IMG/VR virus record: IMGVR_UViG_3300020172_001601
Span: 1 to 64,000 of that record
Length of the DNA stretch: 64,000 nucleotides
Reading direction: 5' to 3' (one strand)
The notes under the pieces are model-generated. The model was not told the DNA's origin, did no database searches, and saw only the letters and a program-made list of their open reading frames with translations. This document shows positions 1 to 64,000 of this stretch, one piece after another (position 1 is the stretch's first letter; every line of letters begins with the position of its first letter). The position numbers and the translations under genes are program-made.

Positions 1-594
1 CAAGGCAACCAAGGCAGACAGGGATTCCAAGGCAACCAGGGTTTTGCCGGTAATCAGGGCGTACAAGGCACGCAAGGCAACCAGGGCTTCGTTGGCAACC
101 AAGGCGCTCAGGGCGCACAAGGAAACCAAGGTTTCGTCGGCAATCAGGGTGCGCAGGGTCCGCAAGGCAACCAAGGTCGTCAAGGTAATCAAGGAAATCA
201 AGGCACACAAGGCAACCAGGGTTTTGTCGGTAATCAAGGCGCTCAGGGCGCACAAGGAAACCAAGGCGCTCAAGGTACGCAAGGTACTCAAGGATTCCAG
301 GGCAACCTTGGAAACCAGGGCAACCAAGGTTTTATTGGAAACCAAGGCAACCAAGGCGCACAAGGCACTGCGATGACATCGCAAAACTTTAGTTTCACTA
401 ATGCGAACTTGTCGTCTGGTGTATACACGGCAAACCATAACTCTGGTCGTCAGTATTGGACTGTGGAAGTATATGACAACAACAATAGGTTGGTTATGCC
501 TGACAGTATAACTTGTACCAACACCAATAACTTGGCAATTGATTTGACGACATTCGGAGTAATCACAGGCACTTGGACAGCGAGGTTATCATAA
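1..594 (+). CDS. Collagen-like (Gly-X-Gln) fibre protein, C-terminal part (5' truncated by window)
   Basis: Frame 1 from base 1 reads QGNQGRQGFQGNQGFAGNQG... with no stop and runs into the listed ORF 373..594, which is its C-terminal beta-rich domain. Confidence 0.9.
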   Translation, partial: QGNQGRQGFQGNQGFAGNQGVQGTQGNQGFVGNQGAQGAQGNQGFVGNQGAQGPQGNQGRQGNQGNQGTQGNQGFVGNQGAQGAQGNQGAQGTQGTQGFQGNLGNQGNQGFIGNQGNQGAQGTAMTSQNFSFTNANLSSGVYTANHNSGRQYWTVEVYDNNNRLVMPDSITCTNTNNLAIDLTTFGVITGTWTARLS

Positions 595-595
595 T

Positions 596-1966
596 ATGAG
601 AATAGGATCATTCCAATTCGCAGGGACACGTCTAAGGGACGCCTCAACAATCAACCTTACGAACGTAAGCACTAGCTTGACTATTGCTGGTTCGTATCAC
701 TTGATTACGGTGTCTACTGGTGCGTGTACTTTGACGAGCATCAGCGGACCTGCCACAAACGGCACGACCGTTCAGTTTATTCTGACGACCGGCTCACAGA
801 ACTGCACCTTCAATACAGGTGGAAACATCACAGATGCCGTGACGCTCGCAGCGGGCGGCATGGTTTCGTATATGTATGACGGAACAGCATGGCTCATGCT
901 TCATACAGATGGTCCACAAGGCGCACAAGGAAACCAGGGAGTACAAGGATCACAGGGAAATCAGGGCTTTATAGGAAATCAAGGCAACCAAGGTCATCAA
1001 GGAAATCAAGGTAATCAGGGTTTCCAAGGCGCACAAGGATTCCAGGGTTTCCAAGGCTCACAAGGCAATCAAGGCTACCAAGGCAACCAAGGAAACCAAG
1101 GTCATCAAGGCAATCAAGGAAACCAGGGTTTCGTTGGCAACCAAGGCGCTCAAGGTCCACAAGGAAACCAGGGTTTCGTTGGCAATCAAGGCGCTCAAGG
1201 CCCGCAAGGAAATCAGGGCTTCGTCGGCAACCAGGGTGCGCAAGGCGCACAAGGAGTTCAAGGCAACCAGGGCTTCGTCGGCAACCAAGGAAACCAAGGT
1301 AATCAAGGCAACCAAGGAACCCAGGGCTTCCAAGGCGCACAAGGCTTTCAAGGCAATCAGGGATTCGTCGGAAACCAAGGAAATCAAGGCGCTCAAGGCA
1401 CCCAAGGCGCACAAGGCAACCAAGGTAATCAAGGCTTCGTCGGCAACCAAGGAAATCAGGGCAATCAAGGAAACCAAGGATTCCAAGGAAACCAAGGAAA
1501 TCAAGGAAATCAAGGTAATCAAGGTTTCCAGGGCAACCAAGGAAATCAAGGAAATCAAGGTAATCAAGGCTTCGTCGGCAACCAAGGAAACCAGGGAAAT
1601 CAAGGCAATCAAGGCTTCCAAGGAAACCAAGGCTTTGTTGGAAATCAAGGTCCGCAGGGCTTCCAGGGCAACCAAGGCGCACAGGGAAATCAGGGCAACC
1701 AGGGCAATCAGGGATTTGTTGGCAACCAAGGTACGTTTGCTTGGAATTTAGCTGGGGCCTTTACTACGTTTAACAATGCCAGCTTATCTGGCTCGACGTT
1801 CTCGTATACTCACAGCCGAGCGGTCGATTGTGCCTTCGTGGTATATGATAACAATAACATAGAAATCATCCCGGCAGCGATTACCCGAACTTCTACCTCT
1901 CAGGTGACGATAGATTTACAGGGCTTTACACCGTTAACGGGGACATGGACATTGGTAGTATTGTAA
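596..1966 (+). CDS. Collagen-like (Gly-X-Gln) fibre protein
   Basis: About 90 consecutive G-X-Y triplets (GNQ/GFQ/GAQ/GFV) between N- and C-terminal beta-rich domains; C-terminal domain resembles that of the upstream gene. Confidence 0.9.
   Translation: MRIGSFQFAGTRLRDASTINLTNVSTSLTIAGSYHLITVSTGACTLTSISGPATNGTTVQFILTTGSQNCTFNTGGNITDAVTLAAGGMVSYMYDGTAWLMLHTDGPQGAQGNQGVQGSQGNQGFIGNQGNQGHQGNQGNQGFQGAQGFQGFQGSQGNQGYQGNQGNQGHQGNQGNQGFVGNQGAQGPQGNQGFVGNQGAQGPQGNQGFVGNQGAQGAQGVQGNQGFVGNQGNQGNQGNQGTQGFQGAQGFQGNQGFVGNQGNQGAQGTQGAQGNQGNQGFVGNQGNQGNQGNQGFQGNQGNQGNQGNQGFQGNQGNQGNQGNQGFVGNQGNQGNQGNQGFQGNQGFVGNQGPQGFQGNQGAQGNQGNQGNQGFVGNQGTFAWNLAGAFTTFNNASLSGSTFSYTHSRAVDCAFVVYDNNNIEIIPAAITRTSTSQVTIDLQGFTPLTGTWTLVVL
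911..1729 (+). repeat. 9-nt degenerate coding repeat (ggN aaY caR) encoding the collagen triple-helix region
   Basis: Direct reading of the sequence; period of 9 nt. Confidence 0.9.
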
Positions 1967-3190
1967 ATGAAAATCTCGATCTTTACACCAACGCATAAGC
2001 CGGTCTATCTCGACCGGCTTTTTCGTTCTCTTCAAGAACAGACATATTCAAATTGGGAATGGGTAATTGTTCCCAATAATGGTGCAGTAGTTGAGCCAAT
2101 TGATGATGAGCGAGTGAAGATATTTCCTTGCAATGATTCAGATAACATTGGTTTTCTAAAACGATTTGCTGCTGGCAAAGCCACTGGTGAAGTTGTTGTT
2201 GAAGTCGATCATGACGACGAGCTTTTCTCAACTGCCATTGAAGAATGTGCGAATGCTTTTGCGGACCCCACTGTTGATTTTGCATATTCCAATTGCTGTG
2301 ATGTGCGAGAGAATTATGTCCCTCGTTGTTTCGGTCCAGAATGGGGTTGGATCAATCGTGTTTGCAAATTCAAGAATCATGATTTGATTGAAACTGTTTC
2401 GTTCCCGCCAGACCCCGCTTCAATTAGCAAAATATGGTACGCTCCGAATCACTTCCGGGCGTGGCGTAAAGAGTTCTATGATCGTATTGGCGGTCATGAC
2501 GCCTCTTTGGATGTGTTGGATGACCAGGATATTATGTGTCGCACATATATTCAGGGCAAAATGTTCCACATCGACAAGCCACTTTATGTTTATCATTTGC
2601 ACCAGGAAAACACCTGCTATGGCGAGAAGAATGCCAAGATTCAAGAAGGCACGTTGATGCTTCACGACAAGTACATCTACCAACTTGTCGAACGATGGTG
2701 CGATCTGAACAATTTGCGCAAAATTGACTTATGCGGTGGTCACAGCAAGCCCGAAGGTTATGAAAGCGTCGATCTCGAACGTGGCGACATACAAGCAGAC
2801 TTGAATGGGCGATGGCCTTTTGAAGATGGTTCGGTAGGCGTGTTTCGTGCGCATGATGCTCTCGAACACTTGAAAGACCCAATCAATACGATGAAGGAAG
2901 CATATCGGTGTCTGGCTCCAGACGGTTGGTTCTTGACTCAAACGCCGTCTACAGATGGTCGTGGGGCCTTCCAAGACCCAACGCACGTTAGTTTCTGGAA
3001 CAGCAATAGTTTCTGGTATTACACCCGTGCAGAGCAGGCGAAGTACATCAATACTCCGGCTCGTTTTCAATTGAATCGCATCAAGAATTTCTTCCCAAGC
3101 GATTGGCATCAGTTCCACAATATCATGTACGTCAAAGCAGATTTGCTGAAGCTCACTGATACTCGGATTCCTGGTGGAGTAGAAATCTGA
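1967..3190 (+). CDS. GT2 glycosyltransferase fused to a class I SAM-methyltransferase-like domain
   Basis: N-terminal ISIFTPT...SLQEQTYSNWEWVIV and VDHDD (DxD); C-terminal IDLCGG...ADLN..WPF...HDALEHL...GAFQDPTH. Confidence 0.85.
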   Translation: MKISIFTPTHKPVYLDRLFRSLQEQTYSNWEWVIVPNNGAVVEPIDDERVKIFPCNDSDNIGFLKRFAAGKATGEVVVEVDHDDELFSTAIEECANAFADPTVDFAYSNCCDVRENYVPRCFGPEWGWINRVCKFKNHDLIETVSFPPDPASISKIWYAPNHFRAWRKEFYDRIGGHDASLDVLDDQDIMCRTYIQGKMFHIDKPLYVYHLHQENTCYGEKNAKIQEGTLMLHDKYIYQLVERWCDLNNLRKIDLCGGHSKPEGYESVDLERGDIQADLNGRWPFEDGSVGVFRAHDALEHLKDPINTMKEAYRCLAPDGWFLTQTPSTDGRGAFQDPTHVSFWNSNSFWYYTRAEQAKYINTPARFQLNRIKNFFPSDWHQFHNIMYVKADLLKLTDTRIPGGVEI

Positions 3191-3228
3191 TTGTAAAGCA
3201 AAATAAATACTTGCTGCACGTCTTGGCC

Positions 3229-3257
3229 TTTATTCAATCTTTGGCTTGGTCTATAAT
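3229..3257 (+). promoter_or_regulatory. Sigma70-like promoter TTTATT-N17-TATAAT
   Basis: Perfect TATAAT with 17-nt spacing, upstream of an AAGGAG RBS and the AAA ATPase. Confidence 0.6.
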
Positions 3258-3285
3258 CCCCTGACCTCGAACAAGGAGTTGTCAT

Positions 3286-4371
3286 ATGTCGAAATCCGAC
3301 AGCCAAGAACTAAATGAAATTCTGAAGAACGCCCCAGATACTCCGTCGTATGACGGAGATGGCGACTCAAATCCATGTTTCAGCAATGATATTGCTGTCT
3401 GTGGTGAACCCGTCGCCTCATTTGATCGTGGTCTGGGTGGATATTGCCAGTGGTCCACATCGGACGGCAAGCGATATATTCCATCCAGCAAGACGGCCAA
3501 GAAGCTCACGCCGGGCGTCTACGATATTCTTCACAGTAACACAATCGGTTTGTATTTTGAACAGATTCCAGTTCTCACAACTGGTTTGATCCGGTTTCCA
3601 GAAACCAATTCCGATAAGGTCGTATCTGAAATTCAGAAGTTCTGGAAAAAGGAAAACATCTTCCGCAGTTACAACCTGACTTACAAGCGTGGCATTATTC
3701 TGTGGGGACCGCCAGGATCGGGCAAGTCTTGCACAATCCAGTTGATTATGCGTGACGTTGTAGAGCGTGGCGGCGTGGTCATCAAGTTTACGCATCCCAC
3801 ATTATTCCTTGAAGGCATTCGCAAGTTCCGAGAGATTCAGCCGGACACGCCTGTTGTCGTATTGATGGAAGATATTGACAGCATCTTGGAGATGTACTCT
3901 GAGAGTGAAGTTCTCAATATCCTCGATGGCGTGAATCAGATCGAGAAGGTTGTCTTCTTGGCGACGACCAATTACCCAGAAAAGCTGGGCGCTCGTATTG
4001 TCAATCGTCCTTCTCGATTTGACAAGCGATTTAAGATCGGCCATCCGAATGCCGAAAGCCGTCGTATTTACTTTGAATACATCATCGGCAAAGACAAGGT
4101 GAAGGCTCTCAAGATCAATCTGGATCAGTGGGTTGAAGACACTGAAGAATTCAGTATTGCTCACTTGAAGGAGTTGTTCACTGCGGTTGTTATTCTCGGC
4201 GACGAATATGAGGATGCCATCGAATCTCTTTCTTTGATGAAAGAAGATAAGCCTGATTCATCCAATGATGAAGCACGGAAGTCAATGGGATTCGGAAATG
4301 GCAAGAAGGCTCGCCGTCACAAGTTGACTGCTGATGATTCATTCATGAAAGAATTAAGGGAGATGGAATGA
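3286..4371 (+). CDS. AAA+ ATPase (BCS1-like single AAA module)
   Basis: YKRGIILWGPPGSGKS (Walker A), LMEDID (Walker B), LNILDG, ATTNYPEKL..RIVNRPSRFD (SRH). Confidence 0.9.
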   Translation: MSKSDSQELNEILKNAPDTPSYDGDGDSNPCFSNDIAVCGEPVASFDRGLGGYCQWSTSDGKRYIPSSKTAKKLTPGVYDILHSNTIGLYFEQIPVLTTGLIRFPETNSDKVVSEIQKFWKKENIFRSYNLTYKRGIILWGPPGSGKSCTIQLIMRDVVERGGVVIKFTHPTLFLEGIRKFREIQPDTPVVVLMEDIDSILEMYSESEVLNILDGVNQIEKVVFLATTNYPEKLGARIVNRPSRFDKRFKIGHPNAESRRIYFEYIIGKDKVKALKINLDQWVEDTEEFSIAHLKELFTAVVILGDEYEDAIESLSLMKEDKPDSSNDEARKSMGFGNGKKARRHKLTADDSFMKELREME

Positions 4372-4913
4372 GCGAGTCAATTCTGATCTCGACCGAGTAT
4401 ACCTTGGTCATTCATACAGATGGTTTTTCGGATGCTTTCGCCAAGAAGCTCTGTGCATATTGCACAGGCTTCGTGGATGAAACCGATAGCGATCTCGAAT
4501 TTTCTGATCTGTATTATCTGGAAGAGAACATCGAAGATGATGAGTCTCCGAGAGGTCAAGTGGCCGAAGAAAAGAATCCGTTTTATGGATTTGTCGGCCA
4601 GAGGCTAGATGAAGACCAGATTTATTCTCCTTGCTGTGTCTGGCTCAATAAGCGATACGGATATAACGCCAATGGCGAATACGCCGTGCTGACCGAGAAG
4701 AATTTCGACGAATACAACTTCCCGGCTCCTTTGAGCGTTGGTATTTTCTTCGATGTGGTTCCAGAGCCGGAGCATATCTCGAAGATCAAGGAGCGGGCCG
4801 TGAAGTTTTTCGAGAAGGTCTGGCCTAAGCTCAACGATGGGGCTAAAAAGGTTACGGTCGAAGACTTTCGGTTGGTAATCCACACCAAGTACGGGGAAGA
4901 AGTGGCGGTGTGA
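4368..4913 (+). CDS. Hypothetical acidic protein
   Basis: ATGA-coupled to the upstream gene; 181 aa. Confidence 0.75.
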   Translation: MSESILISTEYTLVIHTDGFSDAFAKKLCAYCTGFVDETDSDLEFSDLYYLEENIEDDESPRGQVAEEKNPFYGFVGQRLDEDQIYSPCCVWLNKRYGYNANGEYAVLTEKNFDEYNFPAPLSVGIFFDVVPEPEHISKIKERAVKFFEKVWPKLNDGAKKVTVEDFRLVIHTKYGEEVAV

Positions 4914-4967
4914 TTTTACGTTTGAATCGGTTTTGTGGTATGGTGTAGGTAGTTCAAGGAGAACACT

Positions 4968-5840
4968 ATGCACCATCAGCAATTGTGGGAGATGCCTCTT
5001 GCACGTCGATATTTTGAATATCTCGTTCGGTTCTTCGTATTTTACAGCATCGGCATGTACCTCCTTGAGATGGAGGTTACAAAGGCTCATCATAGCGACG
5101 GATTCTGGCTCTTGAATGAGCGATTCGTCGCTATGTTTTTTACGGTGGAGTACCTTGTCCGATGGGCAATATCGGACAACAAACGGCACTTCCCGTTCAA
5201 ACTATTGTCGATAATTGACCTGATTGCCATCGTGCCTTTTTATGTCGGGTTCTTTGTTGACGATCACACGCTTGATATAATTCGCACGCTTCGAGTGTTG
5301 CGAATGTTCAAGCTGGTCAGGTACAGTCCTGCCCTGATGAACGTCATGGAAGGCATAAAAAAGGTCAAAAGCGAACTGTATGTCGTTGGATATATTGTTT
5401 GTATTGTTGTGGTGTTTAGTTCGGTTTTAATCCTGCAATTTGAAAAGGACGCACAGCCAGACAAGTTCGACAAGCCGTCCGATGCTTTGTGGTGGTCCTT
5501 CGTGACGATGGCCACAGTTGGCTATGGTGATTTGGCTCCCGTGACCCTTGCCGGTCGGGTAGTAGCGATCTTTACTATGGTCATTGGCATTGGTATATTC
5601 GGTGTGTTCGTGAGTCTCATCGGCAGCGCCCTTATAGTGACGTGGAAGGAACAACAAGATGAGCAAAGAAAATCTAATGCAAGCCTGCAATCTAAGCCTC
5701 CAGATGAAGGGCTTGGACGGCGATCCGAAATACAAGAAGCGACTGAAGTGGGAAATCGAGGAAATCTTAGCCAGGAACAAGTCGGACTATTTTTGGAACC
5801 TGTACAGCAGTCGAACACGCTATCCGCAAAATCAAAATAA
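4968..5840 (+). CDS. Voltage-gated 6-TM potassium channel (KvAP-like)
   Basis: Selectivity filter TVGYGD, pore helix DALWWSFVTMAT, S4 RTLRVLRMFKLVR, S3 IIDLIAIVPFY; AAGGAG RBS. Confidence 0.92.
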   Translation: MHHQQLWEMPLARRYFEYLVRFFVFYSIGMYLLEMEVTKAHHSDGFWLLNERFVAMFFTVEYLVRWAISDNKRHFPFKLLSIIDLIAIVPFYVGFFVDDHTLDIIRTLRVLRMFKLVRYSPALMNVMEGIKKVKSELYVVGYIVCIVVVFSSVLILQFEKDAQPDKFDKPSDALWWSFVTMATVGYGDLAPVTLAGRVVAIFTMVIGIGIFGVFVSLIGSALIVTWKEQQDEQRKSNASLQSKPPDEGLGRRSEIQEATEVGNRGNLSQEQVGLFLEPVQQSNTLSAKSK

Positions 5841-8460
5841 TCTGTTGATCTGTTGGCTTTTGGGCATCGTCCCCGATCACAATATCGACCAAGAGCCTAA
5901 GTGCGAATACGGCGAATATCCCGACATTGACGTGGATTATTTGCCTATTGTTCGAGACTACCTGAAGACCGTGTGGGCCAAAGACACATTTGGTTCTGAC
6001 TATGTTTGTAATATCGGCAACTACACCACGTTCGGCATTAAGTCGGCTCTGATCGACATGGCCCGTGTTCACGGAGAAAGCCGAGAAGAAGTCCAGGCTC
6101 TCACAAAGAATCTCGACGCCAAGGACGATGAAGGCAAGGTTCTCACTTGGGATGCAGCGATGAAGCTGTATCCTGAGTTGAAGAAGTATTGTGAAATAGA
6201 TGATACTCACAAGCGTATTGCTGACGCAGCCAAGCGACTTCTTCACCGCAATCGAGGCATGGGCGTTCATGCTGGTGGTTTGATTATTGCCAATGCTCCT
6301 CTCTCTGATCTCGTTCCGCTCGTCAAGCGTAAAGACAGTCCACAAGCATCTGCATGGGTGGAAGGGCTGCATGGTCAGGACTTAGGCCCTATGGGTCTAG
6401 TTAAGTTTGACTTGTTGGTTATTTCCAATCTGCTTCAGATTGCTCGTTGCTGTGAGATGGTCAAGAAGCGGCATGGTTTAGTTGGCATTTGCAATAAGCC
6501 CGGCGAACCTGACTGGACCGATGTTCCAGCTTGGCGTGATGACCCCACATCATTGGCTATGGCCAATATTGGTGACTTGAAGTGTATCTTCCAATTTGAT
6601 TCTGAAGGTATGCGTGGACTCGTTCGTGCGGGTGGCGTAGACCGATTTGAAGACTTGGTTGCATACACCGCTTTGTTCCGTCCAGGTCCGCTCGGCATGA
6701 AGATGCAGGAGCGATACGTCGAACGTAAGCGTGGTCGTGAAAAGTATACACTTCACCCGCTGGTGAAGCCTATTCTTGATAAGACTTACGGAGTTTTGAC
6801 TTATCAAGAACAAATTATGCGTATCCTCAACGTGGTAGGTGAAATCCCGTTGAAGGATTGCGAATTGGTTCGTAAGGCGATCAGCAAGAAGAAGGTTGAA
6901 GGGTTCATCAAATACAAGGAGATGTTCGTTCTCAACGGCCAGAGAAACCTGGGCTGCAACGAAGAAGAAATCAATCACTTGTGGAATCAGATTGAAGCCT
7001 TCGCTGAATACGGTTTCAATCTCAGTCACGCCGTCGCATACACCTATATCTCGGCATGGTTGTTGTATCTCAAGGCTCACTATCCTCATGAGTTCTATGC
7101 TTCGATGCTGAGTTGTGAAACGCTCAGTGAGAAGATTAAAGAATACAAGATGGAAGCCAAGATTCACGGCGTCGATATGAATCGTTTGGACATCAATAAG
7201 TCCGATGTGAATTTCGATCTCCAAGGCGACATGATCTATTTCGGCCTGAGCAACATCAAGGGTTTAGGCGAGGCTCCGGCCAAGCGTATTGTTGCCGCTC
7301 AACCTTACAAGTCTTTTGAAGACTTCGTAACTCGGTTCGGCACAGATGCCAGCGTATTGAAGCCCATTTTGGGACTTCGATGTTTCCGTGATCGTGACCC
7401 TGTTACTTTGTGGAAGTTTGCTGAACACTTCAAGGATTGTGCCAAGAAGATTGAGGACAAGAAGAAGCGTTATCATGCGTCGATGATTAAATACGATCAA
7501 GAGTTCAAGGAACTCTTGCCGTTGGAAATCCGCACACTGGCTCAGTTGGAGAATGGACTGGACAATGCCTTCGATAGTGAAGGCTGGCGGGTTCAATGTG
7601 ACAAAGATGAAGAGATTGAAGTCGATAAGGAAGTGCTATGTGAGAAGGATTCCCCAGGGGCCACAGAGCGAGTAGTGGTGGAAGATATTGAGGTTGAAGG
7701 AACTGGTTTATATCTCCAGCGGGAAATCATTAAGTATTACCATGTCGGAAAAGTAAAAAAGACGTGGAATTTGTGGAAAGAATTACGCAAACTATGGCAA
7801 CGTAGGAAAAAGAGCATTGAGCGATACCAGAGCATCGAACGGGGCAACCTGCCGACGCTTCTCAATTTTGACGCTAATGCGTGGGATATTGACGAAGACT
7901 TGATGAAAGAATTCCGTGATCCGGTTGCCTGTGAGGAGAAGTATTACGGATTCGCCTGGATTCACGATCTGGAACGTAGCCCGGATTACAGGGGAAACCT
8001 TACTTTTGCCGATCTGAAGAATAGCATTGATGCTGTTGTTGGCCCGGTTGAACTTCGGGTCAAAAAGGTGGTAAAAACTCAAAGTAAAAAGCGAAAAGAG
8101 TTTACATACTACCAAGTTCTAGCGGAAGACGTGACCGGACAAGAGAATAGGATCAACGTATGGCCAGACGATTGGGAATGGTGGCATACAGAGTTTGGCT
8201 GGGAAGAAGTCGGCGGGAAATCGAAATTCACCGCTGGTAACTTACTTAGAGTAAGGCTCCAGCCTCCGACTGGTGGTTTCAATACTTTCACCCTGGAAAG
8301 CAATCAGGTTGGCAAGTGGCGAAGCCAAAAGCGGTATCACGACAAAGCTGACGATCCACGAGTGTTCGTTATGCAGAAGGGACAGAAAGAAGAAGAAAAA
8401 TTTCTGAGTGATGATGAGGCGATGGAGCAGTTCACAAACTGCACTATGGAACAAAAATGA
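5659..8460 (+). CDS. dnaE: DNA polymerase III alpha subunit (family C), lacking the N-terminal PHP domain
   Basis: PDIDVD, GVHAGG, GLVKFDLL, IFQFDS, ALFRPGP, TYGVLTYQEQIM, FAEYGFNLSHAVAY, YLKAHYP, GLSNIKGLG. Confidence 0.93.
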   Translation: MSKENLMQACNLSLQMKGLDGDPKYKKRLKWEIEEILARNKSDYFWNLYSSRTRYPQNQNNLLICWLLGIVPDHNIDQEPKCEYGEYPDIDVDYLPIVRDYLKTVWAKDTFGSDYVCNIGNYTTFGIKSALIDMARVHGESREEVQALTKNLDAKDDEGKVLTWDAAMKLYPELKKYCEIDDTHKRIADAAKRLLHRNRGMGVHAGGLIIANAPLSDLVPLVKRKDSPQASAWVEGLHGQDLGPMGLVKFDLLVISNLLQIARCCEMVKKRHGLVGICNKPGEPDWTDVPAWRDDPTSLAMANIGDLKCIFQFDSEGMRGLVRAGGVDRFEDLVAYTALFRPGPLGMKMQERYVERKRGREKYTLHPLVKPILDKTYGVLTYQEQIMRILNVVGEIPLKDCELVRKAISKKKVEGFIKYKEMFVLNGQRNLGCNEEEINHLWNQIEAFAEYGFNLSHAVAYTYISAWLLYLKAHYPHEFYASMLSCETLSEKIKEYKMEAKIHGVDMNRLDINKSDVNFDLQGDMIYFGLSNIKGLGEAPAKRIVAAQPYKSFEDFVTRFGTDASVLKPILGLRCFRDRDPVTLWKFAEHFKDCAKKIEDKKKRYHASMIKYDQEFKELLPLEIRTLAQLENGLDNAFDSEGWRVQCDKDEEIEVDKEVLCEKDSPGATERVVVEDIEVEGTGLYLQREIIKYYHVGKVKKTWNLWKELRKLWQRRKKSIERYQSIERGNLPTLLNFDANAWDIDEDLMKEFRDPVACEEKYYGFAWIHDLERSPDYRGNLTFADLKNSIDAVVGPVELRVKKVVKTQSKKRKEFTYYQVLAEDVTGQENRINVWPDDWEWWHTEFGWEEVGGKSKFTAGNLLRVRLQPPTGGFNTFTLESNQVGKWRSQKRYHDKADDPRVFVMQKGQKEEEKFLSDDEAMEQFTNCTMEQK

Positions 8461-8969
8461 GCGATACAACAAACGCAGAGTTGGTCATTGATGAGTCTAA
8501 TTTCTCGCAATACTTTAGGGACTGCCGCATCTCCAAGCCTGAGCGTGGCGATGTGATGGCTCGGTATTCCGCACGAGCGGATTTCCTTGATGGTCAAATG
8601 AAGCGAGACATTATTGACTTGGTTCATAACCGTGATAAAGCGTTTGCGGCAACCCAGGTCATGAGAAAGCTGGGTTGTGCTACCCAAATGGATTCAGTCA
8701 GAATTTGCAAAGAAATTTGCAAAGACTTGGCCTCTGGTATGAGTCTGAAAGAAGTAGAACAGAAAGTCTATACATATGACATTGAACTGTTCTACTATAC
8801 CAAGAAAGAATACATCCCTATTGACGATCCGCACTGGACGCCTATCGGCATAGCTAATCTGGATGAGTTCTTGGATCAGGCAGGTACTCGGCTTACTCTC
8901 AAATCGAAAATCATCGAGAAAGAAAAGGAGCCGGAAACAGAGGAAATTGATGACGAGCAAATTCGGTGA
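8457..8969 (+). CDS. Hypothetical protein
   Basis: ATGA-coupled to dnaE; 170 aa. Confidence 0.75.
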   Translation: MSDTTNAELVIDESNFSQYFRDCRISKPERGDVMARYSARADFLDGQMKRDIIDLVHNRDKAFAATQVMRKLGCATQMDSVRICKEICKDLASGMSLKEVEQKVYTYDIELFYYTKKEYIPIDDPHWTPIGIANLDEFLDQAGTRLTLKSKIIEKEKEPETEEIDDEQIR

Positions 8970-9510
8970 CGTGGTTTATATCGACACGCCGTATAGACCT
9001 GAAGCTGGCAGCTTTTGCAAGCCCAAGGACATTGACGGCGATAGATATAAAGTTGGACAGTGGTATTATTGTCGAGATTTATTCCACGGCCAACTATACA
9101 ATCTGAGTTTGTTTTTCTTTTCCCATGATTCCACCAAAGGGCATTGCGTAGCCGCTTTTATGCGGAAGGTTGAAGAAATGTTGAATGTGGAGCCACGTTC
9201 AACATTTGGCCCAACTCAACGCAAAACCATTATGTGGATTGAACCGTCTCGGTGGTGGACAGTTCGAGCGATGCGTAGATCATTGTTCACAATATTGCTC
9301 CGAGCAGGATGCCAATATTCGCCAAGCAAGGATAATTTTGAAGAAGCACTCTTCAGCGATCCTTACACCATGAGTACCAAGTATGCAGTTAAAAGATTCT
9401 TTGCTGGTAATACAGCATATACTGGAAGAAAGCGTGGTTGGTACAAACAGTTTTATGAAAGTAAACCAACAGAACAAGAAGTCAATTCTTTGTTAGTTGA
9501 GCCTTACTAA
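8950..9510 (+). CDS. Hypothetical protein, paralog of 52248..52886
   Basis: Start re-called to ATG 8950 (AGGA RBS). Motifs CR..F, FSH, STF..T, RSL.TI.LR.G..Y...KDNF..ALF are shared with the paralog. Confidence 0.75.
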   Translation: MTSKFGDVVYIDTPYRPEAGSFCKPKDIDGDRYKVGQWYYCRDLFHGQLYNLSLFFFSHDSTKGHCVAAFMRKVEEMLNVEPRSTFGPTQRKTIMWIEPSRWWTVRAMRRSLFTILLRAGCQYSPSKDNFEEALFSDPYTMSTKYAVKRFFAGNTAYTGRKRGWYKQFYESKPTEQEVNSLLVEPY

Positions 9511-10017
9511 TTGTGGTTTGCGTGCAAACCAAACGCCGTCCTCTTCTTTGAATTCTTTTACGCCTAACGATTCAATTGTTTTCTTTATTGAATCATTCAT
9601 GGTAAAGTTGTGTCCAGCAATGATTCCTCCGGGTTTGATTTTTGGATACCAGTTTTTTATGTCTTTGATTTCGCCGCCGTCTATAAAGACAGCAAAGACG
9701 GCCTCGTGTCCTACGTTGTGGGATGCAACTTCAGGCGTTACCATCATCGTACTGATACAGTCGATCACTCCAGCCTTGGTCATATTTTCGTTGAACTTGG
9801 CCAATGTTTCTCTAAAAGTATCGACACAGACAATTTTCACGTTCTTGCCAGACATTTTTGCTCTGGATGCCAAATAGCATGACGACTTGCCCAGCCATGT
9901 GCCGATTTCGATAATCGTGTCATTTTTGCTGGCTTCTCGAATGATTTGATCGTATATCTTGGCATATCCGAACCATCCCTCGATGTCCTGCCAGCCGAAT
10001 TTGTTGTTTAAGTCCAT
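9493..10017 (-). CDS. Class I SAM-dependent methyltransferase (Methyltransf_24-like)
   Basis: IIEIGTWLGKSS, CVDTF, VFIDG, WYPKIKPGGIIAGH. Confidence 0.85.
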   Translation of the reverse strand: MDLNNKFGWQDIEGWFGYAKIYDQIIREASKNDTIIEIGTWLGKSSCYLASRAKMSGKNVKIVCVDTFRETLAKFNENMTKAGVIDCISTMMVTPEVASHNVGHEAVFAVFIDGGEIKDIKNWYPKIKPGGIIAGHNFTMNDSIKKTIESLGVKEFKEEDGVWFARKPQLVRLN

Positions 10018-10092
10018 GTGCTTCTTTCATAATTTGTTGGGTAGCTCTATATAAGAGAGGGGAGATTGCCCTAAATTGGAGAGGAAACAAAT

Positions 10093-10677
10093 ATGAGCGA
10101 CATGATGGATGACATCAACAAATACGCTGCGATATGGGATGCTGCCCAAGAGAAGGGGATTTTCAAGGACGCTCCTAAGCCACCGCAGCCTCGTAACCAG
10201 GACGACGAAGATTCGTTCTTTGGTGCGGACTTCTTTGGACAGAACCGTTCTGCCGAATACGATATGGACGAGCCGATCAATGAAGTCGATTCAAAATATT
10301 GGGCCACCGTATCTCGTATGGCCGATCCTACCGGCAAATACATTGACCCTTTGTTGGCTGAGGAATCTGTTCCCTCCAAAGAAAACACAAAGAAAGCAGC
10401 CGAGAAAATGTCTGGTGCGCACAACCCTGTATATCCAAACAGCGTTGGAAAAGACCAAGATATGAACGTAACCCAGAATTGGGGCGTTGGCGGCAAAGAA
10501 CATTTCCAACTTGAGGATTTGAAGGTTCGTTTAGAGAAGCTGGAAAGCAAACTGAACGGTATTGAATCCAAAGGTGACTCTGGGAAAGGTACACAGGATA
10601 AGATCGACAGCCTCAAGAAGCAAATTGATGAATTAAGTGATTCTCTCAATGGCGACCGATTCTCAAACGATGGCTGA
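10093..10677 (+). CDS. Hypothetical protein with C-terminal coiled coil
   Basis: GGAGAGG RBS; heptad-rich C-terminus. Confidence 0.75.
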   Translation: MSDMMDDINKYAAIWDAAQEKGIFKDAPKPPQPRNQDDEDSFFGADFFGQNRSAEYDMDEPINEVDSKYWATVSRMADPTGKYIDPLLAEESVPSKENTKKAAEKMSGAHNPVYPNSVGKDQDMNVTQNWGVGGKEHFQLEDLKVRLEKLESKLNGIESKGDSGKGTQDKIDSLKKQIDELSDSLNGDRFSNDG

Positions 10678-10738
10678 TCTTGTTTATGTCCATTGCATAG
10701 TTTAGAATTCAAGCTCCTCTAACTCATAGGAGAATGCA

Positions 10739-11287
10739 ATGGCAGTGAATCCCTGGAAAGCTCCCACCGAAATTGTCGAACTGCTCGATCAAATCAAAGA
10801 TAAGCATCACTCAAGGCTTGCTAATGCGTCCATTGCCGTGTGCATGGATGACAGCAAGCCTTTTTTGCGTAATAAACTCAATCTTGGGAAAGTGACGAAG
10901 TTCAGCCCATTGGCGAGGCTCTGGCAAGGCCAGCAGCATGATTTCTGCCTGTCCATTCCAATGGACTTGTGGCATTCTGTCCTGAAAGGGAACCAACGTG
11001 AGGCTTATCTCGATTTACAACTGTCCCGTTGTGGGGTAGAATATCTCCCGGAAGAAATCGAGGAGAACGGCAAGAAGAAGCCAATCAAGGATGAATGGGG
11101 TCGTGTTCAGTATACGCAAGAGGTAAAAGTCGATGACGAAGGGAATCCGAAGTGGAAAGTTGTTCCACTCGACCTTGAGGTTTTCGCTGATAACGTGCGT
11201 AGATATGGATTATGGTGCGACGATCTTTTGGAGTTAAAAAACGCCATTATCGCAGCACCAGATACCGGAGGGGTGAATGGAGCGTAG
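10739..11287 (+). CDS. Phage metallopeptidase-like domain protein with degenerate active site
   Basis: HSRLANASI, LGKVTK, W..L...QREAYLD, DLEVF...VRRYGLW match the putative phage metallopeptidase family, but HELxH is replaced by LQLSR. Confidence 0.6.
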   Translation: MAVNPWKAPTEIVELLDQIKDKHHSRLANASIAVCMDDSKPFLRNKLNLGKVTKFSPLARLWQGQQHDFCLSIPMDLWHSVLKGNQREAYLDLQLSRCGVEYLPEEIEENGKKKPIKDEWGRVQYTQEVKVDDEGNPKWKVVPLDLEVFADNVRRYGLWCDDLLELKNAIIAAPDTGGVNGA

Positions 11288-11717
11288 GCGAGTAATAGAA
11301 CTGGTTATCGTGGGCCTGTGGCTGACCATAGCTGTAGTGCTGTTTATTCACTACCAAAAGGACACCAACAAGACTGTCCCCATCCCTGACAAGTTGGTTG
11401 CTCCAACTGTGCCGGAATCCGAAAAGGGAAAGCGATTTGATGTTCGCAAGGTAACTGTTTTGCGTGGAGATTCTTTCGACATAACCATGAAGGATGAGGC
11501 GAATACCCGAATCCTGGGCAAGTTGCCCGTCATGGCCACTGAGAATGCGAAAGGAAAAGTGCTGGACCTGTTGAACCACAGCACGAATCCGAAAGTTGTT
11601 TTGCGTGAGAAGCAACCGGATGGCCGCTGGACTATTGATTTCTTTTTCACAAATAATGAAGGAAAAGAAATGAATTTGGTCGAGTGGCTGAGTTCCAATA
11701 ATCTGGTATACAAATGA
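11277..11717 (+). CDS. Membrane-anchored protein, possibly a degenerate thermonuclease (SNase-like) fold
   Basis: N-terminal TM; VTVLRGDSFDI resembles SNase V..DGDT; GRWTIDFF and NLVEWL..NNLV follow the SNase layout. Confidence 0.45.
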   Translation: MERRRVIELVIVGLWLTIAVVLFIHYQKDTNKTVPIPDKLVAPTVPESEKGKRFDVRKVTVLRGDSFDITMKDEANTRILGKLPVMATENAKGKVLDLLNHSTNPKVVLREKQPDGRWTIDFFFTNNEGKEMNLVEWLSSNNLVYK

Positions 11718-12904
11718 ACGAACAAGAGGGTGTAGTGACCGAACAACGGCGTCGTCGGTCCTCGGATGATCTGGCAATAGAAGCAGCGGAAGAGGATGGT
11801 AGTAGACAGGAGCCGCAGAAGCGTGGACGAGAAAATGTTCTCTCCAAAACTCAGCGGCTCTTATCGGAAAGGATCAAGGCGGCTCTTACGGAAAAGGGCA
11901 TGGCTAAGATCGCTATATTTACGCATCCTTGCCCTGACCCCGATGCCATTGGGTCACAAATGGGGCTTGCTTGGCTGCTTCGCAAAGCATATGAGGGTGT
12001 AGATGTTGACTGTTTTTACGATGGTCATCTTTCACACCCGCAGAACCAGCGAATGTGCAATTTGCTGGACCCGGAGTTGAAGCTCTATACAGACTGTCAA
12101 CCCGACGAATATGATCTTCGTGTATCTGTAGATACCGTGCCAGCGCACGCTAGTTGTCCAGATAACACGACATTCGATTTGGTTATTGACCACCATAGAG
12201 AAATACCAAATGGTGGATTCAAGGGCCTGTTCTTAAACCTCAAGGGTGGCAGTTGTTGTGCCACCATCTATCAACTCATCAAGGCTCATGGCCTTGGCTT
12301 CGAGGAAGACAATGATGCTGATTCCAAGGTAGCCACGGCTTTGCTGGTGGGCATCATCACTGATACTGAATATCAAACTTCAGACGATACCACTGATCTC
12401 GAACACGAAGCCTATCGAGAGTTATTTGAATATCGTAACTCTGCACACCTGAAGGAAATCACCCGATATAAACAGCCCCGTGAATGGGTTCAGGCTCGTG
12501 CATGTGTGGCTCAGAAGGCCCATGATCGCATTAAGGACGGCGTATTGATTCACGGTATTGGCTTCATCACTGGAAGCAATCGTGATTTGATCGCTGCTGT
12601 AGCCGATGATATGCTTTCCTGGGAGAACGTCGAAACCGCTGTGGCTTTTGCTGTAGTTGATGGCGACCGCATTGAAGGTTCAGTTCGCAGCATGAATGCT
12701 GCCCTTGCCGTACCAACACTCTGTAAAGAGTTGGGCCACGCTCTTGGTGGCTCTGGTGGCGGTAAATTGGGCAAAGGTGCATATGCCTATGCACTTGGCA
12801 GTTGTGCCAACGATGGCGAAATGGACGAAAGCATTAAAGAGAAGTTGTGGGAATTCATTCACGAACGAGAACTCAAGAGGCTCCACAAAATCATCAAGAA
12901 GTAG
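11714..12904 (+). CDS. DHH/DHHA1 phosphoesterase (NrnA-like)
   Basis: THPCPDPDAIGS, VDT, IDHH, GIITDT, GSVRS, glycine-rich GGSGGG. Confidence 0.9.
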   Translation: MNEQEGVVTEQRRRRSSDDLAIEAAEEDGSRQEPQKRGRENVLSKTQRLLSERIKAALTEKGMAKIAIFTHPCPDPDAIGSQMGLAWLLRKAYEGVDVDCFYDGHLSHPQNQRMCNLLDPELKLYTDCQPDEYDLRVSVDTVPAHASCPDNTTFDLVIDHHREIPNGGFKGLFLNLKGGSCCATIYQLIKAHGLGFEEDNDADSKVATALLVGIITDTEYQTSDDTTDLEHEAYRELFEYRNSAHLKEITRYKQPREWVQARACVAQKAHDRIKDGVLIHGIGFITGSNRDLIAAVADDMLSWENVETAVAFAVVDGDRIEGSVRSMNAALAVPTLCKELGHALGGSGGGKLGKGAYAYALGSCANDGEMDESIKEKLWEFIHERELKRLHKIIKK

Positions 12905-12908
12905 GAAT

Positions 12909-13205
12909 ATGAACTTCAACGAGTATTACCACTACTATCTCAGCTTGCATCAAAACAAGACTTGTCGCCGCTTGCACGTTTTAGGGCAATTGGCGACAAT
13001 CTCGTTTTTGATTTTCATTATCTACATGGGCGGGTGGTATTGGCTTTTGCTGCCCTTGTTGCCTTTTGTAGTGTATCCATTTGCTTGGAGTGGTCACTAC
13101 TTCTTTGAGCATAACGAACCTGCCGCTTTCAAGAACCCTATATGGGCGAAGCTGTGTGATTGGCGAATGTTATTCGACATTATCAGAGGCAGGATCGAAC
13201 TGTGA
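12909..13205 (+). CDS. DUF962/Mpo1-like membrane protein
   Basis: YYLSLHQNKTCRRLHVLG, FAWSGHYFFEHNEPAAFKNP; start re-called to ATG 12909. Confidence 0.85.
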   Translation: MNFNEYYHYYLSLHQNKTCRRLHVLGQLATISFLIFIIYMGGWYWLLLPLLPFVVYPFAWSGHYFFEHNEPAAFKNPIWAKLCDWRMLFDIIRGRIEL

Positions 13206-14006
13206 TTATTCCACAGGAACCTTTTCTCGTTGACGTTCCTCAGCCCAAGCCTTAGAAAAGGTTGGGTGTGGATATGGGATGGTTGCCAGCATTTCTCTGG
13301 TCTTCATAACCTCCCATTCAAAGCGTGGATTTTCTTTCTTTGACATTTCCACCACTCTATGGTCGGGCTGGCTTCCTGGTCCCCAAAACCAACTTTGCAT
13401 ACTGATCGTCTTGTCGATCATATTAGCATCACGTCGAACGAAGCCATAGTGATAGATGATGATTTCGTCAACTTGACGACCCATATATCGTGGATCGCAT
13501 TGCAATACTTCGGCGTCACCAAAAGCCGGACAATCCAGAGTCGCCAGTCGAACCACTTCGTCACTGACAGGTTTGTGTTCTTGTGCGATGTCATATCGTA
13601 AATAGTGATTGCAGTCACCCCAAAGGTTACAACGGCGAATCATATAGGAACGATTTGTCGGATGTTGTATGGCCTTTCTGATGGCCGGGAAACTGCGTTC
13701 ATGAATAACCTCATCAGCCTGAAGCATGAAATGCCAGTCTGTATTGAGGTATGACTTGGCAATATCGGCCAAGATTCTAAGTCGCTCGAATTTTTCGTGA
13801 CACTCCCAATTCGCTCCAGGGATTACCCTCAGCTTTGGCTGGCGGGCTTGAACCTGGGCAAGAAGGTCGAGTGTTCCGTCTGTGCTGCTGGCGTCTACGA
13901 CAACTACATCGTCGCATACAGCACAAAGACTGTCGAGGGCTTCAGCAACGCAATAATCAAACTGAATAGCGTTGCGAATAAACATTGAACCGCCAAGTGT
14001 AGGCAT
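13206..14006 (-). CDS. GT2-family glycosyltransferase
   Basis: VVVDASSTDGT, WHFMLQADE, IYHYGFVR; start re-called to ATG 14006. Confidence 0.85.
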   Translation of the reverse strand: MPTLGGSMFIRNAIQFDYCVAEALDSLCAVCDDVVVVDASSTDGTLDLLAQVQARQPKLRVIPGANWECHEKFERLRILADIAKSYLNTDWHFMLQADEVIHERSFPAIRKAIQHPTNRSYMIRRCNLWGDCNHYLRYDIAQEHKPVSDEVVRLATLDCPAFGDAEVLQCDPRYMGRQVDEIIIYHYGFVRRDANMIDKTISMQSWFWGPGSQPDHRVVEMSKKENPRFEWEVMKTREMLATIPYPHPTFSKAWAEERQREKVPVE

Positions 14007-14023
14007 GTGCTTTCTCTCTCTAC

Positions 14024-14650
14024 TTATTTTTTGAGTAGGCTTATGAATAGTCCGTTCCACCATCCTTGATCTAGCTCCTTTTCAAACAAGGTCTTCAGAT
14101 TGAGTTCTTGGATTGCTTGGCGGGTTCCCCGTTGAGGATCGGGCCAGTTCCAGTCATCGACCAAAAACAGAAAAGTATCATCCAACAGTGGATAGAAATA
14201 CGTTAGTGCTTTTAGTTGAGATTCGTAGCTGTGACAGCCATCATATAGGAAGAAATTGACAGGGTTAGGCAGTTCTTCTTTTGTCAAAGAAAAACAATCT
14301 TGCTCGTAGAATTTGTAACTGTTGGGCGTCAGAAGGCTGCTTGTATACTTAATGAATTCCTTCTTTGTCTCGCCGTCTTGGGCAAATTCTGACCAATTAT
14401 CTACGGCGATTGACGAAAGCAGCTTATTTTTGAAGTTTGTTGCAACAAAAGTTGCTCCTTTATGGACGCCGACTTCCAGGTAGTGTGATCCTGGAAGCTC
14501 GCCCAAATTATTCAATAAGTGTCTTATTTTGGGACTTGTGAAGCCAGGAGCTTCAAAAGCCTGACTGGTGAGTTTGGATTGTTCAGCTTCGGCCTTTTGG
14601 ATGGCTTCTTCGATGAACTTAACGATTGAGTCTTCTAGTGGTCTTTGCAT
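14024..14650 (-). CDS. Class I SAM-dependent methyltransferase (Methyltransf_24-like)
   Basis: YLEVGVHKGATF, AVDNWS, FLYDGCHSYESQ, VDDWNW. Confidence 0.85.
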   Translation of the reverse strand: MQRPLEDSIVKFIEEAIQKAEAEQSKLTSQAFEAPGFTSPKIRHLLNNLGELPGSHYLEVGVHKGATFVATNFKNKLLSSIAVDNWSEFAQDGETKKEFIKYTSSLLTPNSYKFYEQDCFSLTKEELPNPVNFFLYDGCHSYESQLKALTYFYPLLDDTFLFLVDDWNWPDPQRGTRQAIQELNLKTLFEKELDQGWWNGLFISLLKK

Positions 14651-14705
14651 GGGATTATATACCTCGCTCTTTCAGCTTTTTATCGTGGCTACTCTCTAAT
14701 ACAGT

Positions 14706-14891
14706 ATGGACAAAAACTTTATCATCAGGTGTCCCAAGTGCCGGTGGGCTAGAATGTCTACGGGCCTCTCGGAAGACCTTAAAGACCTCAAAGAAATTGT
14801 GACTTGCTCAAATTGCGGCAAGCCACGGACTTTTCGTTGCCCTCAATGCGGGCAAATCGCAAAGCAAACCAGAATAAAGAGCAATAGTTAA
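14706..14891 (+). CDS. Small zinc-ribbon protein
   Basis: Three CxxC pairs (CPKC, CSNC, CPQC). Confidence 0.75.
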   Translation: MDKNFIIRCPKCRWARMSTGLSEDLKDLKEIVTCSNCGKPRTFRCPQCGQIAKQTRIKSNS

Positions 14892-16057
14892 TGAAACTCG
14901 TCAAGGCTTATCGTCGCAATCCCGGTGATGGGAAACCTGTCGCTAAGGAAGAGTTGGTCCCTGAGATCAAGTTCCATAAGCACAAGTTCAATAACCGGCC
15001 CCAACCCAAAGACAAGCGCCGAATCTTATTCATCACTTGTTTTAGTGAGTTCGGCTGTGAGTCATTGGCGTTGATGTATTGCATTCCCAAGATCATCCAA
15101 CAAAACCCAGGCACATACGTTATTTGTGTGGGCTGGTTCGGCAGAGAGTATCTGTACCGGCATTTGGTTGATGAGTATTGGGAGATGCACGAAGAGTTTC
15201 AATGGCTTCGTGAACACACTCAGGCGTTCCAGCACACATCCAAGAACCTGTCTAAGCTCGAAGAGTCCTTAAAGGACTTGGGACAGGTTTATAAGGGTGC
15301 CAGCATGGGGCAGATTTGTCTTGGCAACACTTGCCTTGATTGCCGCCATTTCTGGGGCAGCGAAAGTGAGTTGGCGCAGTGTGAAAAGTGTGGTTCTGAC
15401 AATATTGATCGAGCATTATTGGCAAACATTCAACACAATAAGAAGTTTGCGGTTCACATACCACAGCCTAGCTCTAAGGTTTTGGTTCAGGCTAGGTCTT
15501 ATTTGAAACCAAATTCGGTGGGCATTTTTGCTCGTGGTCGAATCTGCTATGGTCGTAATTTGCGACCGGAGTTTTATGAGCGATTGATCGCAAACCTGGA
15601 AGAACAGGGCTACAACCCTATTTGGCTGGGCGAGAAACAAAGTGTATTGCCGTGTCCGGTTCCGCATATCACTGACTTCAGCCGTTTGCCGGAGTCTCGC
15701 AACCTGGAGTTGACATTAGCAATCATTAGCCAGCTAAGGTTCACTGTTCAGTTCTGGACAGCCAGCACACGCCTTTCGTCTATGATGAATGTGCCTTGGA
15801 TATTGTTTGAGTCGCCAGACCAAATCGTTGGCATGGGGCAGGAAGGCAAGCGTATTGCTTTGACTACAAACAACGACAAGAAGAAGCTGGTGCTTTCCCA
15901 ATACCACAATGTAATGGAAAAGGAAGACGAAGCACTGAAGCTAGTCAATCAAGCCATATCAGAGATGAACTTGAATAATTGGGATGACATCATTGGCTTA
16001 GTCGATCAACCGGAAATCATCAGAATGATGCTACTCAGACAGAGTATGTGGAGGTAA
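14891..16057 (+). CDS. GT-B/GT9-like glycosyltransferase with zinc-ribbon insertion
   Basis: LVDEYW, GYNPIWLGEK, DFSRL..SRNLELTLAIIS, STRLSSMMNVP; CLDC...CEKC insert; similar to the downstream gene. Confidence 0.55.
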   Translation: MKLVKAYRRNPGDGKPVAKEELVPEIKFHKHKFNNRPQPKDKRRILFITCFSEFGCESLALMYCIPKIIQQNPGTYVICVGWFGREYLYRHLVDEYWEMHEEFQWLREHTQAFQHTSKNLSKLEESLKDLGQVYKGASMGQICLGNTCLDCRHFWGSESELAQCEKCGSDNIDRALLANIQHNKKFAVHIPQPSSKVLVQARSYLKPNSVGIFARGRICYGRNLRPEFYERLIANLEEQGYNPIWLGEKQSVLPCPVPHITDFSRLPESRNLELTLAIISQLRFTVQFWTASTRLSSMMNVPWILFESPDQIVGMGQEGKRIALTTNNDKKKLVLSQYHNVMEKEDEALKLVNQAISEMNLNNWDDIIGLVDQPEIIRMMLLRQSMWR

Positions 16058-16059
16058 AC

Positions 16060-17202
16060 ATGAGTTCCGTTGTCGAATTTCTAAAGCGATCTGCCGAACG
16101 TAACGGATTTGCCCGTGAGCGGTTTGAGGAACGCAAAATCCCTACTGACCATAGCAACTTAATCGTTATGCCGTTCTTTGGCGATTTAAGAAGCACTATG
16201 GTTATGTCCAGTCTATTGCTTCAACGATATAGACAAGAAGTCAAAAACTCTAAGTATTTCATTCTTGCTTCTTGGCCAGGGTTCCAGGGCATATTCCCTT
16301 ATGTGGATGAATATTGGGCCATCAATGATGAGGCTCACATTAAGAAGTTCTACGAACAGTCTGATGGTTTTAGGAACAAGTCCGACTTAACAACGATTTA
16401 TACTCGCAATCTCAATGAGTTCTTTCGTGACGTTGTTGATTACAAAGAATTGATCCCATATTACCAGAATGGTTTCACAAGTCAGTTCTTTGAAAAGTTC
16501 AGCACCACTAAAAGGTTCCTTCCTTTCGTGCCGTCCTCGACAGCATTAGGCAAAGACTTTAATCGGGAACTATCCACAAAGGCTGGCTACAAGGTATTCA
16601 TTCATCCTTCGATATTCGCCAAGCAATGGCATATCGGCAGAAGTCAAAATGTTCGCACTAAACGAGAGTTCTGGACTGAACTGGTTGAGAAGCTCTTGGC
16701 GAACAATTATGTCCCTGTTATTTGGCAAAATTATCTTTCCTATGATATTTCGCAAGAATTCGTAGGTCGATGCCTATTTATAGGAGAGACAGATGTGGTT
16801 CGTGTCTTATCGGCGATGCGGACCACGGGCTGTGTTCTGGACGTGTTCAATGGTTTGTCACGTCTGGCAATATTGGCCCGATGTCCATTCGTAGCCGTTG
16901 ATGAGCGTTCTAGGTATACGAACCTCAAAGAATACGAGATTGACGACTTGTGTGCCTCGGACATTCCGAAGGAATATATTTTCACTTTTTCCACTATAAT
17001 ATCAGACGGCAACCCATACAACTGGAGCCAGGATATTTTCCAGTCGATATTGAAAAAGTTGGATAATTTCCTGCCTGAGTTAAACCGAGACGAGTGGCCT
17101 TCGACGGGTGAAACCACTGAGGTCGTACCGTATAAAGAGTATGTGCGAACCAACGAGCGAATCAAGCTCGGCACACGACTTTTGAAGATTACTAGAGATT
17201 GA
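16060..17202 (+). CDS. GT-B/GT9-like protein, paralog of 14891..16057
   Basis: FGD...YFILASWPG...YVDEYW, LSRLAILARCP; GGAGG RBS before ATG 16060. Confidence 0.5.
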   Translation: MSSVVEFLKRSAERNGFARERFEERKIPTDHSNLIVMPFFGDLRSTMVMSSLLLQRYRQEVKNSKYFILASWPGFQGIFPYVDEYWAINDEAHIKKFYEQSDGFRNKSDLTTIYTRNLNEFFRDVVDYKELIPYYQNGFTSQFFEKFSTTKRFLPFVPSSTALGKDFNRELSTKAGYKVFIHPSIFAKQWHIGRSQNVRTKREFWTELVEKLLANNYVPVIWQNYLSYDISQEFVGRCLFIGETDVVRVLSAMRTTGCVLDVFNGLSRLAILARCPFVAVDERSRYTNLKEYEIDDLCASDIPKEYIFTFSTIISDGNPYNWSQDIFQSILKKLDNFLPELNRDEWPSTGETTEVVPYKEYVRTNERIKLGTRLLKITRD

Positions 17203-17216
17203 TTAAGGAGCCTAAA

Positions 17217-17492
17217 ATGGCGTGCAAAGTTGAACTGCGTGATCTGCCACCTAATGCAAGCTGGCAGGAAAGAGATATTGCCTTCAAGAAGATGTTTTCA
17301 GTCTTCAAGAAACAGGTTGCTGAGGCAGGAATACTGCAACAGTGTAAGAAGCACGAATTTTATGAAAGTCCTGGCGAAAAGAAACGCCGCAAGAAGAAGG
17401 AATCCCATAACGCACGGCTCAAGGCCAAGCTCCGGGAAAGTTTCCCAGAGCGAAAGCCTAAGAAAGATACCAAGAACAAAGGTGATAAATGA
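17217..17492 (+). CDS. rpsU: Ribosomal protein bS21 homolog
   Basis: FKKQVAEAGILQQCKKHEFYESPGEKKRRKK matches the bS21 core FKR...AGIL...R.RE.YEKP...R.RK; AAGGAG RBS. Confidence 0.85.
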   Translation: MACKVELRDLPPNASWQERDIAFKKMFSVFKKQVAEAGILQQCKKHEFYESPGEKKRRKKKESHNARLKAKLRESFPERKPKKDTKNKGDK

Positions 17493-17773
17493 GTACCGCT
17501 AAGAAATCCAATATTATGAGCCTATCGGTTGATCTTGAAATTCAAGATCGACTGAAGGCGGTCGCAAAGAAGCGAAATGTCAGCGTTTCTAAATTGGTGC
17601 GTGATATGGTTGAGAAAAACCTATCATCTACCGATGAAGACGTGGACACGGTTATTTTCAAGGTTCCCAATAGTGCCAAAGTCACAGAGGTTGAATTGCG
17701 TAAGTGGTTGGCACCACGGATTGAAAATATTGTCAGGGCATTGGCTATGGACGTTGCCAACGGCAGGGGGTGA
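17489..17773 (+). CDS. Ribbon-helix-helix (CopG/Arc-like) DNA-binding protein
   Basis: IMSLSVDLEIQDRLKAVAKKRNVSVSKLVRDMV. Confidence 0.75.
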   Translation: MSTAKKSNIMSLSVDLEIQDRLKAVAKKRNVSVSKLVRDMVEKNLSSTDEDVDTVIFKVPNSAKVTEVELRKWLAPRIENIVRALAMDVANGRG

Positions 17774-17788
17774 TGATACAATTTCCCA

Positions 17789-18292
17789 ATGAAACCAAAA
17801 GCCGCACCCCTTGCGATAGTTCCCGTAGCCGATATTCCACAGGCGGTGGATGTCCCTGTCGATAATTTACTTCCTGTCTTTCGCACCATCACGCAGATGG
17901 AACAACTTTGCACAGCACAAGAAGGAATTGGCCTATCAGCGGTTCAGGTAGGCATTCCCTGGAAGTTATTTATCGTCCAAAGAGGCCACGGTTACGAATA
18001 TTACATCAACTGTGAGTATAATGGCATTGGTGAAAAACAAAAATCTATCGAAGGATGTTTATCTCTTCGAGACTCGCAGGGCAATTTGCGACGATTCGAG
18101 GTTGACCGATATTCCTCGATTGCCGTAAAGGGCAAGCAACTGAAAATATCATCCGACTCCCCTTCTTTGGTTTTGGATGATGTGGATCACATCGAACACG
18201 ATCTATATGCAGTTGTTTTTCAGCACGAGATAGATCACCACAATGATGTCCTTATCAGCGACATTGGCACCGAAGTCGAACTCACGAGGTAA
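17789..18292 (+). CDS. def: Peptide deformylase
   Basis: All three signature motifs: GIGLSAVQVG, EGCLS, QHEIDH. Confidence 0.95.
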   Translation: MKPKAAPLAIVPVADIPQAVDVPVDNLLPVFRTITQMEQLCTAQEGIGLSAVQVGIPWKLFIVQRGHGYEYYINCEYNGIGEKQKSIEGCLSLRDSQGNLRRFEVDRYSSIAVKGKQLKISSDSPSLVLDDVDHIEHDLYAVVFQHEIDHHNDVLISDIGTEVELTR

Positions 18293-18297
18293 GATAT

Positions 18298-18573
18298 ATG
18301 CTCAGTCAGAAACAATTGCGAGATGTTTGTTTGGTGTACGACACCACTTTTCAGAAGTGTCGATATTTGTCGCAGGACGAAAACGATTACACCAAGTTTT
18401 ACTGTTTGAAGAAAACGGCCAGAGCCAACGATATTGATGTTGAGTTGGACGACTTCATTCGTGACGCTCGGAAGAAGGGCAAAGACCCACGCAAAGAAAA
18501 TGTTCCCTTGGGAGATAATTGCCAAGGGTATCCATTGTTGCGACATATCGAACAAGGCTACGACAAGCCATAA
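18298..18573 (+). CDS. Hypothetical Cys-containing protein
   Basis: GAGGT RBS; followed by a terminator. Confidence 0.7.
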   Translation: MLSQKQLRDVCLVYDTTFQKCRYLSQDENDYTKFYCLKKTARANDIDVELDDFIRDARKKGKDPRKENVPLGDNCQGYPLLRHIEQGYDKP

Positions 18574-18600
18574 AAAAGGCCCGCATTTCTGCGGGCCTTT
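18572..18600. terminator. Bidirectional intrinsic terminator
   Basis: aaaggcccgca-tttc-tgcgggccttt between convergent genes. Confidence 0.85.
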
Positions 18601-18604
18601 CCAT

Positions 18605-19111
18605 TTACTTTGCCATTGATTTCTGAAGTCGCATCAGCATGTGATATACATGGCCTTCCGACTCTGTATTCATTGCTGCTCGAAGTACATTGTCGTTTAG
18701 CACCGGATCGTTGAAGCGGGCGATTTCTTTCGCCATGATTTCAGCGGTCTTTTCGCTTTTGACCGCACGATCTCGATACCAATAAAGTAGCATCCCGATA
18801 ACGGCCAGAGAGAACACGAGAATCAAAGCCCCGTCTCCCTGGAGAATTTGTACGCCACTGTTCTCGTTTCGAGACAATGAGGCGTTCAAGTTAAGAAGTC
18901 CATTCTGAACTTCCTTTAGTTGACTGTTCTGTATTTCGGCTGATTGCTTTAGCTTGCCAATTTCGGCCATTACGCCGTTTTGGTTATTGCGTATTTCGTC
19001 AATCCTACCGTTGTTGTTGTCGATTGGCGAGTTGTTCCGTGGGTTTAGGTTTGCGCATCCGCTCATTCCGACCGACAGAGCAATCACCAGAATTGTAAGA
19101 ATCCTTCTCAT
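18605..19111 (-). CDS. Lipoprotein with coiled coil and second TM helix (possible spanin-like)
   Basis: MRRILTILVIALSVGMSG|C lipobox, AGGAGG RBS, coiled coil, TM GALILVFSLAVIGMLLYWY. Confidence 0.65.
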   Translation of the reverse strand: MRRILTILVIALSVGMSGCANLNPRNNSPIDNNNGRIDEIRNNQNGVMAEIGKLKQSAEIQNSQLKEVQNGLLNLNASLSRNENSGVQILQGDGALILVFSLAVIGMLLYWYRDRAVKSEKTAEIMAKEIARFNDPVLNDNVLRAAMNTESEGHVYHMLMRLQKSMAK

Positions 19112-19211
19112 GGTGTAAATCCTCCTACAGTATGTATTGACAACCCAAAGTTTTTCTCGTATCTTTCTCACCAACCACCCCTCTACGCCAGACCAAAAAG
19201 GAGGTTGCAAT

Positions 19212-19700
19212 ATGGCGCAACAAAAATGGCAGGATGCAGACCTGGATTACGACGAGATCGAAGTTCAGGGTGGCGATGAATCGCCGGAAGAATATACGCC
19301 AGAGCAAGAACGTGCCATCAAGGTCTTTGCCCAGGATTTCTACAGTGATGTGAAAGCCCTGGCTCGACAATATATGGAGCAGTTCTTTCAGGATAAGATG
19401 CTTCACTGCGGCGGCAAAATTCCCAAATCACTTCTCTTCGCTGAACGCCGGGTTTCGATGGTCTTGAATTACGATATAATCAAGGGCGTCGAGCGAGCAT
19501 ACAAATATCTTGAACCCACATTGCGGATTCAAGATGTCGAATCCGCAAAGCAGACAGGTGAGGCCACAGACGATATTAAGCTCGTCAATGAAACCCTCAG
19601 TTTACTCGCTCGGTCAGGCATCCCACAGCAATTTGCTGGCGGTATGATGTGCTTGTACTTAGAGTTTATTGAGGGCGTCCATATTGGCACAGAACCGTGA
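19212..19700 (+). CDS. Hypothetical protein
   Basis: AAGGAGG RBS before ATG 19212. Confidence 0.75.
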   Translation: MAQQKWQDADLDYDEIEVQGGDESPEEYTPEQERAIKVFAQDFYSDVKALARQYMEQFFQDKMLHCGGKIPKSLLFAERRVSMVLNYDIIKGVERAYKYLEPTLRIQDVESAKQTGEATDDIKLVNETLSLLARSGIPQQFAGGMMCLYLEFIEGVHIGTEP

Positions 19701-19986
19701 TCTCAGTTTCCTAGCTCGACAATGGGAAACTGTTGAACTGCCCAAAGAGAAGAAGTATTTGCTCAGATACTTCAATACGCCGCTTCAAGCGGCCTTCTTA
19801 AAGTACGTCCACATCTTTGGAGATTACTCTAATTTCGTTGACCATACTGGCCTAGCAAGTAGCCCTCGATGGCTCGCAATCCTGTACAATAGATTGCAGA
19901 CATTGCAAACACTACACCGTGAAGCTAGGGCTAATATGGATATGACGGCCCTGGCTCACATTGAATCAGGGAATTACAAATTATGA
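19669..19986 (+). CDS. Hypothetical protein
   Basis: Fills the gap; ATGA-coupled to IDO; start uncertain. Confidence 0.6.
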   Translation: MRASILAQNRDLSFLARQWETVELPKEKKYLLRYFNTPLQAAFLKYVHIFGDYSNFVDHTGLASSPRWLAILYNRLQTLQTLHREARANMDMTALAHIESGNYKL

Positions 19987-21170
19987 GCATGTGGGATATT
20001 ACAGATCGTGGGTTTCTAGGCGTGGCCGATCCACTCGTTTCGCTCACGGCTAAAAACGAAAAGTATATTCCAGCCGCCGTTAGGTTGGAAAATATTGCTT
20101 CTGTTTTGCCGTATTGGATTGAAGAAAGATGTATACGAGAAGAACTCGTACACAACCTGCGTGAGATTGCCCCGTTGATTGATGGTGAGTTTTTACTGAA
20201 TCAAGATGAGGTAAAAACCGAACGGCTGATGCACCTGTATTCCTATATGGCCAGTGCTTATGTCTTCGCTAGACATGAGAATGCCGCCACGAGAATACCG
20301 TCAGAGATCGCTGTTCCACTTACTATGGTCGCTGAAAAGCTAGACCGCAAACCGATCCTTTCTTACGCTTCATATTGTTTAACCAATTGGGAGCGTATAG
20401 ACCCTAATGATGAAATCAAGTTGGGCAATATAAAATTGCTTACAAACTTTTCATCGCCAGAGTCGGGAAAATCAGATGAGGACTGGTTCATTCTGGTTCA
20501 TGTCGATATTGAAAATTGTGCTGCCGATGGTGTTGGTGCCTGTAAACAACTTTTGGAAAATCCCTGGAAGCAAGGCAACGAAGTTCACAATATTGTCACG
20601 GCCAACGATATTCTTACCAAGATTTTCGTCAGCTTGGCGAAGATGAATAAGACAATGGCAAAGATGCCAGATGAATGCAGTCCAGACAATTACTTCCGAT
20701 GGGTGAGGCCGTATATCTTCTCGTTCAATAACATGGTCTATAAAGGCTGTTTCCAAGATCAGCCAATTACCTGTCGAGGGGAAACCGGGGCGCAAAGTAG
20801 CATCATTCCTGCTTTTTTGGCGGCTCTCGAAATCAACCATCAGGATTCCATGCTGACGCATCACCTTATGGAGATGCGTGATTACATGCCAGCCCCTCAC
20901 CGACGATTTCTTTCAAATCTTGTGATCCAGACAGCGAATAATTCCGTTGTGGGGGTAGGTCTGCGAGATTTTGCTCGGCGTGACCCGGTGTTGAAGGACA
21001 TCTACAACGAGTGCGTCAATGAGATTATTGCCTTCCGAAACAAGCATTTCGAGTACGCAGTCAACTATATCTCCAAGAAGGTTGAAAATCCTTCCGGGAC
21101 GGGCGGTACGCCCTATGTCCCGTGGCTGAAACAACTTAGAGAAGAAACCGAGTCACACCTGATCCCGTAA
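19983..21170 (+). CDS. Indoleamine 2,3-dioxygenase family heme enzyme
   Basis: P.LSYASYCL.NW, DEDWFILVH, VRPYI, RGETGAQSS, MRDYMP..HRRFL, FRNKH (heme His), GTGGT. Confidence 0.92.
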   Translation: MSMWDITDRGFLGVADPLVSLTAKNEKYIPAAVRLENIASVLPYWIEERCIREELVHNLREIAPLIDGEFLLNQDEVKTERLMHLYSYMASAYVFARHENAATRIPSEIAVPLTMVAEKLDRKPILSYASYCLTNWERIDPNDEIKLGNIKLLTNFSSPESGKSDEDWFILVHVDIENCAADGVGACKQLLENPWKQGNEVHNIVTANDILTKIFVSLAKMNKTMAKMPDECSPDNYFRWVRPYIFSFNNMVYKGCFQDQPITCRGETGAQSSIIPAFLAALEINHQDSMLTHHLMEMRDYMPAPHRRFLSNLVIQTANNSVVGVGLRDFARRDPVLKDIYNECVNEIIAFRNKHFEYAVNYISKKVENPSGTGGTPYVPWLKQLREETESHLIP

Positions 21171-21176
21171 GTTTGC

Positions 21177-21205
21177 TTTACAGCACGGCAAAATCAGGGT
21201 AGAAT
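21177..21205 (+). promoter_or_regulatory. Early-type promoter TTTACA-N17-TAGAAT
   Basis: Same architecture at 56676, 58383, 61181 and 62338. Confidence 0.7.
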
Positions 21206-21246
21206 TGCGGCGTTGACACACAGAAAATTAGACGGGAAGCACAAAT

Positions 21247-22455
21247 ATGCTCAAGCGCTTAATGAGTCTCTTTTTGATGGCGAGTATGATTCTCGCAACC
21301 ATGCCAGAGGAGGCTTTTGCTGGGAAAGGAAGGTCTTATTCTTCCGGCAGAAGCTCGTCGTCGAGTCGGTCTTCGTCCTCGTCCTCGTCAAGTAGTCGTC
21401 CTTCCGGCAAGTCGTACTCTTCTGGTTCGTCCAATAAGGGTTCGTCGTTTGCTACGAAACCGAGTTCGCCGCCCAGCAAGCCATACTCGCCGCCCCAGGC
21501 ATCGAGTCCTAGTGGCAAGAAGTATTCTTCAGGGAGCAGCGCACCACCGGCTGCAAAGTCCAGTCCCCCAGCGGGCAAAAAATATTCATCTGGAAATTCG
21601 TCGCCGCCTGTAAAGTCGAGTCCACCGCCAGTTGCATCTGGTACGGATGGCAAGAAGTATTCATCAGGTTCACCGGGATCGCCACCACCATACACACCGG
21701 GAAAGCAATACACAGCCGGAAGTCCACCGCCATCAACTGGACCGCCAGTTGCCAATAAGTCTGCTGACGGCAATAGTCGTAAGCCAAGTGGTAGTGGGTT
21801 CGGCAATGCAATGAGCAGTGACGCCAAGCGTGTTGAAAGTCAGAAGCGATACGAGGCAGCAACCACTCCGAAGTCAACATATACGTCAAAGGGTGCTGAT
21901 GGCAAAGTCGTTCAGCAAACAATCAAGCCAGATTCTCCCCAGGTTCAAACTGTTCGTCGGAGTGTCACTCATGAACGATATGTGACCTACGACAATCGTG
22001 CCAGTGTGTTTTATGGTGGATACAGCCCGATGTATTATCATGACCCATTCAGCCCATTTTTGATGGGATGGATTATGTCTGATGCCATCAATAGCCATCA
22101 ACGGGCAATGTGGATGTATCATCATCAGCCAGTGTCGGCGGGTGGCACGATTGACGACGCTCGGTATGCTGAAATGCTCAAAAAGGATGCAAAACTACAA
22201 GCTGAGATTGACCAATTGAAGGCGCAGAATATTACTCGTGATCCGAGTTATGTGCCGCCTGAAATGGCCGACAATCCTGACTTGATGTTCAATAAAGATT
22301 TCGTGGATGCTTCTTACAATCCTGTAGAAGTAGAAGCGAATACTCCATCGGGGAGTAGCGGAGCAGGGGCATTCTTCTTCTGGATGTTCATCGTCTTCGT
22401 GGTGGTTGTTGTTGGTGGCTTGGCCGTCTACTTCCTGTTCATGAAGGAATACTAA
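21247..22455 (+). CDS. Secreted Ser/Pro/Gly-rich membrane-anchored protein
   Basis: Signal peptide ending AFA, repeated G(K/R)xYSSG motif, C-terminal TM. Confidence 0.75.
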   Translation: MLKRLMSLFLMASMILATMPEEAFAGKGRSYSSGRSSSSSRSSSSSSSSSRPSGKSYSSGSSNKGSSFATKPSSPPSKPYSPPQASSPSGKKYSSGSSAPPAAKSSPPAGKKYSSGNSSPPVKSSPPPVASGTDGKKYSSGSPGSPPPYTPGKQYTAGSPPPSTGPPVANKSADGNSRKPSGSGFGNAMSSDAKRVESQKRYEAATTPKSTYTSKGADGKVVQQTIKPDSPQVQTVRRSVTHERYVTYDNRASVFYGGYSPMYYHDPFSPFLMGWIMSDAINSHQRAMWMYHHQPVSAGGTIDDARYAEMLKKDAKLQAEIDQLKAQNITRDPSYVPPEMADNPDLMFNKDFVDASYNPVEVEANTPSGSSGAGAFFFWMFIVFVVVVVGGLAVYFLFMKEY

Positions 22456-22458
22456 GCG

Positions 22459-23163
22459 ATGAAATTGTACGAGCTTCTGTTGAGAAAGATCGGCTTGTGG
22501 AGTGATTCCTCTCAGCCAGCCGAGGTCGATAAGGCCCAAGAGGATTTGATTTATAATCCCATCGGTTGTAAAATCGGTGGGGTGGTCAAGATCGACTCTT
22601 TGGACTTTCGAGATCATCGGTTTACGGTGAGGGAGATTCGAGAATACTCTCTGTCTCTCGGCGGGAACAAACACCGTATGGTCGATTATGTCCTGTTGGC
22701 CCGTCCCATCGGGAAGCCCGACTTCACTTGTCGGCTCCGTATTGTGCCGAACCCGGACAGCAAGAGCAAAACGACGCATCGAGCGTTGCTTATGTCGCTG
22801 TACGACGATCTGGCGTACAATGAGGGCCTTCATGAAGTCGTGAAAGATGACACGAAGAAGTTCGTGATTGATGATGACACCGATCCGAACAACATCATTC
22901 ATGATGAGTTTTGGCGGGTGAATGATGTAGGAACTTCCTACGTCAGCAACATCAAAATCCTTGCTGATTCCGATGGGAGTGGCAAGGTGGACGAGAGTGA
23001 AGTCTCCAGAGGTTCAGTCGAGTTTTGGGATTACTCCCGAAACACCGACATGGACGGCGTTGAAGTCGAAGAGTTCGTCTTCGTGGAGATGGACAAGAAA
23101 GATGGTTGGTTCAAAGTCTGGCGTGGGTCTGAGGTCAACCCGGAACGCATCGACGTGTTCTAA
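22459..23163 (+). CDS. DUF4178/DUF2491 (YjfK-like) protein
   Basis: NPIGCKIGGVVKID, EFWDYSR, FVEM...WFKVWRG.EV layout; directly upstream of pspA. Confidence 0.55.
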   Translation: MKLYELLLRKIGLWSDSSQPAEVDKAQEDLIYNPIGCKIGGVVKIDSLDFRDHRFTVREIREYSLSLGGNKHRMVDYVLLARPIGKPDFTCRLRIVPNPDSKSKTTHRALLMSLYDDLAYNEGLHEVVKDDTKKFVIDDDTDPNNIIHDEFWRVNDVGTSYVSNIKILADSDGSGKVDESEVSRGSVEFWDYSRNTDMDGVEVEEFVFVEMDKKDGWFKVWRGSEVNPERIDVF

Positions 23164-23222
23164 AGTTGCCCCGGCGTCGGGTGTCAACGTGATTCAAACT
23201 TCTCACAAAGGGGATTCTGGTT

Positions 23223-24014
23223 ATGAGTATTTTCTCTGCAATCGTGTTGGGTGGTGTGGTTCTTTTGGTGCTGGCAGCAGTCAGCCCTCCGGCTCGTCGG
23301 TTCTTCAAGGCCCTTGGCCTTTGGGGTGGGGCGCAGGCCGATAAGAGTGCTGAAGCGGTGTTGAATGCTGACCCGCTGGGAGTTCTCAAGACGCAGATTG
23401 CCAATGCTGCCGAGAACGGCAAGCAGGCCAATTCTGTGGTCGAGGCTGCTGCCAAGCAGTTGATTTCTTTGGAAAATCAGATTGCTGATGGACTGAAGGA
23501 GCAACAGCGACTTACCAATCGCATCGAGTCGGTTTTGGCAAAGGGCGATCCGAACAAGAACGCTCCGAAGTATGCCGCTGATCTTGCTCGTGTCGAAGAA
23601 AACCTGGGGATCAACCAGGAACAGAAAGAGCTTGCTCAACAGCAGTACGACGACAACCTCAAGTTGGTCGAACGCTTCGAGCGGGAGATTCAAGAGGCCC
23701 GTAAGGACGCCGCTGATCTCGGTCTGCAACTTCAGCAGTCTGAAGCTGAGAAGAACCTGCACCAAATGTCGGCTTCTCTCAAGGACAAGTTGAATGTGGG
23801 CGACTTGGCTGCTGCTCGTCAGCGTGTCAAGGACCAGATCAACTCCAACAAGGGTTCTGCCAAGGCTGCTCGTGACCTGAACCGGGTCGGTCTGGCCGAA
23901 GAGGAAGACGAAGAGTTGGAACGCAGTGTCGCCGCCGATGCTGTTCTGGCTCGCTTTAAGAAAGCCGATGGTGCTGATGCCGGTGGCTCCGGCTCCACCT
24001 TTTCTGGTAGCTAA
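23223..24014 (+). CDS. PspA/IM30 (ESCRT-III-like) protein with N-terminal membrane anchor
   Basis: ADPLGVLKTQI, long helical heptads, C-terminal A.ADAVLARFK typical of the PspA helix 5. Confidence 0.75.
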   Translation: MSIFSAIVLGGVVLLVLAAVSPPARRFFKALGLWGGAQADKSAEAVLNADPLGVLKTQIANAAENGKQANSVVEAAAKQLISLENQIADGLKEQQRLTNRIESVLAKGDPNKNAPKYAADLARVEENLGINQEQKELAQQQYDDNLKLVERFEREIQEARKDAADLGLQLQQSEAEKNLHQMSASLKDKLNVGDLAAARQRVKDQINSNKGSAKAARDLNRVGLAEEEDEELERSVAADAVLARFKKADGADAGGSGSTFSGS

Positions 24015-24082
24015 GGCCAGCTACCCGAACTTGGAAGTCGGAATTGATTATCCAAGTATTGTGAAGCCTAAGAAGTAACTTG

Positions 24083-24113
24083 ACCCCGCTGTGGAAACAC
24101 AGCGGGGTTTTTT
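24083..24113 (+). terminator. Intrinsic terminator
   Basis: accccgctgtg-gaaa-cacagcggggt followed by a U tract. Confidence 0.9.
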
Positions 24114-24126
24114 CGTTTATGGCACT

Positions 24127-24133
24127 CTAAATA
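24127..24133 (+). promoter_or_regulatory. Late-type promoter motif CTAAATA
   Basis: T4-late-like; 7 nt before ATG 24141. Confidence 0.6.
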
Positions 24134-24140
24134 TCAAGTA

Positions 24141-25169
24141 ATGAGCAACTTCAATAAATATCTCAGTTCCCGACGAGTCGATGTAGACGTAGACCGTATT
24201 GCTAGGCTTATGGTTCAAAAGAACGTCGATCCCAATTGGTATATTCGTCGCTACTTAGAAGCGATGGAATCTGATGATGGTTTGATCCTTGAAGGTTGGC
24301 TGGGGAGTTTCTTCAAACGTATTGGCAATGCGTGGAGTGGGTTTTGGAAAGACCCTAATCCTCAAGATTCGCCATCGACCCGTTTAGAGGCCGCAAAGAA
24401 GGCCCTGCAAGACCTTGTACAGATGGTACAACAGAACCAAGGCGCTGAATCAAACGTCTTAGGCGTCGTCCTACGAGGTCTGGAGCAGTCTTTGGGCATC
24501 ATTGATAAGATTGAGCCGCCTCTCAAGACAGCCGAACCACGAATCAAGCAATTTCAAGCGGCCCAGGCAGGTGGACAAGCTGGCACCGTCATGTTCCAGG
24601 GCGATCCCAACAATCGACTGCCGGATGACCTTCATCAGAAGTTTGAAGACATCATGCACCGTCGCAATATGCTGATTCAGCAGCCCGATAGTGAAGCCAA
24701 GGCGACCAATCTGGTCAAGAATGATGATGAGCTATTGCAGTTCAGGCAGCAACTTGAGGATCAATATCAGCAAATGGCCCCCAAGACGCCGCAGGATCAG
24801 CAAAATAAAGAACGTATTAAAACATTTCTAACCCGGATAGATACCGATGCAACCTTCCGAGAGATCGAGAGTTTACTTGATTTTGCTCGAAAGCGGACTC
24901 AAGGCAACAATTTGATGGTGTCTCGTCCGCAAGGTTACGAACAGGCAGTATTGGCTTTTAGGAACATAGCGGCCACAACAACGGACCCTAAACAACAAAA
25001 AGATCAGTTGTTGCATTGGTATCAGTCGTTGCCTGCCAATAATCCAGTAAAGCAATTCGTTATGAACGACGTTCGGGAACATCCTGAGTTGGGCAACGAG
25101 TTGGAATTGTTTTGGAAATACTCCCAAGAATGGATAAATAAACTACCACATTTTTTGGCTTCGAGGTAA
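24141..25169 (+). CDS. Hypothetical Gln-rich protein, candidate internal head/ejection protein
   Basis: MSNFNKYL N-terminus; LILE-GWLGSFFKR resembles a prohead-protease site followed by an amphipathic helix. Confidence 0.65.
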   Translation: MSNFNKYLSSRRVDVDVDRIARLMVQKNVDPNWYIRRYLEAMESDDGLILEGWLGSFFKRIGNAWSGFWKDPNPQDSPSTRLEAAKKALQDLVQMVQQNQGAESNVLGVVLRGLEQSLGIIDKIEPPLKTAEPRIKQFQAAQAGGQAGTVMFQGDPNNRLPDDLHQKFEDIMHRRNMLIQQPDSEAKATNLVKNDDELLQFRQQLEDQYQQMAPKTPQDQQNKERIKTFLTRIDTDATFREIESLLDFARKRTQGNNLMVSRPQGYEQAVLAFRNIAATTTDPKQQKDQLLHWYQSLPANNPVKQFVMNDVREHPELGNELELFWKYSQEWINKLPHFLASR

Positions 25170-25172
25170 AGA

Positions 25173-26207
25173 ATGAAAGATTTTCAGCAAGTATTGAGGA
25201 TGTTGATGGAAGGCGACGAAAGCGTGCCTGATAAGGCTGCGCCGCCCCCAACTTCATTTTCGGGTGGGGTAGAAGATGCTACCAATGCCGCCGAAGCATT
25301 TTCTGCGTTTGCGAATGAACACAAGCAGATATATGGTCAATTCAAGGGTGTGATCGGCACTGCCGAGAAGCAACTCGACGCCTTGCAGCAGCACTCTGTA
25401 TCGTTCAATCGTTCTATGGGTAGTCGTCCCGATCCAAGTACGTTCGCAGCCCAGGCTCCACGTCCTAAGTTTGATCGTAGTCGTGTTGCCGCTTTGCAGT
25501 CTGATCTATCTGGCATGAAGCCACCAGTTACTCCTGGGGCCGTGCCAGAACACACCAGCATCCTCGAAGCTGATGGTGCGGATATGATGAAGACTAGCGA
25601 ATTCATTAAGGGTGCAAAAGAAGCCCTGACTGGTGCATTAGCACAATACGAAGCCCACTTAACTGATCTCATCAAGAGAACAAAGGGCAAGATGCAAGAG
25701 TTCGCAGGTCAAGTTACAGGCATGGCAGCGAATCAAGAGTCACTACAGAAGAAGGTCGAAGAACTTCAGGCCAACTTCGAGCAGGCCAGTGGTCAGGTTG
25801 GAAACCTTGTACAGCGTGTTTCGTCTCTCGAACAACATGGCCGTGCAGAAGATCAAGGCGAAATCAAGAAGCTCAGTGGCGAATTGCAGAACCTTGGTGC
25901 TGCTCTCCAACAGAAGCAAGCCGAAGCAGAAGAATTGGCCAAATCTTTGGGCGACGTTTCTACTCGTGCCAGCGATGCAATGCAGGATATGATGTCCAAG
26001 ATTGAAGAACTGGAACAATACAGTGATGAACTATATCAGCAATACGAGAAGCTGCACGCTGCATATTCCAGCTTGCACAAGCGAGCCAAGGAACAGCAGA
26101 TGATCTCTGCTCCTGAACACGTTAAAAACTATGGCAAGTTCGATTTGATCGAACACCTGTCACGAGCCAAGGCAAAAGACTTCAAAAAGAATTCAGCCGA
26201 TTGGTAA
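25173..26207 (+). CDS. Long coiled-coil protein, candidate internal head protein
   Basis: Heptad repeats over about 170 aa; MKDFQQVLRMLME N-terminus. Confidence 0.7.
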   Translation: MKDFQQVLRMLMEGDESVPDKAAPPPTSFSGGVEDATNAAEAFSAFANEHKQIYGQFKGVIGTAEKQLDALQQHSVSFNRSMGSRPDPSTFAAQAPRPKFDRSRVAALQSDLSGMKPPVTPGAVPEHTSILEADGADMMKTSEFIKGAKEALTGALAQYEAHLTDLIKRTKGKMQEFAGQVTGMAANQESLQKKVEELQANFEQASGQVGNLVQRVSSLEQHGRAEDQGEIKKLSGELQNLGAALQQKQAEAEELAKSLGDVSTRASDAMQDMMSKIEELEQYSDELYQQYEKLHAAYSSLHKRAKEQQMISAPEHVKNYGKFDLIEHLSRAKAKDFKKNSADW

Positions 26208-26226
26208 TGAATTAAGTGGTTTACAG

Positions 26227-26255
26227 AAAAGGACGGCGAGAGCCGTCCTTTTTTT
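26227..26255 (+). terminator. Intrinsic terminator
   Basis: aaaaggacggc-gaga-gccgtcc followed by T7. Confidence 0.9.
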
Positions 26256-26266
26256 GTTTGTATGGT

Positions 26267-26273
26267 CTAAATA
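26267..26273 (+). promoter_or_regulatory. Late-type promoter CTAAATA, 5 nt before ATG (leaderless)
   Basis: CTAAATA-gctgt-ATG. Confidence 0.65.
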
Positions 26274-26278
26274 GCTGT

Positions 26279-26500
26279 ATGGCACTATTAAGTTTCAAAG
26301 ATTGGCGATCTTCGTTGGGCGAAGCAAGCTCCTCAACCAGACAAAGAGCGGGATGGGCGTTAGGTCTATATCCTCCAAATGCTGGAGTTATGTCACGATC
26401 AACGCCTTCTCCGTTTATTGTGGATAAAGCACAACAGGAATTCGGTACGCCGGAACATCCTAAGAAGAAGCGTAAAAAGAAAAAGAAAAAGGAAGACTAA
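26279..26500 (+). CDS. Small basic protein
   Basis: MALLSFKDW...LGE; poly-Lys tail; start re-called to 26279. Confidence 0.65.
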   Translation: MALLSFKDWRSSLGEASSSTRQRAGWALGLYPPNAGVMSRSTPSPFIVDKAQQEFGTPEHPKKKRKKKKKKED

Positions 26501-27069
26501 TGAATTTTTCCGAGTGGCTGATAGATGAAGCACGGCGGGGACATAAGCCCCATCCAGATCAACGCACGTTGTTTGATCGTGGGGATTTCGTGCCTAAGAA
26601 AGCACCAGCCAAAAAGAAGATTTCATCTGTCGCACATACAGATATTGATCGCTGGCTCAAGTCAGTAGACGGTCTTGCGAAAGACCTGAGTGCTTTGAAA
26701 GACGCAGAAGTGAAGGCAAAAGGAAAAATGAATCAGATTGGCAAGCCTAAGTCTGACAAGCCCGATGACGACAAGTCTATTGAAAAAGAGAAGGACAATG
26801 AAAAGCCAGGACTTGAGCGAAAGGCTACTGAACGGCCCCGGCCTGAAGCCGATAGAAAAGTTTTGTCGCTCCGATCTAAGCCTGACGCAAAACCAGAAAG
26901 AGAACCAGAATCAAAACCAAAATCAAAACCAGAGCGCCAATTTAGAATGCGGCGACCCGATGCGGAGGATAGCACCGATGTCAAACGAGTCATTGAAGAC
27001 CAACCAACCCCAAGAAAGTCCAAGCCCAAAGCCGTTAAAAACGTCGATGTGGAAGAGGATATGGAATAA
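26500..27069 (+). CDS. Highly charged low-complexity protein (MNFSEWLIDE start)
   Basis: TAATG-coupled; K/E/P-rich. Confidence 0.7.
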   Translation: MNFSEWLIDEARRGHKPHPDQRTLFDRGDFVPKKAPAKKKISSVAHTDIDRWLKSVDGLAKDLSALKDAEVKAKGKMNQIGKPKSDKPDDDKSIEKEKDNEKPGLERKATERPRPEADRKVLSLRSKPDAKPEREPESKPKSKPERQFRMRRPDAEDSTDVKRVIEDQPTPRKSKPKAVKNVDVEEDME

Positions 27070-27373
27070 TTTCTGCGTTGCCACATTTTCTTTTTGTTGG
27101 ATATTTATTGGCGGGGTTGGGGCGATAGACACTGGATTGACAGTTCATTTACGGGACGGTCTTGAAGAAAACGAAAGAAACCCAATTGCCCGAATGATCT
27201 TGGCAAGCGATGGCTGGGAAGTCTCACGTTTCATTGGATTGAAGATGTTTGGCACTATATTGGTGTTGGGCATCGTCATTTGTCTTTTCAAGCGAGATGC
27301 CAAGCATGGCTTGATTGTTATTGGCTCTTTAGCTGTATTTCAGGCTTTCTTGCTGCTTTACCTGTCATTATAA
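27047..27373 (+). CDS. DUF5658-like membrane protein
   Basis: D..LT...E.NP motif (AIDTGLT...ERNPIAR) and several TM helices; start re-called to ATG 27047. Confidence 0.7.
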   Translation: MWKRIWNNFCVATFSFCWIFIGGVGAIDTGLTVHLRDGLEENERNPIARMILASDGWEVSRFIGLKMFGTILVLGIVICLFKRDAKHGLIVIGSLAVFQAFLLLYLSL

Positions 27374-27390
27374 TTTACAGGAGGGAGAAT

Positions 27391-27858
27391 ATGCCTGATG
27401 AGATCATTTTAAGCTCGATGTCGGAGCCTGATTATGTCGTGGTTACACCAGACTTTAAGGCTAAGACCGCCAAAGAATTGCAACATTTTTTGGAAGTTGT
27501 CCCATCATTTGAGCGGACGTATATTATTGTGACGGCACACCATCGGGAGCGTGGTCGTAACTTTGTGAATAGAATAAGTTGCAAGAAAGGTTTGCCCATT
27601 GGCGGCTACACCTACGATTCGCAGACTGACAGCTATCATGTAGAGTGTTCTGACTATCTCCACTTAGGTTATGTTCCTATTTCTTTCACCACACGGGTCA
27701 AGGGATTGATTGGATGGGAAATGAGAGTGCCTATGCCCGAAAACGTGTTGAAGAAATATCTGTCTTCTTTACAAAAGAAAGAACTCAAGAATTTCAAAAA
27801 CCACTTCAAGGTCGAAGACTATGAAGTTCAGTTCATCCAGATGATTGACCCGAATTGA
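27391..27858 (+). CDS. Hypothetical protein
   Basis: GGAGGGAG RBS before ATG 27391. Confidence 0.7.
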   Translation: MPDEIILSSMSEPDYVVVTPDFKAKTAKELQHFLEVVPSFERTYIIVTAHHRERGRNFVNRISCKKGLPIGGYTYDSQTDSYHVECSDYLHLGYVPISFTTRVKGLIGWEMRVPMPENVLKKYLSSLQKKELKNFKNHFKVEDYEVQFIQMIDPN

Positions 27859-27866
27859 AATGAGCG

Positions 27867-28316
27867 ATGAATAAGGTACGCAGACGTTTCAAAGAAACGG
27901 TTAATCGAGATGATTACTGGATGGCGATGGCATTTATGCTGTCAGCCGGTTCCTCTTCTAATCGTCCACAAGGCTGCATAATCGTTGGCACGAACAATGA
28001 ACCACTGGCTATGGCCTGCGATGGCTCGCCCAGGTCCATGCAGGACAGCAGCCATGTGGTTCATGCCGAGATGAATGCAATATTCAATTGCAAAGGCCCC
28101 ATTCCTGGCGGCACAGCATATTTGACTCACACGCCCTGTTATCATTGCGCCCTGAGTTTAATCGGGGCAAATATCAAAAGAATAGTATATTTTCCCACCA
28201 AATCTATAGACCCAGACACTTTAGATGCTGTACGATGTGCATACGCTCAATCAGATGAGTTCAAGGGCAACCTGAACTGGATGAGGGACTATCTCAAGAC
28301 CCTCAACATATTTTGA
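27867..28316 (+). CDS. dCMP deaminase
   Basis: VVHAEMNAI and TPCYHCA zinc motifs. Confidence 0.88.
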   Translation: MNKVRRRFKETVNRDDYWMAMAFMLSAGSSSNRPQGCIIVGTNNEPLAMACDGSPRSMQDSSHVVHAEMNAIFNCKGPIPGGTAYLTHTPCYHCALSLIGANIKRIVYFPTKSIDPDTLDAVRCAYAQSDEFKGNLNWMRDYLKTLNIF

Positions 28317-28327
28317 TCGCCGAAACG

Positions 28328-28334
28328 ATAAATA
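28328..28334 (+). promoter_or_regulatory. Late-type promoter ATAAATA, 5 nt before ATG 28340
   Basis: ATAAATA-accgt-ATG. Confidence 0.6.
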
Positions 28335-28339
28335 ACCGT

Positions 28340-29125
28340 ATGACATGCACATCATCAGGAATCGGTTGCTCTCCTCAGCCACAGGGTTGCCCAGATCAGT
28401 TAGGCTGCGTTCCGGGCATTTGCCCGGACTTTACTCTTCGTAGACATGACACAAAGCCTGCATTCAAGGTGAAGATGGAGGATTGCGATGGTCCTATGGA
28501 CCTGACCGATCTGATATTGGAAGCTACGATGTGGGCCAAAGCCAAGCTCAAGAAGACGATCACGCCCAGCGACACATATTTTGCGTTAGCTGACAATATC
28601 GGCTTTAACCAAATAATGGTTGGCGATATAATTTTCATGGACCAAGCAAGACTTCCAGAAAAGATGCTGGTTATTGCTTTCGACGAAACCAACAGACTTA
28701 TTGAAGTCCAACGTGGGTATCACGGAACAAGTATTCAGACTTGGAAAAAAGGCACTCCGTTAAGAATTATGAAGTTTATCGGAGCAACAGCAGAAACGGA
28801 AATGTTGTACCAAGATATACTTGAAATGGATGGTACTACAACACCGAACGTCTTGATGGATAGTTTCTTCGTGTACGAATGGGGTCCGACAGATACCTGT
28901 CTTCCTGGTTGCTACTACTTAGAATTCAAACTTCTCAAATTACTCGATGTTGCCCCGATTATGCCGTTGGCAGACCCGATAGTGCCAAGTTTTACCGACC
29001 CAAGTTTGACGCCAGTGGATTTCGGCTGTGGTCTTGGGATCGGAGTTGAATGGGTTCGCCGCTTTCCGGTGGATAGCGAAGGATTCCTGATAAAGATCAC
29101 GGATTCACCAACAGCCGAAAACTAG
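28340..29125 (+). CDS. Putative virion structural protein (BppU-like N-terminal region, Cys-rich)
   Basis: FTLRRHDTKP...PMDLT...YEW...DT..PG.Y..EF...RFP pattern typical of baseplate upper-protein domains. Confidence 0.55.
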   Translation: MTCTSSGIGCSPQPQGCPDQLGCVPGICPDFTLRRHDTKPAFKVKMEDCDGPMDLTDLILEATMWAKAKLKKTITPSDTYFALADNIGFNQIMVGDIIFMDQARLPEKMLVIAFDETNRLIEVQRGYHGTSIQTWKKGTPLRIMKFIGATAETEMLYQDILEMDGTTTPNVLMDSFFVYEWGPTDTCLPGCYYLEFKLLKLLDVAPIMPLADPIVPSFTDPSLTPVDFGCGLGIGVEWVRRFPVDSEGFLIKITDSPTAEN

Positions 29126-29136
29126 GGAGAAGCCTA

Positions 29137-30768
29137 ATGCCATCAGTAGCCGAATTTTTGATCGAACGCCTGGAGAATGCCGGAGTTAAACATATCTTCG
29201 GTGTCCCAGGCGATTATGTTTTACAGTTTATTCAGCAGGTTTCTCAAACCGACAAGATTAAGTTCATCAATACGACTGACGAAAATCATGCCGGATTTGC
29301 AGCAGACGCATATGCGAGAATTCATGGCATTGGTTGCGTGTGTGCCACATATAACGTCGGAGCTTTGAAGCTCTGTAATTCAGTGGCCGGAGCATACGCT
29401 GAAAGATCGCCAGTATTGGTTATCAGTGGCTCGCCAGGACTGAAGGAAAGAAACGATGATTTTCTCCTTCATCATGTTGTCAAAGGGTTCGATAACCAGT
29501 TGAAAATATTCAATCATATAACCTGCCACAGTGTTATATTGGATGACGCCACGACAGCAGGTTGGAAAATCGACCAAGCTCTCGAAATGCTCAAGCACTA
29601 TAAGCAGCCGGTATATATCGAACTGCCTCGTGACGTAGCCGATCAGCCATTGAGATATGACGTATATCGTCAGGGGACTCCTGTGGAGCCGCCGAGCGAT
29701 GAAGAAAATCTCAAAGAAGCTCTGACTGAAATTTCCCAATGGATCAAAGATGCCAAGAATCCTGTCATTATGGCTGGAGTTCAGGTCGCTCGATTTGGAT
29801 TGGGCGGTGCGTTGGTTCGGTTTGCCGAGCGGCACAATATTCCAATGGTCACAACTTTATTGAGCAAATCAACAATCAATGAGCATCACCCATTGTTCGC
29901 CGGAGTATATTGTGGCAATCAAACGTCTGAGGAATCTCTACGAAAATTAGTGGACGATTCAGACTGCCTTCTGATATTCGGCGAAATGCTTACGGATATG
30001 ATGCTAGGGTTCCAATCCCCTAAATTTGCCAAGCGACAAACCGTATCTTGCTCTATTGAAGAGTTGAAGATTCGTAACCATTCTTATACGGACGTGCGGT
30101 TCTTGGATGTCTGCAATCATTTGTTCAAATCTGACTTGGGCAAGCGAGAGGCACCAAATATTCCTGTTCGTAAGAAGGCTGAATCATTTGTGCCTGTGGC
30201 TGACGCCAAGATCACCACAACTCGATTCTTTGAGAAGATCGACAGCATGTTGACCGACCAGATGGCGGTCGTGGCAGATATTGGCGAATGCTTATTTGGT
30301 GCTGCTGAACTCACTGTTTCACATCATCACTTTATCAGCCCCGCATTTTATTGTAGCATGGGTCCAGCCATCCCCGGAGCGTTGGGCTTGCAGATGGCGA
30401 AACCTCATTTGAGGCCAATTGTGCTGGTTGGTGACGGTGCATTCCAAATGTCTGTGACCGAACTGAGTACAATATTAGAACATAAATTGAACCCCATCGT
30501 ATTTGTCCTGAATAATCAGGGCTATACAACAGAAAGATTTCTGTTGGATGGAGACTTCAATAACATAAGAAATTGGGATTACCACAAAGTAACTGAAATG
30601 TTACGAGGCGGTCAGGGAGTTAAAGTAGAGACGGAAGACCAGCTTGAAGCTGCCATCGCTACTGCCTTGAAATGCACTACGTTGTTCGTAGTGAATGTCT
30701 CTGTTGATTCCAAAGACATAACTCCAGGTTTAAGGAGAATGGTTGAAAACCTTTCTAAGAGAGTCTAA
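29137..30768 (+). CDS. ThDP-dependent alpha-keto-acid decarboxylase (pyruvate/indolepyruvate decarboxylase family)
   Basis: FGVPGDY, E..AGFAADAYAR, LLHH, GDGAFQM...NNQGYTTER. Confidence 0.92.
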   Translation: MPSVAEFLIERLENAGVKHIFGVPGDYVLQFIQQVSQTDKIKFINTTDENHAGFAADAYARIHGIGCVCATYNVGALKLCNSVAGAYAERSPVLVISGSPGLKERNDDFLLHHVVKGFDNQLKIFNHITCHSVILDDATTAGWKIDQALEMLKHYKQPVYIELPRDVADQPLRYDVYRQGTPVEPPSDEENLKEALTEISQWIKDAKNPVIMAGVQVARFGLGGALVRFAERHNIPMVTTLLSKSTINEHHPLFAGVYCGNQTSEESLRKLVDDSDCLLIFGEMLTDMMLGFQSPKFAKRQTVSCSIEELKIRNHSYTDVRFLDVCNHLFKSDLGKREAPNIPVRKKAESFVPVADAKITTTRFFEKIDSMLTDQMAVVADIGECLFGAAELTVSHHHFISPAFYCSMGPAIPGALGLQMAKPHLRPIVLVGDGAFQMSVTELSTILEHKLNPIVFVLNNQGYTTERFLLDGDFNNIRNWDYHKVTEMLRGGQGVKVETEDQLEAAIATALKCTTLFVVNVSVDSKDITPGLRRMVENLSKRV

Positions 30769-31346
30769 TGATGAATAGCCCTAACTTCGGTAGGAAGTTC
30801 TATGGTGGTCGAGACGGTGGTAATCGTCGTAACGAAGATGAAAACCGTATCAATTGGCAGATTCGAGTCCCACAGGTTAGGGTCGTCAAAGATGAAGAAC
30901 AACTCGGCATAATGCCGACCGATGAGGCTCGCAGACTAGCTCAAGATGAGGGTCTGGACCTTGTTGAGATTGCTCCCCAGGCCCGTCCTCCGGTGTGCCG
31001 GATTATGGATTACGGACGGTTCAAATATGAGGAGAAGGCAAAGAAAAAGGAAAGCGCCAAGAAGCAGCGTGAGTCGCAAGTGCAATTGAAAGAATTGCGT
31101 TTGCGTCCCGGTATTGCCGAACACGACACCGATACCAAAATCAATCAGGCCAAAAAGTTCCTGGAAGAAGGTAGTCGTGTGCAGTTCACTTTGCAGTTTA
31201 GGGGACAACGAGAGATGTCTCATAAGGATCAAGGCTTTTCTGTCATGAAAAGAGTGACAGATGCTCTTGAACCCGTCTGCATCGTGGAGAAGGCACCCAA
31301 GCTAGAGGGAAACCGGATTATATGCTATTTAGCGCCCAAGGCTTAA
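30768..31346 (+). CDS. infC: Translation initiation factor IF-3
   Basis: RINWQIRVPQVRVV, GLDLVEIAPQARPPVCRIMDYGRFKYE, KELRLRPGIAEHD. Confidence 0.95.
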   Translation: MMNSPNFGRKFYGGRDGGNRRNEDENRINWQIRVPQVRVVKDEEQLGIMPTDEARRLAQDEGLDLVEIAPQARPPVCRIMDYGRFKYEEKAKKKESAKKQRESQVQLKELRLRPGIAEHDTDTKINQAKKFLEEGSRVQFTLQFRGQREMSHKDQGFSVMKRVTDALEPVCIVEKAPKLEGNRIICYLAPKA

Positions 31347-31357
31347 TGGAGCTTTAT

Positions 31358-32635
31358 ATGGCGAACGGGTTATCCGCTGAAAAAGTCCTGGAGCTACAAA
31401 ATGAATTCTTGCGGCGGCTGGCTCGTCATGAGCCACCGCCGAAGCATTGTGTTCCTTCATTGCTTTGTCGTGTCGTGGAATGCGATGATGCCCTCTTAGA
31501 GTTCACGCTCGGCAAGGTGGGCCAGAAGCTCCGTCTGTTCGCTCAAAATGTTGATTTCCAACACCCTGAGATTGTGTCCATATTTGATGGCGTCATTGCC
31601 AACGACCAGGACTTCGCTCAGGAGTGTATGGAGCTATTGGTCCTTGGGCAGTTTGCTAGAGATCACAATCTTCAAAGAATCATTCCAGCATTGGGTCGAG
31701 CATTAACTAAAGAATCGCTCACTCGGAATATCATTAAGAAGATTGACATTCCGGCCAATAATAGAATGCACGTTCGTCTCCTTAAAGACTGTAAGGAGAG
31801 AGAAGAAATACGCATGACCAAGCGTATGCAGACTATTGACCTTCAGTCCGTCTATAAAAAAGGCGAGGAAATCTGGAACGCCCAACCTGACAATTTTACT
31901 AAATTCCTACGCTTCGACACAGCGTATCAGGACGACCTCAAGGTGGCCGAGAAGAAGGCTCTGAGGTATGACGAACTTGGCTGCACATCGTTGGCTGCTG
32001 AAGTCCGCAAAAGCATTGAAGCATTCCGTGAGCATATGGAACAGTCCTATTACGGCTTCAATCGCATCACCATGACGAATGCGGCTGTCATCCTGGCGAA
32101 ATCATTAGGGTATACTTACACCCCTCCTCATGACGCCGGGGGTGCGTCCTACGGCACTTGGAGGACTGAAGGCAAAATCACCATCAACCGGAAGTTCTTC
32201 GGCAAATACAATTTCGATCCTGAGCAAACAATGGAGTTCTCTCCAATCGTTAGTTCTGTCGCTGGGTCGCCAATATTCACACAAAAAGTTCAAAGCCCAT
32301 ACAATTATGAACCTCGTGTATATCCTCTGCACGAATTCTCCGATATTGTAACCGATAATGTTCGCAAGACAGTATCGTTATTGGAGAAGTTCCCGGATGC
32401 GGGCGATAAGCCGATATTCGATCACTTTGGAGTGATCGTCCCTGGCGTAGCGTTCCCACTGGAAAAGCAAACGATGTATACGTTTTCGGACGAACGAGGT
32501 ATGGTGCAGTCTTATACGGCTCGTGAAGACGCACTGAAAACTCTGGATTCAATACTCATTAAAGGTGAGTATTTTCATCCCATCATTGTTGGTGAACGTG
32601 ATGGTAAGTGTTACTTCATTTGCTACTGGAACTAA
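31358..32635 (+). CDS. Hypothetical protein
   Basis: GGAG RBS before ATG 31358; about 425 aa. Confidence 0.75.
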   Translation: MANGLSAEKVLELQNEFLRRLARHEPPPKHCVPSLLCRVVECDDALLEFTLGKVGQKLRLFAQNVDFQHPEIVSIFDGVIANDQDFAQECMELLVLGQFARDHNLQRIIPALGRALTKESLTRNIIKKIDIPANNRMHVRLLKDCKEREEIRMTKRMQTIDLQSVYKKGEEIWNAQPDNFTKFLRFDTAYQDDLKVAEKKALRYDELGCTSLAAEVRKSIEAFREHMEQSYYGFNRITMTNAAVILAKSLGYTYTPPHDAGGASYGTWRTEGKITINRKFFGKYNFDPEQTMEFSPIVSSVAGSPIFTQKVQSPYNYEPRVYPLHEFSDIVTDNVRKTVSLLEKFPDAGDKPIFDHFGVIVPGVAFPLEKQTMYTFSDERGMVQSYTAREDALKTLDSILIKGEYFHPIIVGERDGKCYFICYWN

Positions 32636-32638
32636 ATT

Positions 32639-33010
32639 ATGGCTCTCAAACTGACTGACAAGGCCGTTGGCCAAATCAAAGAAATCATTGCATCTCAGAA
32701 TATGTCCTTGGACACCACCAATGTCCGAGTTGGCATCCGTGGAAAAAGCTGTTCTGGTCCCGTCTATGCTTTTGGGTTGGACGAAGAAACCGATCCTGAA
32801 CACGATGAATTGATCGTTCAGGATGGCGTCAAGATTGTCCACCACAAGCAGTTTGCCGACGACCTTAGTGGCGTCACTATTGACTTCAAAGAAGCTGATG
32901 ACAAGCGAGGATTTACTTTCAGTAATCCTCTTCAGGTTCTTGGTGGGTGCAGTAGCGGCGGGTGTGGAAGTGGTGGCGGCGGTTGTGGAAGTGGAGGATG
33001 CAGTGCGTAA
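32639..33010 (+). CDS. iscA: HesB/IscA-family Fe-S cluster carrier
   Basis: LKLTDKAV, RVGIRGKSCSG..Y, TIDF...GFTFSNP, C-terminal Cys/Gly tail. Confidence 0.85.
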   Translation: MALKLTDKAVGQIKEIIASQNMSLDTTNVRVGIRGKSCSGPVYAFGLDEETDPEHDELIVQDGVKIVHHKQFADDLSGVTIDFKEADDKRGFTFSNPLQVLGGCSSGGCGSGGGGCGSGGCSA

Positions 33011-33296
33011 TTTTTGGTTAGATCGCAAGAAGCCAGTCGATGCTGACACGACGCCTTTGTTGAAAGTCGGCGTTCGCCGACTCATGGTTTACATTGAGCG
33101 ACGAACTCATTACTTGTGGCAGGAAGATGCGTCTATGTACACATTTTCTTCCAAGGTCAAAGAGTTGTTAGACCAGCTACGTCGTCGTGGTGCTTTTTGT
33201 GATTACAACTTCATTTGTTCTGAAAAGACAATGGTGATCGGCATTCAGCCCAATGAAAGAGTTCCTTGGGTATATCTGGAACAGGAATTAGTATGA
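33003..33296 (+). CDS. Hypothetical protein
   Basis: GTG 33003 with GGAGG RBS; in frame with listed ORF 32823..33296. Confidence 0.6.
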   Translation: MRNFWLDRKKPVDADTTPLLKVGVRRLMVYIERRTHYLWQEDASMYTFSSKVKELLDQLRRRGAFCDYNFICSEKTMVIGIQPNERVPWVYLEQELV

Positions 33297-34780
33297 GTCA
33301 ATATGTTGGCATGAATTATATCGGCGGGTTTCTCCCATCCCGTGCCGATTTCGGCAGTTTCAATCCTGCCAATGAAGAACCCATCGGATATTTCCCTCAA
33401 TCGACTGATGCCGAAATTGATGAAGCCCTGGTCGCCGCTCAGAAGGCTTTTCCATCGTGGAAAGCTCTTAGCCGGGTCCAGAGGGCCGAATACTTCTGGC
33501 GTCTAGCGAAGCTGTTGGAAACCAAGGTGGATTATGTCGCTAAGGCCATCTCGCTTGAAACTGGCAAATCATTGAACGAGAGCAAAGCAGAAGTCATTGA
33601 GGCTTTGCATATGACTCAGTTCTGTTTTGGCAAGGGTCGTGAGCCGTCTGGCGACATTGTTGCTTCAGAGCTTCCAGAGCGGGACAGCTATGTGATCCGC
33701 AAGCCCAAGGGTGTTGTGGGCGTCATTGCTCCGTGGAACTTTCCATTCGCCATTGGTGGATTCTGGTGTTCTGGCCCATCTCTTCTGGAGGGCAACACCG
33801 TTGTCTTCAAGCCAAGCGAATTGACTCCAATGGTTGGACAGATCACAGCAGAACTCTTTCAAGACGCTGGCTTCCCACCGGGCGTCTTCAACTTATTACA
33901 CGGCGATGGCGACGTAGGTGCGAAGATCGTCAATGACGAACGAGTGGCACATATTGCTTTCACTGGCAGTGCTGAGGTTGGCCGATATATTCGCATTGCT
34001 TGTGCGAAGAGTTGGCACAAGACCTGTAGTTGTGAAATGGGCAGTAAGTCCGCAGTGATGGTCTTTGCCGATTGCGATTTCGATCTGGCAGTATCAGCCT
34101 GTGTTAACAGTGCGTTCAAGTTGAGTGGTCAGAGATGTGTATCGGCGGGCAGGCTGCTCGTTCAGCGATCAGTATTGGAAAAGTTCAAAGAACGGTTCTT
34201 GTATGAAGTCGGCACAGCGGTAGCCATTGATCCTTTTGATACGCCGCCCGGCGTTTGCTCTGTTGCGTTTGGTCCATTGATTAGCCAGGAGCAGATGAAT
34301 AGGGTTGCAGAGTTCAACGATCTCGTGCGATCAGACCCGGACGCCACAGTTTTATTTGACGGCGATAAAGATGGAAGGATGGATGGAAAGGGATATTTTT
34401 TGCGGCCATTCGTATATCAATCGGAATGGGCTGATAAGATGTATCTAAAACAAGAAGTATTTGGCCCGCATGTGGCAATTATTCCTTTCGATACCCTTGA
34501 AGATGCGATCAGAATATACAATGATACTGAGTACGGGTTGGCGTTGGGCGTTATTACCAACGACTTTCGTACTGCCAGAGAAGTAAGGAACCGATGTGAT
34601 TTCGGTTTAGGATATTGGAACGGCGGCAGCATTGCTGCCGAGAGCCATAATCCATTTGGTGGCGTGAAAAAGTCTGGTAATGGATGGCCTTCTGCTGCCG
34701 GTATGTTTGACGCAATCACGCACAAGGTAGCGTGGTCTGCGAATCACGGCGGGTTGAGCTTTCCACAAGGACTGAAGTAA
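33293..34780 (+). CDS. Aldehyde dehydrogenase
   Basis: IAPWNFP, KPSELTP, FTGS, EMGSKS, GQRC (catalytic Cys), QEVFGP, PFGGVKKSG. Confidence 0.95.
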   Translation: MSQYVGMNYIGGFLPSRADFGSFNPANEEPIGYFPQSTDAEIDEALVAAQKAFPSWKALSRVQRAEYFWRLAKLLETKVDYVAKAISLETGKSLNESKAEVIEALHMTQFCFGKGREPSGDIVASELPERDSYVIRKPKGVVGVIAPWNFPFAIGGFWCSGPSLLEGNTVVFKPSELTPMVGQITAELFQDAGFPPGVFNLLHGDGDVGAKIVNDERVAHIAFTGSAEVGRYIRIACAKSWHKTCSCEMGSKSAVMVFADCDFDLAVSACVNSAFKLSGQRCVSAGRLLVQRSVLEKFKERFLYEVGTAVAIDPFDTPPGVCSVAFGPLISQEQMNRVAEFNDLVRSDPDATVLFDGDKDGRMDGKGYFLRPFVYQSEWADKMYLKQEVFGPHVAIIPFDTLEDAIRIYNDTEYGLALGVITNDFRTAREVRNRCDFGLGYWNGGSIAAESHNPFGGVKKSGNGWPSAAGMFDAITHKVAWSANHGGLSFPQGLK

Positions 34781-35019
34781 TGATTGACATCAAGTATGGA
34801 ATTTTGGCGGTTGATTCTCGACAAGACGCAGAGGGCATGAATCCTATTCTTCATTTTTGTGGATATGAAGACCCGCCCAACGAAGATGATTTTGATGATT
34901 TGAGACATGAGTTATCTACAGACCAGGAGTTTGGCTTAACTGAAATGATGGATTATGTTGTTTTGGTTGAAGCGAGTTCTGAAGTTGTAGCCATGTATAG
35001 GGAAATGCTAAATGAATAA
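34780..35019 (+). CDS. Small acidic hypothetical protein
   Basis: TAATG-coupled start 34780. Confidence 0.65.
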   Translation: MIDIKYGILAVDSRQDAEGMNPILHFCGYEDPPNEDDFDDLRHELSTDQEFGLTEMMDYVVLVEASSEVVAMYREMLNE

Positions 35020-35860
35020 AATTGGAGTAGTCGGTGCCGGTATTGTGGGCAATGCCTTTTATGAAGGCATGAAGCACGCTTTCGATGTCATCAGATACGA
35101 CAGACGGCCAGAGTGTTCGGACGTAGACAGCCTACTCAAATTGGCCCACCGTCTCGACGGACCTGTTTTCGTGTGCGTTCCGACCCCGATGAACCCAGAC
35201 GGCAGTGCGAGTACGGCGATTGTCGAAAGTGTCCTAGCTGAGTTGGAGTATGCGTTTTCGTTGATGCCGGAGGCTAGTCGCATTGTAGTCATCAAGTCTA
35301 CCGTTCCACCGGGGACGTGCGACCGCTTGGGCGAGCAGTTCAAGTCCCTTCAGGTCGTATTTAATCCTGAGTTTTTGACTGAAGCCCAGCCAGTCGAAGA
35401 TTTCAAAAATCAGGATCGTATTATTGTGGGTGGTAAGTCAGAGGCTACACAGATTGTGGCCGACATTTACTCAGTTGCTTATCCTGGCGTTCCTCAATTC
35501 CAGTGTGACGCAACGACCGCAGAGATGGTCAAGTATGTCGGAAATTGCTTCTTAGCTACCAAAATTAGTTTTGCAAATGAAATTAGTCAAATTTGTGAAA
35601 AGTTAGGCGTGGCATATGATGGCGTAATCAATTTGGCAATGCTGGATAAACGCTTGGGACGATCTCATTGGAAGGTTCCAGGCCCAGATGGTCATTATGG
35701 ATTTGGGCTTACATGCTTTCCGAAGGACATTAACGCTCTGATTGCTGTCGCCATCGAATTGGGAGTTGACCCTAAGATTCTTCGAGCAGCTTGGGAGAAG
35801 AACTTAGAAGTTAGACCCGAAAAAGATTGGGAAAAGATGAAAGGCAGGGCTGTCTTATGA
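35012..35860 (+). CDS. UDP-glucose/GDP-mannose dehydrogenase family, short phage form
   Basis: GAGIVG, FVCVPTP, KSTVPPG, NPEFL, AEMVKY..N, GFGLTCFPKD; lacks the C-terminal UDP-binding domain. Confidence 0.9.
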   Translation: MNKIGVVGAGIVGNAFYEGMKHAFDVIRYDRRPECSDVDSLLKLAHRLDGPVFVCVPTPMNPDGSASTAIVESVLAELEYAFSLMPEASRIVVIKSTVPPGTCDRLGEQFKSLQVVFNPEFLTEAQPVEDFKNQDRIIVGGKSEATQIVADIYSVAYPGVPQFQCDATTAEMVKYVGNCFLATKISFANEISQICEKLGVAYDGVINLAMLDKRLGRSHWKVPGPDGHYGFGLTCFPKDINALIAVAIELGVDPKILRAAWEKNLEVRPEKDWEKMKGRAVL

Positions 35861-36267
35861 CGCACTATAAATTTAGTCAAGATGAATTGTTGGCATTTGC
35901 CAAGAAGATTTACGAGGAAGCCTGTTATGGATACATGGACCTCAAAGAATCGGTTTGTGATGTATTGGTTCGTGAATTTATTGATGGAAGACAAATAGTT
36001 TCACCAATTGACACTAACATAATGGCAGTGCCAGAAAATGTTGTTAGTGGCTATATGGGTCACGGCAATGCTTATACTGGTAGTGTTGTATCGTTTACGA
36101 CTACTAACACGGCGATGATCCCAGGCAATTTGAGCATGGGAAGCATCAGTGTAAACGACATACCCGCAAGTGGGCCAACTTGGGAAGTCAATGCTCCTCA
36201 AGTTCGCACAGAAGAGTATGTTCGACCAGAACAAAATTTCCACGGCAACGAATCCGAAAGGTTTTAA
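35857..36267 (+). CDS. Hypothetical protein
   Basis: ATGA-coupled start 35857. Confidence 0.65.
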   Translation: MTHYKFSQDELLAFAKKIYEEACYGYMDLKESVCDVLVREFIDGRQIVSPIDTNIMAVPENVVSGYMGHGNAYTGSVVSFTTTNTAMIPGNLSMGSISVNDIPASGPTWEVNAPQVRTEEYVRPEQNFHGNESERF

Positions 36268-36269
36268 CA

Positions 36270-36653
36270 ATGGCAAAGAGCAAGATTTTAGCCCCGTCAG
36301 GGCTTTCGATTTCCAGCACCACACCGATTATCGGTCAGCAGACTTTCACTCCTGTTCCAGAGATCACAGGCGTTAAGCCATGTGGTGCGCAGGTGTTGAT
36401 CGAGATGTTGACAGCACAGGAATTGGCAAATACGCCGATTACCATTTCCGAAAAGACGGACCTCAAGGTTCCGCTTCAGGGATATGTTCGAGCAGCAGGC
36501 CCATCCTTCAAGAGTGAGGATTGGGGTTTCAAGGTTGGCGACCGAGTGTTGATTTCAGGTGGTGGCGTTATTGCTCCCAACTATGATGATTCTCACCGTG
36601 ATCGCTTCTTCATGGAAGCACACGCTGTTAAGTGCGTGCTGAATGAGGAATGA
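36270..36653 (+). CDS. GroES-like co-chaperonin
   Basis: VKPCGAQVLIE...GYVRAAGP...FKVGDRVLIS; adjacent to dnaJ. Confidence 0.75.
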   Translation: MAKSKILAPSGLSISSTTPIIGQQTFTPVPEITGVKPCGAQVLIEMLTAQELANTPITISEKTDLKVPLQGYVRAAGPSFKSEDWGFKVGDRVLISGGGVIAPNYDDSHRDRFFMEAHAVKCVLNEE

Positions 36654-37732
36654 AAGACTACTACGAAGTCCTTGGTGTAGAGAGGGGCGCAACTGACGAA
36701 GAGATCAAGAAGGCGTATCGCAAGAGAGCCAGGACTCATCATCCCGATATGAATCCTGGCGATCCTGACGCCACTAAAAGATTTCAAGAAGTCCAAGAGG
36801 CATATGATACTTTAGGCGATCCGATAAAGAAGTCTAGGTATGATGGTGCCGCTCCGCACATGCGATTTCGTCGTAGGCCGCAAACAAAAACAAATCCTGG
36901 TACACCGCCACCAGGATTTGCTTTTGAAGAAGTCATGGAAGAGTTCTTCGGTGGTAGCACTTTCAAAGGCAGAAACATTACTGTCCGTTTGGAAGTAGAT
37001 TTTAAGGAGGTCTTGACTGGTTGCACGAAGCACATCAAGATCAAAAAGCGAAAACGATGTACAGGTTGTATGGGCAATGGGTTCACAGGTTTTCAACCGT
37101 GTCCTAATTGCGAAGGCAGCGGCGCTGTACAGGTTGCTGATTCCCCATTTGGGTTTCGCACTGCTTGTCAAGTTTGTAGTGGAACGGGCAAGGCGAGTGT
37201 AGTAAAGTGTGGGGACTGTATTGGCTCTGGGTATCTCCCAGGCTACCACGAAAAAGCTCTCGACATAAACATCCCTGCTGGTATCGACAACGGTATGCAG
37301 GTTCGGTTGGCCGGAGAAGGTGAGGAATCCCTTCGAGGCGGCAGGGCCGGAGATGTCATGGTCTTTGTTCTTGTTAAAGAACACCCTTTGTTCAGCAGAG
37401 AAGGGCCTCATTTATCTGTTGAAGTCCCTGTTTCCTATACACAACTGGTCCTTGGGGATGAGATTGAAATCCCTACTTTAGCCGAAGGCTCCTTGAAGGT
37501 CAAAGTTCCTGCTGGGAGTCAATCGCACACAAAGTTCCGTCTGAAGGGGAAAGGTTTTCCGGCTGGCAATGGCTCGCTGGGCGACCTAATAGCTACTTTG
37601 AAGATCGAAACGCCTAAATCTTTTGATGAAGACTACAAGCAGGCGTTAGAAAGGCTTTCTGAGCTAGAAAAGAAGAACATCACACCCCGACGAGAACAAT
37701 GGGCGAAAAAAGTCAGCGGCGAGGGTAAATAA
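36650..37732 (+). CDS. dnaJ: Chaperone DnaJ (class A)
   Basis: J-domain DYYEVLGV...HPD, four CxxCxGxG repeats, C-terminal domain IPAGIDNG. Confidence 0.95.
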   Translation: MKDYYEVLGVERGATDEEIKKAYRKRARTHHPDMNPGDPDATKRFQEVQEAYDTLGDPIKKSRYDGAAPHMRFRRRPQTKTNPGTPPPGFAFEEVMEEFFGGSTFKGRNITVRLEVDFKEVLTGCTKHIKIKKRKRCTGCMGNGFTGFQPCPNCEGSGAVQVADSPFGFRTACQVCSGTGKASVVKCGDCIGSGYLPGYHEKALDINIPAGIDNGMQVRLAGEGEESLRGGRAGDVMVFVLVKEHPLFSREGPHLSVEVPVSYTQLVLGDEIEIPTLAEGSLKVKVPAGSQSHTKFRLKGKGFPAGNGSLGDLIATLKIETPKSFDEDYKQALERLSELEKKNITPRREQWAKKVSGEGK

Positions 37733-37773
37733 AAGGATAATGGAGTGTTACTTTACCGCCGTCAGGAGTTCTC

Positions 37774-38058
37774 ATGAACAATAACAATAAATTACTCTGG
37801 GTCGTTATCGCATTGACGATAGCCATGATTGGGATCGGAGTTGGCAACAAGGTTTTTGTGGACAAGGTTGCTGACAGGGTTATTCAAAAGTTGCAGAAGG
37901 AATATTCTCCTTCTCCTTATGGTCCCGGAATTGATCCTGATAAACTAGATGCAGAGAAGCTGAAGAAGGCCCCTAATGCTCCAGCAGAGCCGCCATTTAA
38001 GGCAATTCAGCCTACTGGCGGTAATTGGACCGAAGATTGGGAAAAGCAGCGTAAGTAA
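37774..38058 (+). CDS. Small membrane-anchored protein
   Basis: AGGAG RBS; N-terminal TM. Confidence 0.7.
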   Translation: MNNNNKLLWVVIALTIAMIGIGVGNKVFVDKVADRVIQKLQKEYSPSPYGPGIDPDKLDAEKLKKAPNAPAEPPFKAIQPTGGNWTEDWEKQRK

Positions 38059-38412
38059 TCAGATTACTTGGCATTTAACTATTTGAGACGGTAAGTCAGA
38101 AGTATCGTGGCCTAGACGTTGCATGGTAACAACCATAGTCTTGCCTCGTTCTGGCTTGCCGTCTATTCTTTTGAATTCGTCATGTGAGAAGAACAGCTTG
38201 GAATTATCTGAGAGTTGCACATAGATTGGGTTCTTCTTATCCATGATAAGCTCTATTTTGCCTCGTTTTTCAACGCTCGGCAGTTCTAATTGGTGTGACG
38301 GCAGCGATTGCGAAATCGACTTAGCCCAGGCGAAATTCTCTGGAATAAGGACTGCGCCGTGCTTCTCAACGCACTCGATCAAATCTATGTAATTTTTGAA
38401 ATTGTTTTTCAT
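38059..38412 (-). CDS. Hypothetical protein (late motif upstream)
   Basis: CTAAATA on the - strand at 38423-38429; MKNNFKNYIDLIE start. Confidence 0.7.
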   Translation of the reverse strand: MKNNFKNYIDLIECVEKHGAVLIPENFAWAKSISQSLPSHQLELPSVEKRGKIELIMDKKNPIYVQLSDNSKLFFSHDEFKRIDGKPERGKTMVVTMQRLGHDTSDLPSQIVKCQVI

Positions 38413-38457
38413 GGTACTACCTTATTTAGCAGCCCCCTAGATGTTTTCAGGACTAAT

Positions 38458-38772
38458 ATGGAACGTAAATACCAAGTCACGTCAGCGACCAGTTTGATGA
38501 AAATGATTGTCACATTCAATAAAACTGAAGATGAAATCTCTGAGCCAACCATTATCCATGTTGGCGTGGACTATTTCAACGACCGGGTATTCTTTGAGGG
38601 CGATCCAATTCCTGGCGTTGATTACCAGGATTTGGAACAAGAAATACTTGTTTATTTACGCCCACCAATGATTGAACAGCCTAAATTGAACCCGGAAATG
38701 ATGCAGAGAATATCTGATGTCAAAGCAGGCAATTATGGTACAGACATAAAGAAATACGGAGTTGGTCAATGA
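38458..38772 (+). CDS. Hypothetical protein
   Basis: AGGA RBS before ATG 38458. Confidence 0.65.
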   Translation: MERKYQVTSATSLMKMIVTFNKTEDEISEPTIIHVGVDYFNDRVFFEGDPIPGVDYQDLEQEILVYLRPPMIEQPKLNPEMMQRISDVKAGNYGTDIKKYGVGQ

Positions 38773-39254
38773 GTACAAACAACACAGAGAATTTAGGCTT
38801 CAAAGTCTTGACAATGGGTCGAGAGGATTTTGATGCACGAAAGCCATGCAACTTACGTCCTATGACTTTAGCAAGGCTTCATGCCTGGATTGATGCTAAG
38901 ACCATTGATGTTCGACTAAAGGCCGAGTTGAAAAAATCTTCTGCCGCTTATCCGCAGCAGGCACTTGGAACATGGCTGAAAATGTTTTCACGCCATTTGG
39001 CGACAGCGCAAAATTCATTACAAAATTCATTAAAAGATAAGCCTGCGGCACCGAAAGAGTTTTTGGTGGAACTAGGCGATGAACCAGAAAGAGAAATCCA
39101 TGAAGAAGAAAACAACGTCCCCTTCAACGACGAATTTGACGCTGGGTGGGAGAATCCAAGTAAAGATCAAGGCCGACAGCCCCCAATTTATCCCAATGTA
39201 CAAGACGAAGGGTTCAGCAGCGGCAGACTTGATAGCGAACATCCCGGCGAATGA
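38769..39254 (+). CDS. Hypothetical protein (acidic tail overlaps dut)
   Basis: ATGA-coupled; 161 aa. Confidence 0.65.
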   Translation: MSTNNTENLGFKVLTMGREDFDARKPCNLRPMTLARLHAWIDAKTIDVRLKAELKKSSAAYPQQALGTWLKMFSRHLATAQNSLQNSLKDKPAAPKEFLVELGDEPEREIHEEENNVPFNDEFDAGWENPSKDQGRQPPIYPNVQDEGFSSGRLDSEHPGE

Positions 39255-39600
39255 TGTAGGCGAACGAATCCTTCGTTTGGCCCCTGGTCACATTGAAACT
39301 ATTGATTGTGGTTTCAGCATGGCTTTGCCGCCCGGTTGGGAAGCTCAGATTCGTCCTCGTAGTGGATTGGCTCAAAAGGGCATCCAAGTCACCAATAGTC
39401 CCGGAACCATTGATGATGACTACCGTGGTCGGTTGATGGTTGTTCTCAACAATGCAGGACGAGAAATAGTCAACATTAAGCATGGCGACCGTTTCGCTCA
39501 GATGGCCCTCAAGCCAGTTTGGTATTTCTCTTGGAATATTGTTAACGAACTGGAATCTACTGAGCGTGGTGAAGCTGGATTTGGCAGCACAGGCGTTTAA
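39100..39600 (+). CDS. dut: Trimeric dUTPase
   Basis: GSAAADL, QIRPRSGLA, NSPGTIDDDYRG, GDRFAQ, RGEAGFGSTG; start is 39079 or 39100. Confidence 0.95.
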   Translation: MKKKTTSPSTTNLTLGGRIQVKIKADSPQFIPMYKTKGSAAADLIANIPANDVGERILRLAPGHIETIDCGFSMALPPGWEAQIRPRSGLAQKGIQVTNSPGTIDDDYRGRLMVVLNNAGREIVNIKHGDRFAQMALKPVWYFSWNIVNELESTERGEAGFGSTGV

Positions 39601-39615
39601 CACAAGGGAAGAATT

Positions 39616-39828
39616 ATGAAGGTATTTGCAATCATTTCCATTGCCCGTCAGGTCGATGGCGAGTATGTCGTGGTAAAGGCCGAGAAAGCCTTTAAGCAAG
39701 CATCTAAGGCTGATGAGTACGCTAAGAGTTTGGCAAAGCGATATACTGAATCAATTCCTACTCCAAGCGGCCCGATGGCCTGCATTTGTGAGCGAGGAGT
39801 TTTTGAATTGGACGTAGACGAAGAATGA
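39616..39828 (+). CDS. Small hypothetical protein
   Basis: GGGA RBS; 70 aa. Confidence 0.65.
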   Translation: MKVFAIISIARQVDGEYVVVKAEKAFKQASKADEYAKSLAKRYTESIPTPSGPMACICERGVFELDVDEE

Positions 39829-39885
39829 TTGGGGATGCACTCTCTTAGCTCAAAGCAGGGTGCATAATTTTCCCCAAGGAGTAAC

Positions 39886-40641
39886 ATGGCAAATTCAATT
39901 ACGCCGCACACGAACCAAGCGGTCCACAATCCCCTAGAGGGCGACAGGCCAGAACTGAGCGTCAAACTTCACGAGAATACCGACGAGCATGTTTCGATCA
40001 TCGTGGTTCACAAGGACAGACCTGAATACCTCAACATCTGTCTCCAGTCTATTGCAGTAGCTTCTTTTAACAACAACTATGAAATCATCGTTGTTGACAA
40101 CGGCTCTGGCAAGGAGTCTCAGGAGTTTCTGGACGAGATTGAAGGCGAAGTGAAGGTTGTTCGCAATGAGAAGAACTTGTATTGGTCAGCCGCAGCCAAC
40201 AAGGGCGTGCAAGCTGCTGACAAGAACAGCAAGTATTTTATTTTCATGCACTGTGACGTGGTTGTTCTCAACCCAGCGTGGATTGACTTGTTGATTAACG
40301 TCTCCGAGGCACAACAGTCTGGATTCGTTGGTATTGATACTCAGACCTACATGATGGGAAACCAGCGAGTTGACTTCTTGCAGGAATATGTCCTATTGAT
40401 TACTCGTGAAGCGTGGGACGATATTGGCCCTTGGCCAGAACAGTTGCCGCAGATCGGGCCATCTTTCATCATGACGTTAAAGGCTCAGAATCGTGGACAC
40501 AAGCCACAGATCATGAAGAATCAGATCATTCACCATTATCGCATTTTCAGTTTGGACATCAGCGAGTTTGAGCGAATGACTGAACAAGCTATGGTGACAT
40601 TGCCCAAGTTGATGAGCGACGTACAGTCGAGGCCACTATGA
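39886..40641 (+). CDS. GT2-family glycosyltransferase
   Basis: VSIIVV, YEIIVVDNGS, NLYWSAAANKG, FMHCDV. Confidence 0.85.
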   Translation: MANSITPHTNQAVHNPLEGDRPELSVKLHENTDEHVSIIVVHKDRPEYLNICLQSIAVASFNNNYEIIVVDNGSGKESQEFLDEIEGEVKVVRNEKNLYWSAAANKGVQAADKNSKYFIFMHCDVVVLNPAWIDLLINVSEAQQSGFVGIDTQTYMMGNQRVDFLQEYVLLITREAWDDIGPWPEQLPQIGPSFIMTLKAQNRGHKPQIMKNQIIHHYRIFSLDISEFERMTEQAMVTLPKLMSDVQSRPL

Positions 40642-41321
40642 AAGTAACTGCTAAGGATTCCAGTCTGGCTGTATTGGATGAAGTCTTTGAACAAGAGCGA
40701 TTTCAATACTTTTGGAACTACTTTAATGGTTTGGAATACGCTTATAAATCAAGCACTGCTTGGCATAAAGTGTGGCGAATCAATGACGGGCAGGTTTTAG
40801 CCAGTCTGTCTTCACATCATTCAAAGGCTCCTTTTAACAGCCCAATGGATTGGATTGACCAAGCCGTGACTGCTGTGGCAGGTCAGCTTGAAGATGTGGT
40901 CGGCAAGAAGGGCGAAGACTGGAACGACATCATTTATACGCCGTACATATATCCTGCCGGAACCAAGATTTCTTGGCATGATGACACTGGATATACTGGA
41001 GCGTGTATTTTTTACCCACACCAAGAGTGGAGTCCGCATTGGGGCGGCGAGCTTTATATCGCTAAAACACCGCCTCCAGAAGAGAGCAAACAGCTTGTTT
41101 TGAATAACGCCAAGGGATCAGTGGTAGACACGATGACTCGTGATTACGTTGCTCCTCTTTTGAACGCTTATGGAATGGGAACTTACATTGCTCCGTTGCC
41201 TAATCGCATGGTGTTCACTTCGGGAGCCGTGTGGCACGCTGTCAATCGTGTAGACGTAGCGGCGGGCGACAAGATGCGATGTTCTATCGTGGCTTTCTTT
41301 TTGCCTGAGAAGGTAAGCTAG
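40638..41321 (+). CDS. 2OG-Fe(II) oxygenase (prolyl-hydroxylase-like)
   Basis: WHDD (HxD), WGGEL, PNRMVF...WHAV...R.S. Confidence 0.88.
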   Translation: MKVTAKDSSLAVLDEVFEQERFQYFWNYFNGLEYAYKSSTAWHKVWRINDGQVLASLSSHHSKAPFNSPMDWIDQAVTAVAGQLEDVVGKKGEDWNDIIYTPYIYPAGTKISWHDDTGYTGACIFYPHQEWSPHWGGELYIAKTPPPEESKQLVLNNAKGSVVDTMTRDYVAPLLNAYGMGTYIAPLPNRMVFTSGAVWHAVNRVDVAAGDKMRCSIVAFFLPEKVS

Positions 41322-41752
41322 TCAGGAATTTTTTTCATGAATTCATGCCATGCTGGATGGTCATGCACTTTAATTTTGTGCTTGGCGTAGTGGCAGGCAT
41401 AGGCCATAGCGAATAATTCTTCATCATTTTGCTTTTGGCGATCTGGGTTCTTTTTGACTACTTCGCTCCATTCTTTCTTCAATTTGGGAGTCATTTTGTA
41501 TTCCCAAACCAAGTGGGCGATTTCATGGAGCGTAGTGAATTCACGTCCGTAGTTCCACGGAGCAGCCACAACGATCTTATCCTTATGGATATAGCCAATA
41601 TGATCGTCATCGCCCTTCAGTGTATTGCCAGGGGTGTATTTGAACTTGTAGCCATTCAATAATTTTTGATGGCCCTTCGGCAGCTTAGAGATCATCGCCT
41701 TGACGTTCTCATGCTCCTCGCTTTCCAGAAATGTTCTAAATCCGTCCATCAT
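41318..41752 (-). CDS. Small zincin metalloprotease-like protein
   Basis: TTLHEIAH (HExxH) and downstream EELFA; CTAAATA at 41771-41777 and GGGAG RBS upstream. Confidence 0.75.
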   Translation of the reverse strand: MMDGFRTFLESEEHENVKAMISKLPKGHQKLLNGYKFKYTPGNTLKGDDDHIGYIHKDKIVVAAPWNYGREFTTLHEIAHLVWEYKMTPKLKKEWSEVVKKNPDRQKQNDEELFAMAYACHYAKHKIKVHDHPAWHEFMKKIPD

Positions 41753-41822
41753 GTTATTTTCTCCCTGGTGTATTTAGAACTCTCTGATGTTTTTTGTCGG
41801 CAAGCATACAATACATTATCAC

Positions 41823-42296
41823 GGCCCCATTTGGGGAGGAGTCGATTGCCTTAAACATCGAGAGCCACTTGTGGTTGGCTACAAATATTCCACGATGCGG
41901 AGTCTGCAATAAGACCTGGAGTATCATCTCCTCAAAACTGATCGCTTGTCTTTTAGCGTTAGATCAGGCCGCATGTCTATTGGCGATACAATAGCAGGGT
42001 GACGACAACGACCTTAACTGACGGACAGCCCTAAGAGAGCGGCAATCTCTTAACCGTGGTCTTGGAAGGTACGGGTATCCGTGGTAGGAGCAGAAATAAA
42101 ACACATCAACTATTGTCTGATCGAGGAAGTCCCCAATGTCGTATCGGGGAACTTTAACCCAAGCTGGCCTTGGTTAGTCTATGACGTATTTTCGACATTC
42201 TGCAATAACCAGCCCATTCTAAATGCGCCGGAAAAGAACAATTTCGTGGAAAACTGACCATCCTGGGGAGCTTGTGTAAACAAGCTCCCTTTTTTT
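41823..42296 (+). ncRNA. Large structured non-coding RNA candidate, class unknown
   Basis: About 590-nt gap without a credible ORF; more than 10 hairpins; long-range helix ttccacga(41888)/tcgtggaa(42244); ends in a strong terminator. Confidence 0.7.
42266..42296 (+). terminator. Intrinsic terminator closing the ncRNA candidate
   Basis: gggagcttgt-gtaa-acaagctccc followed by T7. Confidence 0.9.
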
Positions 42297-42339
42297 ATCT
42301 TTGATACTAAATAAGAGCAGAGAGGTTCTACATAATAAC

Positions 42340-43065
42340 ATGGCACGACAAAAACCCCAACGGCCTGAAAAGGCCACCAGCAGACGAGATACCGCAATCC
42401 CTCAAGCTCAGGGGAAACGACATCCGTTTCATCTCGAATTTCTCAATCAGGCTCAGAAAATGGCCTGGGGCGCATTCGATCAACACGATGTATTGTTTCT
42501 CTTAGGCCCAGCCGGTTGCGGCAAAACCCACTTGGCGTGTGCATTCGCCATCAGTGAAATTCTTGCGAAACGTAAGAAGAAGTGTGTTCTGACTCGACCT
42601 ATTGTTGAAGCAGGAGAGGCACTAGGCTTCTTGCCAGGAACCTTCGATGAGAAGGTTATGCCTTACATGATGCCTATGTACGACTGTATTCAGAAGTGCG
42701 TTGGTCTTGAAGGCCCTCAAAAAGAAATCATTGACCGCAGTATTGAAGTTGCACCAATCGCTTATATGCGTGGTAGAACCTTTGACAGTTCCGTGTGTAT
42801 ATTTGACGAAGCTCAGAACGCTACCAAGTCTCAACTCAAGCTATTCATGACCCGCTTTGGAGAGAATAGTAAGATCATCATCACTGGTGATCCGAATCAA
42901 AGCGATCTTCGCCCCCAGGATCAGGGCTTGATGCACATTGTCAATAAGCTCGAAGATTTACCGGGTGTAGGAGTTATATACTTCAAAGCTAGTTCTATTG
43001 TTCGTCACCCACTGATTGCAGCAATCTTGGAGCGGCTTGAAGAAAAGGCCCCAGACCAACAGTAA
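42340..43065 (+). CDS. phoH: PhoH-family ATPase
   Basis: GPAGCGKT, TRPIVEAGEALGFLPG, YMRGRTF, DEAQN, TGDPNQSD, VRHPLI. Confidence 0.95.
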   Translation: MARQKPQRPEKATSRRDTAIPQAQGKRHPFHLEFLNQAQKMAWGAFDQHDVLFLLGPAGCGKTHLACAFAISEILAKRKKKCVLTRPIVEAGEALGFLPGTFDEKVMPYMMPMYDCIQKCVGLEGPQKEIIDRSIEVAPIAYMRGRTFDSSVCIFDEAQNATKSQLKLFMTRFGENSKIIITGDPNQSDLRPQDQGLMHIVNKLEDLPGVGVIYFKASSIVRHPLIAAILERLEEKAPDQQ

Positions 43066-43074
43066 AGGAAATTT

Positions 43075-43488
43075 ATGCCACTCGTAATAGCAAACGTCGG
43101 AGAGTTAGAGCTTCTGGACAAGATGTTGAAAGACGCTCTAACTGTAGACGAAAATTACACATTGAAGTTGTTTAACAACAACGTAACTCCCGACCAAGCA
43201 TCGGTTGCTGGTACGTTTACTGAAACCGCATTCACAGGATATGTGGCTAAGACTTTGACTCGCACTGGTTGGAGTGCCGCCACAACTGTTTCTAACAAGG
43301 CCCAAAGCAGTTATTCACAGCAAAGTTGGACTTGTGGTGCTACGGGTGACACGATCTATGGATATTATGTGATCGCAGCTACGTCTTCTACTCTTCTATG
43401 GGCAGAGCGATTTGCATCTCCAAGAATTGTAGTAAATACAGACGTGTTGAATGTCACGCCGATTTTCACTTTCAATAGCGAAAATTAA
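43075..43488 (+). CDS. Putative virion/tail structural protein
   Basis: Thr-rich beta protein: LKLF.N..TP...FTE..FTGY...IYGYYV...LLWAERF. Confidence 0.6.
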   Translation: MPLVIANVGELELLDKMLKDALTVDENYTLKLFNNNVTPDQASVAGTFTETAFTGYVAKTLTRTGWSAATTVSNKAQSSYSQQSWTCGATGDTIYGYYVIAATSSTLLWAERFASPRIVVNTDVLNVTPIFTFNSEN

Positions 43489-44816
43489 AACAATTCTTCA
43501 TAAGAGATCGAACACAGAGCAGTGGCGCTAGAGCCACTTGCTCTGATCGCTGCCAGAGTCAGTGTGTCAGATGTCCCTGCGATATTAGATGTGATGTTCA
43601 GCCTCGAAATTAAGTTGCTTGCATCAGCGCTGTCTGTGTTTTCTGCATATCCTGAAAGAACAACATCGCCCCCAGTTATGGCAGATGCCGTAACGTCATA
43701 TTCTGATATAGCACTGCTTCCAACCGATGTCCAAGATGGACCCGTCAGAGTTGCATTCCATAGCAATTGCCATTTCAAGGGCTGTGCATTCATTCCTTTG
43801 ACGAATGTTCTGATGAGCCTTAGCTTTGATCTAATATTTGCACTTTTCAATCTTAAAGACAAAAGTGGAATTAAAGTTCCTGCAATTGTTACAGCGGTAT
43901 TTCCATTGTCAATAGACCGCAAGACGCCTGGATAGTTAAAGCCGCCTTCGCTAATCACCGTGCAGCATATTTGTTTCATGCTGGTTGACGAAGCACTTGT
44001 TCCTGTATTGGTGATTTCGTATCGACAAGGGAGAGATGGTCTTGCCATGTATACTGTTGTTTGTACGTTGGCATTCAAAACTTGATGGCAATAGTAAACT
44101 AAACCATTGATTACAAATCCGAATCGAACACGACCGACACCAAGCCACTCAAAGTCAATAATGAAAATTTGAGTTTTTGACATATCCAGAGTGATGCCGC
44201 TGTTTCCGGTTCCGTCTAGTTTGTCGATGTTCCAGGATGATTGATTTACTGCTGTGTCTGTGGGCGATCCACTTGTGCTGCTTCTAACTACAACTCGTAG
44301 ATTGGTTCCATTTTGTTCAAAAAACAGTCCGTTATTAGCATCGAAATATCCAATTCTTTGACGGACGTTAGCTTTGATTGCTCCCATTACGCCAGTCATC
44401 AATATCATTTGGCTTTTGCCGGGCTGATATTGGAAATATTCTTTGGTTTGACGAACTGCTTGGTCGGCGTTTGTGGTTCCAACTTGAAGTTGTTGGGCGG
44501 CTTCAAGGTTTAGCCAAGACACTGCACCGCTGCCGGTTGTCGAAGAGTCCCAAAACAATGATCCATTTGTTTCAACGAGATTTGAATCAAAAAGCGTAAA
44601 TGGAAAACTTGTTCTTAGGCGGCAAAAAGCGTCAATGGCCGCATTGTCTCCAGTGACAAGTTGCACTGGAAGTGGATTGATTTTAGAAACATCTCCGTCA
44701 TTGGTGCCGTCTGGTCCGAAAACGAGTTTGCCTCTTTGATATTGGATGCCTCCAATATCGTCAGATGCCAATTGTGGTCCACCGTTGCCCGGATTTAGTG
44801 TGATGTTGTCAGCCAT
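43485..44816 (-). CDS. Putative virion structural protein with lectin/ConA-like domain
   Basis: DAFCRLRTS..TLFD, YQPGKSQ, IDFEWLGVGRVRFGF; start re-called to ATG 44816, 5 nt after ATATATA. Confidence 0.65.
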   Translation of the reverse strand: MADNITLNPGNGGPQLASDDIGGIQYQRGKLVFGPDGTNDGDVSKINPLPVQLVTGDNAAIDAFCRLRTSFPFTLFDSNLVETNGSLFWDSSTTGSGAVSWLNLEAAQQLQVGTTNADQAVRQTKEYFQYQPGKSQMILMTGVMGAIKANVRQRIGYFDANNGLFFEQNGTNLRVVVRSSTSGSPTDTAVNQSSWNIDKLDGTGNSGITLDMSKTQIFIIDFEWLGVGRVRFGFVINGLVYYCHQVLNANVQTTVYMARPSLPCRYEITNTGTSASSTSMKQICCTVISEGGFNYPGVLRSIDNGNTAVTIAGTLIPLLSLRLKSANIRSKLRLIRTFVKGMNAQPLKWQLLWNATLTGPSWTSVGSSAISEYDVTASAITGGDVVLSGYAENTDSADASNLISRLNITSNIAGTSDTLTLAAIRASGSSATALCSISYEELF

Positions 44817-44860
44817 GCCCTTATATATCTGAAATGAAACAAAAAAAGGATACATAAGGC

Positions 44861-46498
44861 ATGTGGATCACTGCATTCGATAGTTTGAACCTTAATATTT
44901 TTGATGGCGGCGCTGTTGGCGGCGGCACAGCAGATGTATCGGTTGTTTATGGTTCTTTGGCATCGGGCGGTGCTGTTGCTGGTGGAACAGCCCTTAACTC
45001 GGTTGTTTATGGCAATGCGTCATCTGGTGGTGCTATTGGTGGTGGCGAGGGCGGGCTAACCGCTGAGTACAGTTACTTCCCAGATGGCGGGGAAGTTTTA
45101 ACTGGTGGCGAAGCTCTAACCGGCTTTTCTCTCATATTTGATCTTGAGCTTCAGTGGCAAACCAGAGCCACGATTGAGATCGACAAAGAGTTCTCCTGGA
45201 ACACAGGGCTGTTGCCTCTACGATGGTATCGAGTGCAAGGTTGCTGTGTGTTCCCCACGTCAGCAGGCGATGGCATTGGCGCTGGTCAGCCGGGCGGTTG
45301 CGATATAACAGGCATCCAAACTGATGACAACAGTTGCGTAGGAGCTACAGGTAAGCAGCAGTTCATTCAGAACCTCGTTGGCAGCAGCGTTTCGGATATT
45401 TGCCAGCAACTTACAGACAGCAGATTGAATTGGGAAATATGCAGCATCAAGCAATGGAGTCGGCCTGCCGATGGCAGACTTGTTCCTCCAGACGATCAGT
45501 GCAATACATTGACCGAAGTGCCGTTCTGCGAAATTCCTGAATGTCTAAATTTCTGTATTCACACGAATTCAATAACCAACATTGGTGTTACCACATACGT
45601 CATTGAATCGTTTGCTTCTTATATTGCATCTGGCGGTGCAGTAACGGGTGGAGAAGCTCTAACAAGTATTGTCGGTGGCGGCGATACAAATCAGTCATTC
45701 TTTGAATACTTCCCAGATGGTGGCGAAGTGTTGACTGGTGGCGAGGCGTTAACTTCATCTTCGTGGGAAAACGAGTTGTTGACTACGATTGGAGTCACAA
45801 CATACGTTGAAAACCTCGAAGCTGTATTTGGCGCAGGAACAGAAGGGCCTGTGTTGGAGTTGCCTACAATAGTCATAGGCACAAGTTGTGGTTCTTGCGA
45901 TTCGATGCCGGTGGTGTTGTATTTATTCCACAATTTAGCCAACGAAAACGTGTTGGTGAACTACATGCAACGAAATGGATTGGAGTTGCCTAACCCATTG
46001 CCTATGCACTATAGTTCAAGATTGCAATCGTGGGTTGCCAACTTCCACATGACTGGCACCAGTGACGATAATTTAGGCAGCACAGAGACTTGGAGATTTT
46101 CATTTGAGTGGGCATGTGTTAATTCATTTGGTGGCGATGAACTAGGGTCTTCTTCTTGGAAGTTCTCTATGCTTGTTGTTCGCAAGAATGAATTCAGTGG
46201 CATTGATTTCGACACGAGAAACGTGGTTATTTTCCCGCCTGAGCAAATTTGCTTGACGAGTCAAAATTTAGGCTTTGATTTCTCTTTTAAGCTCAACACA
46301 TTGACCAAGTTCGTTTCAAACGACTCGGATATTGTGCCGAATATGACTTTGTTGACGGATAATATCGGATTATTCAAATCCAAGTTTTGGGCAAAGACGC
46401 CGAACTTCACAATTCGTTTGTCCAGGGGAATTACAACAACCGCTGTGCAGCGTCAGGATATTTATCCTATATTCCCTCAAGTGGTCTTGTCGCAATAA
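44861..46498 (+). CDS. Putative virion structural protein, Gly/Cys-rich with internal repeats
   Basis: YFPDGGEVLTGGEALT occurs twice; ASGGAV.GG.AL repeats; ATACATA 4 nt before ATG. Confidence 0.65.
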   Translation: MWITAFDSLNLNIFDGGAVGGGTADVSVVYGSLASGGAVAGGTALNSVVYGNASSGGAIGGGEGGLTAEYSYFPDGGEVLTGGEALTGFSLIFDLELQWQTRATIEIDKEFSWNTGLLPLRWYRVQGCCVFPTSAGDGIGAGQPGGCDITGIQTDDNSCVGATGKQQFIQNLVGSSVSDICQQLTDSRLNWEICSIKQWSRPADGRLVPPDDQCNTLTEVPFCEIPECLNFCIHTNSITNIGVTTYVIESFASYIASGGAVTGGEALTSIVGGGDTNQSFFEYFPDGGEVLTGGEALTSSSWENELLTTIGVTTYVENLEAVFGAGTEGPVLELPTIVIGTSCGSCDSMPVVLYLFHNLANENVLVNYMQRNGLELPNPLPMHYSSRLQSWVANFHMTGTSDDNLGSTETWRFSFEWACVNSFGGDELGSSSWKFSMLVVRKNEFSGIDFDTRNVVIFPPEQICLTSQNLGFDFSFKLNTLTKFVSNDSDIVPNMTLLTDNIGLFKSKFWAKTPNFTIRLSRGITTTAVQRQDIYPIFPQVVLSQ

Positions 46499-46512
46499 TT
46501 TAAGGGTGAAAT

Positions 46513-46911
46513 ATGGAATTGATATTGTTGATCTGTTTGACCGTTATATCGGTTCTCAATTTGATATTCCTTGCTGCCATCGGCCTTTTTCTGGTGAGGT
46601 TTCGAGATCGAGTCAACAATATTTTTGCTGATTTAATCGAAGCCCTTGAGGTTATGTGGGGAGCCGTGCCGGTGCCTGCTGCTCCTGAATCTGAACCTGA
46701 ACGTCCAAAAACGTGGGATGAAAAATATGAAGAGGAGCTTGAGTCGATAACAAGACGGCTTCGTGGCGATTCTGGTCTTCGAGATTTGCCCGATCCAGTT
46801 CTCTCTTGGGGAGAACCACCTGCATTGAATACACAAAATACAGATGGTCTGTCGATCAAAGATATAGCAAAATCTCCAATGAACGCTAACAGACTTGATC
46901 GGCCTGAATAG
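46513..46911 (+). CDS. Membrane-anchored hypothetical protein
   Basis: N-terminal TM. Confidence 0.7.
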   Translation: MELILLICLTVISVLNLIFLAAIGLFLVRFRDRVNNIFADLIEALEVMWGAVPVPAAPESEPERPKTWDEKYEEELESITRRLRGDSGLRDLPDPVLSWGEPPALNTQNTDGLSIKDIAKSPMNANRLDRPE

Positions 46912-46947
46912 ATGCCGTAATATCCTGGATGGAGCTTGGAGAATCAC

Positions 46948-47949
46948 ATGGCATATTCGGTTGTAAAGTATAAAAAGTTCGTTAGCCAACGTAGATTTGG
47001 AGTCGAGCTTGAAACAGGCAATACGCTTACAAAAGCGAAGGTCAAGTCTGTACTCAAGACGTTATCTGAGCGTACTTCTTTTATCACCAAGTATCAGTTG
47101 AGTGGTGACAACCCTTCTTGGCATGTGAAGGATGATGCGACGTGCGGTCCTCTGGGCAGATTAGGCCCCAAGGGGGTTGAAATAGCGTCCTTTGTAGGCA
47201 AGGGCATAAATGACCTTCAACACATCGCCGATGTCGCTGAGGGCCTTTATAGGGCCGGTTGCAGGGTCAACGACAACTGTGGTCTTCACGTTCATGCTGA
47301 AGCGAAAGATTTGACGACGGCCCAGGTTGGCGTCATTATTGCACATTGGGTTAAGATCGAACCCATTCTCTCTATGGCAATGCCATTGCGACGGTTTGAG
47401 AATCCATATTGTCGAAGTTTGAGAAAGACTAAACTTGACGCATCTCTTCGTTGGAGCGGAGAGGATATATGGGAAATTTTCAAACCCAACAACTTGAACT
47501 TTTACGAGAATGAAGATCGGCGTATGACCTTGAACTTGGTCAACTATGCACGAGCCATTCAATACGACAGCACTCATCGCAAGACGTTGGAGCTTCGCTG
47601 GCCTGAAGGCACATTAGACGGACGAGATGTTCGCTGTTGGGTGAGACTCTTTTTGAGTTTCATCGACACCTGCAAAGATCGTCCGATGCCATCCAACTTG
47701 TACACGGCGAACTTATCTGATGCTCTTACATATCTTGGCATGAATCACGACAAAGATTCATTTGTTATTTTTAGCGAAGGTCTGCATGATACCAAGACAT
47801 GGTTTTTGGAAAGAATAATTCAGTACGGCAGTAGCGAATTGTGCATGGCTTTGCATGGACATCCGGCAATCAATACTCCAGGAGATTCTGTCAAGGAGGC
47901 CAAAAAGATATTGAATCTGATGTGGTCGCCTGTCAAAAAATACGCCTGA
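46948..47949 (+). CDS. Putative amidoligase (phage COOH-NH2 ligase family)
   Basis: RRFGVELET, WHVKDDAT, EIAS, CGLHVH, TLELRWPEGTLD. Confidence 0.85.
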   Translation: MAYSVVKYKKFVSQRRFGVELETGNTLTKAKVKSVLKTLSERTSFITKYQLSGDNPSWHVKDDATCGPLGRLGPKGVEIASFVGKGINDLQHIADVAEGLYRAGCRVNDNCGLHVHAEAKDLTTAQVGVIIAHWVKIEPILSMAMPLRRFENPYCRSLRKTKLDASLRWSGEDIWEIFKPNNLNFYENEDRRMTLNLVNYARAIQYDSTHRKTLELRWPEGTLDGRDVRCWVRLFLSFIDTCKDRPMPSNLYTANLSDALTYLGMNHDKDSFVIFSEGLHDTKTWFLERIIQYGSSELCMALHGHPAINTPGDSVKEAKKILNLMWSPVKKYA

Positions 47950-48021
47950 CCTTTAACTTGAATGACTACAACTACACTATATAATTCACTGTGACTTTCA
48001 CTTACTTTCTAGGACTTTCAA

Positions 48022-48564
48022 ATGACAAATTTTACAACAACGGAGCGACATGCGCTCGTATTGGATCACGTTTCTTTGGCTGAAAAGATTGCCAAAAGCA
48101 GAAAAAAGAAACTTACGCAAGTTTCTTATGATGAGTTGAAATCGGCGGCGTATTTAGGGTTGGTTGAGGCTGCTGCACACTATAATCCGCAGGAAAACGA
48201 CTGTTTCCCAGCGTATGCAGTATGGCGAATTATTGGAGCGGTAAGGGATTATCTCCGAGAACTATCTTGGGGTCCACGTTCCAACCCGGTAAAGATGGTA
48301 GAAATTTTTGTTTTTGAAGAACACATCTTTGACCAAGAAATAGTAGATCGTGCCGGATTTTTCGAGAACGTGATTAGGCAGTTACCAACCGTAAACAAAA
48401 CTGTTCTGAAACTTTACTATCAGGAAGGAATGAAGATTAAGGAAATCGCCAGCGATTTAGGTGTTCACCAATCGAGGGTATCCCAAATTCTATCCGACTC
48501 CCGACTAAAACTGAAGAACATATGGAAAGAGCAGCAGGCTGAATTATGGGCCGCAGCAGCGTAA
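48022..48564 (+). CDS. Sigma70-family sigma factor (FliA/WhiG-like regions 2 and 4)
   Basis: DELKSAAYLGLVEAA..Y, FPAYAVWRIIGAVRDYLR, LYYQEGMKIKEIASDLGVHQSRVSQI. Confidence 0.9.
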   Translation: MTNFTTTERHALVLDHVSLAEKIAKSRKKKLTQVSYDELKSAAYLGLVEAAAHYNPQENDCFPAYAVWRIIGAVRDYLRELSWGPRSNPVKMVEIFVFEEHIFDQEIVDRAGFFENVIRQLPTVNKTVLKLYYQEGMKIKEIASDLGVHQSRVSQILSDSRLKLKNIWKEQQAELWAAAA

Positions 48565-48586
48565 ATATGGTCATCAGGGAGGGATC

Positions 48587-49492
48587 ATGAAAAATTACAT
48601 AGGACTGTTAGTATTGGTAATTGCCTTCGGCTTTGCAGCAGTTGGGCCAAATAGTGTTGGCTCAATTGCTCAAGCCCAAGACGTAATCTATCCATATGGG
48701 GCGGCTGTTCCTACAGACCCAGACCTCAAGAATTTGGAGTGGAACCGATACACGGCAGATAACATTGTCATCTTGAGCATTGACAATGAACAAGGCAAAT
48801 GGCTTGGCGATAATATTGACAAGGTTCGTTCTTGGTGCTTGACTCGTTGGGGATTTCCAGAATCCAAGTTCACAAAAGAATGTCGTATTTTCTGCGTGCC
48901 AAATAAAGAGCTATTCAAGAAGCTGTTCAATTTGGAGCAGTCCAAAGTTGAACTGCGCAAAGACATGACGGTGATATGGGTTGTGTTGGACGACAAGCCA
49001 GCTAAGACTCTCCCACCATTGCTGACGCAAATCTGCCTCGCTGAGTTCGAGGCCAAATACAACGTAAAGATTGGTTGGTGGTTTAAGCGTGGCGCTTCCC
49101 AACTCAATGGTTCTGTTCCCGATATACGACAAAGCGTGTCTGGGCTGAACGATATGTTGAAAAAAGACCAGCCGATATTCGTGAGCGAAAAGATGTTCAC
49201 GATGACCGAAGAAGACTATCTGAAAGAAAGCGTCGAGAACAGAAAGATGTTCGATCAAGAGGCAATTGCTTTGTGCATTATGCTTCGGAAAGAATTTGGA
49301 GAAGCAAAGCTGCAAGGGTTTTTGCGAATCGCAAGTAGGAACAACTCACAGGATGTGCTGAAAGTTGTTTATGGCTTCAGTGGATATGGGCATTTTGATA
49401 GGCAGTACATTAGGTTCATGCGAGACTTGACCTCAGATGTGCTAAATAACAAGACGCCAGATTCATATCTGGAAATCAGACCAGTTCGTTAA
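48587..49492 (+). CDS. Secreted peptidase-MA-like protein with degenerate zinc motif
   Basis: Signal peptide; LPPLLTQICL...IGWWFKRGAS aligns with the family pattern LPHE.TH..L...PRW..EG.A. Confidence 0.5.
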   Translation: MKNYIGLLVLVIAFGFAAVGPNSVGSIAQAQDVIYPYGAAVPTDPDLKNLEWNRYTADNIVILSIDNEQGKWLGDNIDKVRSWCLTRWGFPESKFTKECRIFCVPNKELFKKLFNLEQSKVELRKDMTVIWVVLDDKPAKTLPPLLTQICLAEFEAKYNVKIGWWFKRGASQLNGSVPDIRQSVSGLNDMLKKDQPIFVSEKMFTMTEEDYLKESVENRKMFDQEAIALCIMLRKEFGEAKLQGFLRIASRNNSQDVLKVVYGFSGYGHFDRQYIRFMRDLTSDVLNNKTPDSYLEIRPVR

Positions 49493-49501
49493 GGAGGATT
49501 T

Positions 49502-49801
49502 ATGTTTTCACTTTTGATTTGGATTGTCTTCGGCCTTATTGTGGGCCTTATTGCAAAAGCATTGCATCCCGGCGATGAGCCTGTGGGATGCCTATCTACC
49601 ATCGGCATTGGCGTAGGTGGATCGTTTATCGGCGGCGGCATTAACTGGATGTTAGGCATGGGCAACCATTCATTTCATCCATCGGGATTCTTAATGTCTA
49701 TTCTTGGTGGCATTGTTTGCTGCATGGCATGGCGTTGGTATACGCTCAAGACTTCTCCGACCGGGCCTAAAAATTTCTTTACAGGCAAACGATTGAAGTA
49801 A
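49502..49801 (+). CDS. GlsB/YeaQ/YmgE (transglycosylase-associated) membrane protein
   Basis: WIVFGLIVGLIAKALHPG...TIGIGVGGSFIGG...SILG. Confidence 0.88.
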   Translation: MFSLLIWIVFGLIVGLIAKALHPGDEPVGCLSTIGIGVGGSFIGGGINWMLGMGNHSFHPSGFLMSILGGIVCCMAWRWYTLKTSPTGPKNFFTGKRLK

Positions 49802-49839
49802 GTCTTGATTCAAGTTTACTCGTGGGGTAATATTCAATT

Positions 49840-50070
49840 ATGTTAGACCCTACAATCATCGAAAAACTTCGGGAGCGTTATCCCGATCTTCACCCGTTGC
49901 TTTTTCATCGTTCCGTGGAGCGTGCAAAGAGCAACGGTGATTTATTTGATATACTGGATACTATGCCCAAAAAATATCCTTTGATATGGTGTGAAGACAC
50001 TTATCGGTGGGTCACAGCTAAAGAGTTGTACTTATCTGAAGAATTTTTTGGAGAGATGAAAAGTGAATAG
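49840..50070 (+). CDS. Hypothetical protein
   Basis: Preceded by TTGATT-N17-TAATAT, 6 nt before the ATG. Confidence 0.7.
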   Translation: MLDPTIIEKLRERYPDLHPLLFHRSVERAKSNGDLFDILDTMPKKYPLIWCEDTYRWVTAKELYLSEEFFGEMKSE

Positions 50071-50731
50071 CACTCTGTTTCTATTGGTAGCAACATTGCC
50101 AATCACGCAATGTCAAGATGTATACTACGGACCTGTCGTCTATGGCCCACCAATTGTGTGCGCTCCCGCCGATTACAATAACATCCACTATTCCGGTACA
50201 GTATACAGCAAAAAGTATGTCACTGCGGTAATGGATGACGGACAAAAAATGTCCGTGCCAGTAATCAATGGTCTTCTGCCATCTGTTAATTACAAGCGTC
50301 TCCCCAGCGGTGGGATGCAAAGAGACTTCTGGTATGATGAAGGCTTTAAGCATGGTGGCGAGGCCGTTGTTGAATATGGCCCAAATGAAAAGAAAAAAGT
50401 GGTTGTGCCTCCGAAGGCAAGTTACTCAGAAGATTTACCACTTTCTAAGAAGGCTGGCATTCGTGAAGAAAGCAGCCTTGATGACCCGCCCGCCCGTCCC
50501 CCAGCCAAGGCTAGGGTGAGAGAAGATGATGAGTCGCCGCCCAAGAAGGTGCAAATGCCTGATCCTAAGATTCAGCAATTACAGGATTCAATTGGTGAGC
50601 TTCAGAAGACTGTTGTTGAATTGAGAGAAGCGGTCAAGAAGCAACAGGCTCCGGTTGTTCCTGAGCCAAAAAAGGTTGAGGCTCCTTCGCCAATGAAAAA
50701 GCCGTCTGAATTCGATAAAGAACCAAAGTGA
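50063..50731 (+). CDS. Hypothetical secreted protein with Pro/Lys-rich tail
   Basis: GTG start with GGAG RBS; hydrophobic N-terminus. Confidence 0.65.
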   Translation: MNSTLFLLVATLPITQCQDVYYGPVVYGPPIVCAPADYNNIHYSGTVYSKKYVTAVMDDGQKMSVPVINGLLPSVNYKRLPSGGMQRDFWYDEGFKHGGEAVVEYGPNEKKKVVVPPKASYSEDLPLSKKAGIREESSLDDPPARPPAKARVREDDESPPKKVQMPDPKIQQLQDSIGELQKTVVELREAVKKQQAPVVPEPKKVEAPSPMKKPSEFDKEPK

Positions 50732-50734
50732 ATA

Positions 50735-51373
50735 ATGCGGCCATACGAAGAGTATTTTAAGCGACATTCAATCGCTGATGTTCCTGTGGCGCATCACTGC
50801 TCTGCCGGGTCATTGATTTTACGAACCACCGATCCTTCTATTTGGAAGAGTCGGTGGGTTCTCGTTTCTATGCGGTGGGAGAACCACGACCACCATCCAG
50901 GCCAATACCAAATTGGGATCAACTATCCAATTCACGATGGATACATCAACGATCAGTTGTTCACTCAATCGCCATCCATAGCAAAGAAGTGGCATGAATA
51001 TGAAGATTTTTTTCTTGATTGGAGTGGCAACCTTAAAGCAGCCGTGCCAGTGATTGGCCCACATGAAGTTGTGTTGGCAGCATGGGAAATGTTTGTTTTT
51101 TCTTACGATAGCTGGTTCATCAAGCAGCCCTACGAAATCAAAAGATCGTTATTTGAAGGGCTGGACAAAGACAATCCAATACATCATCGGTATCAACATT
51201 ACCAGGATGTTGCTATATTTCTTTCAACACACCATCCGGCAGTATTGCGTGCGTGGAAATACGAAGTGCTGGCTCGTGTGCAGAATTATTCTGATTGGTT
51301 GGCTGCAATCGTAGATAAGAAATGCAAATTGGAAGAGAAAAATATTCGCCCGTTCAAATTAGAAATCCCATAA
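50735..51373 (+). CDS. Hypothetical protein
   Basis: 212-aa ORF in the operon. Confidence 0.7.
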   Translation: MRPYEEYFKRHSIADVPVAHHCSAGSLILRTTDPSIWKSRWVLVSMRWENHDHHPGQYQIGINYPIHDGYINDQLFTQSPSIAKKWHEYEDFFLDWSGNLKAAVPVIGPHEVVLAAWEMFVFSYDSWFIKQPYEIKRSLFEGLDKDNPIHHRYQHYQDVAIFLSTHHPAVLRAWKYEVLARVQNYSDWLAAIVDKKCKLEEKNIRPFKLEIP

Positions 51374-52197
51374 GCCGGGAGCATCTTGTTCGTTTACTGC
51401 CTAAACAGAAGCTCCACCTTGTCTTTACCAAACCTGAATTCAGGTCTTGTAGTGTAAATATTTCCGGCGATTTTCTAAAGCTGGATGACATAGAGCAAGT
51501 CAAGAACGGATGGGTCGCCTCAATATCACAATCATGGGACATTGAGGAGATCATCAACACTAGCCTGTACCTCGGCGAAGTCAATGTGATGGGTGCCGAT
51601 GGTCTTGTGGCTTCTCTCTGTGTTGTTTCTGACGTTGCCAATGCCGACTGCTTACGAGTTGTTCAACCGACCATAAATCAATTCAGGCTCGAACCACATC
51701 AGGTTTTAGATGTGTTGTTTTATTCGCCGGAATGGGGCGACCAATGGGTTTGCACGGCTGGTGCCGGACAATTGAAGATGGAGCAAATTGACCAATGTTC
51801 TCGGACTTTTGGAGGATTTGATGCTCCGGTTTTGCCAAGTGGCGATCAATGGCCGGTGGAGGAACACTACTTTAGATTTAGACTAGACGCTTCAAGTATT
51901 GAACTGATTCAGAGTCTACCACATGGTCGCTATGATGGAGGAAGTCTTTCCTTTTTCAAAACCAATGGCACCCTAAATCGGTCAAACATACAGATTGTGT
52001 TAAACTGGCGTGACAAAAAAACTACCGTATACAAAGCATTACTACTCCCAAAAAATGCCCAATGTGGAGTCAAATCTCAATATAAACAGCAAAACAAGAA
52101 GTCAAAACACGCAATACAGTCCACAATTGTTTTGAAAAAGATAGAATGTGATGAGATGGACGCAGGGTGTAATGTTATTTTTACCAAATGTCGTTGA
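51322..52197 (+). CDS. Hypothetical protein
   Basis: 291-aa ORF; start uncertain. Confidence 0.65.
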   Translation: MQIGREKYSPVQIRNPISREHLVRLLPKQKLHLVFTKPEFRSCSVNISGDFLKLDDIEQVKNGWVASISQSWDIEEIINTSLYLGEVNVMGADGLVASLCVVSDVANADCLRVVQPTINQFRLEPHQVLDVLFYSPEWGDQWVCTAGAGQLKMEQIDQCSRTFGGFDAPVLPSGDQWPVEEHYFRFRLDASSIELIQSLPHGRYDGGSLSFFKTNGTLNRSNIQIVLNWRDKKTTVYKALLLPKNAQCGVKSQYKQQNKKSKHAIQSTIVLKKIECDEMDAGCNVIFTKCR

Positions 52198-52247
52198 TTG
52201 TCTGGCTAAATAAACAGATAATGCCACCTGTAGAGAGCGAGGGTAAC

Positions 52248-52886
52248 ATGAAGGCATCGTTTGGAGAAGTAAAAAAATTCAAGTGTCATGTTCAGCCTCC
52301 TGTTGGCAATTATGCTTTGGAGGCCGAGCCGCCCAAAGATGTGCATTGGGATCATTGTCGAGAGCAGTTTGCCGCTAAGTTCAATGAGTTGACTCCTGGG
52401 TTTTATTTTTCGCACCCTGTAGGCAAGTCACATGATGTGGGAGAGTTTCTTGCTAAATTTGAAACCATCATTGGATTGACTGCTTTTTCGACGTTTTCCA
52501 AGACCGAAAAAGAATCGGTGCTTTGGATCGTGCCAGCCGCATTCTGGACGAATTGTCAAATGAAGAGATCGTTGATGACGATTATTCTTCGCTGTGGGAT
52601 CAACTACGATTCTGCCAAAGACAATTTCGACGATGCTTTATTTGGTGAATACAAAGAAACCACTTATGTAAAAGAAACCCGATCAGCAATGCTTCGTTTT
52701 ATGTTTGGTTTCACGAAATTCACTGGCACCCTCAATCCAATAACTTCTACCAGTTCAGTGATAAAGCATGGCTGGCGTGAAGAGTTTCAAAAATTAGACG
52801 ATTCAACTATTCGCCGCCGACTGGTTCTCCCAGAAGGAGCGGCTAGAGAATCAAGCATCATAGGCGTGGAGTCTCTTTGGACATGA
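52248..52886 (+). CDS. Hypothetical protein, paralog of 8950..9510
   Basis: WDHCREQF, FYFSH, STFSKT, KRSLMTIILRCG.NY...KDNFDDALF, GW..EF; start 52221 or 52248; CTAAATA at 52206. Confidence 0.75.
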   Translation: MKASFGEVKKFKCHVQPPVGNYALEAEPPKDVHWDHCREQFAAKFNELTPGFYFSHPVGKSHDVGEFLAKFETIIGLTAFSTFSKTEKESVLWIVPAAFWTNCQMKRSLMTIILRCGINYDSAKDNFDDALFGEYKETTYVKETRSAMLRFMFGFTKFTGTLNPITSTSSVIKHGWREEFQKLDDSTIRRRLVLPEGAARESSIIGVESLWT

Positions 52887-53185
52887 AATCATTAACAGAA
52901 TCAACATTTGATACAGATGTTACCGCCGATTCAAATTGGCTGGTTATGTTTTGGGCCGCTTGGTGTGGACCTTGTATTGACGTGAAATATCTCGAAGAAT
53001 TTGAAGTGGTCACTCCTGGCACCCTTGTTGGTCGGGTCAATGTTGAGGAAAACCCAGATTTAGCAGCCACTTACTCTATTGTTGCTGTCCCTACTTATGT
53101 CCTTTTTAAGCATGGACAGCCAGTCAAACGGTTGATCGGTTTGCAAACAAAAGAGTCGCTTCAAGAAGCTGTTAGATCACAATGA
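52883..53185 (+). CDS. trxA: Thioredoxin
   Basis: FWAAWCGPC, VNVEENP, VPT. Confidence 0.9.
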   Translation: MKSLTESTFDTDVTADSNWLVMFWAAWCGPCIDVKYLEEFEVVTPGTLVGRVNVEENPDLAATYSIVAVPTYVLFKHGQPVKRLIGLQTKESLQEAVRSQ

Positions 53186-54231
53186 AAAGAGTTTTACTTA
53201 CTGGCGTCGGTGGTTTCATCGGCGCTCACTGCGTTGAATATTTCCTCAAAAACACAGATTGGTTCATAATCGGTTTGGATTCCTTCAGACACAAAGGAAC
53301 GTATTCCAGGTTGTCTGAAATAGAAAATCTTGATCCATCCCGATTTCAATTGTTAAGGCATGATCTTTCAGTTCCTCTTGATGTTCAGCTTGAAAACAGA
53401 ATCATGTCTCGTCGCATTGGCGACCGTGGGCAGACAGTTGAAGCAAAGCTCGACTACATCATCAATATGGCCTCTGATAGTGCTGTAGAGCGGTCTGTGA
53501 GCGATCCCGGCTGGTGCTGGCGAAACAATTGCGAACTCGCTTACAACATGCTTGAGTTCGCTCGTCGTGTTAAGCCAAAGATATTCTTTCATGTCAGCAC
53601 TGATGAAGTGTATGGCGACTGTCCAGAAGACTATTCTCATCCAGAGTGGGATGTGATTGTGCCATCGAATCCATATGCTGCTTCTAAGGCGGCACAAGAG
53701 GCTCTGGCAATTTCTTATTGGCGAACTTTTGATGTTCCTGTAGTTTTGACCAATTGCATGAACTGCATTGGTACATGGCAAGACAAAGAAAAGTTCCTTC
53801 CTAAGTTGATTTGGAAAATAGCCACAGATCAACAAATGGAAATTTACGCCGATACGAAGCCAGATGGCGAGTGTGTGATTGGCAGCAGGTTTTATCTACA
53901 TTGTGACAATCACGCTGACGTATTCAAGTATTTGGCGAGTAAACCAATTGCCATGTACAACAAAGGCGATCAAAGACCTGACAGATACAATGTCGTTGGC
54001 GAAGTGGAACTAGACAACTTAGAAATGGCAAAGTTGGTTGCTCAAATCATGGGCAAAGATTTGAAGTGTAAGTTGGTTCCTTCTGAATCTGCTCGGCGTG
54101 GTTATGATCGTCGATATGCTTTAGATGGAAGTAAACTCAAAAACATGGGCTGGACTCCACCTGTTGAATTTCGCAAGGGATTAGAAGACATCGTTAAATG
54201 GACTCTGGAGCATCCGTGGTGGGTAGTCTAG
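53182..54231 (+). CDS. rmlB: dTDP-glucose 4,6-dehydratase-like extended SDR
   Basis: TGVGGFIG, STDEVYG, PSNPYAASKA, EKFLPK, DRRYALD. Confidence 0.88.
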   Translation: MKRVLLTGVGGFIGAHCVEYFLKNTDWFIIGLDSFRHKGTYSRLSEIENLDPSRFQLLRHDLSVPLDVQLENRIMSRRIGDRGQTVEAKLDYIINMASDSAVERSVSDPGWCWRNNCELAYNMLEFARRVKPKIFFHVSTDEVYGDCPEDYSHPEWDVIVPSNPYAASKAAQEALAISYWRTFDVPVVLTNCMNCIGTWQDKEKFLPKLIWKIATDQQMEIYADTKPDGECVIGSRFYLHCDNHADVFKYLASKPIAMYNKGDQRPDRYNVVGEVELDNLEMAKLVAQIMGKDLKCKLVPSESARRGYDRRYALDGSKLKNMGWTPPVEFRKGLEDIVKWTLEHPWWVV

Positions 54232-55091
54232 GTTTATTGCCGAACAAAGTGGCTTTTCCTCCTCGTGAAAACTGGCTCAGGCAGCTAGTGCATCACGAGC
54301 AAGACGATTACCATCGTGGATTTTACCAATACTTTGTGAATACGGCTGTGTATGCAGGGCTTGAAGTCATTTGTGATGATAGCTTGGGAGCCATCAGTAA
54401 CCAAGCTATTTCGTTTGTTGTGGACGGCATTAAGTGCGCTTACGATATTTCTGATTATAGCGTTATTCAACCACAAGCCTGGAGCGGTGAATTCAAATGT
54501 TACTTTATGATTCATCATCTGCCTGTATTTGATGTTTACCCTAATCTTGGATCGGTCCCGCAGCAGTCCTTTTTTGATTGGGATGAATACAATCTATTGG
54601 TTGAAGGTCAGTATGATTGTTCTTCAGACTTGATTTTGCATTGTCAAAATTTAGGGCAGATAGCTCGCCGGAAGTTGGCCAGAAAGATATTGGTTGACAA
54701 AGGCTATAACTTAACTACAGAATGTTGGCCGATTTCTGATTTTTGGAAGCTGGGACAAAAATGCTGCGCCAGCGTCCACATCCCTGGGTCTACTCCTCAC
54801 ATACTGGATCGAGGGCAACTTCAATTGATGGCGATGGGAGTTTGCACTGTGTCGCCAAATATCTATTGTTCATTGGGCGAACTTCGACCTGAACCCAATA
54901 TTCATTATGTTTGTGTTCGAGATGACTTTTCTAATCTGATTGAAAAAGTAGATTGGTGTTTGGCCAATCCAACACGTTGTATTGAGATTGGGCAAAATGC
55001 CAAGAAGTTGTTTAATGATTCTTGCACACCACATGCCATATGGAAATACATCAAGAAGCGTATCTCGCCAACCATTAAGATGTTCGCTTAG
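54198..55091 (+). CDS. Glycosyltransferase-like protein (GT90/CgeB-like C-terminus)
   Basis: P..HYV.V.DDFSNLIEK.DWC..NP....EIG.NA motif; start uncertain. Confidence 0.6.
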   Translation: MDSGASVVGSLGLLPNKVAFPPRENWLRQLVHHEQDDYHRGFYQYFVNTAVYAGLEVICDDSLGAISNQAISFVVDGIKCAYDISDYSVIQPQAWSGEFKCYFMIHHLPVFDVYPNLGSVPQQSFFDWDEYNLLVEGQYDCSSDLILHCQNLGQIARRKLARKILVDKGYNLTTECWPISDFWKLGQKCCASVHIPGSTPHILDRGQLQLMAMGVCTVSPNIYCSLGELRPEPNIHYVCVRDDFSNLIEKVDWCLANPTRCIEIGQNAKKLFNDSCTPHAIWKYIKKRISPTIKMFA

Positions 55092-55648
55092 TATCCTAGT
55101 AGCGATTTGACTCGTTCAAAGTCGGCCTCGATGTTGTCACATCGCCAGACCCAAAAAGCTCCCACGTTGAGTGTAGGGTGGTAGTTCGGGGCGACAATAG
55201 AAGCAAAGCCCTCGAAGTCTTCTGGCCACCATCCTGATTTGTGGCATTTCGGATCAGGGTTGCCCACTTCAACCATGTATTCGCCGAGCGGCGTGAATAG
55301 AATTTGCTTATCAGAAATAGACTTCATTCGTTCTACGAGACGGAATCCGTCTTCTTTGGACAGGTGTTCGATGCCATCAGAGCAGTTTGCCACTGTGTAA
55401 TGTTTGTTGAAGCACTTGTGGTTTCCAAGAACGTCAGCTTGAACAAATCGGTGCATTTGGCCTGGAATATTCCAGCAGTCCAAAGCATCGACATACACTT
55501 TATCTTTGAACTCCAAATTTCTGGTGACAGTTGCCTCGCAAGAACAAAGGTCAATGAGTGTTTGTTCATCAATGGTGTTGCCAATGATAGCCCTGATTAC
55601 TTTCTCATAAAGAGGGAAGCTGCCGTGATCTTGGATGTCTAGTTTCAT
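55088..55648 (-). CDS. SAM-dependent methyltransferase-like protein
   Basis: LIDLCS, DGIEHLSKEDG, LFTP.G, HKSGW; CTAAATA 5 nt before the ATG. Confidence 0.75.
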   Translation of the reverse strand: MKLDIQDHGSFPLYEKVIRAIIGNTIDEQTLIDLCSCEATVTRNLEFKDKVYVDALDCWNIPGQMHRFVQADVLGNHKCFNKHYTVANCSDGIEHLSKEDGFRLVERMKSISDKQILFTPLGEYMVEVGNPDPKCHKSGWWPEDFEGFASIVAPNYHPTLNVGAFWVWRCDNIEADFERVKSLLGY

Positions 55649-55767
55649 GAAAGTATTTAGCTACTTTCTTCGTTTTTCTCCCGATGGTACTAGAGCTAAT
55701 GAATTTTTACCTCACTTCAAAATACATACTCATGTAAAGTAACCCATTAAGTACACGGAGGGCTATC

Positions 55768-56331
55768 ATGGGCATGGAAGAAGAGGAAAAACCCAAACAA
55801 CGCACCAGAAGGGAATTCGAGGAAGATCACACGCCGCTATGGATCAAGATATTCGGCGGTTCAATTTTGAGTATTGCCTTTTTGTGCGTAATAACTCTCA
55901 CTGGATATATCGTAAGCAATATCAACAACATTCAAACGCAAGTGAATTGCGTGAATGCTGACATGATAACAAAAAAAGAATTCACAGATCGTCAAAAATC
56001 TATCTGGGATTCAATGAAGGTTGACAGCGATAATATTGCCGGACTGAAAGAGCGACTGAATGCCATCGAGAGTTTGGCAAAAGAACGACAGTTGTGGATG
56101 GAAAAATACGAAGCCAAGATTGCTGAACAAAATAAGGCACTCGAAGTGGTTAACAAGGAAATTGCGGCTTATAAAGAGCGAGCAAATGGTGCAGAAACAC
56201 AGTTGATGCAAGTCCGAGAAGAGAATCGTCAACTTCAGAAGGACATTCAATCTCTTCGAGAAAGAGTGGCCGCTATTGAGGGCAAAACTGGCGCACCGGC
56301 TCCACCCGCTCCAGAAAAGAAAAAAGAATAA
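55768..56331 (+). CDS. Single-TM coiled-coil protein
   Basis: GGAGG RBS; TM followed by about 110-aa coiled coil. Confidence 0.75.
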   Translation: MGMEEEEKPKQRTRREFEEDHTPLWIKIFGGSILSIAFLCVITLTGYIVSNINNIQTQVNCVNADMITKKEFTDRQKSIWDSMKVDSDNIAGLKERLNAIESLAKERQLWMEKYEAKIAEQNKALEVVNKEIAAYKERANGAETQLMQVREENRQLQKDIQSLRERVAAIEGKTGAPAPPAPEKKKE

Positions 56332-56373
56332 CTCCTTCAAGGGAGAGACATATAATCTCTCTAGGAGGACATT

Positions 56374-56673
56374 ATGAAATATCTAGCTTTTGTCGTAGCT
56401 TTGCTTGCGGGCAGCTTTTTCGCTGCCCCAGCAAACGCTCAGTTTGTGCATTATCCACAGCCGCAGGTTTATCCAAGGCCGTATCCGCAAATCAGGGTTT
56501 ATACGGTTTATCCGGTTTATCCCGTCTATCCCGTTTATCGGGTTTATCCGCAATATAACCCATATTTCAACCCATATACGCCGTACTACAACCCGTATCC
56601 GTACCAGCCGTATGTGCCTTATCAGCCGTATCGTCACCAGTACCAGTTCCAGTTCCAAATCTACCGCTGGTGA
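56374..56673 (+). CDS. Secreted Tyr/Pro/Gln-rich low-complexity protein
   Basis: Signal peptide ending ANA; VYP and YNPY repeats; AGGAGG RBS. Confidence 0.75.
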   Translation: MKYLAFVVALLAGSFFAAPANAQFVHYPQPQVYPRPYPQIRVYTVYPVYPVYPVYRVYPQYNPYFNPYTPYYNPYPYQPYVPYQPYRHQYQFQFQIYRW

Positions 56674-56675
56674 GC

Positions 56676-56704
56676 TTTACAAGAGCGAAAAACCACGGTA
56701 TAAT
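56676..56704 (+). promoter_or_regulatory. Early-type promoter TTTACA-N17-TATAAT
   Basis: Exact 17-nt spacing with GG before the -10. Confidence 0.75.
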
Positions 56705-56745
56705 GAGGAATCTAAAAACGAAAAGAAAGTCTCAGAGGAAAACAG

Positions 56746-57597
56746 ATGTGGTTTTTCAGTGCGGATTGGCATCTTGGACATGCCAATATCATCAAGTATT
56801 GCAAGAGGCCCTTTCTATCCCGTGAGGAAGAAGGGCTTCTTTCAATGGCAGACCGTGGAGTGATTCCAGCCAGGGAACTGCGTATATCTCAGGAATCCAC
56901 CAATCGGATGACGGATACCATTCTCGACAGCACAAATGCTGTTGTTGGTCCAGACGATACGCTGGTCATTATCGGCGATTTCTGTTGGACCCCAAGGGAT
57001 GACCGATTTGCCGTCGCCAAAAAGTTCCGTGACCGAATCAATTGCAAGAACGTGTATTTGATTTGGGGTAATCATGACGACCGCCGAATCCTTTCCCCCT
57101 TGTTCAAAGCGTGCTACGATCAATACGTTTTCAACGTAGATGGTCAGAACATCTTTACCAGCCACTACCCTTGTCGATCTTGGGATATGGCTCATCACGG
57201 CTCCTGGGATTTATATGGGCATGTTCATGACCTGTATGGCCCGGAAGACAATGGTGATCTGATGCCATATGAGAAGCAAGTCTTTTCGGAAGGTTTCACT
57301 TCCGTCTTGAACCGATATGGCCTACTCCATAACATGGCCGAGCAACTGGATGTGGTAGAAGACCTTCTGGCCGTTTGTGCGTCTCTCAACGGCATTGACT
57401 TGACAGTTGACGTTGGTGTGGATAATCGCATTCGAGGCGAAGCCGTACCATTTGGTACGCCGTGGAGCATGAACGATCTCCGCACCCACATGGGCAAGAA
57501 AAAGGCACGCTGGGATGCTCGACACGAAGGATACAGAAGTCTTCGTCCGGCATCCAGTTTGAAGGGTGGAAACCCTAACGCCGATCCGAAATTCTAA
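56746..57597 (+). CDS. Calcineurin-like metallophosphoesterase
   Basis: DWHLGH, GDF, GNHD, SHYP, GHVH, DVGVD. Confidence 0.9.
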   Translation: MWFFSADWHLGHANIIKYCKRPFLSREEEGLLSMADRGVIPARELRISQESTNRMTDTILDSTNAVVGPDDTLVIIGDFCWTPRDDRFAVAKKFRDRINCKNVYLIWGNHDDRRILSPLFKACYDQYVFNVDGQNIFTSHYPCRSWDMAHHGSWDLYGHVHDLYGPEDNGDLMPYEKQVFSEGFTSVLNRYGLLHNMAEQLDVVEDLLAVCASLNGIDLTVDVGVDNRIRGEAVPFGTPWSMNDLRTHMGKKKARWDARHEGYRSLRPASSLKGGNPNADPKF

Positions 57598-57643
57598 ATA
57601 CGGCCTGAACCTAAAGCGGTTTCGGCCTCTCTAGGTTGGCATC

Positions 57644-58372
57644 ATGAATATCAATAAAGTAACTATAACCGGGGCCGATAACAGTGTTCGCCCTGAAGAC
57701 CTTTTGGCTTTGTCTGCCGAATTCCCATTTGTCGAGTGGGCGATCCTGCTGAGTAGCACGAAAGAAGACAACCCCAGGTTCCCAAGTCGTGCCTGGATTG
57801 ACGAGCTTGCTGCTTTAGGAAAATCTCACAACCTTCAATTAGCAGGCCATGTTTGTGGAGCCTGGGTCCGAAATCTCGTTGTCAAGAAAGACCCTGCTGT
57901 ATTTGTTGAGCGGCCTGAATTTCTCGAATACTTCCCTCGTATTCAATTGAATTTCAGCCCATATCACGCAGCCCAATTGTTTTTGGATGTATTGAAGCCG
58001 TTCAACAACGAGTTCATTTTCCAAGTGGGCAGTCAAGGCAAGACAGACAAAGTAGCCTTGCTTAACCTTGGTCGTAGCTTGGGCTTAAACCTCTCGATCC
58101 TCTTTGATCGGTCGGGCGGCAAGGGCGTGGTGCCATCAGATTGGCCAGAGCCTATTGACCCATTTTACCTGGGTTATGCTGGCGGGCTGGGTCCAGACAC
58201 ATTGTCAGACCAATTGCCGAAAATATCGGAAACGGTGGGCGATAGAACGATTTGGATCGACATGGAATCCAGAGTTCGATCTGATGACGACCAGCAGTTC
58301 GATCTTGATAAGGTTCGTGCATGTCTTGAAATATCAAGACCTTGGGTCGATTCTACAGTACGATTGCCGTAA
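57644..58372 (+). CDS. TrpF (phosphoribosylanthranilate isomerase)-like TIM-barrel protein
   Basis: LFDRSGGKG, YAGGLGPD, WIDMESRVR, FDLDKV echo the PRAI C-terminal half. Confidence 0.6.
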   Translation: MNINKVTITGADNSVRPEDLLALSAEFPFVEWAILLSSTKEDNPRFPSRAWIDELAALGKSHNLQLAGHVCGAWVRNLVVKKDPAVFVERPEFLEYFPRIQLNFSPYHAAQLFLDVLKPFNNEFIFQVGSQGKTDKVALLNLGRSLGLNLSILFDRSGGKGVVPSDWPEPIDPFYLGYAGGLGPDTLSDQLPKISETVGDRTIWIDMESRVRSDDDQQFDLDKVRACLEISRPWVDSTVRLP

Positions 58373-58382
58373 AGAAGTCGGT

Positions 58383-58411
58383 TTTACAACCAACAAAAAA
58401 CGTGGTACAAT
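58383..58411 (+). promoter_or_regulatory. Early-type promoter TTTACA-N17-TACAAT
   Basis: Same class as 56676; embedded in a hairpin. Confidence 0.65.
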
Positions 58412-58440
58412 GTCTACAAGGGCATTGCCCACGTTTTTTT
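58395..58440 (+). terminator. Long hairpin/terminator overlapping the promoter
   Basis: aaaaaacgtgg..caatgtc / ggcattg.ccacgtttttt. Confidence 0.6.
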
Positions 58441-58493
58441 ATTGGTCGGGTTGAACCTGTTCCCCGGTTTCCTCTCTTGGCCTTCAGGAGAAA

Positions 58494-59009
58494 ATGATGG
58501 GCATCGACTACACGACATATATTGGACCTCACGTTCGTTGTAAGACGAAGAAGGTTCCGTCCACCAAGACGATTCGCACTTGTTCCGACGCAACCTGCAA
58601 GTTGTATGCAAGCGAAGTGTACGAGAAGCAGAAGAAGTTCTGTGGTCAATGTGGATCGCCGGTTGAAGATCGTGACCTTCCTATTGAAGTTGATAACGTC
58701 ATTGCCCATGACGTGCGAATGGACTTGTTGGATGAAGCCTTATATGACGTGCCGGGTGATTCTTTTCACTTTTGGATGAGAGACAATAATACCCACATTT
58801 GGCTCGCCAATAGGCATGTTCCTGACGCACGGGAATTCTCATTCGACCCTGAAGCGGACATTCAATATGTCCCCATGAATGCCGAATTGATCGCCAAAGA
58901 AATTGAACAGTTCAGTTCCTTCTACGAGAAGGAAATTACCATACTTCGAGAAGAGTATGGTGCTGAAAACGTAGAGGTTCAGTGGGGCCTCATTCACTAC
59001 ATCAGCTAA
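58494..59009 (+). CDS. Hypothetical protein with zinc ribbon
   Basis: CSDATC and FCGQCG; AGGAG RBS. Confidence 0.75.
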   Translation: MMGIDYTTYIGPHVRCKTKKVPSTKTIRTCSDATCKLYASEVYEKQKKFCGQCGSPVEDRDLPIEVDNVIAHDVRMDLLDEALYDVPGDSFHFWMRDNNTHIWLANRHVPDAREFSFDPEADIQYVPMNAELIAKEIEQFSSFYEKEITILREEYGAENVEVQWGLIHYIS

Positions 59010-59046
59010 CAAACCGACTAAACACCTAACTAGGAGATTTTTACCA

Positions 59047-61161
59047 ATGGCCGTCAAGCAGCAAGATCAAGAAGTTTCGGAACTTGAGTCAATCATCGAA
59101 ACCCTCGACACTTTGTATGAATCGGGCGATGATTGTGTGCATCCGATCACCGGGAAGTTGGTTTCTGACCCGGAATACGATACGCTACGCAAGCGGCTGT
59201 TTGACTTGCATCCCAAGTCCTATATCTTCAAGGACGTGACGGCTTCAAACGCTGTACAGCACAGCAGGAAGGTTCCTCACAATCCTCCGATGGTGTCGAT
59301 CTCCAAGGCTATTGGGCCTTTGCAGGAACGCACCGATACGTTGAAGGATTTCGTCGGCAAGGTTCAGGCAGAACTTGCCTATGCCGACAGCGAAGAGAAG
59401 TATCTTGTGCAAGCCTACAAGCGTGATGGCGTTGCCGTGGCATTGTACTATGAGAACGGCGTCTTGACTCGTGCCGGTCTTCGTCCTCGCAATGGTACTG
59501 ATGGTGAAGACGTGACAGAAAACATCAAGCACGTTGAAGGCGTTCCGACTGAATTGTGGGAACATGACAAAGACGGCAACCGGGTGAAGTTCCTGCCTGT
59601 CACTTGTTCCATTCGTGGCGAAATCGAATGCCGCAAGTCTGTCTTCCGCAAGGTCGTGGAAGATTGGAATGATCCCAAGTTCGGCCTCGATTCTGAACCC
59701 AAGAATCCTCGCAACTACTCAGCGGGCAGCATTCGTCAGTTCTCGAATCCGGGTGTCACGAAGGAGCGTCGTTTGACGTTCACTGGATATTCTATCCTCG
59801 GCTGGAATGCCAAGGACAATAGCCCTGCTCCGTTCAAGACGGAGATTGAGCGGGCGAAGTACAGCAATGCCAAACTTCGCATTCCGTTCGTGCAGGTTCG
59901 TCCTTTCCGTTGGTCCGATCTTCAAATCCTCGAAGACTTGTCTTCGCAATTGGATTATGAAGTTGACGGCGTGGTTATTTCCGTCAACAACCTCGAAGAC
60001 GCCGAACAGATGGGTACTCACGGTGGCACGGCTACCGGAAATCCCAAGGCCAAGATTGCTTGGAAGTTCGCCGAAGAGTCGGCAGTGGTCGAAGTCGAAG
60101 GCATCACTTGGACGCCGGGTCGCAGTGGCAAGCTGACGCCTGTGTTGAACTTCAAGGGTGTCAAGCTGGATGGCACAACCGTCAGTCAATGTACTGGTCA
60201 CAGCCTTGGTTTCCTCGACGGAACCAGCAAGGCCAGCCTGGGCGAGATCGGCAAGTGGACGGAAGTTCGCATCATCAAGTCCGGCAAGATCATTCCAAAG
60301 GTGATCGAGATCGTCAAGAAAGGCTTCAGCAAGTTGGAAGTTCCGACGAAGTGTCCTTCGTGTAACTCCAAACTGGAAACCCGTCAGGGCGGCGACGGCA
60401 AAGACTTGGTGTGTACGTCAGACTTCTGTGGCGTTCGGGCCGTTGCTCGTCTTGTTCACTTCCTTTCCACGATTGGAGTGAAGGGAATTTCGGACAGCAT
60501 CCTGACCCGTCTGCTGGACGAGAAGTTGGTTCAATATCCTGATGAACTGTATAGCCTTTCGGTGGGCAAGTTGACGACTATTGGATTTTCCAAGCGTCAA
60601 GCGTTGTTGATTGTGTCTCGGCTGTATCTGCATGATGATCCTGCTCATGCTACTGATGATGAATTGGATCAATTCATCAAGCAGAAGAAGACCATCAAGA
60701 TTCCGGCGTGGCAGTTCTTTGCTTCCTTCGGCATTCCCGGCACGGGCAAGTCCGCAGGGCAGGCGCTTATCAATCACTTCGGGACGTTCGACGCTATTGG
60801 GTCTGCAACCCTGGCTCAACTTCAGGAAGTGGATGGGCTGGGCGAAACTTCGGCCAATGCCATCGTCGCCTTCTTTGGCGAACATGATGATATGGTGAAG
60901 CAATTGCTCAAGTTCATCGAGCCGGAAGGCAAGAAGCAAGGCAAGTTGTCTGGCCAGACGTTCGTGTTCACGGGTGGCTTCGATGGTGGCAAGGCCGCTT
61001 GGGAAAAGAAGGTTATTGACCTGGGTGCCTCGGTGTCAGGATCGGTCAGCAAGACGACCAATTATGTGGTGGTCGGAACCGATGCAGGCAGCAAGGAAGC
61101 CAAGGCCAAGCAACTCGGCATCAAGATGCTGAGTCCCGATCAGCTTGAAAAGCTGCTGTAG
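59047..61161 (+). CDS. ligA: NAD-dependent DNA ligase
   Basis: SDPEYD, KRDG adenylation motif, RGE, NPRN..AG, YEVDGVV, AWKF, C4 zinc finger, HhH, BRCT (FVFTG...GSVSKTT). Confidence 0.95.
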   Translation: MAVKQQDQEVSELESIIETLDTLYESGDDCVHPITGKLVSDPEYDTLRKRLFDLHPKSYIFKDVTASNAVQHSRKVPHNPPMVSISKAIGPLQERTDTLKDFVGKVQAELAYADSEEKYLVQAYKRDGVAVALYYENGVLTRAGLRPRNGTDGEDVTENIKHVEGVPTELWEHDKDGNRVKFLPVTCSIRGEIECRKSVFRKVVEDWNDPKFGLDSEPKNPRNYSAGSIRQFSNPGVTKERRLTFTGYSILGWNAKDNSPAPFKTEIERAKYSNAKLRIPFVQVRPFRWSDLQILEDLSSQLDYEVDGVVISVNNLEDAEQMGTHGGTATGNPKAKIAWKFAEESAVVEVEGITWTPGRSGKLTPVLNFKGVKLDGTTVSQCTGHSLGFLDGTSKASLGEIGKWTEVRIIKSGKIIPKVIEIVKKGFSKLEVPTKCPSCNSKLETRQGGDGKDLVCTSDFCGVRAVARLVHFLSTIGVKGISDSILTRLLDEKLVQYPDELYSLSVGKLTTIGFSKRQALLIVSRLYLHDDPAHATDDELDQFIKQKKTIKIPAWQFFASFGIPGTGKSAGQALINHFGTFDAIGSATLAQLQEVDGLGETSANAIVAFFGEHDDMVKQLLKFIEPEGKKQGKLSGQTFVFTGGFDGGKAAWEKKVIDLGASVSGSVSKTTNYVVVGTDAGSKEAKAKQLGIKMLSPDQLEKLL

Positions 61162-61180
61162 GATTCGTGAAATTCTTGAC

Positions 61181-61209
61181 TTTACAACATAGAAGGCAGG
61201 TGGTATTTT
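61181..61209 (+). promoter_or_regulatory. Early-type promoter TTTACA-N17-TATTTT
   Basis: Same class; the -10 lies at the tip of a 14-bp inverted repeat. Confidence 0.5.
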
Positions 61210-61223
61210 ATACCACCTGCCTT
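61193..61223. repeat. Perfect 14-bp inverted repeat (possible ligA terminator or operator)
   Basis: aaggcaggtggtat-ttt-ataccacctgcctt. Confidence 0.8.
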
Positions 61224-61231
61224 TCTTTAGA

Positions 61232-62332
61232 ATGCTGCTGAATGGAGAGAAGATGGAACGTCAAGAATTACTCAATAGCATTACTGCACAATTGGATGTA
61301 GCTGTTGATGAGAGCGATATTCGCCTACTGGCAAACAAATTGTGGCTTGATGCTGGTTCACCAGAAGGTGACGGAGCCTCTTTCTGGTTGGAGGCAGAGT
61401 CTCAATTGCTTGCCGACAAACGTGAGCAAATTGCCAAGACCATTCTTAATCGGGTGTTGATGCCCGTCATGCAAGAATCGGCAGCGTCTATTCAAGACGA
61501 GGCCCAAAAGTACACGCAGAACGCCGTCGCCGTATTGCAAAAAGAACTATTGGAGAACCAACAGTTGGTTTTGCCAGAAGGCGTTCGTTTTCACAAGCGA
61601 GTCGGCAAACTCGATTATCTTGTCATTGAACAGCAGCCTATGGTTCGCACCGTATTGGTTGATACCAGTTATCACAAAGGCAAAATTGGTGCGTCTCGAT
61701 ATGCAGAAGCGTCGTTGGGTGCAAAGGAATATCGCATTGCTTTGCCTTATGTGGTTTATCAGATTACGTTATCTGATTATCAAATGGCTAAGTTTCACAT
61801 TGCCTTCCGCACGGAACCATTGAAGACGCTCAAGGACAAATTGAGTCTTTGTGTTCTTCCTAACTCACATGCAGAAGGTACTGTGTGCTGTCCTTTCACA
61901 AGGCATAACCACACGAATATCGTTGATGCCGTGAGTCATATCATCGGCTTCTATTGGCAGTCGCAATATCGGTATTGTCTTCATCATAGTTTCCCCAACG
62001 ACCCAGCTTTCAAAACCTGGGATGCGTGGGAAAAAGCCAGTGAAGAAAACCCACTTTTTGTTCTCAATCTGAAGTGGCCGGAGTTGGGATACACATTGGC
62101 CGGATACCTGGGCGATGCTGCCAAGGAACAACCGCCAGCGCCGCCAGCAGGCTTCCAGGACTTGTCCTCGAAGTTCATCCGGGCAGCATCAAACATTCTG
62201 TCTTTCAAGGAAATTCCCAAACCCCAGCCTGTGGTCCAAATGACTGATGGCGATGTTCAAAATAAGGTCAAGCAGGCTCTTGATGCCTGCCTTAGAAGGT
62301 TACGGGAAGAACGGGAAGACGAAGATATTTAA
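61232..62332 (+). CDS. DUF2934-like plus prokaryotic E2-like (Prok-E2/PRTRC-B-like) domain protein
   Basis: IRLLANKLWLDAGSPEG...FWLEAE (DUF2934-like); LPYVVY...LPNSHAEGTVC...FYWQS (E2-like N..G.VC); start may be the GGAG-preceded downstream ATG. Confidence 0.55.
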   Translation: MLLNGEKMERQELLNSITAQLDVAVDESDIRLLANKLWLDAGSPEGDGASFWLEAESQLLADKREQIAKTILNRVLMPVMQESAASIQDEAQKYTQNAVAVLQKELLENQQLVLPEGVRFHKRVGKLDYLVIEQQPMVRTVLVDTSYHKGKIGASRYAEASLGAKEYRIALPYVVYQITLSDYQMAKFHIAFRTEPLKTLKDKLSLCVLPNSHAEGTVCCPFTRHNHTNIVDAVSHIIGFYWQSQYRYCLHHSFPNDPAFKTWDAWEKASEENPLFVLNLKWPELGYTLAGYLGDAAKEQPPAPPAGFQDLSSKFIRAASNILSFKEIPKPQPVVQMTDGDVQNKVKQALDACLRRLREEREDEDI

Positions 62333-62337
62333 TCTGC

Positions 62338-62366
62338 TTTACAGCCAGACCTATATGGGGTATAAT
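62338..62366 (+). promoter_or_regulatory. Early-type promoter TTTACA-N17-TATAAT
   Basis: Exact spacing with GG before the -10. Confidence 0.75.
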
Positions 62367-62374
62367 CGGTCATT

Positions 62375-63073
62375 GTGATCGCACGATATACTCCTGGCAA
62401 AGCAAAAGCCATGTTGCTCGAATTAGTGACAATTGAAACACCAGCCGCCTTCAAGGTGGTTAGCAGGGAGGCTATTGATCCGACGAAGTATATTTTCTTG
62501 GTCGAAGCGATTGCGCACAAGTTTCGGAAAAGGTTCCGGGGTAAATTCGAGAAGATCGAGGATACCGAGCCATATTCCATTGCTTCAATGGAGTTGGTCA
62601 AGGCCGCTGCCGGATACGATCCTGAAGTGAATGAAGACTTTAGCCGGTACGCATTTCGTGCGATGCGAAATGGAATTATCGAAGCCATTCGTCATCGTAA
62701 TCGTCAAAAGCGAACTGCTGAATTTGCCAAGTTGACCACTCTTGAGTGGCAAGAATTGCCAGAGAAAGAACAAGTTCTGTCTGCCGATATTCCCTCGGAT
62801 GTATATCAGACCTTGATGGCGAATCACCCGGACGATACCGAACAAGATCGTGCTGATAAGGCACTCTTGACGGAAATCTATATCCAGGGCAAAAAGATTC
62901 CATTCATTGCGGAGAAGTATGGAATCAGCAGAATGACGGTATACAACCGTCTTCGTCGCATCATTGGAAAAATCCGTCAGCGTCACAGCGACCTGATTGA
63001 GTCACACGGGGGAATACTCGATGAATGTCCTGAAAGAGAGCCTTGTCGTCTTCACCGAAGGGGCGAGGGTTAA
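62375..63073 (+). CDS. Sigma70-family (ECF-like) sigma factor
   Basis: LVKAAAGYDP...FSRYAFRAMRNGI (region 2); IAEKYGISRMTVYNRLRR (region 4 HTH); start 62375 or 62411. Confidence 0.85.
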   Translation: MIARYTPGKAKAMLLELVTIETPAAFKVVSREAIDPTKYIFLVEAIAHKFRKRFRGKFEKIEDTEPYSIASMELVKAAAGYDPEVNEDFSRYAFRAMRNGIIEAIRHRNRQKRTAEFAKLTTLEWQELPEKEQVLSADIPSDVYQTLMANHPDDTEQDRADKALLTEIYIQGKKIPFIAEKYGISRMTVYNRLRRIIGKIRQRHSDLIESHGGILDECPEREPCRLHRRGEG

Positions 63074-63527
63074 TTTCAAGGTATACGGCCATTTGGTTCC
63101 AGTGTTTGCAGGCTTGCTGGATGGTGAGCCTCAGATATTCGGAGTTGTGTGGGAAGATGCCGCTCAGAAAGAGGCGTTTGCCCGTCAGGTTCGTGATTGG
63201 ATCGCCGCAGATCGTCTCAAGGAATATATCATGGTGGTCGAAGCATGGACCGCCAATATTCCAGAGGGCGACCAGTATAAAGTCCGGGATTGGCTCAAAT
63301 CTCACGGAACCCTGCAAAATTGGCCCGACCGCAGCGAAGTGGTCATGGTCCTATATTGTTCGCCAACCGAAGAAATTGAGTATACAGCAGACATTATTCG
63401 TGGTAGAATCCCGGCACCAATGATCGGGGAATGGAAAATCAGCCAGCGTAAAGTGAAGTTCAACCACGAAGACTTCACTACTCGATTTCAAGGTTTGTTC
63501 CTTAAAAGCAAAGCGGGGCAAAACTAA
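63021..63527 (+). CDS. Hypothetical protein
   Basis: GGGGGA RBS before ATG 63021; EAW...P.R.EV motif. Confidence 0.7.
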   Translation: MNVLKESLVVFTEGARVNFKVYGHLVPVFAGLLDGEPQIFGVVWEDAAQKEAFARQVRDWIAADRLKEYIMVVEAWTANIPEGDQYKVRDWLKSHGTLQNWPDRSEVVMVLYCSPTEEIEYTADIIRGRIPAPMIGEWKISQRKVKFNHEDFTTRFQGLFLKSKAGQN

Positions 63528-64000
63528 TGCCATCACAACAAGAAATCGTCGATGCAGTCGCTCGCCAGTTGAAGGGCAAAGACCTCAGCCAGCAAGCAGT
63601 CATGGTTCTTCAGAAGGCTACGGCACGGGTGCTTGAGCGAATCAAGCAGAACGTCGATGCCCAAATCAAAGAAGACTCTTCGCCCATCGTTGAGAAGTTC
63701 GTCAAGAATGCCGCCACGAAAATGTCGGCAATGACCCAGCAATGGGCCGATGGCGTCAAGAATGATCTTGTCGTATTCCCGGAAGGAACTCGATATATTT
63801 GGCGTGATGGTCAAATGACAACCATCATCGTTGAGCAGCAGCCGCAGGTTCGCCATATCAACGTCTATGGCAAGATTTACTTGCTGTCGCTGCCATACGT
63901 CCAGTTCATCATGACGTTCAAGAACCACCAGTTGACACAATCTCTTCGGGTGACTTGCACCAAGAAACCAATCACTGATCTCGATCAGGCGGCGAACTTT
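63527..64000 (+). CDS. E2-like protein, paralog of 61232..62332 (3' truncated; absent from ORF track)
   Basis: Manual translation MPSQQEIVDAV...VVFPEGTRYIWRDG...IVEQQPQVRHI...YLLSLPYVQF...KKPITDLD, open to the window end. Confidence 0.75.
   Translation, partial: MPSQQEIVDAVARQLKGKDLSQQAVMVLQKATARVLERIKQNVDAQIKEDSSPIVEKFVKNAATKMSAMTQQWADGVKNDLVVFPEGTRYIWRDGQMTTIIVEQQPQVRHINVYGKIYLLSLPYVQFIMTFKNHQLTQSLRVTCTKKPITDLDQAANF

What the first reader, a model, noticed from the sequence alone, without database searches (positions are those of the whole stretch)
29137..34780. Keto-acid decarboxylase plus ALDH (with IDO and a TrpF-like gene): possible phage Trp/indole-acetate pathway
Seen: an intact PDC/IPDC-family enzyme and an ALDH 2.5 kb apart in one gene run, with IDO and a TrpF-like barrel elsewhere in the window. 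Established: IPDC plus ALDH converts indole-3-pyruvate to IAA (auxin), and PDC plus ALDH is the PDH bypass to acetate and NAD(P)H. Substrates cannot be read from sequence. Inference: either aromatic-acid/auxin production or redox and acetyl supply.
Basis: partly seen in the sequence, partly recalled or inferred. Interest (0 to 1): 0.65.

Follow-up and report, generated by a model that had tools for sequence, protein, structure and literature searches.

The report
Huge-phage keto-acid decarboxylase plus ALDH
A freshwater huge phage carries an intact thiamine-dependent 2-oxo-acid decarboxylase and, 2.5 kb downstream, an NAD-type aldehyde dehydrogenase; both are real, strongly conserved auxiliary metabolic genes, but related phages gain, lose or inactivate them separately, and nothing found here ties them to tryptophan or auxin.

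Summary
The two ORFs are real. Window 29137-30768 encodes a 543-aa PDC/IPDC/KdcA-family ThDP decarboxylase with every catalytic and cofactor residue intact. Window 33266 (probably 33293)-34780 encodes an ALDH with Asn/Glu/Cys intact and an NAD+-type Glu. IDO (19983-21170) is also real. No TrpF was found in the 340-kb record.

The window is the start of a freshwater huge-phage genome, about 69% complete. The phage decarboxylases form one clade whose nearest cellular relatives, at 43-49% identity, are an uncharacterised Planctomycetota/Verrucomicrobiota-rich subfamily. This points to a single acquisition. All characterised enzymes (KdcA, PPDC, PDC, IPDC) are similarly distant, and both IPDC equivalog cut-offs are missed.

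Within the phage clade the decarboxylase is under strong purifying selection in this lineage (dN/dS about 0.02). It has been cleanly deleted at least 4-5 times and has lost its active site in four lineages. The ALDH is present in about half of the decarboxylase-bearing genomes. It is absent from one complete 572-kb genome, kept beside a dead decarboxylase, and once present without any decarboxylase.

No aminotransferase, acetyl-CoA synthetase or alcohol dehydrogenase is encoded.

Verdict: two separable accessory metabolic genes that may act in series (2-oxo acid to aldehyde to acid plus NADH). The Trp/auxin reading is not supported, and the substrate is undetermined.

The parts
29137..30768 (+). 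ThDP/Mg2+-dependent 2-oxo-acid decarboxylase of the PDC/IPDC/KdcA family, 543 aa. Catalytic residues D26, H112, H113 and E466 are present, as are the cofactor-activating E49 and the motif GDG(432-434)...NN(459-460). Residues at the substrate-pocket positions are M288, L386, T465 and probably M535.
   Evidence: Pfam N/M/C domains. NCBIfam best hit TIGR03394, 354 bits, below its 554.5 cut-off. PDB best hits KivD/KdcA at 1e-83, with residue-level alignment. Residues invariant in the family alignment A1. dN/dS 0.017 against the 94%-identical relative.
33266..34780 (+). Aldehyde dehydrogenase. The ORF runs from TTG 33266; the likely start is ATG 33293, giving 495 aa. It has Asn158 (PWNFP), general base Glu257 (CEMGS), nucleophile Cys291 (GQRC) and Glu185 (KPSELTP), which is the NAD+-preferring type.
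   Evidence: PF00171, 423 bits. No NCBIfam equivalog cut-off is reached. Motifs seen. Relatives are 490-502 aa long. dN/dS 0.051.
28313..29125 (+). Conserved all-beta protein ('u270') with a Cys-rich N-terminus. It ends 11 nt before the decarboxylase. It is the synteny anchor of the phage clade and is probably a structural protein, not an enzyme.
   Evidence: Present upstream of the decarboxylase in all 26 phage loci. Alignment A2. AF2 model pLDDT 80, with only weak matches, all to phage capsid, baseplate or tail proteins. Weak PHROG tail hit.
30768..31346 (+). Translation initiation factor IF3, immediately downstream of the decarboxylase. In relatives that lack the decarboxylase it directly follows u270.
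   Evidence: PF05198 and PF00707. TIGR00168, 193 bits, above cut-off. Synteny.
31322..32635 (+). Conserved protein of unknown function ('u437'), lying between IF3 and IscA.
   Evidence: No Pfam, NCBIfam or PHROG hit. No usable Atlas hit. Present in most related loci at 22-84% identity.
32639..33010 (+). IscA/HesB-type Fe-S cluster carrier.
   Evidence: PF01521. TIGR00049, 71 bits, above cut-off.
35012..35860 (+). Short UDP-glucose/GDP-mannose dehydrogenase-like protein, 282 aa. It lacks the first ~80 positions of the N-domain profile and the whole C-terminal UDP-binding domain. In several relatives it follows the ALDH.
   Evidence: PF03721 positions 80-183 and PF00984. A 289-aa orthologue abuts the ALDH in L005. 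The flanking small ORFs have no domain.
19983..21170 (+). Indoleamine 2,3-dioxygenase homologue, 8 kb upstream. Its distribution across relatives is independent of the other two genes.
   Evidence: PF01231, 208 bits. Aligns to human IDO1/IDO2, including the proximal His. Present in 2 of 5 large relatives.

Best explanation
The window encodes two separable auxiliary metabolic enzymes of a freshwater huge phage.

The first is an active ThDP/Mg2+-dependent 2-oxo-acid decarboxylase. It converts a host-supplied 2-oxo acid into CO2 and the corresponding aldehyde. This is shown at the level of family membership, intact catalytic residues and strong purifying selection. The reaction itself is inferred.

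The second is an NAD+-type aldehyde dehydrogenase that oxidises an aldehyde to its acid and yields NADH. Its fold and catalytic residues are shown. Its substrate is inferred.

In phages that carry both genes, as this one does, they may act in series as a CoA-, lipoate- and ferredoxin-independent oxidative decarboxylation. However, each gene also exists without the other, so host enzymes can evidently supply or consume the aldehyde.

The decarboxylase was acquired once by the ancestor of this phage clade from a bacterial subfamily of unknown substrate. It has since been inherited vertically, deleted several times and inactivated several times. This is the behaviour of a niche-dependent accessory gene.

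The substrate pocket (M288/L386/T465/M535) lacks the Tyr/Trp/Ile/Trp set that characterises the pyruvate decarboxylase of Zymomonas. A substrate larger than pyruvate is therefore possible, but the substrate is not determined. There is no specific link to tryptophan or auxin.
For: Family and active site:
- Domains are given.
- D26, E49, H112, H113, E466, GDG...NN and T465 are invariant in 24 family members. They align residue by residue with KivD/KdcA.
- The ALDH has its Asn, Glu and Cys in place.

Selection:
- dN/dS is 0.017 for the decarboxylase, the lowest in the block, and 0.051 for the ALDH.

Single acquisition:
- The phage decarboxylases form one clade (SH-aLRT 100).
- Their sister group is cellular and rich in Verrucomicrobiota and other PVC phyla, at 43-49% identity.

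Separability:
- The ALDH is in 13 of 26 decarboxylase-bearing records. It is absent from a complete 572-kb genome and lies about 46 kb away in a complete 511-kb genome.
- The ALDH is kept at 72% identity beside a catalytically dead decarboxylase in L016/L017.
- The ALDH occurs without any decarboxylase in L195.
- None of 80 cellular homologues has an ALDH within 6 kb or any conserved neighbour.

Accessory status:
- Of 54 loci anchored on u270, 31 have the decarboxylase and 23 have u270 directly followed by IF3.
- The backbone tree needs at least 5 changes for the decarboxylase and 9 for the ALDH.

Pocket positions:
- They are defined in PMC13003428, Table 2, and read.

No upstream or downstream pathway genes:
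-.
Against: - No biochemical or expression data exist. No RNA run holds the sequence.
- The raw counts do lean towards linkage. An ALDH is found in 14 of 31 loci with the decarboxylase and in 1 of 21 without it. In 12 of 13 ALDH-bearing records the ALDH sits 2-7 kb downstream of the decarboxylase. A functional pairing in this phage therefore cannot be dismissed. The phylogenetically independent contrasts (4-5 pairs) are too few to test it.
- Four lineages keep intact ORFs of 503-530 aa with destroyed active sites. This could mean the protein also has a non-catalytic role.
- The assignment of M535 as the equivalent of KdcA M538 was made by eye from a motif alignment.
Confidence: 0.6

Rival explanations
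1. An obligate two-step 'PDH bypass'. The decarboxylase is a pyruvate decarboxylase. The ALDH oxidises acetaldehyde to acetate plus NADH, and the host's acetyl-CoA synthetase then makes acetyl-CoA.
For: - Both genes lie in one co-directional run with no strong terminator between them.
- Both are under strong purifying selection.
- The ALDH has an NAD+-type Glu185.
- The ALDH is found mostly in genomes that also have the decarboxylase.
- Yeast PDC, which lacks the Trp392 equivalent, still prefers pyruvate (established knowledge). The pocket therefore does not exclude pyruvate.
Against: - The pocket lacks ZmPDC's Tyr290, Trp392, Ile472 and Trp551.
- Bacterial PDCs are the most distant of the solved relatives (about 1e-59 to 1e-65, against 1e-83 for KdcA).
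- The acetaldehyde dehydrogenase ExaC model scores 236 bits against a 900-bit cut-off.
- No acetyl-CoA synthetase (AMP-binding) gene is in the phage or in 4 relatives.
- A complete genome has the decarboxylase but no ALDH. The ALDH is retained beside a dead decarboxylase.
Confidence: 0.2
2. The decarboxylase is an indolepyruvate (or phenylpyruvate) decarboxylase, and the ALDH makes indole-3-acetate or phenylacetate. Together with IDO and TrpF, this would be a phage tryptophan module.
For: - The best NCBIfam model is the indolepyruvate/phenylpyruvate decarboxylase TIGR03394.
- JGI's automatic name for homologues is 'indolepyruvate decarboxylase'.
- The motif GECLF(383-387) resembles GDCLF in Azospirillum PPDC.
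- The pocket is not PDC-like.
- An IDO gene lies 8 kb upstream.
Against: - Both equivalog cut-offs are missed by a wide margin.
- IPDC structures rank below KdcA, PPDC and yeast PDC.
- The phenylacetaldehyde dehydrogenase StyD models score 273 and 246 bits against cut-offs of 850 and 800.
- There is no TrpF and no aminotransferase.
- IDO destroys the indole ring and is absent from 3 of 5 large relatives.
- The habitat is freshwater and sediment plankton, not plant tissue.
- Cellular homologues have no aromatic-pathway gene context.
Confidence: 0.06
3. The decarboxylase homologue has a mainly non-catalytic role, for example structural or regulatory, or as a ThDP or host-factor binder. On this reading the enzyme activity is incidental.
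For: - Four phage lineages keep intact ORFs of 503-530 aa at the same locus. These have lost D26, the HH pair, E466 or the GDG motif, and sit on long branches without stop codons.
- The gene sits between a putative structural protein and IF3, not among metabolic genes.
Against: - In the window's lineage and most others, every catalytic and cofactor residue is invariant, and dN/dS is 0.017.
- The gene is cleanly deleted in 23 of 54 anchored loci. Dead copies are therefore more simply read as stages of decay.
Confidence: 0.08

Closest known systems
Lactococcus lactis branched-chain 2-keto-acid decarboxylases KdcA/KivD (PDB 2vbf, 9msa, 6vgs)
   Same: They are the best solved relatives (E 1e-83). 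They share the three-domain architecture and the Asp26, His112, His113 and Glu462 equivalents, with almost the same numbering. A Met probably sits at the KdcA M538 position.
   Different: The alignment is long, but these hits score only a little above the other solved relatives. Pocket residues differ: S286->M288, F381->L386, V461->T465. The C-terminal region does not align beyond about residue 490. The phage enzyme belongs to a separate clade with PVC-type cellular relatives.
Azospirillum brasilense phenylpyruvate decarboxylase (PDB 2nxw) and Enterobacter cloacae indolepyruvate decarboxylase (PDB 1ovm)
   Same: Same family and fold (E 3e-74 and 1e-64). The GECLF motif resembles GDCLF of PPDC. 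The best NCBIfam model is the IPDC/PPDC equivalog.
   Different: Scores are far below both equivalog cut-offs. No aminotransferase or other aromatic-pathway gene context is present. Activity on aromatic substrates is untested.
Zymomonas mobilis pyruvate decarboxylase (PDB 1zpd) and the yeast PDH bypass (Pdc, Ald6, Acs)
   Same: The chemistry is the same as that proposed here: 2-oxo acid to aldehyde to acid plus NAD(P)H. The catalytic tetrad is the same.
   Different: Among the solved PDC-family enzymes it is one of the most distant (1e-59). The pocket residues Y290, W392, I472 and W551 are not conserved. No acetyl-CoA synthetase partner is encoded.
Uncharacterised 'alpha-keto-acid decarboxylase' subfamily of Planctomycetota, Verrucomicrobiota, Nitrospira, Nitrososphaerota and others
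   Same: These are the closest cellular relatives (43-49% identity). They share the signature L386, F387, T465 and E466 and all catalytic residues. They include the sister group of the phage clade.
   Different: In cells the gene stands alone, with no conserved neighbours and no ALDH nearby. No function is known for it, so it gives no substrate clue.
Huge-phage genome LR756511.1 (SR-VP_PHAGE_COMPLETE_CIR-CU-CL_42_23, 595 kb; Al-Shayeb et al. 2020, PMC7162821)
   Same: It has the same gene order, u192-u270-decarboxylase-IF3-u437-IscA...ALDH, at 28-55% protein identity. It is a published complete phage from vernal-pool mud.
   Different: The record is unannotated and lacks IDO. The paper's main text mentions neither a decarboxylase nor an aldehyde dehydrogenase.

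Membership tests
PDC/IPDC/KdcA family of ThDP-dependent 2-oxo-acid decarboxylases | Three-domain architecture: N-terminal PYR domain, central domain and C-terminal PP domain, in about 540-570 aa | tested here: met
   PF02776 (residues 3-116), PF00205 (197-322) and PF02775 (381-521) in 543 aa.
PDC/IPDC/KdcA family of ThDP-dependent 2-oxo-acid decarboxylases | ThDP/Mg2+ binding motif GDG...NN and the cofactor-activating Glu | tested here: met
   G432-D433-G434 ... N459-N460 and E49 are present. They are invariant in 24 family members.
PDC/IPDC/KdcA family of ThDP-dependent 2-oxo-acid decarboxylases | Catalytic Asp, His-His and Glu (KdcA D26, H112, H113, E462) | tested here: met
   D26, H112, H113 and E466 align with KivD/KdcA and are invariant in A1.
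PDC/IPDC/KdcA family of ThDP-dependent 2-oxo-acid decarboxylases | Decarboxylase activity on a 2-oxo acid | not testable with these tools
   Needs an enzyme assay.
Indolepyruvate decarboxylase (IpdC; NCBIfam equivalogs TIGR03393 and TIGR03394) | Score at or above the curated equivalog cut-off | tested here: not met
   TIGR03394: 353.9 bits against 554.5. TIGR03393: 289.6 bits against 946.
Indole-3-pyruvate route to IAA (aminotransferase, IPDC, aldehyde dehydrogenase) | A Trp aminotransferase that supplies indolepyruvate | tested here: not met
   PF00155 has no hit over its cut-off in the 340-kb record or in 4 large relatives, two of them complete. All 14 controls rang. A host enzyme could substitute.
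Indole-3-pyruvate route to IAA (aminotransferase, IPDC, aldehyde dehydrogenase) | Consistent co-occurrence of the decarboxylase and the ALDH | tested here: not met
   13 of 26 decarboxylase-bearing records have an ALDH. One complete genome has none. The ALDH occurs with a dead decarboxylase or with no decarboxylase at all.
Bacterial pyruvate decarboxylase (Zymomonas type) | Small pocket formed by Tyr290, Trp392, Ile472 and Trp551 | tested here: not met
   The equivalents are M288, L386, T465 and probably M535. The positions are taken from PMC13003428, Table 2.
Aldehyde dehydrogenase superfamily (PF00171) | Catalytic Cys, general-base Glu, oxyanion Asn and a Rossmann cofactor site | tested here: met
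   C291 (GQRC), E257 (CEMGS), N158 (PWNFP) and E185 in KPSELTP. PF00171 scores 423 bits.
Substrate-specific ALDH equivalogs (StyD phenylacetaldehyde DH, ExaC acetaldehyde DH, SSADH, BADH, GucD) | Score at or above the curated equivalog cut-off | tested here: not met
   The best is GucD at 320 bits against 770. BADH scores 309 against 669, SSADH 287 against 646, StyD 273 against 850 and ExaC 236 against 900.
Phosphoribosylanthranilate isomerase (TrpF, PF00697) | Presence of the domain anywhere in the window or genome | tested here: not met
   No hit at E<=0.01 in the six-frame search of 340 kb. Controls rang 14 of 14.
Indoleamine 2,3-dioxygenase (PF01231) | Domain score over the cut-off and a conserved proximal His | tested here: met
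   208 bits against a cut-off of 26. 'frnkHfey' aligns with 'LRSYHITM' of IDO2.

The most novel reading that the evidence does not exclude
The phage decarboxylase prefers aromatic 2-oxo acids. Together with the phage ALDH, it would make arylacetic acids (indole-3-acetate or phenylacetate) in infected freshwater bacteria. A virus would then be producing an auxin-type signal that could act on co-occurring algae or plants.

The evidence does not exclude this. The pocket is not PDC-like, the GECLF motif resembles that of PPDC, and the host could supply the aminotransferase.

A second unexcluded novelty is that the catalytically dead but intact copies in four lineages are pseudoenzymes with a new, non-catalytic role.
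Probability: 0.06. Interest if true: 0.75.

Novelty: new member of a known kind. Interest (0 to 1): 0.4.

Why it matters
Huge phages are known to carry translation and nucleotide-metabolism genes. A thiamine-dependent 2-oxo-acid decarboxylase was not mentioned in the huge-phage papers I could search. Yet homologues at 60-99% identity fill more than 100 protein clusters from freshwater and sediment metagenomes.

If the enzyme is active, these phages tap the host's central 2-oxo-acid pool without CoA, lipoate or ferredoxin. With the ALDH they also turn it into NADH and an organic acid.

The pattern of one ancient gain followed by many deletions and inactivations offers a natural experiment on when such an auxiliary gene pays off.

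The practical lesson is about annotation. The automatic label 'indolepyruvate decarboxylase' is a family label, not evidence for auxin synthesis.

Tried and rejected
- **TrpF.** Searched for with PF00697 in all six frames of the 340-kb record. Nothing found.
- **NCLDV capsid.** No hit, but the control was uninformative.
- **Pathway partners.** Class I/II aminotransferase, AMP-binding/acetyl-CoA synthetase and Zn-ADH are all absent from this record and from 4 large relatives.
- **Near-identical DNA in the phage collection.** None found.
- **Gene neighbourhood of 80 cellular homologues.** No ALDH within 6 kb and no conserved neighbour, so no functional clue.
- **'The decarboxylase is a core gene of the clade.'** I held this idea. 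That sample had been selected on the decarboxylase itself. An independent scan anchored on the upstream gene showed 23 of 54 loci without it, so I rejected the idea.
- **'u270 is an enzymatic partner.'** Rejected. It is all-beta, and its only weak fold matches are phage virion proteins. The Atlas gave no named family.
- **u437.** No family, and no Atlas hit.
- **Correlated evolution of the decarboxylase and the ALDH.** Only 4-5 independent contrasts exist, so the test is not significant in either direction.
- **Expression.** No RNA run holds the region. I did not use read laying, because contig-only DNA runs cannot show transcription.
- **Host.** The published relative has no host phylum call (82% of its genes unknown). 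I did not pursue host assignment further.
- **Other steps not taken.** I did not run complex prediction, because no binding claim is made. I did not use the large representative-protein search, because the word search and the family scans were sufficient.
- **Reference sequences.** Sequences of characterised reference enzymes were not available as ids. I therefore built no tree with KdcA, PPDC, IPDC or PDC. Their relative distances rest on phmmer scores.

Full report
**What is at the coordinates**

The interval 29137-34780 runs from the start codon of a 543-aa ORF to the stop codon of a 504-aa ORF, both on the + strand.

The first ORF carries the three domains of ThDP enzymes (PF02776, PF00205, PF02775). 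Its best NCBIfam model is the indolepyruvate/phenylpyruvate decarboxylase equivalog TIGR03394. However, it scores 354 bits against a cut-off of 554.5, and TIGR03393 scores 290 against 946.

Solved structures rank as follows:

| Enzyme | E-value |
|---|---|
| KivD/KdcA | 1e-83 |
| Ancestral PDC (ANC27) | 2e-76 |
| Azospirillum PPDC | 3e-74 |
| Yeast PDC | 2e-70 |
| An IPDC | 1e-68 |
| Enterobacter IPDC | 1e-64 |
| Zymomonas PDC | 4e-59 |

The protein is therefore roughly equidistant from every characterised specificity class.

The residue-level alignment shows D26, E49, H112, H113, E466 and GDG(432-434)...NN(459-460) all in place.

The second ORF is an ALDH (PF00171, 423 bits). It has N158, E257 and C291, plus an NAD+-type E185. 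No substrate-specific equivalog comes near its cut-off. Relatives are 490-502 aa long, so the true start is probably the ATG at 33293.

Between the two genes lie IF3, a conserved unknown protein and an IscA-type protein.

IDO at 19983-21170 is genuine. The 'TrpF-like barrel' could not be found anywhere in the 340-kb record.

**What genome this is**

- The window is the first 64 kb of a 340,341-bp IMG/VR virus record estimated to be 69% complete.
- About 80% of its ORFs are on one strand, and coding density is 87%.
- The window also encodes PhoH, a phage metallopeptidase, a sigma factor, DnaE, an NAD-dependent ligase, peptide deformylase, a GroES-like protein and DnaJ.
- A terminase-like ORF lies further along the record.
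- Near-identical DNA is found in freshwater and sediment metagenomes from 19 studies. None of these runs is RNA.

**Relatives of the decarboxylase**

A word search returned more than 120 protein clusters at 60-99% identity, many on contigs of 0.3-0.67 Mb. Two of these contigs, of 602 kb and 673 kb, show the same gene order: cytidine deaminase, u270, decarboxylase, IF3, the unknown protein, IscA, ALDH, then DnaJ. The 673-kb contig also has IDO upstream.

The published complete 595-kb huge phage LR756511.1 comes from vernal-pool mud (Al-Shayeb et al. 2020). It has the same order at 28-55% identity, but its record is unannotated. The paper's text mentions neither enzyme. I found no paper in the library describing such a gene in phages.

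The closest cellular homologues, at 43-49% identity, are in Planctomycetota, Verrucomicrobiota, Nitrospira, Nitrososphaerota and others. They keep all catalytic residues and share the signature L386/F387/T465. They have no conserved gene neighbours and no ALDH within 6 kb.

In a maximum-likelihood tree the phage proteins form one clade (SH-aLRT 100). A single 8-kb 'Armatimonadota MAG' contig nests inside that clade. The clade is sister to a Verrucomicrobiota-rich group. This fits one ancient acquisition.

**Is it functional here?**

Against the 94%-identical relative, the decarboxylase has the lowest dN/dS in the block, 0.017. The values for its neighbours are ALDH 0.051, u270 0.055 and IF3 0.11. 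Synonymous sites are near saturation, so these values are approximate.

All catalytic residues are invariant across 24 family members. I conclude that both proteins are functional enzymes in this lineage.

**Substrate**

The four positions known to shape specificity are KdcA S286/F381/V461/M538, which correspond to ZmPDC Y290/W392/I472/W551 (PMC13003428, Table 2). In the window protein they read M288/L386/T465 and probably M535 (assigned by eye).

This matches none of the reference signatures compared here (KdcA and ZmPDC). It lacks the bulky residues that characterise the Zymomonas pyruvate enzyme. Yeast PDC also lacks them and still prefers pyruvate; that point is from my own knowledge. The substrate cannot be read from the sequence.

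**Are the decarboxylase and the ALDH a pair?**

- Among 26 decarboxylase-bearing phage records, 13 have an ALDH.
- A complete 572-kb genome with terminal repeats has none. A complete 511-kb genome has one about 46 kb away.
- Four lineages have decarboxylase homologues with destroyed active sites:
  - L016/17: D26->P, H112->N, GDG->SED.
  - L023/44: D26 region changed, GDG->DEN.
  - L025/26: D26->R, the His-His stretch deleted, E466->K.
  - L055: the His-His stretch deleted, E466->N.
- One of these lineages, L016/17, still keeps an ALDH that is 72% identical to the window's.

My first sample had been selected on the decarboxylase itself. I therefore re-sampled using the upstream gene u270 as an independent anchor. 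Of 54 loci with enough downstream DNA, 31 have the decarboxylase. In the other 23, u270 is followed directly by IF3. These 23 include the 13-member subclade closest to the window and its 94% relative. One locus (L195) has the ALDH but no decarboxylase.

On a u270+IF3 backbone tree the decarboxylase needs at least 5 changes of state, 4 of them forced by well-supported branches. The ALDH needs 9. Only 4-5 phylogenetically independent contrasts exist. In them the ALDH tends to go the same way as the decarboxylase (1.7 against 0.2, with 2.1 unchanged), but this is not significant.

The raw counts are 14 of 31 against 1 of 21. They lean towards linkage but are inflated by shared ancestry.

IDO is present in only 2 of 5 large relatives. 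No aminotransferase, acetyl-CoA synthetase or Zn-ADH is encoded.

**The neighbours**

u270 ends 10-30 nt before the decarboxylase wherever both occur. It folds confidently (pLDDT 80) into an all-beta protein. Its only weak structural matches are phage capsid, baseplate and tail proteins. It is therefore not an enzymatic partner.

The block as a whole mixes translation and folding genes (peptide deformylase, IF3, a GroES-like protein, DnaJ) with scattered metabolic genes. It does not look like a pathway operon. There is a strong terminator-like hairpin at 26225-26254 and none of similar strength between there and DnaJ.

**Conclusion**

The best reading is two separable accessory metabolic genes, both ancestral to a clade of freshwater and sediment huge phages and repeatedly lost.

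- The decarboxylase is an active ThDP-dependent 2-oxo-acid decarboxylase of undetermined substrate.
- The ALDH is an NAD+-type aldehyde dehydrogenase.
- Where both are present they may act in series to give an acid plus NADH.

The steps that are shown are family membership, intact active sites, purifying selection, single origin and patchy distribution. The steps that are inferred are the reaction, the substrate and any coupling.

This is a new member of a known kind, a phage auxiliary metabolic gene from a well-known enzyme family. It is of moderate interest. Its main value is a cautionary one: the automatic label 'indolepyruvate decarboxylase' should not be read as evidence for auxin synthesis.

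Noticed in passing
L016/L017, L023/L044, L025/L026, L055 (decarboxylase ORFs starting at locus position 10001): Four phage lineages keep intact decarboxylase homologues of 503-530 aa whose catalytic Asp, His-His, Glu and/or GDG motif are replaced or deleted. All sit on long branches. They are either decaying genes or pseudoenzymes.
   Followed up: partly
window 35012-35860: A short UDP-glucose/GDP-mannose dehydrogenase-like protein (282 aa). It lacks the first ~80 positions of the N-domain profile and the whole C-terminal UDP-binding domain. A 289-aa orthologue overlaps the ALDH stop codon in a 673-kb relative (L005), and the gene follows the ALDH in several other relatives.
   Followed up: partly
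window 19983-21170: An indoleamine 2,3-dioxygenase homologue with a conserved proximal His, in a phage. It is present in only 2 of 5 large relatives and in none of the 14 control prokaryote genomes.
   Followed up: partly
window 4968-5840: A phage-encoded cation-channel homologue (Ion_trans 113 bits, Ion_trans_2 67 bits).
   Followed up: no
window 596-1966: A collagen triple-helix repeat protein (PF01391, 158 bits). A fused glycosyltransferase/methyltransferase follows at 1967-3190.
   Followed up: no
window 17789-18292, 30768-31346, 36180-36653, 36650-37732: A set of translation and folding genes spread through the same gene run: peptide deformylase, IF3, a weak GroES/Cpn10-like protein (23 bits) and a full-length DnaJ. 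IF3, the GroES-like protein and DnaJ recur in the related loci compared here.
   Followed up: partly
window 28313-29125 and alignment A2: The clade-wide protein u270 has a Cys-rich N-terminus (C..C..CPDF) and an invariant W-x-RRFP near the C-terminus. In some relatives (L005, L008, L010) it carries a variable insertion of up to about 150 residues. Its fold is all-beta, with only weak resemblance to virion proteins.
   Followed up: partly
L060 (JBEDDQ010000055.1, 8-kb contig of an 'Armatimonadota' MAG), 3056-4687: This decarboxylase has intact catalytic residues and nests inside the phage clade next to L010/L027, on a long branch. Its neighbours are not the phage ones. It is either a mis-binned or divergent phage fragment or a phage-to-bacterium transfer.
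   Followed up: no
L028-L050 (small IMG/VR contigs of 4-115 kb): A second, tight group of decarboxylase homologues, 33-36% identical to the window's, with all catalytic residues. They lie on small contigs classed as viral and share none of the huge-phage synteny. Some have a DnaJ-like gene about 7 kb upstream. Their origin is unclear.
   Followed up: no
window 26225-26254: A strong terminator-like hairpin (13-bp stem followed by a T run) just upstream of the gene run that contains the decarboxylase and the ALDH.
   Followed up: no
window 40638-41321, 46936-47949, 53182-54231: Further metabolic-looking genes: a 2OG-Fe(II) oxygenase, an amidoligase_2 protein and a GDP-mannose 4,6-dehydratase/epimerase-like protein, beside several family-2 glycosyltransferases.
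   Followed up: no

Follow-up and report, generated by a model that had tools for sequence, protein, structure and literature searches.

What, if anything, is encoded in the gap between two divergently oriented genes of a freshwater jumbo phage, one of which is phoH? The gap lies at positions 41753-42339 of a 64,000-nucleotide stretch (referred to here as the window), which corresponds to the first 64 kb of the 340-kb IMG/VR virus record IMGVR_UViG_3300020172_001601 (designated G000). It is bordered by a minus-strand gene for a 144-aa protein (41318-41752) and by a plus-strand phoH gene (42340-43065). An earlier note, made from the sequence alone, had proposed that the gap holds an unannotated structured RNA of approximately 470 nt, ending in a terminator. 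Each of the stems named in that note is present in the sequence where it had been placed, and we found that the RNA ends in an intrinsic terminator at 42265-42296 (+), with an 11-bp stem (42265-42290) that contains 6 G-C pairs and a 4-nt loop and is followed by a T run. The note had described the gap as the only large non-coding gap in the window, which is roughly right; a second ORF-poor stretch of similar size (49493-50062) holds plus-strand ORFs of 99 and 76 aa and is probably occupied by small genes rather than by an RNA. As set out below, the observation made in the earlier note is borne out, and we conclude with high confidence that positions 41818-42296 (+) are a free-standing gene for a genuine, conserved, independently transcribed, structured non-coding RNA of 479 nt, of a family not in Rfam, whereas the interpretation that the note placed on it is supported only in part.

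To determine whether the RNA belongs to a known class, we searched the window against Rfam 15. No family matched at gathering score anywhere in the 64 kb, only terminator look-alikes appeared in the region at E ≤ 10, and no match was obtained at E ≤ 5 in seven homologous loci. ROOL, GOLLD, OLE, raiA and HEARO are therefore not matched by their models, nor, in agreement with the earlier note, are RNase P RNA, tmRNA and group I/II introns, and the family could not be found in the papers searched. ARAGORN found no tRNA or tmRNA in the window and no tmRNA in the whole 340-kb record. An RNase P CR-I look-alike, GAGGAAGUCC at 42123, is part of a local hairpin (P11, below) whose sequence varies freely in the family. 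In addition, no match to any ribozyme family was found, there was no sign of processing in the data available, and there is no flanking exon-like context. Thus, although the size of the RNA, its pseudoknot and the invariant unpaired nucleotides of its compact core might be taken to favor a ribozyme, as the note had suggested, there is no evidence for one and we consider this possibility quite unlikely.

We next asked whether the predicted fold is more stable than expected, folding energy relative to dinucleotide shuffles having been named beforehand as a test of the proposal. For the window's sequence the evidence is weak, with z = -1.88 on the plus strand and -2.98 on the minus strand, although all 16 family members tested fold below their shuffles, with z from -0.95 to -5.24. 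Because the single-sequence score is weak, because the minus strand folds as well or better, and because a 58-aa ORF exists in the window, we entertained the idea that the gap is a spacer with chance stems, a degraded gene or a gene for a small protein. The comparative evidence that follows contradicts this idea, which we regard as very unlikely.

To identify homologues, we first used blastn against the INPHARED phage collection, which returned no match, and searched IMG/VR, excluding the window's own record, for an exact 27-mer, which returned nothing. We then obtained loci (designated with the prefix L) through the two flanking proteins, and nhmmer found the RNA in the syntenic gaps of L011 and L012, and weakly in that of L010. 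A degenerate pattern taken from the conserved core found eight more true copies in JGI metagenomes, plus four chance hits. Contigs encoding eleven of the 265 relatives of the 144-aa protein gave further members, and also close relatives that lack the RNA. Finally, a covariance model of the core (P5-P7, designated R1) picked up L034, which had not been used to build it, at E = 9e-12, together with L037 and L010, and nothing else in 68 further loci. Pattern scans had also given chance hits inside GC-rich coding regions (L079, L082, L083, L086, L088, L091, L093 and L116-L119); these were rejected by both nhmmer and R1, and R1 rejected all of the earlier pattern-only hits. A scan of genome contigs found no true member and hence gave no clue to a host or to a prophage. 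In total, we identified 18 distinct members of 218-494 nt, all in jumbo-phage contigs. They are found in phages whose PhoH proteins are only 58-79% identical. The shortest members (218 nt in L010 and about 340 nt in L012, L105 and L113) define a minimal core suitable for structure work.

All members share the same gene anatomy. A box that fits the consensus TAYAAT(AC) ends 5-8 nt before the first base of the conserved 5' end in every member; in the window it is TACAAT at 41807-41812 (+), 5 nt upstream of the RNA. Every homologue also has its own intrinsic terminator, of unrelated sequence. In G000, a TAYAATAC box with the same spacing precedes the first gene of an array of roughly 50 tRNAs (72789), which suggests that the RNA may be expressed by the host polymerase as a stable RNA. 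Note that both the assignment of the box as a sigma-70-type -10 element, from which the transcript would start at about 41818 and run to the terminator at about 42296, and this mode of expression are inferred from sequence, in the absence of a mapped start site. No ORF is conserved; the longest ORFs change frame and position between members, and indels are not in multiples of three. A Shine-Dalgarno-like GGAGG that follows the second helix has no conserved start codon behind it and is absent in L034 and L037.

To test whether the RNA has a conserved structure, we examined covariation. RNAalifold on nine full-length sequences predicted 106 pairs, 42 of them with compensatory changes. We then tested twelve helices (66 pairs) explicitly on an alignment of 15 sequences. 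Of the cells, 86.8% are canonical, as compared with 35-48% when partners were slid by 1-3 columns and with 77.0 +/- 0.7 (maximum 79) in 500 within-column permutations. Moreover, 38 pairs show double changes, as compared with 24.6 +/- 3 (maximum 33) after permutation. G-U pairs are frequent in P1, P6 and P9 and would be A-C mismatches on the other strand, which argues that the plus strand is the RNA strand.

These analyses indicate that the RNA consists of two separately closed domains. Domain 1 (41818-42060) is closed by P1, in which the very 5' end (41818-41824, AUCACGG) pairs with 42054-42060 (CCGUGGU). Each of the seven positions of P1 is canonical in 14-15 of 15 sequences, with three pair types at several positions (AUCACGG/CCGUGGU, AUCAUGG/CCAUGAU and GUCAUAG/CUAUGAC), and L034 and L037 have ACAAAC/GUUUGU. 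The hairpin P2 (41825-41836, CCCC/GGGG; 94.6% canonical, two pairs with double changes) is followed by a conserved purine-rich GGAG junction. P3 (41842-41861) has a conserved loop, UUGCCUUAAAC, of which GCC is invariant, and its stem varies as UCGAU/AUCGA, CCGAU/AUCGG, UCGGU/ACCGG and UCGUU/UACGA. P4 (41863-41880) varies as AGCCA/UGGCU, AGCCG/CGGCU and AAGCC/GGCUU, and distant members have GCUU/AAGC-type stems that MAFFT misaligns. A variable arm (41895-41974), in which the stem atgcgg/ccgcat encloses three hairpins, is shortened or absent in other members; L085 and L108 lack the third hairpin and L113 lacks most of the arm, whereas gtct/agac keeps its pairs with a CG-to-UA change. All six pairs of P5 (41977-41994) show double changes (CUAUUG/CAAUAG, CUGCCA/UGGCAG and CCGCUG/CAGCGG). 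P6 (41998-42013; strands starting at 41998 and 42011) is a 3-bp stem, GGY/RCC, around the conserved loop GACGAAAACG, and its third pair is UA in 8, UG in 4 and CG in 2 of 15 sequences. The junction that follows (42014-42031, UUAACUGACGGAMAGCCC) is unpaired and is the most conserved stretch of the family. P7 (42032-42052), which forms the core of R1, has the conserved loop GCRGCAA and a stem that varies as UAAGAGA/UCUCUUA, UGAGAGA/UCUCUCA, CAAGAGA/UCUCUUG and GCAAAGA/UCUUUUG. The strongest sequence conservation of the RNA thus lies in unpaired segments of domain 1, namely the P3 loop, the P6 loop, the 42014-42031 junction and the P7 loop.

Domain 2 (42064-42263) is closed by P8, in which 42064-42070 (GGAAGGU) pairs with 42257-42263. 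P8 varies as GGAAGAU/AUCUUCC in L100 and GUAAAGU/GUCUUUC in L113, and is 72.5% canonical on the MAFFT alignment. P9 pairs 42077-42081 (AUCCG) with 42247-42251 and is canonical in 13-14 of 14 sequences at four positions (UCCG/UGGA, AUUCG/CGAAU and UUUCA/UGAAA). P10 pairs 42090-42095 (GCAGAA) with 42198-42203, and is GCAAAA/UUUUGC in L102. The hairpin P11 (42127-42153, AAGUCCCC/GGGGAACU; strands starting at 42127 and 42146) shows double changes in 6 of its 8 pairs. Its loop contains the 5' strand (42135-42141) of an H-type pseudoknot, the 3' strand of which (42193-42199) overlaps the 3' strand of P10; the pseudoknot varies as GUCG/CGAC, GCCG/CGGC and GUGGUC/GACCAC. The conserved 3' segment UCGUGGAAAACU (42244-42263) contains the 3' strand of P9 and then that of P8.

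Most of the stems proposed in the earlier note are kept with compensatory changes: cccc/gggg (P2), tcgat/atcga (P3), agcca/tggct (P4), gtct/agac, ctattg/caatag (P5), taagaga/tctctta (P7), gcagaa/ttctgc (P10), aagtcccc/ggggaact (P11) and the pseudoknot aatgtcg/cgacatt, which is real by covariation. The stem ggag/ctcc also appears to be kept with covariation, although this was judged by eye from the aligned sequences. The overall architecture proposed in the note is wrong, however. Its long-range closing helix of 8 bp (41888/42244) forms only in the window's own clade, is absent in the distant members, and has a 3' strand that overlaps the family-wide P9; an 8-bp complement is also roughly what chance gives in a 479-nt RNA. 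The proposed stem acgg/ccgt fails on either reading. Read as 42021/42054, it fails because 42054-42060 covaries with the 5' end rather than with ACGG; read as the local hairpin 42071-42074/42079-42082, it competes with P9 and only its inner two pairs are kept. P1, P6, P8, P9, the promoter-like box and the link to phoH had not been noticed. Three mutually exclusive pairings (the local hairpin 42071-42082, P9, and 41888-41895/42244-42251) share the segment around 42079 and 42247, and position 42079 covaries with both 42074 and 42249. We cannot explain this, but it could reflect a conformational switch or a base triple.

To determine whether the RNA is expressed in nature, we turned to metatranscriptomes. 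Six runs share 31-mers with the region, and we mapped four of them, from independent metatranscriptomes, onto 41600-42500. Each gave one contig (151-261 nt, 95-99% identical) lying wholly within 41841-42258, with zero depth in both flanks. These are low-depth assembled contigs without strand information. Nevertheless, the pattern is what an abundant stable RNA of related phages would give, and not what contaminating DNA would give.

We then asked how the RNA is distributed. The family is confined to one clade of freshwater jumbo phages. In a tree of PhoH from 64 loci, all RNA-bearing loci fall in one clade; 15 of the 24 rows in a well-supported subclade carry the RNA, as does the L034/L037 pair in a sister clade. 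The most parsimonious account needs six changes of state, at least three of which are forced by well-supported branches, a pattern that means an old element lost repeatedly. Scans of whole records with R1 found exactly one copy, at the phoH locus, in the 381-kb and 459-kb records that have it, and none elsewhere. No copy was found in RNA-less records, including a 100%-complete 527-kb genome that does have phoH. In the RNA-less close relative L111 (L112 is the same region on a second contig), the whole RNA gene is missing exactly between the upstream T tract and a CTAAATA motif, leaving a gap of 90 nt (2911-3000 in L111) that looks like a clean cassette-like loss or gain. In another relative, L105, an IS605-type TnpB/TnpA pair (4087-5765) lies about 1 kb from the RNA locus.

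All 18 members lie at the phoH locus, and 15 of them sit directly upstream of phoH. In L010, the RNA stayed with phoH when a 519-aa gene separated it from the gene for the 144-aa protein. Note that part of the sampling used phoH or the 144-aa gene as bait; however, L085, L087 and L096, which were found by the pattern without regard to neighbors, also have phoH downstream. The product of phoH is a PhoH-like ATPase of 241 aa that matches only the PhoH and P-loop families (Pfam PF02562, E = 9.5e-67; PHROG 170), with no PIN domain.

Because the RNA is on the same strand as phoH, and because its terminator ends only 43 nt before the phoH start codon, we considered whether it might be a cis-acting leader, that is, a very large riboswitch-like or attenuator element whose terminator controls read-through into phoH. 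Several findings argue against this. The gene immediately downstream is a different one in L011 (C39-like peptidase) and in L012 (HD-like), where it lies between the RNA and phoH. A CTAAATA motif at 42307-42313 (+), between the terminator and phoH, is kept at this place in very diverged relatives, including the RNA-less L111, and is likely phoH's own promoter, although this role is inferred. No conserved antiterminator alternative was seen, on inspection rather than by a formal search, the 3' flank has no depth in the metatranscriptomes, and the size and two-domain build exceed those of known riboswitches. We therefore consider a cis-acting leader unlikely. The CTAAATA motif, which may be a phage promoter of phoH and of the 144-aa gene alike, resembles the T4 late TATAAATA box and lies 6-50 nt upstream of several gene starts in the window, at 41771-41777 (-), before the 144-aa gene, and at 24127, 38429 (-), 55660 (-) and 57594. 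It is not enriched genome-wide (29 copies against roughly 50 expected).

How might the RNA work? The two-domain fold is supported by covariation and the distribution was observed directly, whereas the transcription signals are read from sequence and the function, including any binding to a protein, is inferred only. We tentatively favor a stable, trans-acting folded RNA that works with a protein. The best candidate partner, proposed by analogy and with less than even confidence, is the adjacent PhoH-like ATPase, for which the RNA might serve as cofactor, substrate or regulator. The analogy is with a preprint of October 2026 (bioRxiv 10.64898/2026.10.21.760802), which reports long multistem candidate RNAs recurrently encoded next to bacterial PhoH2 (PIN + PhoH on one chain), among them COMPASS cluster 1,412,455 and sister clusters, finds different architectures in different PhoH2 lineages and proposes lineage-specific RNA partners. 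Those RNAs (357 nt) and the present family (218-494 nt) are alike in being long multistem RNAs with covariation and no known-family annotation, encoded beside a PhoH-family gene, with evidence of transcription and with lineage-specific architecture. The published RNAs are bacterial and lie next to PhoH2, the present family is found in jumbo phages next to a PhoH without a PIN domain, and the preprint does not mention phages. R1, a model of the core only, gave no hit beside the PhoH/PhoH2 genes of three bacterial genomes.

Other findings temper the proposed partnership. No experiment shows binding, and the adjacency could be inherited synteny only. phoH occurs without the RNA in most related phages, so PhoH does not need the RNA and any partnership would be optional rather than essential. 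In addition, phoH seems to have its own CTAAATA promoter, so the two genes may be expressed at different times. In L011 and L012 an unrelated gene lies between the RNA and phoH, and the phage PhoH lacks the PIN domain of PhoH2. If the RNA were nonetheless the dedicated partner of the phage PhoH ATPase, forming a ribonucleoprotein with it, which we regard as possible but doubtful, this would extend the newly noticed PhoH2-RNA pairing of bacteria to viruses and to PIN-less PhoH, and would give the first mechanistic handle on phage phoH, a common phage gene whose function is unknown. The position of the RNA at the phoH locus, together with the independent report on bacterial phoH2 genes, turns the vague question of what phage PhoH does into a testable one, namely whether PhoH binds or remodels this RNA. 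More generally, large, intricately folded bacterial and phage RNAs are rare, and each class found so far (RNase P, tmRNA, OLE, ROOL and GOLLD) has taught new RNA biology.

An alternative that we regard as doubtful, but not much less likely than the PhoH partnership, is that the RNA is a stand-alone ornate phage RNA whose job has nothing to do with PhoH. It could be an RNA-only assembly like ROOL or GOLLD, or a decoy or sponge for a host protein or defence system. Consistent with this, the RNA appears to have its own promoter and terminator, its distribution is patchy with repeated loss, as is typical of accessory genes, phoH is often present without it, its many conserved unpaired bases could make tertiary or quaternary contacts, and it appears in metatranscriptomes in which the flanking genes do not. 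On the other hand, the phoH link is constant in all 18 members, no similarity to ROOL, GOLLD or OLE was found, and there is no convincing conserved palindromic loop for self-association. A kissing interaction between the P3 loop (UUGCC) and the P7 loop (GGCAA) fits the window but, as judged by eye from the sequences, breaks in L102, L110 and L012, and was not adopted. The earlier note's comparison with ROOL and GOLLD is an analogy of size and setting only, with no sequence or structure match. Like the present RNA, ROOL and GOLLD are large, intricately folded RNAs of unknown function, found in phages or prophages of tRNA-rich genomes, each with its own transcription unit. The present RNA is smaller and does not lie beside tRNA genes, the tRNA array of G000 being about 30 kb away. 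With stable protein-binding bacterial RNAs (6S RNA, Y RNA/YrlA and CsrB type), the RNA would share a trans-acting role that rests on the fold rather than on antisense pairing. As in those RNAs, both of its ends are locked in helices, and it may be expressed like a stable RNA, since it shares its promoter type with the tRNA array. It has no sequence or structure similarity to them and no 6S-like central bubble, and GGA motifs are no more frequent than expected, which led us to reject the idea of a CsrA sponge.

The protein genes at the locus have features of their own. The 144-aa protein has a HEIAH motif and no Pfam, PHROG or PDB sequence match; only the ESM Atlas gave a lead, placing it near ATLF/Peptidase_M90-type zincin folds, and its 265 relatives are nearly all viral. 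The phoH genes of several close relatives (L097, L098, L099, L105, L106 and L111) are interrupted by LAGLIDADG/Hint inteins, giving products of 600-886 aa, whereas the window's phoH has no intein. Outside the window, G000 contains two further TAYAATAC boxes (125944 and 172195), which could mark other stable-RNA genes. It also carries 52 tRNA genes by ARAGORN (72800-101233, 154670 and 182011-182778), most of them in one array, and two of these have a CUA anticodon (amber suppressors), which hints at stop-codon reassignment or suppression.

Follow-up and report, generated by a model that had tools for sequence, protein, structure and literature searches.

A huge freshwater bacteriophage carries what looks like its own complete ubiquitin-like conjugation cassette, with one ThiF-type E1, one ubiquitin-like protein (Ubl), one JAB protease and seven E2-like proteins. 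In bacteria such gene sets are so far known as anti-phage defences or as plasmid genes of unknown role, rather than as phage equipment. The DNA analysed here (the window) comprises the first 64,000 nucleotides of a 340-kb record, IMG/VR virus record IMGVR_UViG_3300020172_001601, and the two ORFs from which the analysis started, at 61232..62332 and from 63527, are the first two of three tandem E2-like genes that open the cassette. The remainder lies just past the window edge, with a third E2-like gene (E2b) at 64633..65679, the JAB/MPN+ protease at 65755..66678, the E1 at 66768..67538 and the Ubl at 67604..67936 of the record. A sequence-only reading had proposed that the paired ORFs were E2-like and marked the edge of a possible conjugation locus, such that E1, JAB and Ubl genes might lie beyond base 64000. 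All three are there, in one orientation and within 4 kb, and that interpretation is supported. Phage identity rests on PHROG hits to DNA polymerase, tail fibre and virion proteins in the window and on the IMG/VR classification, as Pfam terminase and capsid models were weak or absent in the record.

The two ORFs are paralogues. The first (61232..62332, plus strand, 366 aa) probably starts at Met8, at 61253, because all 13 orthologues and the called gene start at MERQELL, whilst the second (E2a) begins at 63527 on the plus strand, runs off the window and ends at 64639 of the record (370 aa). BLASTP between them gives E 1e-10 and 28% identity over 138 columns, covering the shared motif PEG.R...G....(I/V)EQQP.VR...LPYV. 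The first protein consists of an N-terminal DUF2934 module (residues 27-61, E 1.7e-6, 28 bits against a 22-bit gathering score), a helical linker, a Prok-E2_D-like core (residues ~108-300 of the 366-aa frame) and an acidic tail. E2a has a helical N-terminus, a Prok-E2_D-like core (residues 80-268) and a long C-terminal helix. An HMM of the shared core of about 190 residues finds seven paralogues in the 340-kb record at E 1.5e-76 to 4e-13, three in tandem and four dispersed, with the next hit at E 0.4, a similarity far beyond chance. In the first paralogue the loop LPNSHAEGTVCC places Cys219 eight residues after Asn211, and in E2a Cys171 follows Asn163 in the same way, so that the Asn-to-Cys spacing equals that of the canonical HPN-x7-C. 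This cysteine is invariant in the 14, 41 and 5 orthologues examined and is kept in all seven paralogues. The classical histidine of the HPN motif is, however, absent, with leucine at that position (LPN, LPH), a loss also described for 6d-type bacterial E2s (PMC1779556), and the conserved histidine that Iyer et al. describe C-terminal to the cysteine in 6d-type E2s is not conserved here either.

The predicted structures are consistent with a UBC-like fold, although the match to solved E2s is only moderate. The core of the first paralogue was modelled with a pLDDT of 90.1 and pTM of 0.87. In an unbiased VIA search of 48,161 PDB chains only two reached Z of 5 or more, both of them E2/UEV proteins: Ube2W (Z 5.4, 108 residues, rmsd 4.2) and Mms2/Ubc13 (5.1), followed by the Tsg101 UEV and UbcH7 (both 4.8). 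Most of the top 50 were UBC, UEV or RWD proteins, including the bacterial BubCD, CdnG-E2 and Cap2 at Z 3.8-4.3. For the E2a model (core pLDDT about 90), every core-covering PDB hit was an E2 (UBE2S, UbcH10, Rad6 and Ube2N; Z 5-5.8 over 120-131 residues); the equivalent search with the full-length E2a model was swamped by its long helices, which is why the core was folded alone. In the ESM Atlas, the model of the first paralogue overlays a cluster carrying PF14460 with a TM of 0.85 (rmsd 2.1 over 181 residues) and a bacterial alpha-hel2 + Prok-E2_D cluster with a TM of 0.69. By contrast, Foldseek against the PDB found nothing at E<=0.001 with either model, and profile searches against PDB sequences gave nothing for the full E2a alignment and nothing significant for the E2 core. 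At the sequence level, Prok-E2_D and PRTRC_B were the only family hits to this core. E2a scores 18 bits (E 0.0025) against the 25-bit threshold for Prok-E2_D, whereas the first paralogue and E2b have no hit, although many of 54 E2a orthologues carry precomputed PF14460 hits and hhalign to a bona fide Cupriavidus PRTRC_B gives E 6.4e-4 across the Cys loop.

The JAB protein scores 26.5 bits with Prok-JAB, over its cut-off, and its HSH-x7-S-x2-D metal site, HSHCDFSAYHSGTD, is conserved together with an upstream catalytic Glu in five phage orthologues, PRTRC_A and gp195 of the Bacillus phage KLEB27-3. The E1 is a 256-aa single-domain protein that scores 47.5 bits with PF00899 against a cut-off of 28.1. 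Its GTGGIG, DGD..E..N..RQ and CVDN..TR motifs and Cys193 are conserved in the phage orthologues and in the PRTRC ThiF proteins. The 110-aa Ubl, encoded 66 nt after the E1 gene, ends in AGVKG, and LEF[VI]K[QA]AGVKG is near-invariant in about 100 of 117 homologues. Of these, 44 proteins (the query included) end at the Gly, about 50 carry unconserved tails of 1-11 residues, one carries a 28-residue tail and 4 carry an extra domain of ~65 aa, as in Ubl precursors. Its assignment as a beta-grasp protein is nevertheless tentative, since only weak TGS (E 0.0016) and ThiS (E 0.065) matches were found over residues 75-104 and a profile search against PDB sequences was not significant. A complex prediction for the E1, Ubl (residues 40-110) and E2a core, with the E2a core as partner, scored 0.07 and 0.26, under the 0.32 mark, and is not taken as evidence either way.

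The ThiS-like character of the small protein raises the possibility that the E1, Ubl and JAB form a sulfur-carrier pathway like ThiS/MoaD/CysO-Mec+, serving a cofactor or a nucleic-acid thiomodification, with the E2-like proteins as non-catalytic accessories. After PRTRC_ThiF, the next-best matches of the E1 are ThiF, MoeB and Uba4, and operons pairing JAB with ThiS/MoaD and E1-like proteins in sulfur metabolism have been described (PMC1779556). We consider this unlikely: the E1 has no rhodanese domain, none of the adjacent genes scanned has a sulfur-metabolism family (although no dedicated search for sulfurtransferase, cysteine synthase or cofactor genes was run), the tight linkage to Cys-bearing proteins with a predicted UBC fold is conserved, and the best E1 and JAB family hits are the PRTRC versions, which accompany E2s. 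It is equally doubtful that the E2-like proteins are decoys, an alternative raised in the sequence-only reading, or sponges that intercept host Ubl systems (Bil, CBASS Cap2) whilst the JAB strips host-made conjugates. The E2-like copies do vary in their flanking modules, but a decoy has no need for the cysteine that is kept in all seven paralogues and in every orthologue examined, and the phage also encodes its own E1 and its own Ubl with a processable C-terminal Gly.

The closest known system is PRTRC (TIGR03734-03742), which corresponds to operon type ‘6d’ of Iyer, Burroughs and Aravind (PMC1779556), comprising a Ubl, an alpha-helical protein, an E2-like protein (Prok-E2_D), a JAB with JAB-N and a ThiF-like E1 on plasmids and ICEs, and known by bioinformatics since 2006 without any assigned function. 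PRTRC_A (E 1.5e-7; 31.2 bits), PRTRC_ThiF (E 1.2e-14; 54.2 bits) and PRTRC_B (13.7 bits) are the best NCBIfam hits of the JAB, the E1 and E2a respectively, the gene order E2-JAB-ThiF equals B-A-ThiF on a Cupriavidus plasmid, the Ubl C-terminus resembles the FVRAAGAKG of PRTRC_C, and the PRTRC_A model covers the N-terminal extra domain of the JAB. The E1 also finds large Bacillus, Vibrio and Clostridium plasmids. It is therefore conceivable that this is a PRTRC-type cassette doing whatever PRTRC does on plasmids and ICEs, where it is linked to ParB and so perhaps to DNA maintenance, and that here it serves an episomal lifestyle of the huge phage. The evidence makes this improbable. The scores are far below the curated cut-offs (101.8, 144.75 and 131.45 bits for PRTRC_A, PRTRC_ThiF and PRTRC_B), the protein C model does not hit the Ubl, and proteins D, E and F have no match in the record, which is estimated to be 69% complete. 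No ParB lies next to the cassette, the ParB model giving only generic N-terminal hits at 140 kb and 196 kb (28.9 bits against a cut-off of 278.6), and the neighbours are a sigma factor and a ligase rather than partition genes. The cassette is carried by a huge lytic-type phage genome, its Ubl gene follows rather than precedes the enzymes and encodes an N-terminal extension of ~45 aa, and its E2-like proteins are ~350 aa long with helical or DUF2934 extensions. We therefore regard it as a distant, phage-borne relative of the PRTRC cassette and not as a member.

A simpler trio of E2_D-like, PRTRC_A-like JAB and ThiF genes, in the same E2-JAB-ThiF order, is present in cultured Bacillus jumbo phages (vB_BauM_KLEB27-3 gp196-gp194, OM634661; vB_BceM_WH1 gp214-216, LC597490; Edson, PV796108). 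KLEB27-3 gp196 hits Prok-E2_D (E 2.7e-4) and aligns to the present family over the Cys loop, and the GenBank record already notes a ‘PRTRC_A domain’ on gp195. The E1 proteins are, however, only 26-29% identical, one E2-like gene per genome was detected (or none at the threshold used), we identified no Ubl gene next to the trio, and no sigma factor is linked. Among deposited phages only the E1 reached these genomes, as blastn with the locus and tblastn with E2a found nothing, and a scan of IMG/VR found one other locus. We found no paper discussing the Bacillus phage genes, and no treatment of phage-encoded E1, E2, JAB and Ubl genes in two jumbo-phage overviews (PMC7824862, PMC13282480) or elsewhere in the literature searched.

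Like the cassette described here, the bacterial ISG15-like anti-phage system Bil (BilABCD) has separate Ubl, E2, JAB and E1 genes, and conjugation through E1 and E2 cysteines is the mechanism that we propose. The link drawn in the sequence-only reading to Bil or type II CBASS is nevertheless by analogy only. PADLOC models returned only a weak and irrelevant LeoBC hit for the E2-like proteins, the JAB and the conserved 168-aa protein described below (the E1 and Ubl were not scanned). The E1 is neither the tandem-domain enzyme needed for Bil nor fused to an E2 as in CBASS with its CD-NTase, for which no dedicated search was run. The cascade might still be active as a phage-carried defence against competing phages or other mobile elements, tagging a rival's structural proteins as Bil does rather than remodelling the host. 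The characterised bacterial Ubl-conjugation operons (Bil, type II CBASS) are anti-phage systems, Bub operons associate with immune regulators (PMC11601596), and multiple E2 paralogues could track diverse rivals. This is possible but unlikely, because defence genes are usually patchy and found in variable islands, whereas the present module sits in fixed synteny with core replication and transcription genes (ligase, sigma factor) across relatives as little as 39% identical.

Considering these data together, we favour the explanation that the cassette directs ubiquitin-like conjugation encoded by the phage itself, to which we would assign a probability of about 0.6, with every biochemical step inferred from family knowledge. 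In this scheme the E1 adenylates the C-terminal Gly110 of the Ubl and probably then holds it as a thioester on Cys193, which is conserved in the phage orthologues, in two PRTRC ThiF proteins and in a Bacillus-phage ThiF. The Ubl would pass to the invariant cysteine of an E2-like protein, which would transfer it to target amino groups without a recognisable E3, and the JAB protease would remove the variable residues that follow the Gly in many orthologues and/or deconjugate the Ubl. The record holds only one E1, one JAB and one Ubl, whilst the seven E2-like paralogues carry different flanking modules (DUF2934, coiled-coil helices, acidic or basic tails). We therefore propose that the paralogues are specificity factors that send one tag to different targets. 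This recalls the eukaryotic arrangement of one E1 serving many E2s, although no RING, HECT or RBR E3 or target was recognised, the E2-like proteins are only distantly related to eukaryotic ones, and the Ubl is ThiS-like with a single terminal Gly rather than the GG of ubiquitin. As the cassette sits among replication and transcription genes, is fused in synteny to a sigma-factor gene and lies behind sigma-70-like promoter motifs, we favour a role in host take-over or counter-defence during infection, which is the least supported step of the explanation. More tentatively, a clade of huge freshwater and sediment phages may run its own E3-independent conjugation network, with a radiated set of E2-like enzymes, each with its own targeting module, tagging host and/or phage proteins and possibly the transcription apparatus, given the fixed linkage to a sigma factor and, in one relative, an RNAP alpha-CTD-like gene. 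This would be a viral, offensive use of a system so far known in prokaryotes only as host defence or as uncharacterised plasmid cargo. The conserved, apparently complete cascade suggests that viruses of bacteria also use protein tagging, as many eukaryotic viruses do.

The module of sigma factor, 168-aa protein of unknown function, E2a, E2b, JAB, E1 and Ubl recurs in relatives on contigs of 100-673 kb. The sigma-70/ECF-family sigma factor gene (62375..63073, plus strand; TIGR02937 E 3e-15, 56 bits against a cut-off of 42.9; Sigma70_r2 27 bits) precedes the cassette in the four relatives whose loci could be read, whereas in a fifth the gene at that position has no Pfam hit. Nine nt upstream of it lies a promoter-like site, TTTACA-N17-TATAAT (62338..62366, plus strand; 11 of 12 positions), which belongs to a 25-site motif class in the record. 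As this is a consensus match only, and without RNA data, the suggestion in the sequence-only reading that the genes are expressed early is not supported as stated. The gene for the 168-aa protein (63021..63527, plus strand) overlaps the end of the sigma gene at its start and the E2a start at its stop. The protein shares 47-70% identity with four orthologues, with 51 invariant columns, but matches no Pfam, NCBIfam, PHROG or PADLOC family and has no similarity to PRTRC_E, and its Atlas look-alikes are viral hypothetical proteins. The first E2-like paralogue (61253..62332) is lineage-specific, as it is absent at this position in four syntenic relatives. In the 673-kb relative, a 270-aa protein considered as part of a split copy is not E2-like, and only its 144-aa neighbour shares the DUF2934 module.

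The window, the first 64 kb of a 340,341-bp IMG/VR virus record that CheckV estimates to be 69% complete, encodes a phage-type DNA polymerase (phrog_405, E 5e-136), a collagen-like tail fibre and a virion structural protein (phrog_1645, E 5e-111). The element is therefore a jumbo phage, not a plasmid. Near-identical DNA occurs in freshwater and sediment metagenomes, whilst no RNA run holds it. The sequence-only reading had proposed that two ORFs at the edge of this stretch are paired E2-like proteins sharing a motif block, and both the ORF at 61232..62332 (P0001, 366 aa) and the frame opening at 63527 are indeed present, with BLASTP between them giving an E value of 1e-10 over that block. P0001 carries DUF2934 at residues 27-61 (28 bits, against a gathering score of 22) and contains LPNSHAEGTVCC. 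Its real start is probably Met8 (61253), as observed in all 13 orthologues and in the called gene. The second ORF (P0005, 370 aa) continues to 64639 in the record and is referred to here as E2a.

Reading on in the record reveals, all on the + strand, a third paralogue, E2b, at 64633..65679; a 307-aa protein at 65755..66678 with HSHCDFSAYHSGTD, the HxH-x7-S-x2-D site of JAB/MPN+ proteases; a 256-aa ThiF-type protein at 66768..67538 with GTGGIG; and a 110-aa protein at 67604..67936 ending in LEFVKQAGVKG. A 306-aa antisense ORF on the minus strand (66798-67718) overlaps the E1 gene and is longer than the true frame, which means that naive longest-ORF calling would mask the ThiF gene. Family scans confirm the enzymes. 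The JAB scores 26.5 bits on Prok-JAB in the genome search, over its cut-off, and E 1.5e-7 on PRTRC_A, whilst the E1 scores 47.5 bits on ThiF against a cut-off of 28.1 bits, with PRTRC_ThiF as its best NCBIfam hit (E 1.2e-14).

The sequence evidence that the paralogues are E2-like comes from several directions. E2a weakly hits Prok-E2_D (E 0.0025) and PRTRC_B, and many of its 54 orthologues carry precomputed PF14460 hits. A profile of the core shared by the paralogues (A3) aligns to a bona fide PRTRC_B from a Cupriavidus plasmid across the Cys loop (hhalign E 6.4e-4). Across the three families the invariant residues are P115, E133, R139, P172, Y173, C219, W242 and W266 in P0001 numbering. The Asn-to-Cys spacing equals the canonical HPN-x7-C, although the His is replaced by Leu.

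Structural modelling points in the same direction. The E2a model has a core with a pLDDT of about 90, and when this was re-aligned to the top chains returned by Foldseek, every hit covering the core was an E2 (UBE2S, UbcH10, Rad6, Ube2N and UbcH7), with Z 5.0-5.8 over 120-131 residues. The isolated P0001 core models at pLDDT 90.1 and pTM 0.87. In a search of 48,161 PDB representatives that does not rely on Foldseek, only two chains reached Z>=5, and both are E2/UEV (Ube2W, 5.4; Mms2 of the Ubc13-Mms2 complex, 5.1), with most of the top 50 being UBC, UEV or RWD proteins, including the bacterial BubCD, CdnG-E2 and Cap2. Although the Z values against solved structures are modest, we consider the assignment to a UBC-fold, Prok-E2_D-like protein to be well supported. 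Against ESM Atlas models the core overlays a cluster carrying PF14460 at TM 0.85 (rmsd 2.1 over 181 residues), and a bacterial 'alpha-hel2 + Prok-E2_D' cluster at TM 0.69. A comparison with BFVD returned only uncharacterised Caudovirales proteins, at E 7e-9 to 5e-4.

The 110-aa candidate Ubl has only weak TGS and ThiS matches, but its comparative signature is much stronger. Of 117 homologues, about 100 keep LEF[VI]K[QA]AGVKG. Of these, 44 (the query included) end exactly at the Gly, about 50 carry unconserved tails of 1-11 residues, one carries a 28-residue tail and 4 carry an appended domain of ~65 aa. This conserved domain, found in the homologues P0129, P0130, P0132 and P0140, directly follows the AGVKG Gly, a natural Ubl-fusion precursor that would need cleavage. 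An invariant terminal Gly followed by disposable sequence is the hallmark of Ubl precursors, and it gives the adjacent JAB a job. The tail also resembles that of PRTRC_C, FVRAAGAKG. The enzymes themselves look active: the E1 keeps the adenylation motifs and a Cys (C193) that is also conserved in two PRTRC ThiF proteins and in a Bacillus-phage ThiF, and the JAB keeps the Glu and the metal ligands.

Relatives on contigs of 104 kb to 673 kb share one module, in which an NAD-ligase is followed, not necessarily directly, by a sigma factor, an unknown protein of ~165 aa, E2a, E2b, the JAB, ThiF and a Ubl of ~110 aa. Their E2a identity to this phage ranges from 64% down to 46%, and the sigma/unknown/E2a/E2b gene boundaries overlap. 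In the present phage a full-length NAD-dependent DNA ligase with adenylation, OB, HhH and BRCT domains lies immediately upstream (59047-61161), and before it (57644-59009) are a zinc-ribbon-like 171-aa protein and a 242-aa unknown. The sigma-70/ECF-family sigma factor gene (62375-63073) and the conserved 168-aa unknown (63021-63527) precede E2a in the four relatives whose loci could be read, whilst in a fifth relative the gene in the sigma position has no Pfam hit. Paralogue 1, the DUF2934-bearing gene P0001, is lineage-specific: it is absent at that position in these relatives and has only 14 homologues. In the 673-kb relative a separate 144-aa DUF2934 protein sits in the equivalent place. 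The DUF2934 module also heads a T4 Rnl1-like RNA ligase that carries an L7/L12-CTD-like segment (record 165397-166863), with weaker hits near 119.4 kb and 222.4 kb. DUF2934 therefore looks like a portable N-terminal module on several phage enzymes, possibly for targeting.

An unexpected expansion was revealed when an HMM of the core was run against all ORFs of the record. Seven E2-like genes were found, at 61232-62332, 63527-64639, 64633-65679, 107888-108613, 180438-181202, 186851-187534 and 230898-231506, with E values from 1.5e-76 to 4e-13, the next hit being at E 0.4. All seven have the Cys aligned. The last four are stand-alone genes (about 200-250 aa) that lie outside the window, dispersed through the phage genome. 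By contrast, there is only one E1, one Ubl and one JAB in the 340 kb.

The closest described kind of system is the PRTRC cassette, the '6d' operon of Iyer et al. 2006, which has a small Ubl with a C-terminal Gly, a helical protein, a Cys-bearing E2 lacking the HPN His, a JAB with an N-terminal domain, and an E1 (PMC1779556). On a Cupriavidus plasmid the order is ParB-E-C-F-B-A-ThiF, and the phage cassette shares the B-A-ThiF order and the best family hits. It nevertheless fails membership, since all scores are far below the curated cut-offs, there is no adjacent ParB, proteins D, E and F are not detectable in this record (estimated to be 69% complete), and the conserved His after the Cys is missing. 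Cultured Bacillus jumbo phages (KLEB27-3, WH1 and Edson) carry a simpler trio of E2_D-like, PRTRC_A-like JAB and ThiF genes. Phage-borne versions are therefore already in GenBank, annotated as hypothetical, although we found no paper discussing them and two jumbo-phage overviews do not mention E1, JAB or Ubl systems. Bil, type II CBASS and Bub are functional analogues, not relatives that pass any of the tests made here.

With an apparently complete set of parts in conserved synteny, it is possible to sketch a mechanism. On the basis of what is known of these families we infer adenylation and thioester formation by the E1, transthiolation to the E2 Cys, E3-independent transfer to targets, and trimming and deconjugation by the JAB. 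The anatomy of the paralogues leads us to infer, in addition, that they act as specificity factors. The biological role is the weakest step, and take-over or counter-defence, exclusion of rivals and maintenance are all options.

Some indications of how the locus may be transcribed come from promoter-like sites. Two near-consensus TTTACA-N17-TATAAT sites sit just upstream of the sigma gene (62338) and of the JAB gene (65667), which suggests two transcription units but does not establish timing, such as the early expression inferred in the sequence-only reading. These sites belong to a motif class, TTTACA-N14-15-(T)GGTA[TCA]AAT (TTTACA-N14-15-TGGTATAAT), that occurs 25 times, at 56676, 58383 and 62338 in the window, at 65667 and 108614 in the record, and at 20 more sites. 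The class is strongly intergenic and co-oriented with genes: 23 sites are on the + strand and 18 are intergenic, although about 91% of the record is coding. It is probably a real promoter class, read either by host sigma-70 or by the phage sigma factor. In one relative, on the contig carrying P0038, E2b is missing from the tandem position, and an RNA polymerase alpha-CTD-like 117-aa gene and a stand-alone 195-aa Prok-E2_D gene follow the Ubl, which is another hint of a link to transcription. Finally, a perfect palindrome with a 14-bp stem (7 G-C pairs, 3-nt loop) at 61193-61223, in the intergenic region between the ligase and paralogue 1, overlaps a weaker TTTACA promoter-like site and may be a terminator or an operator.
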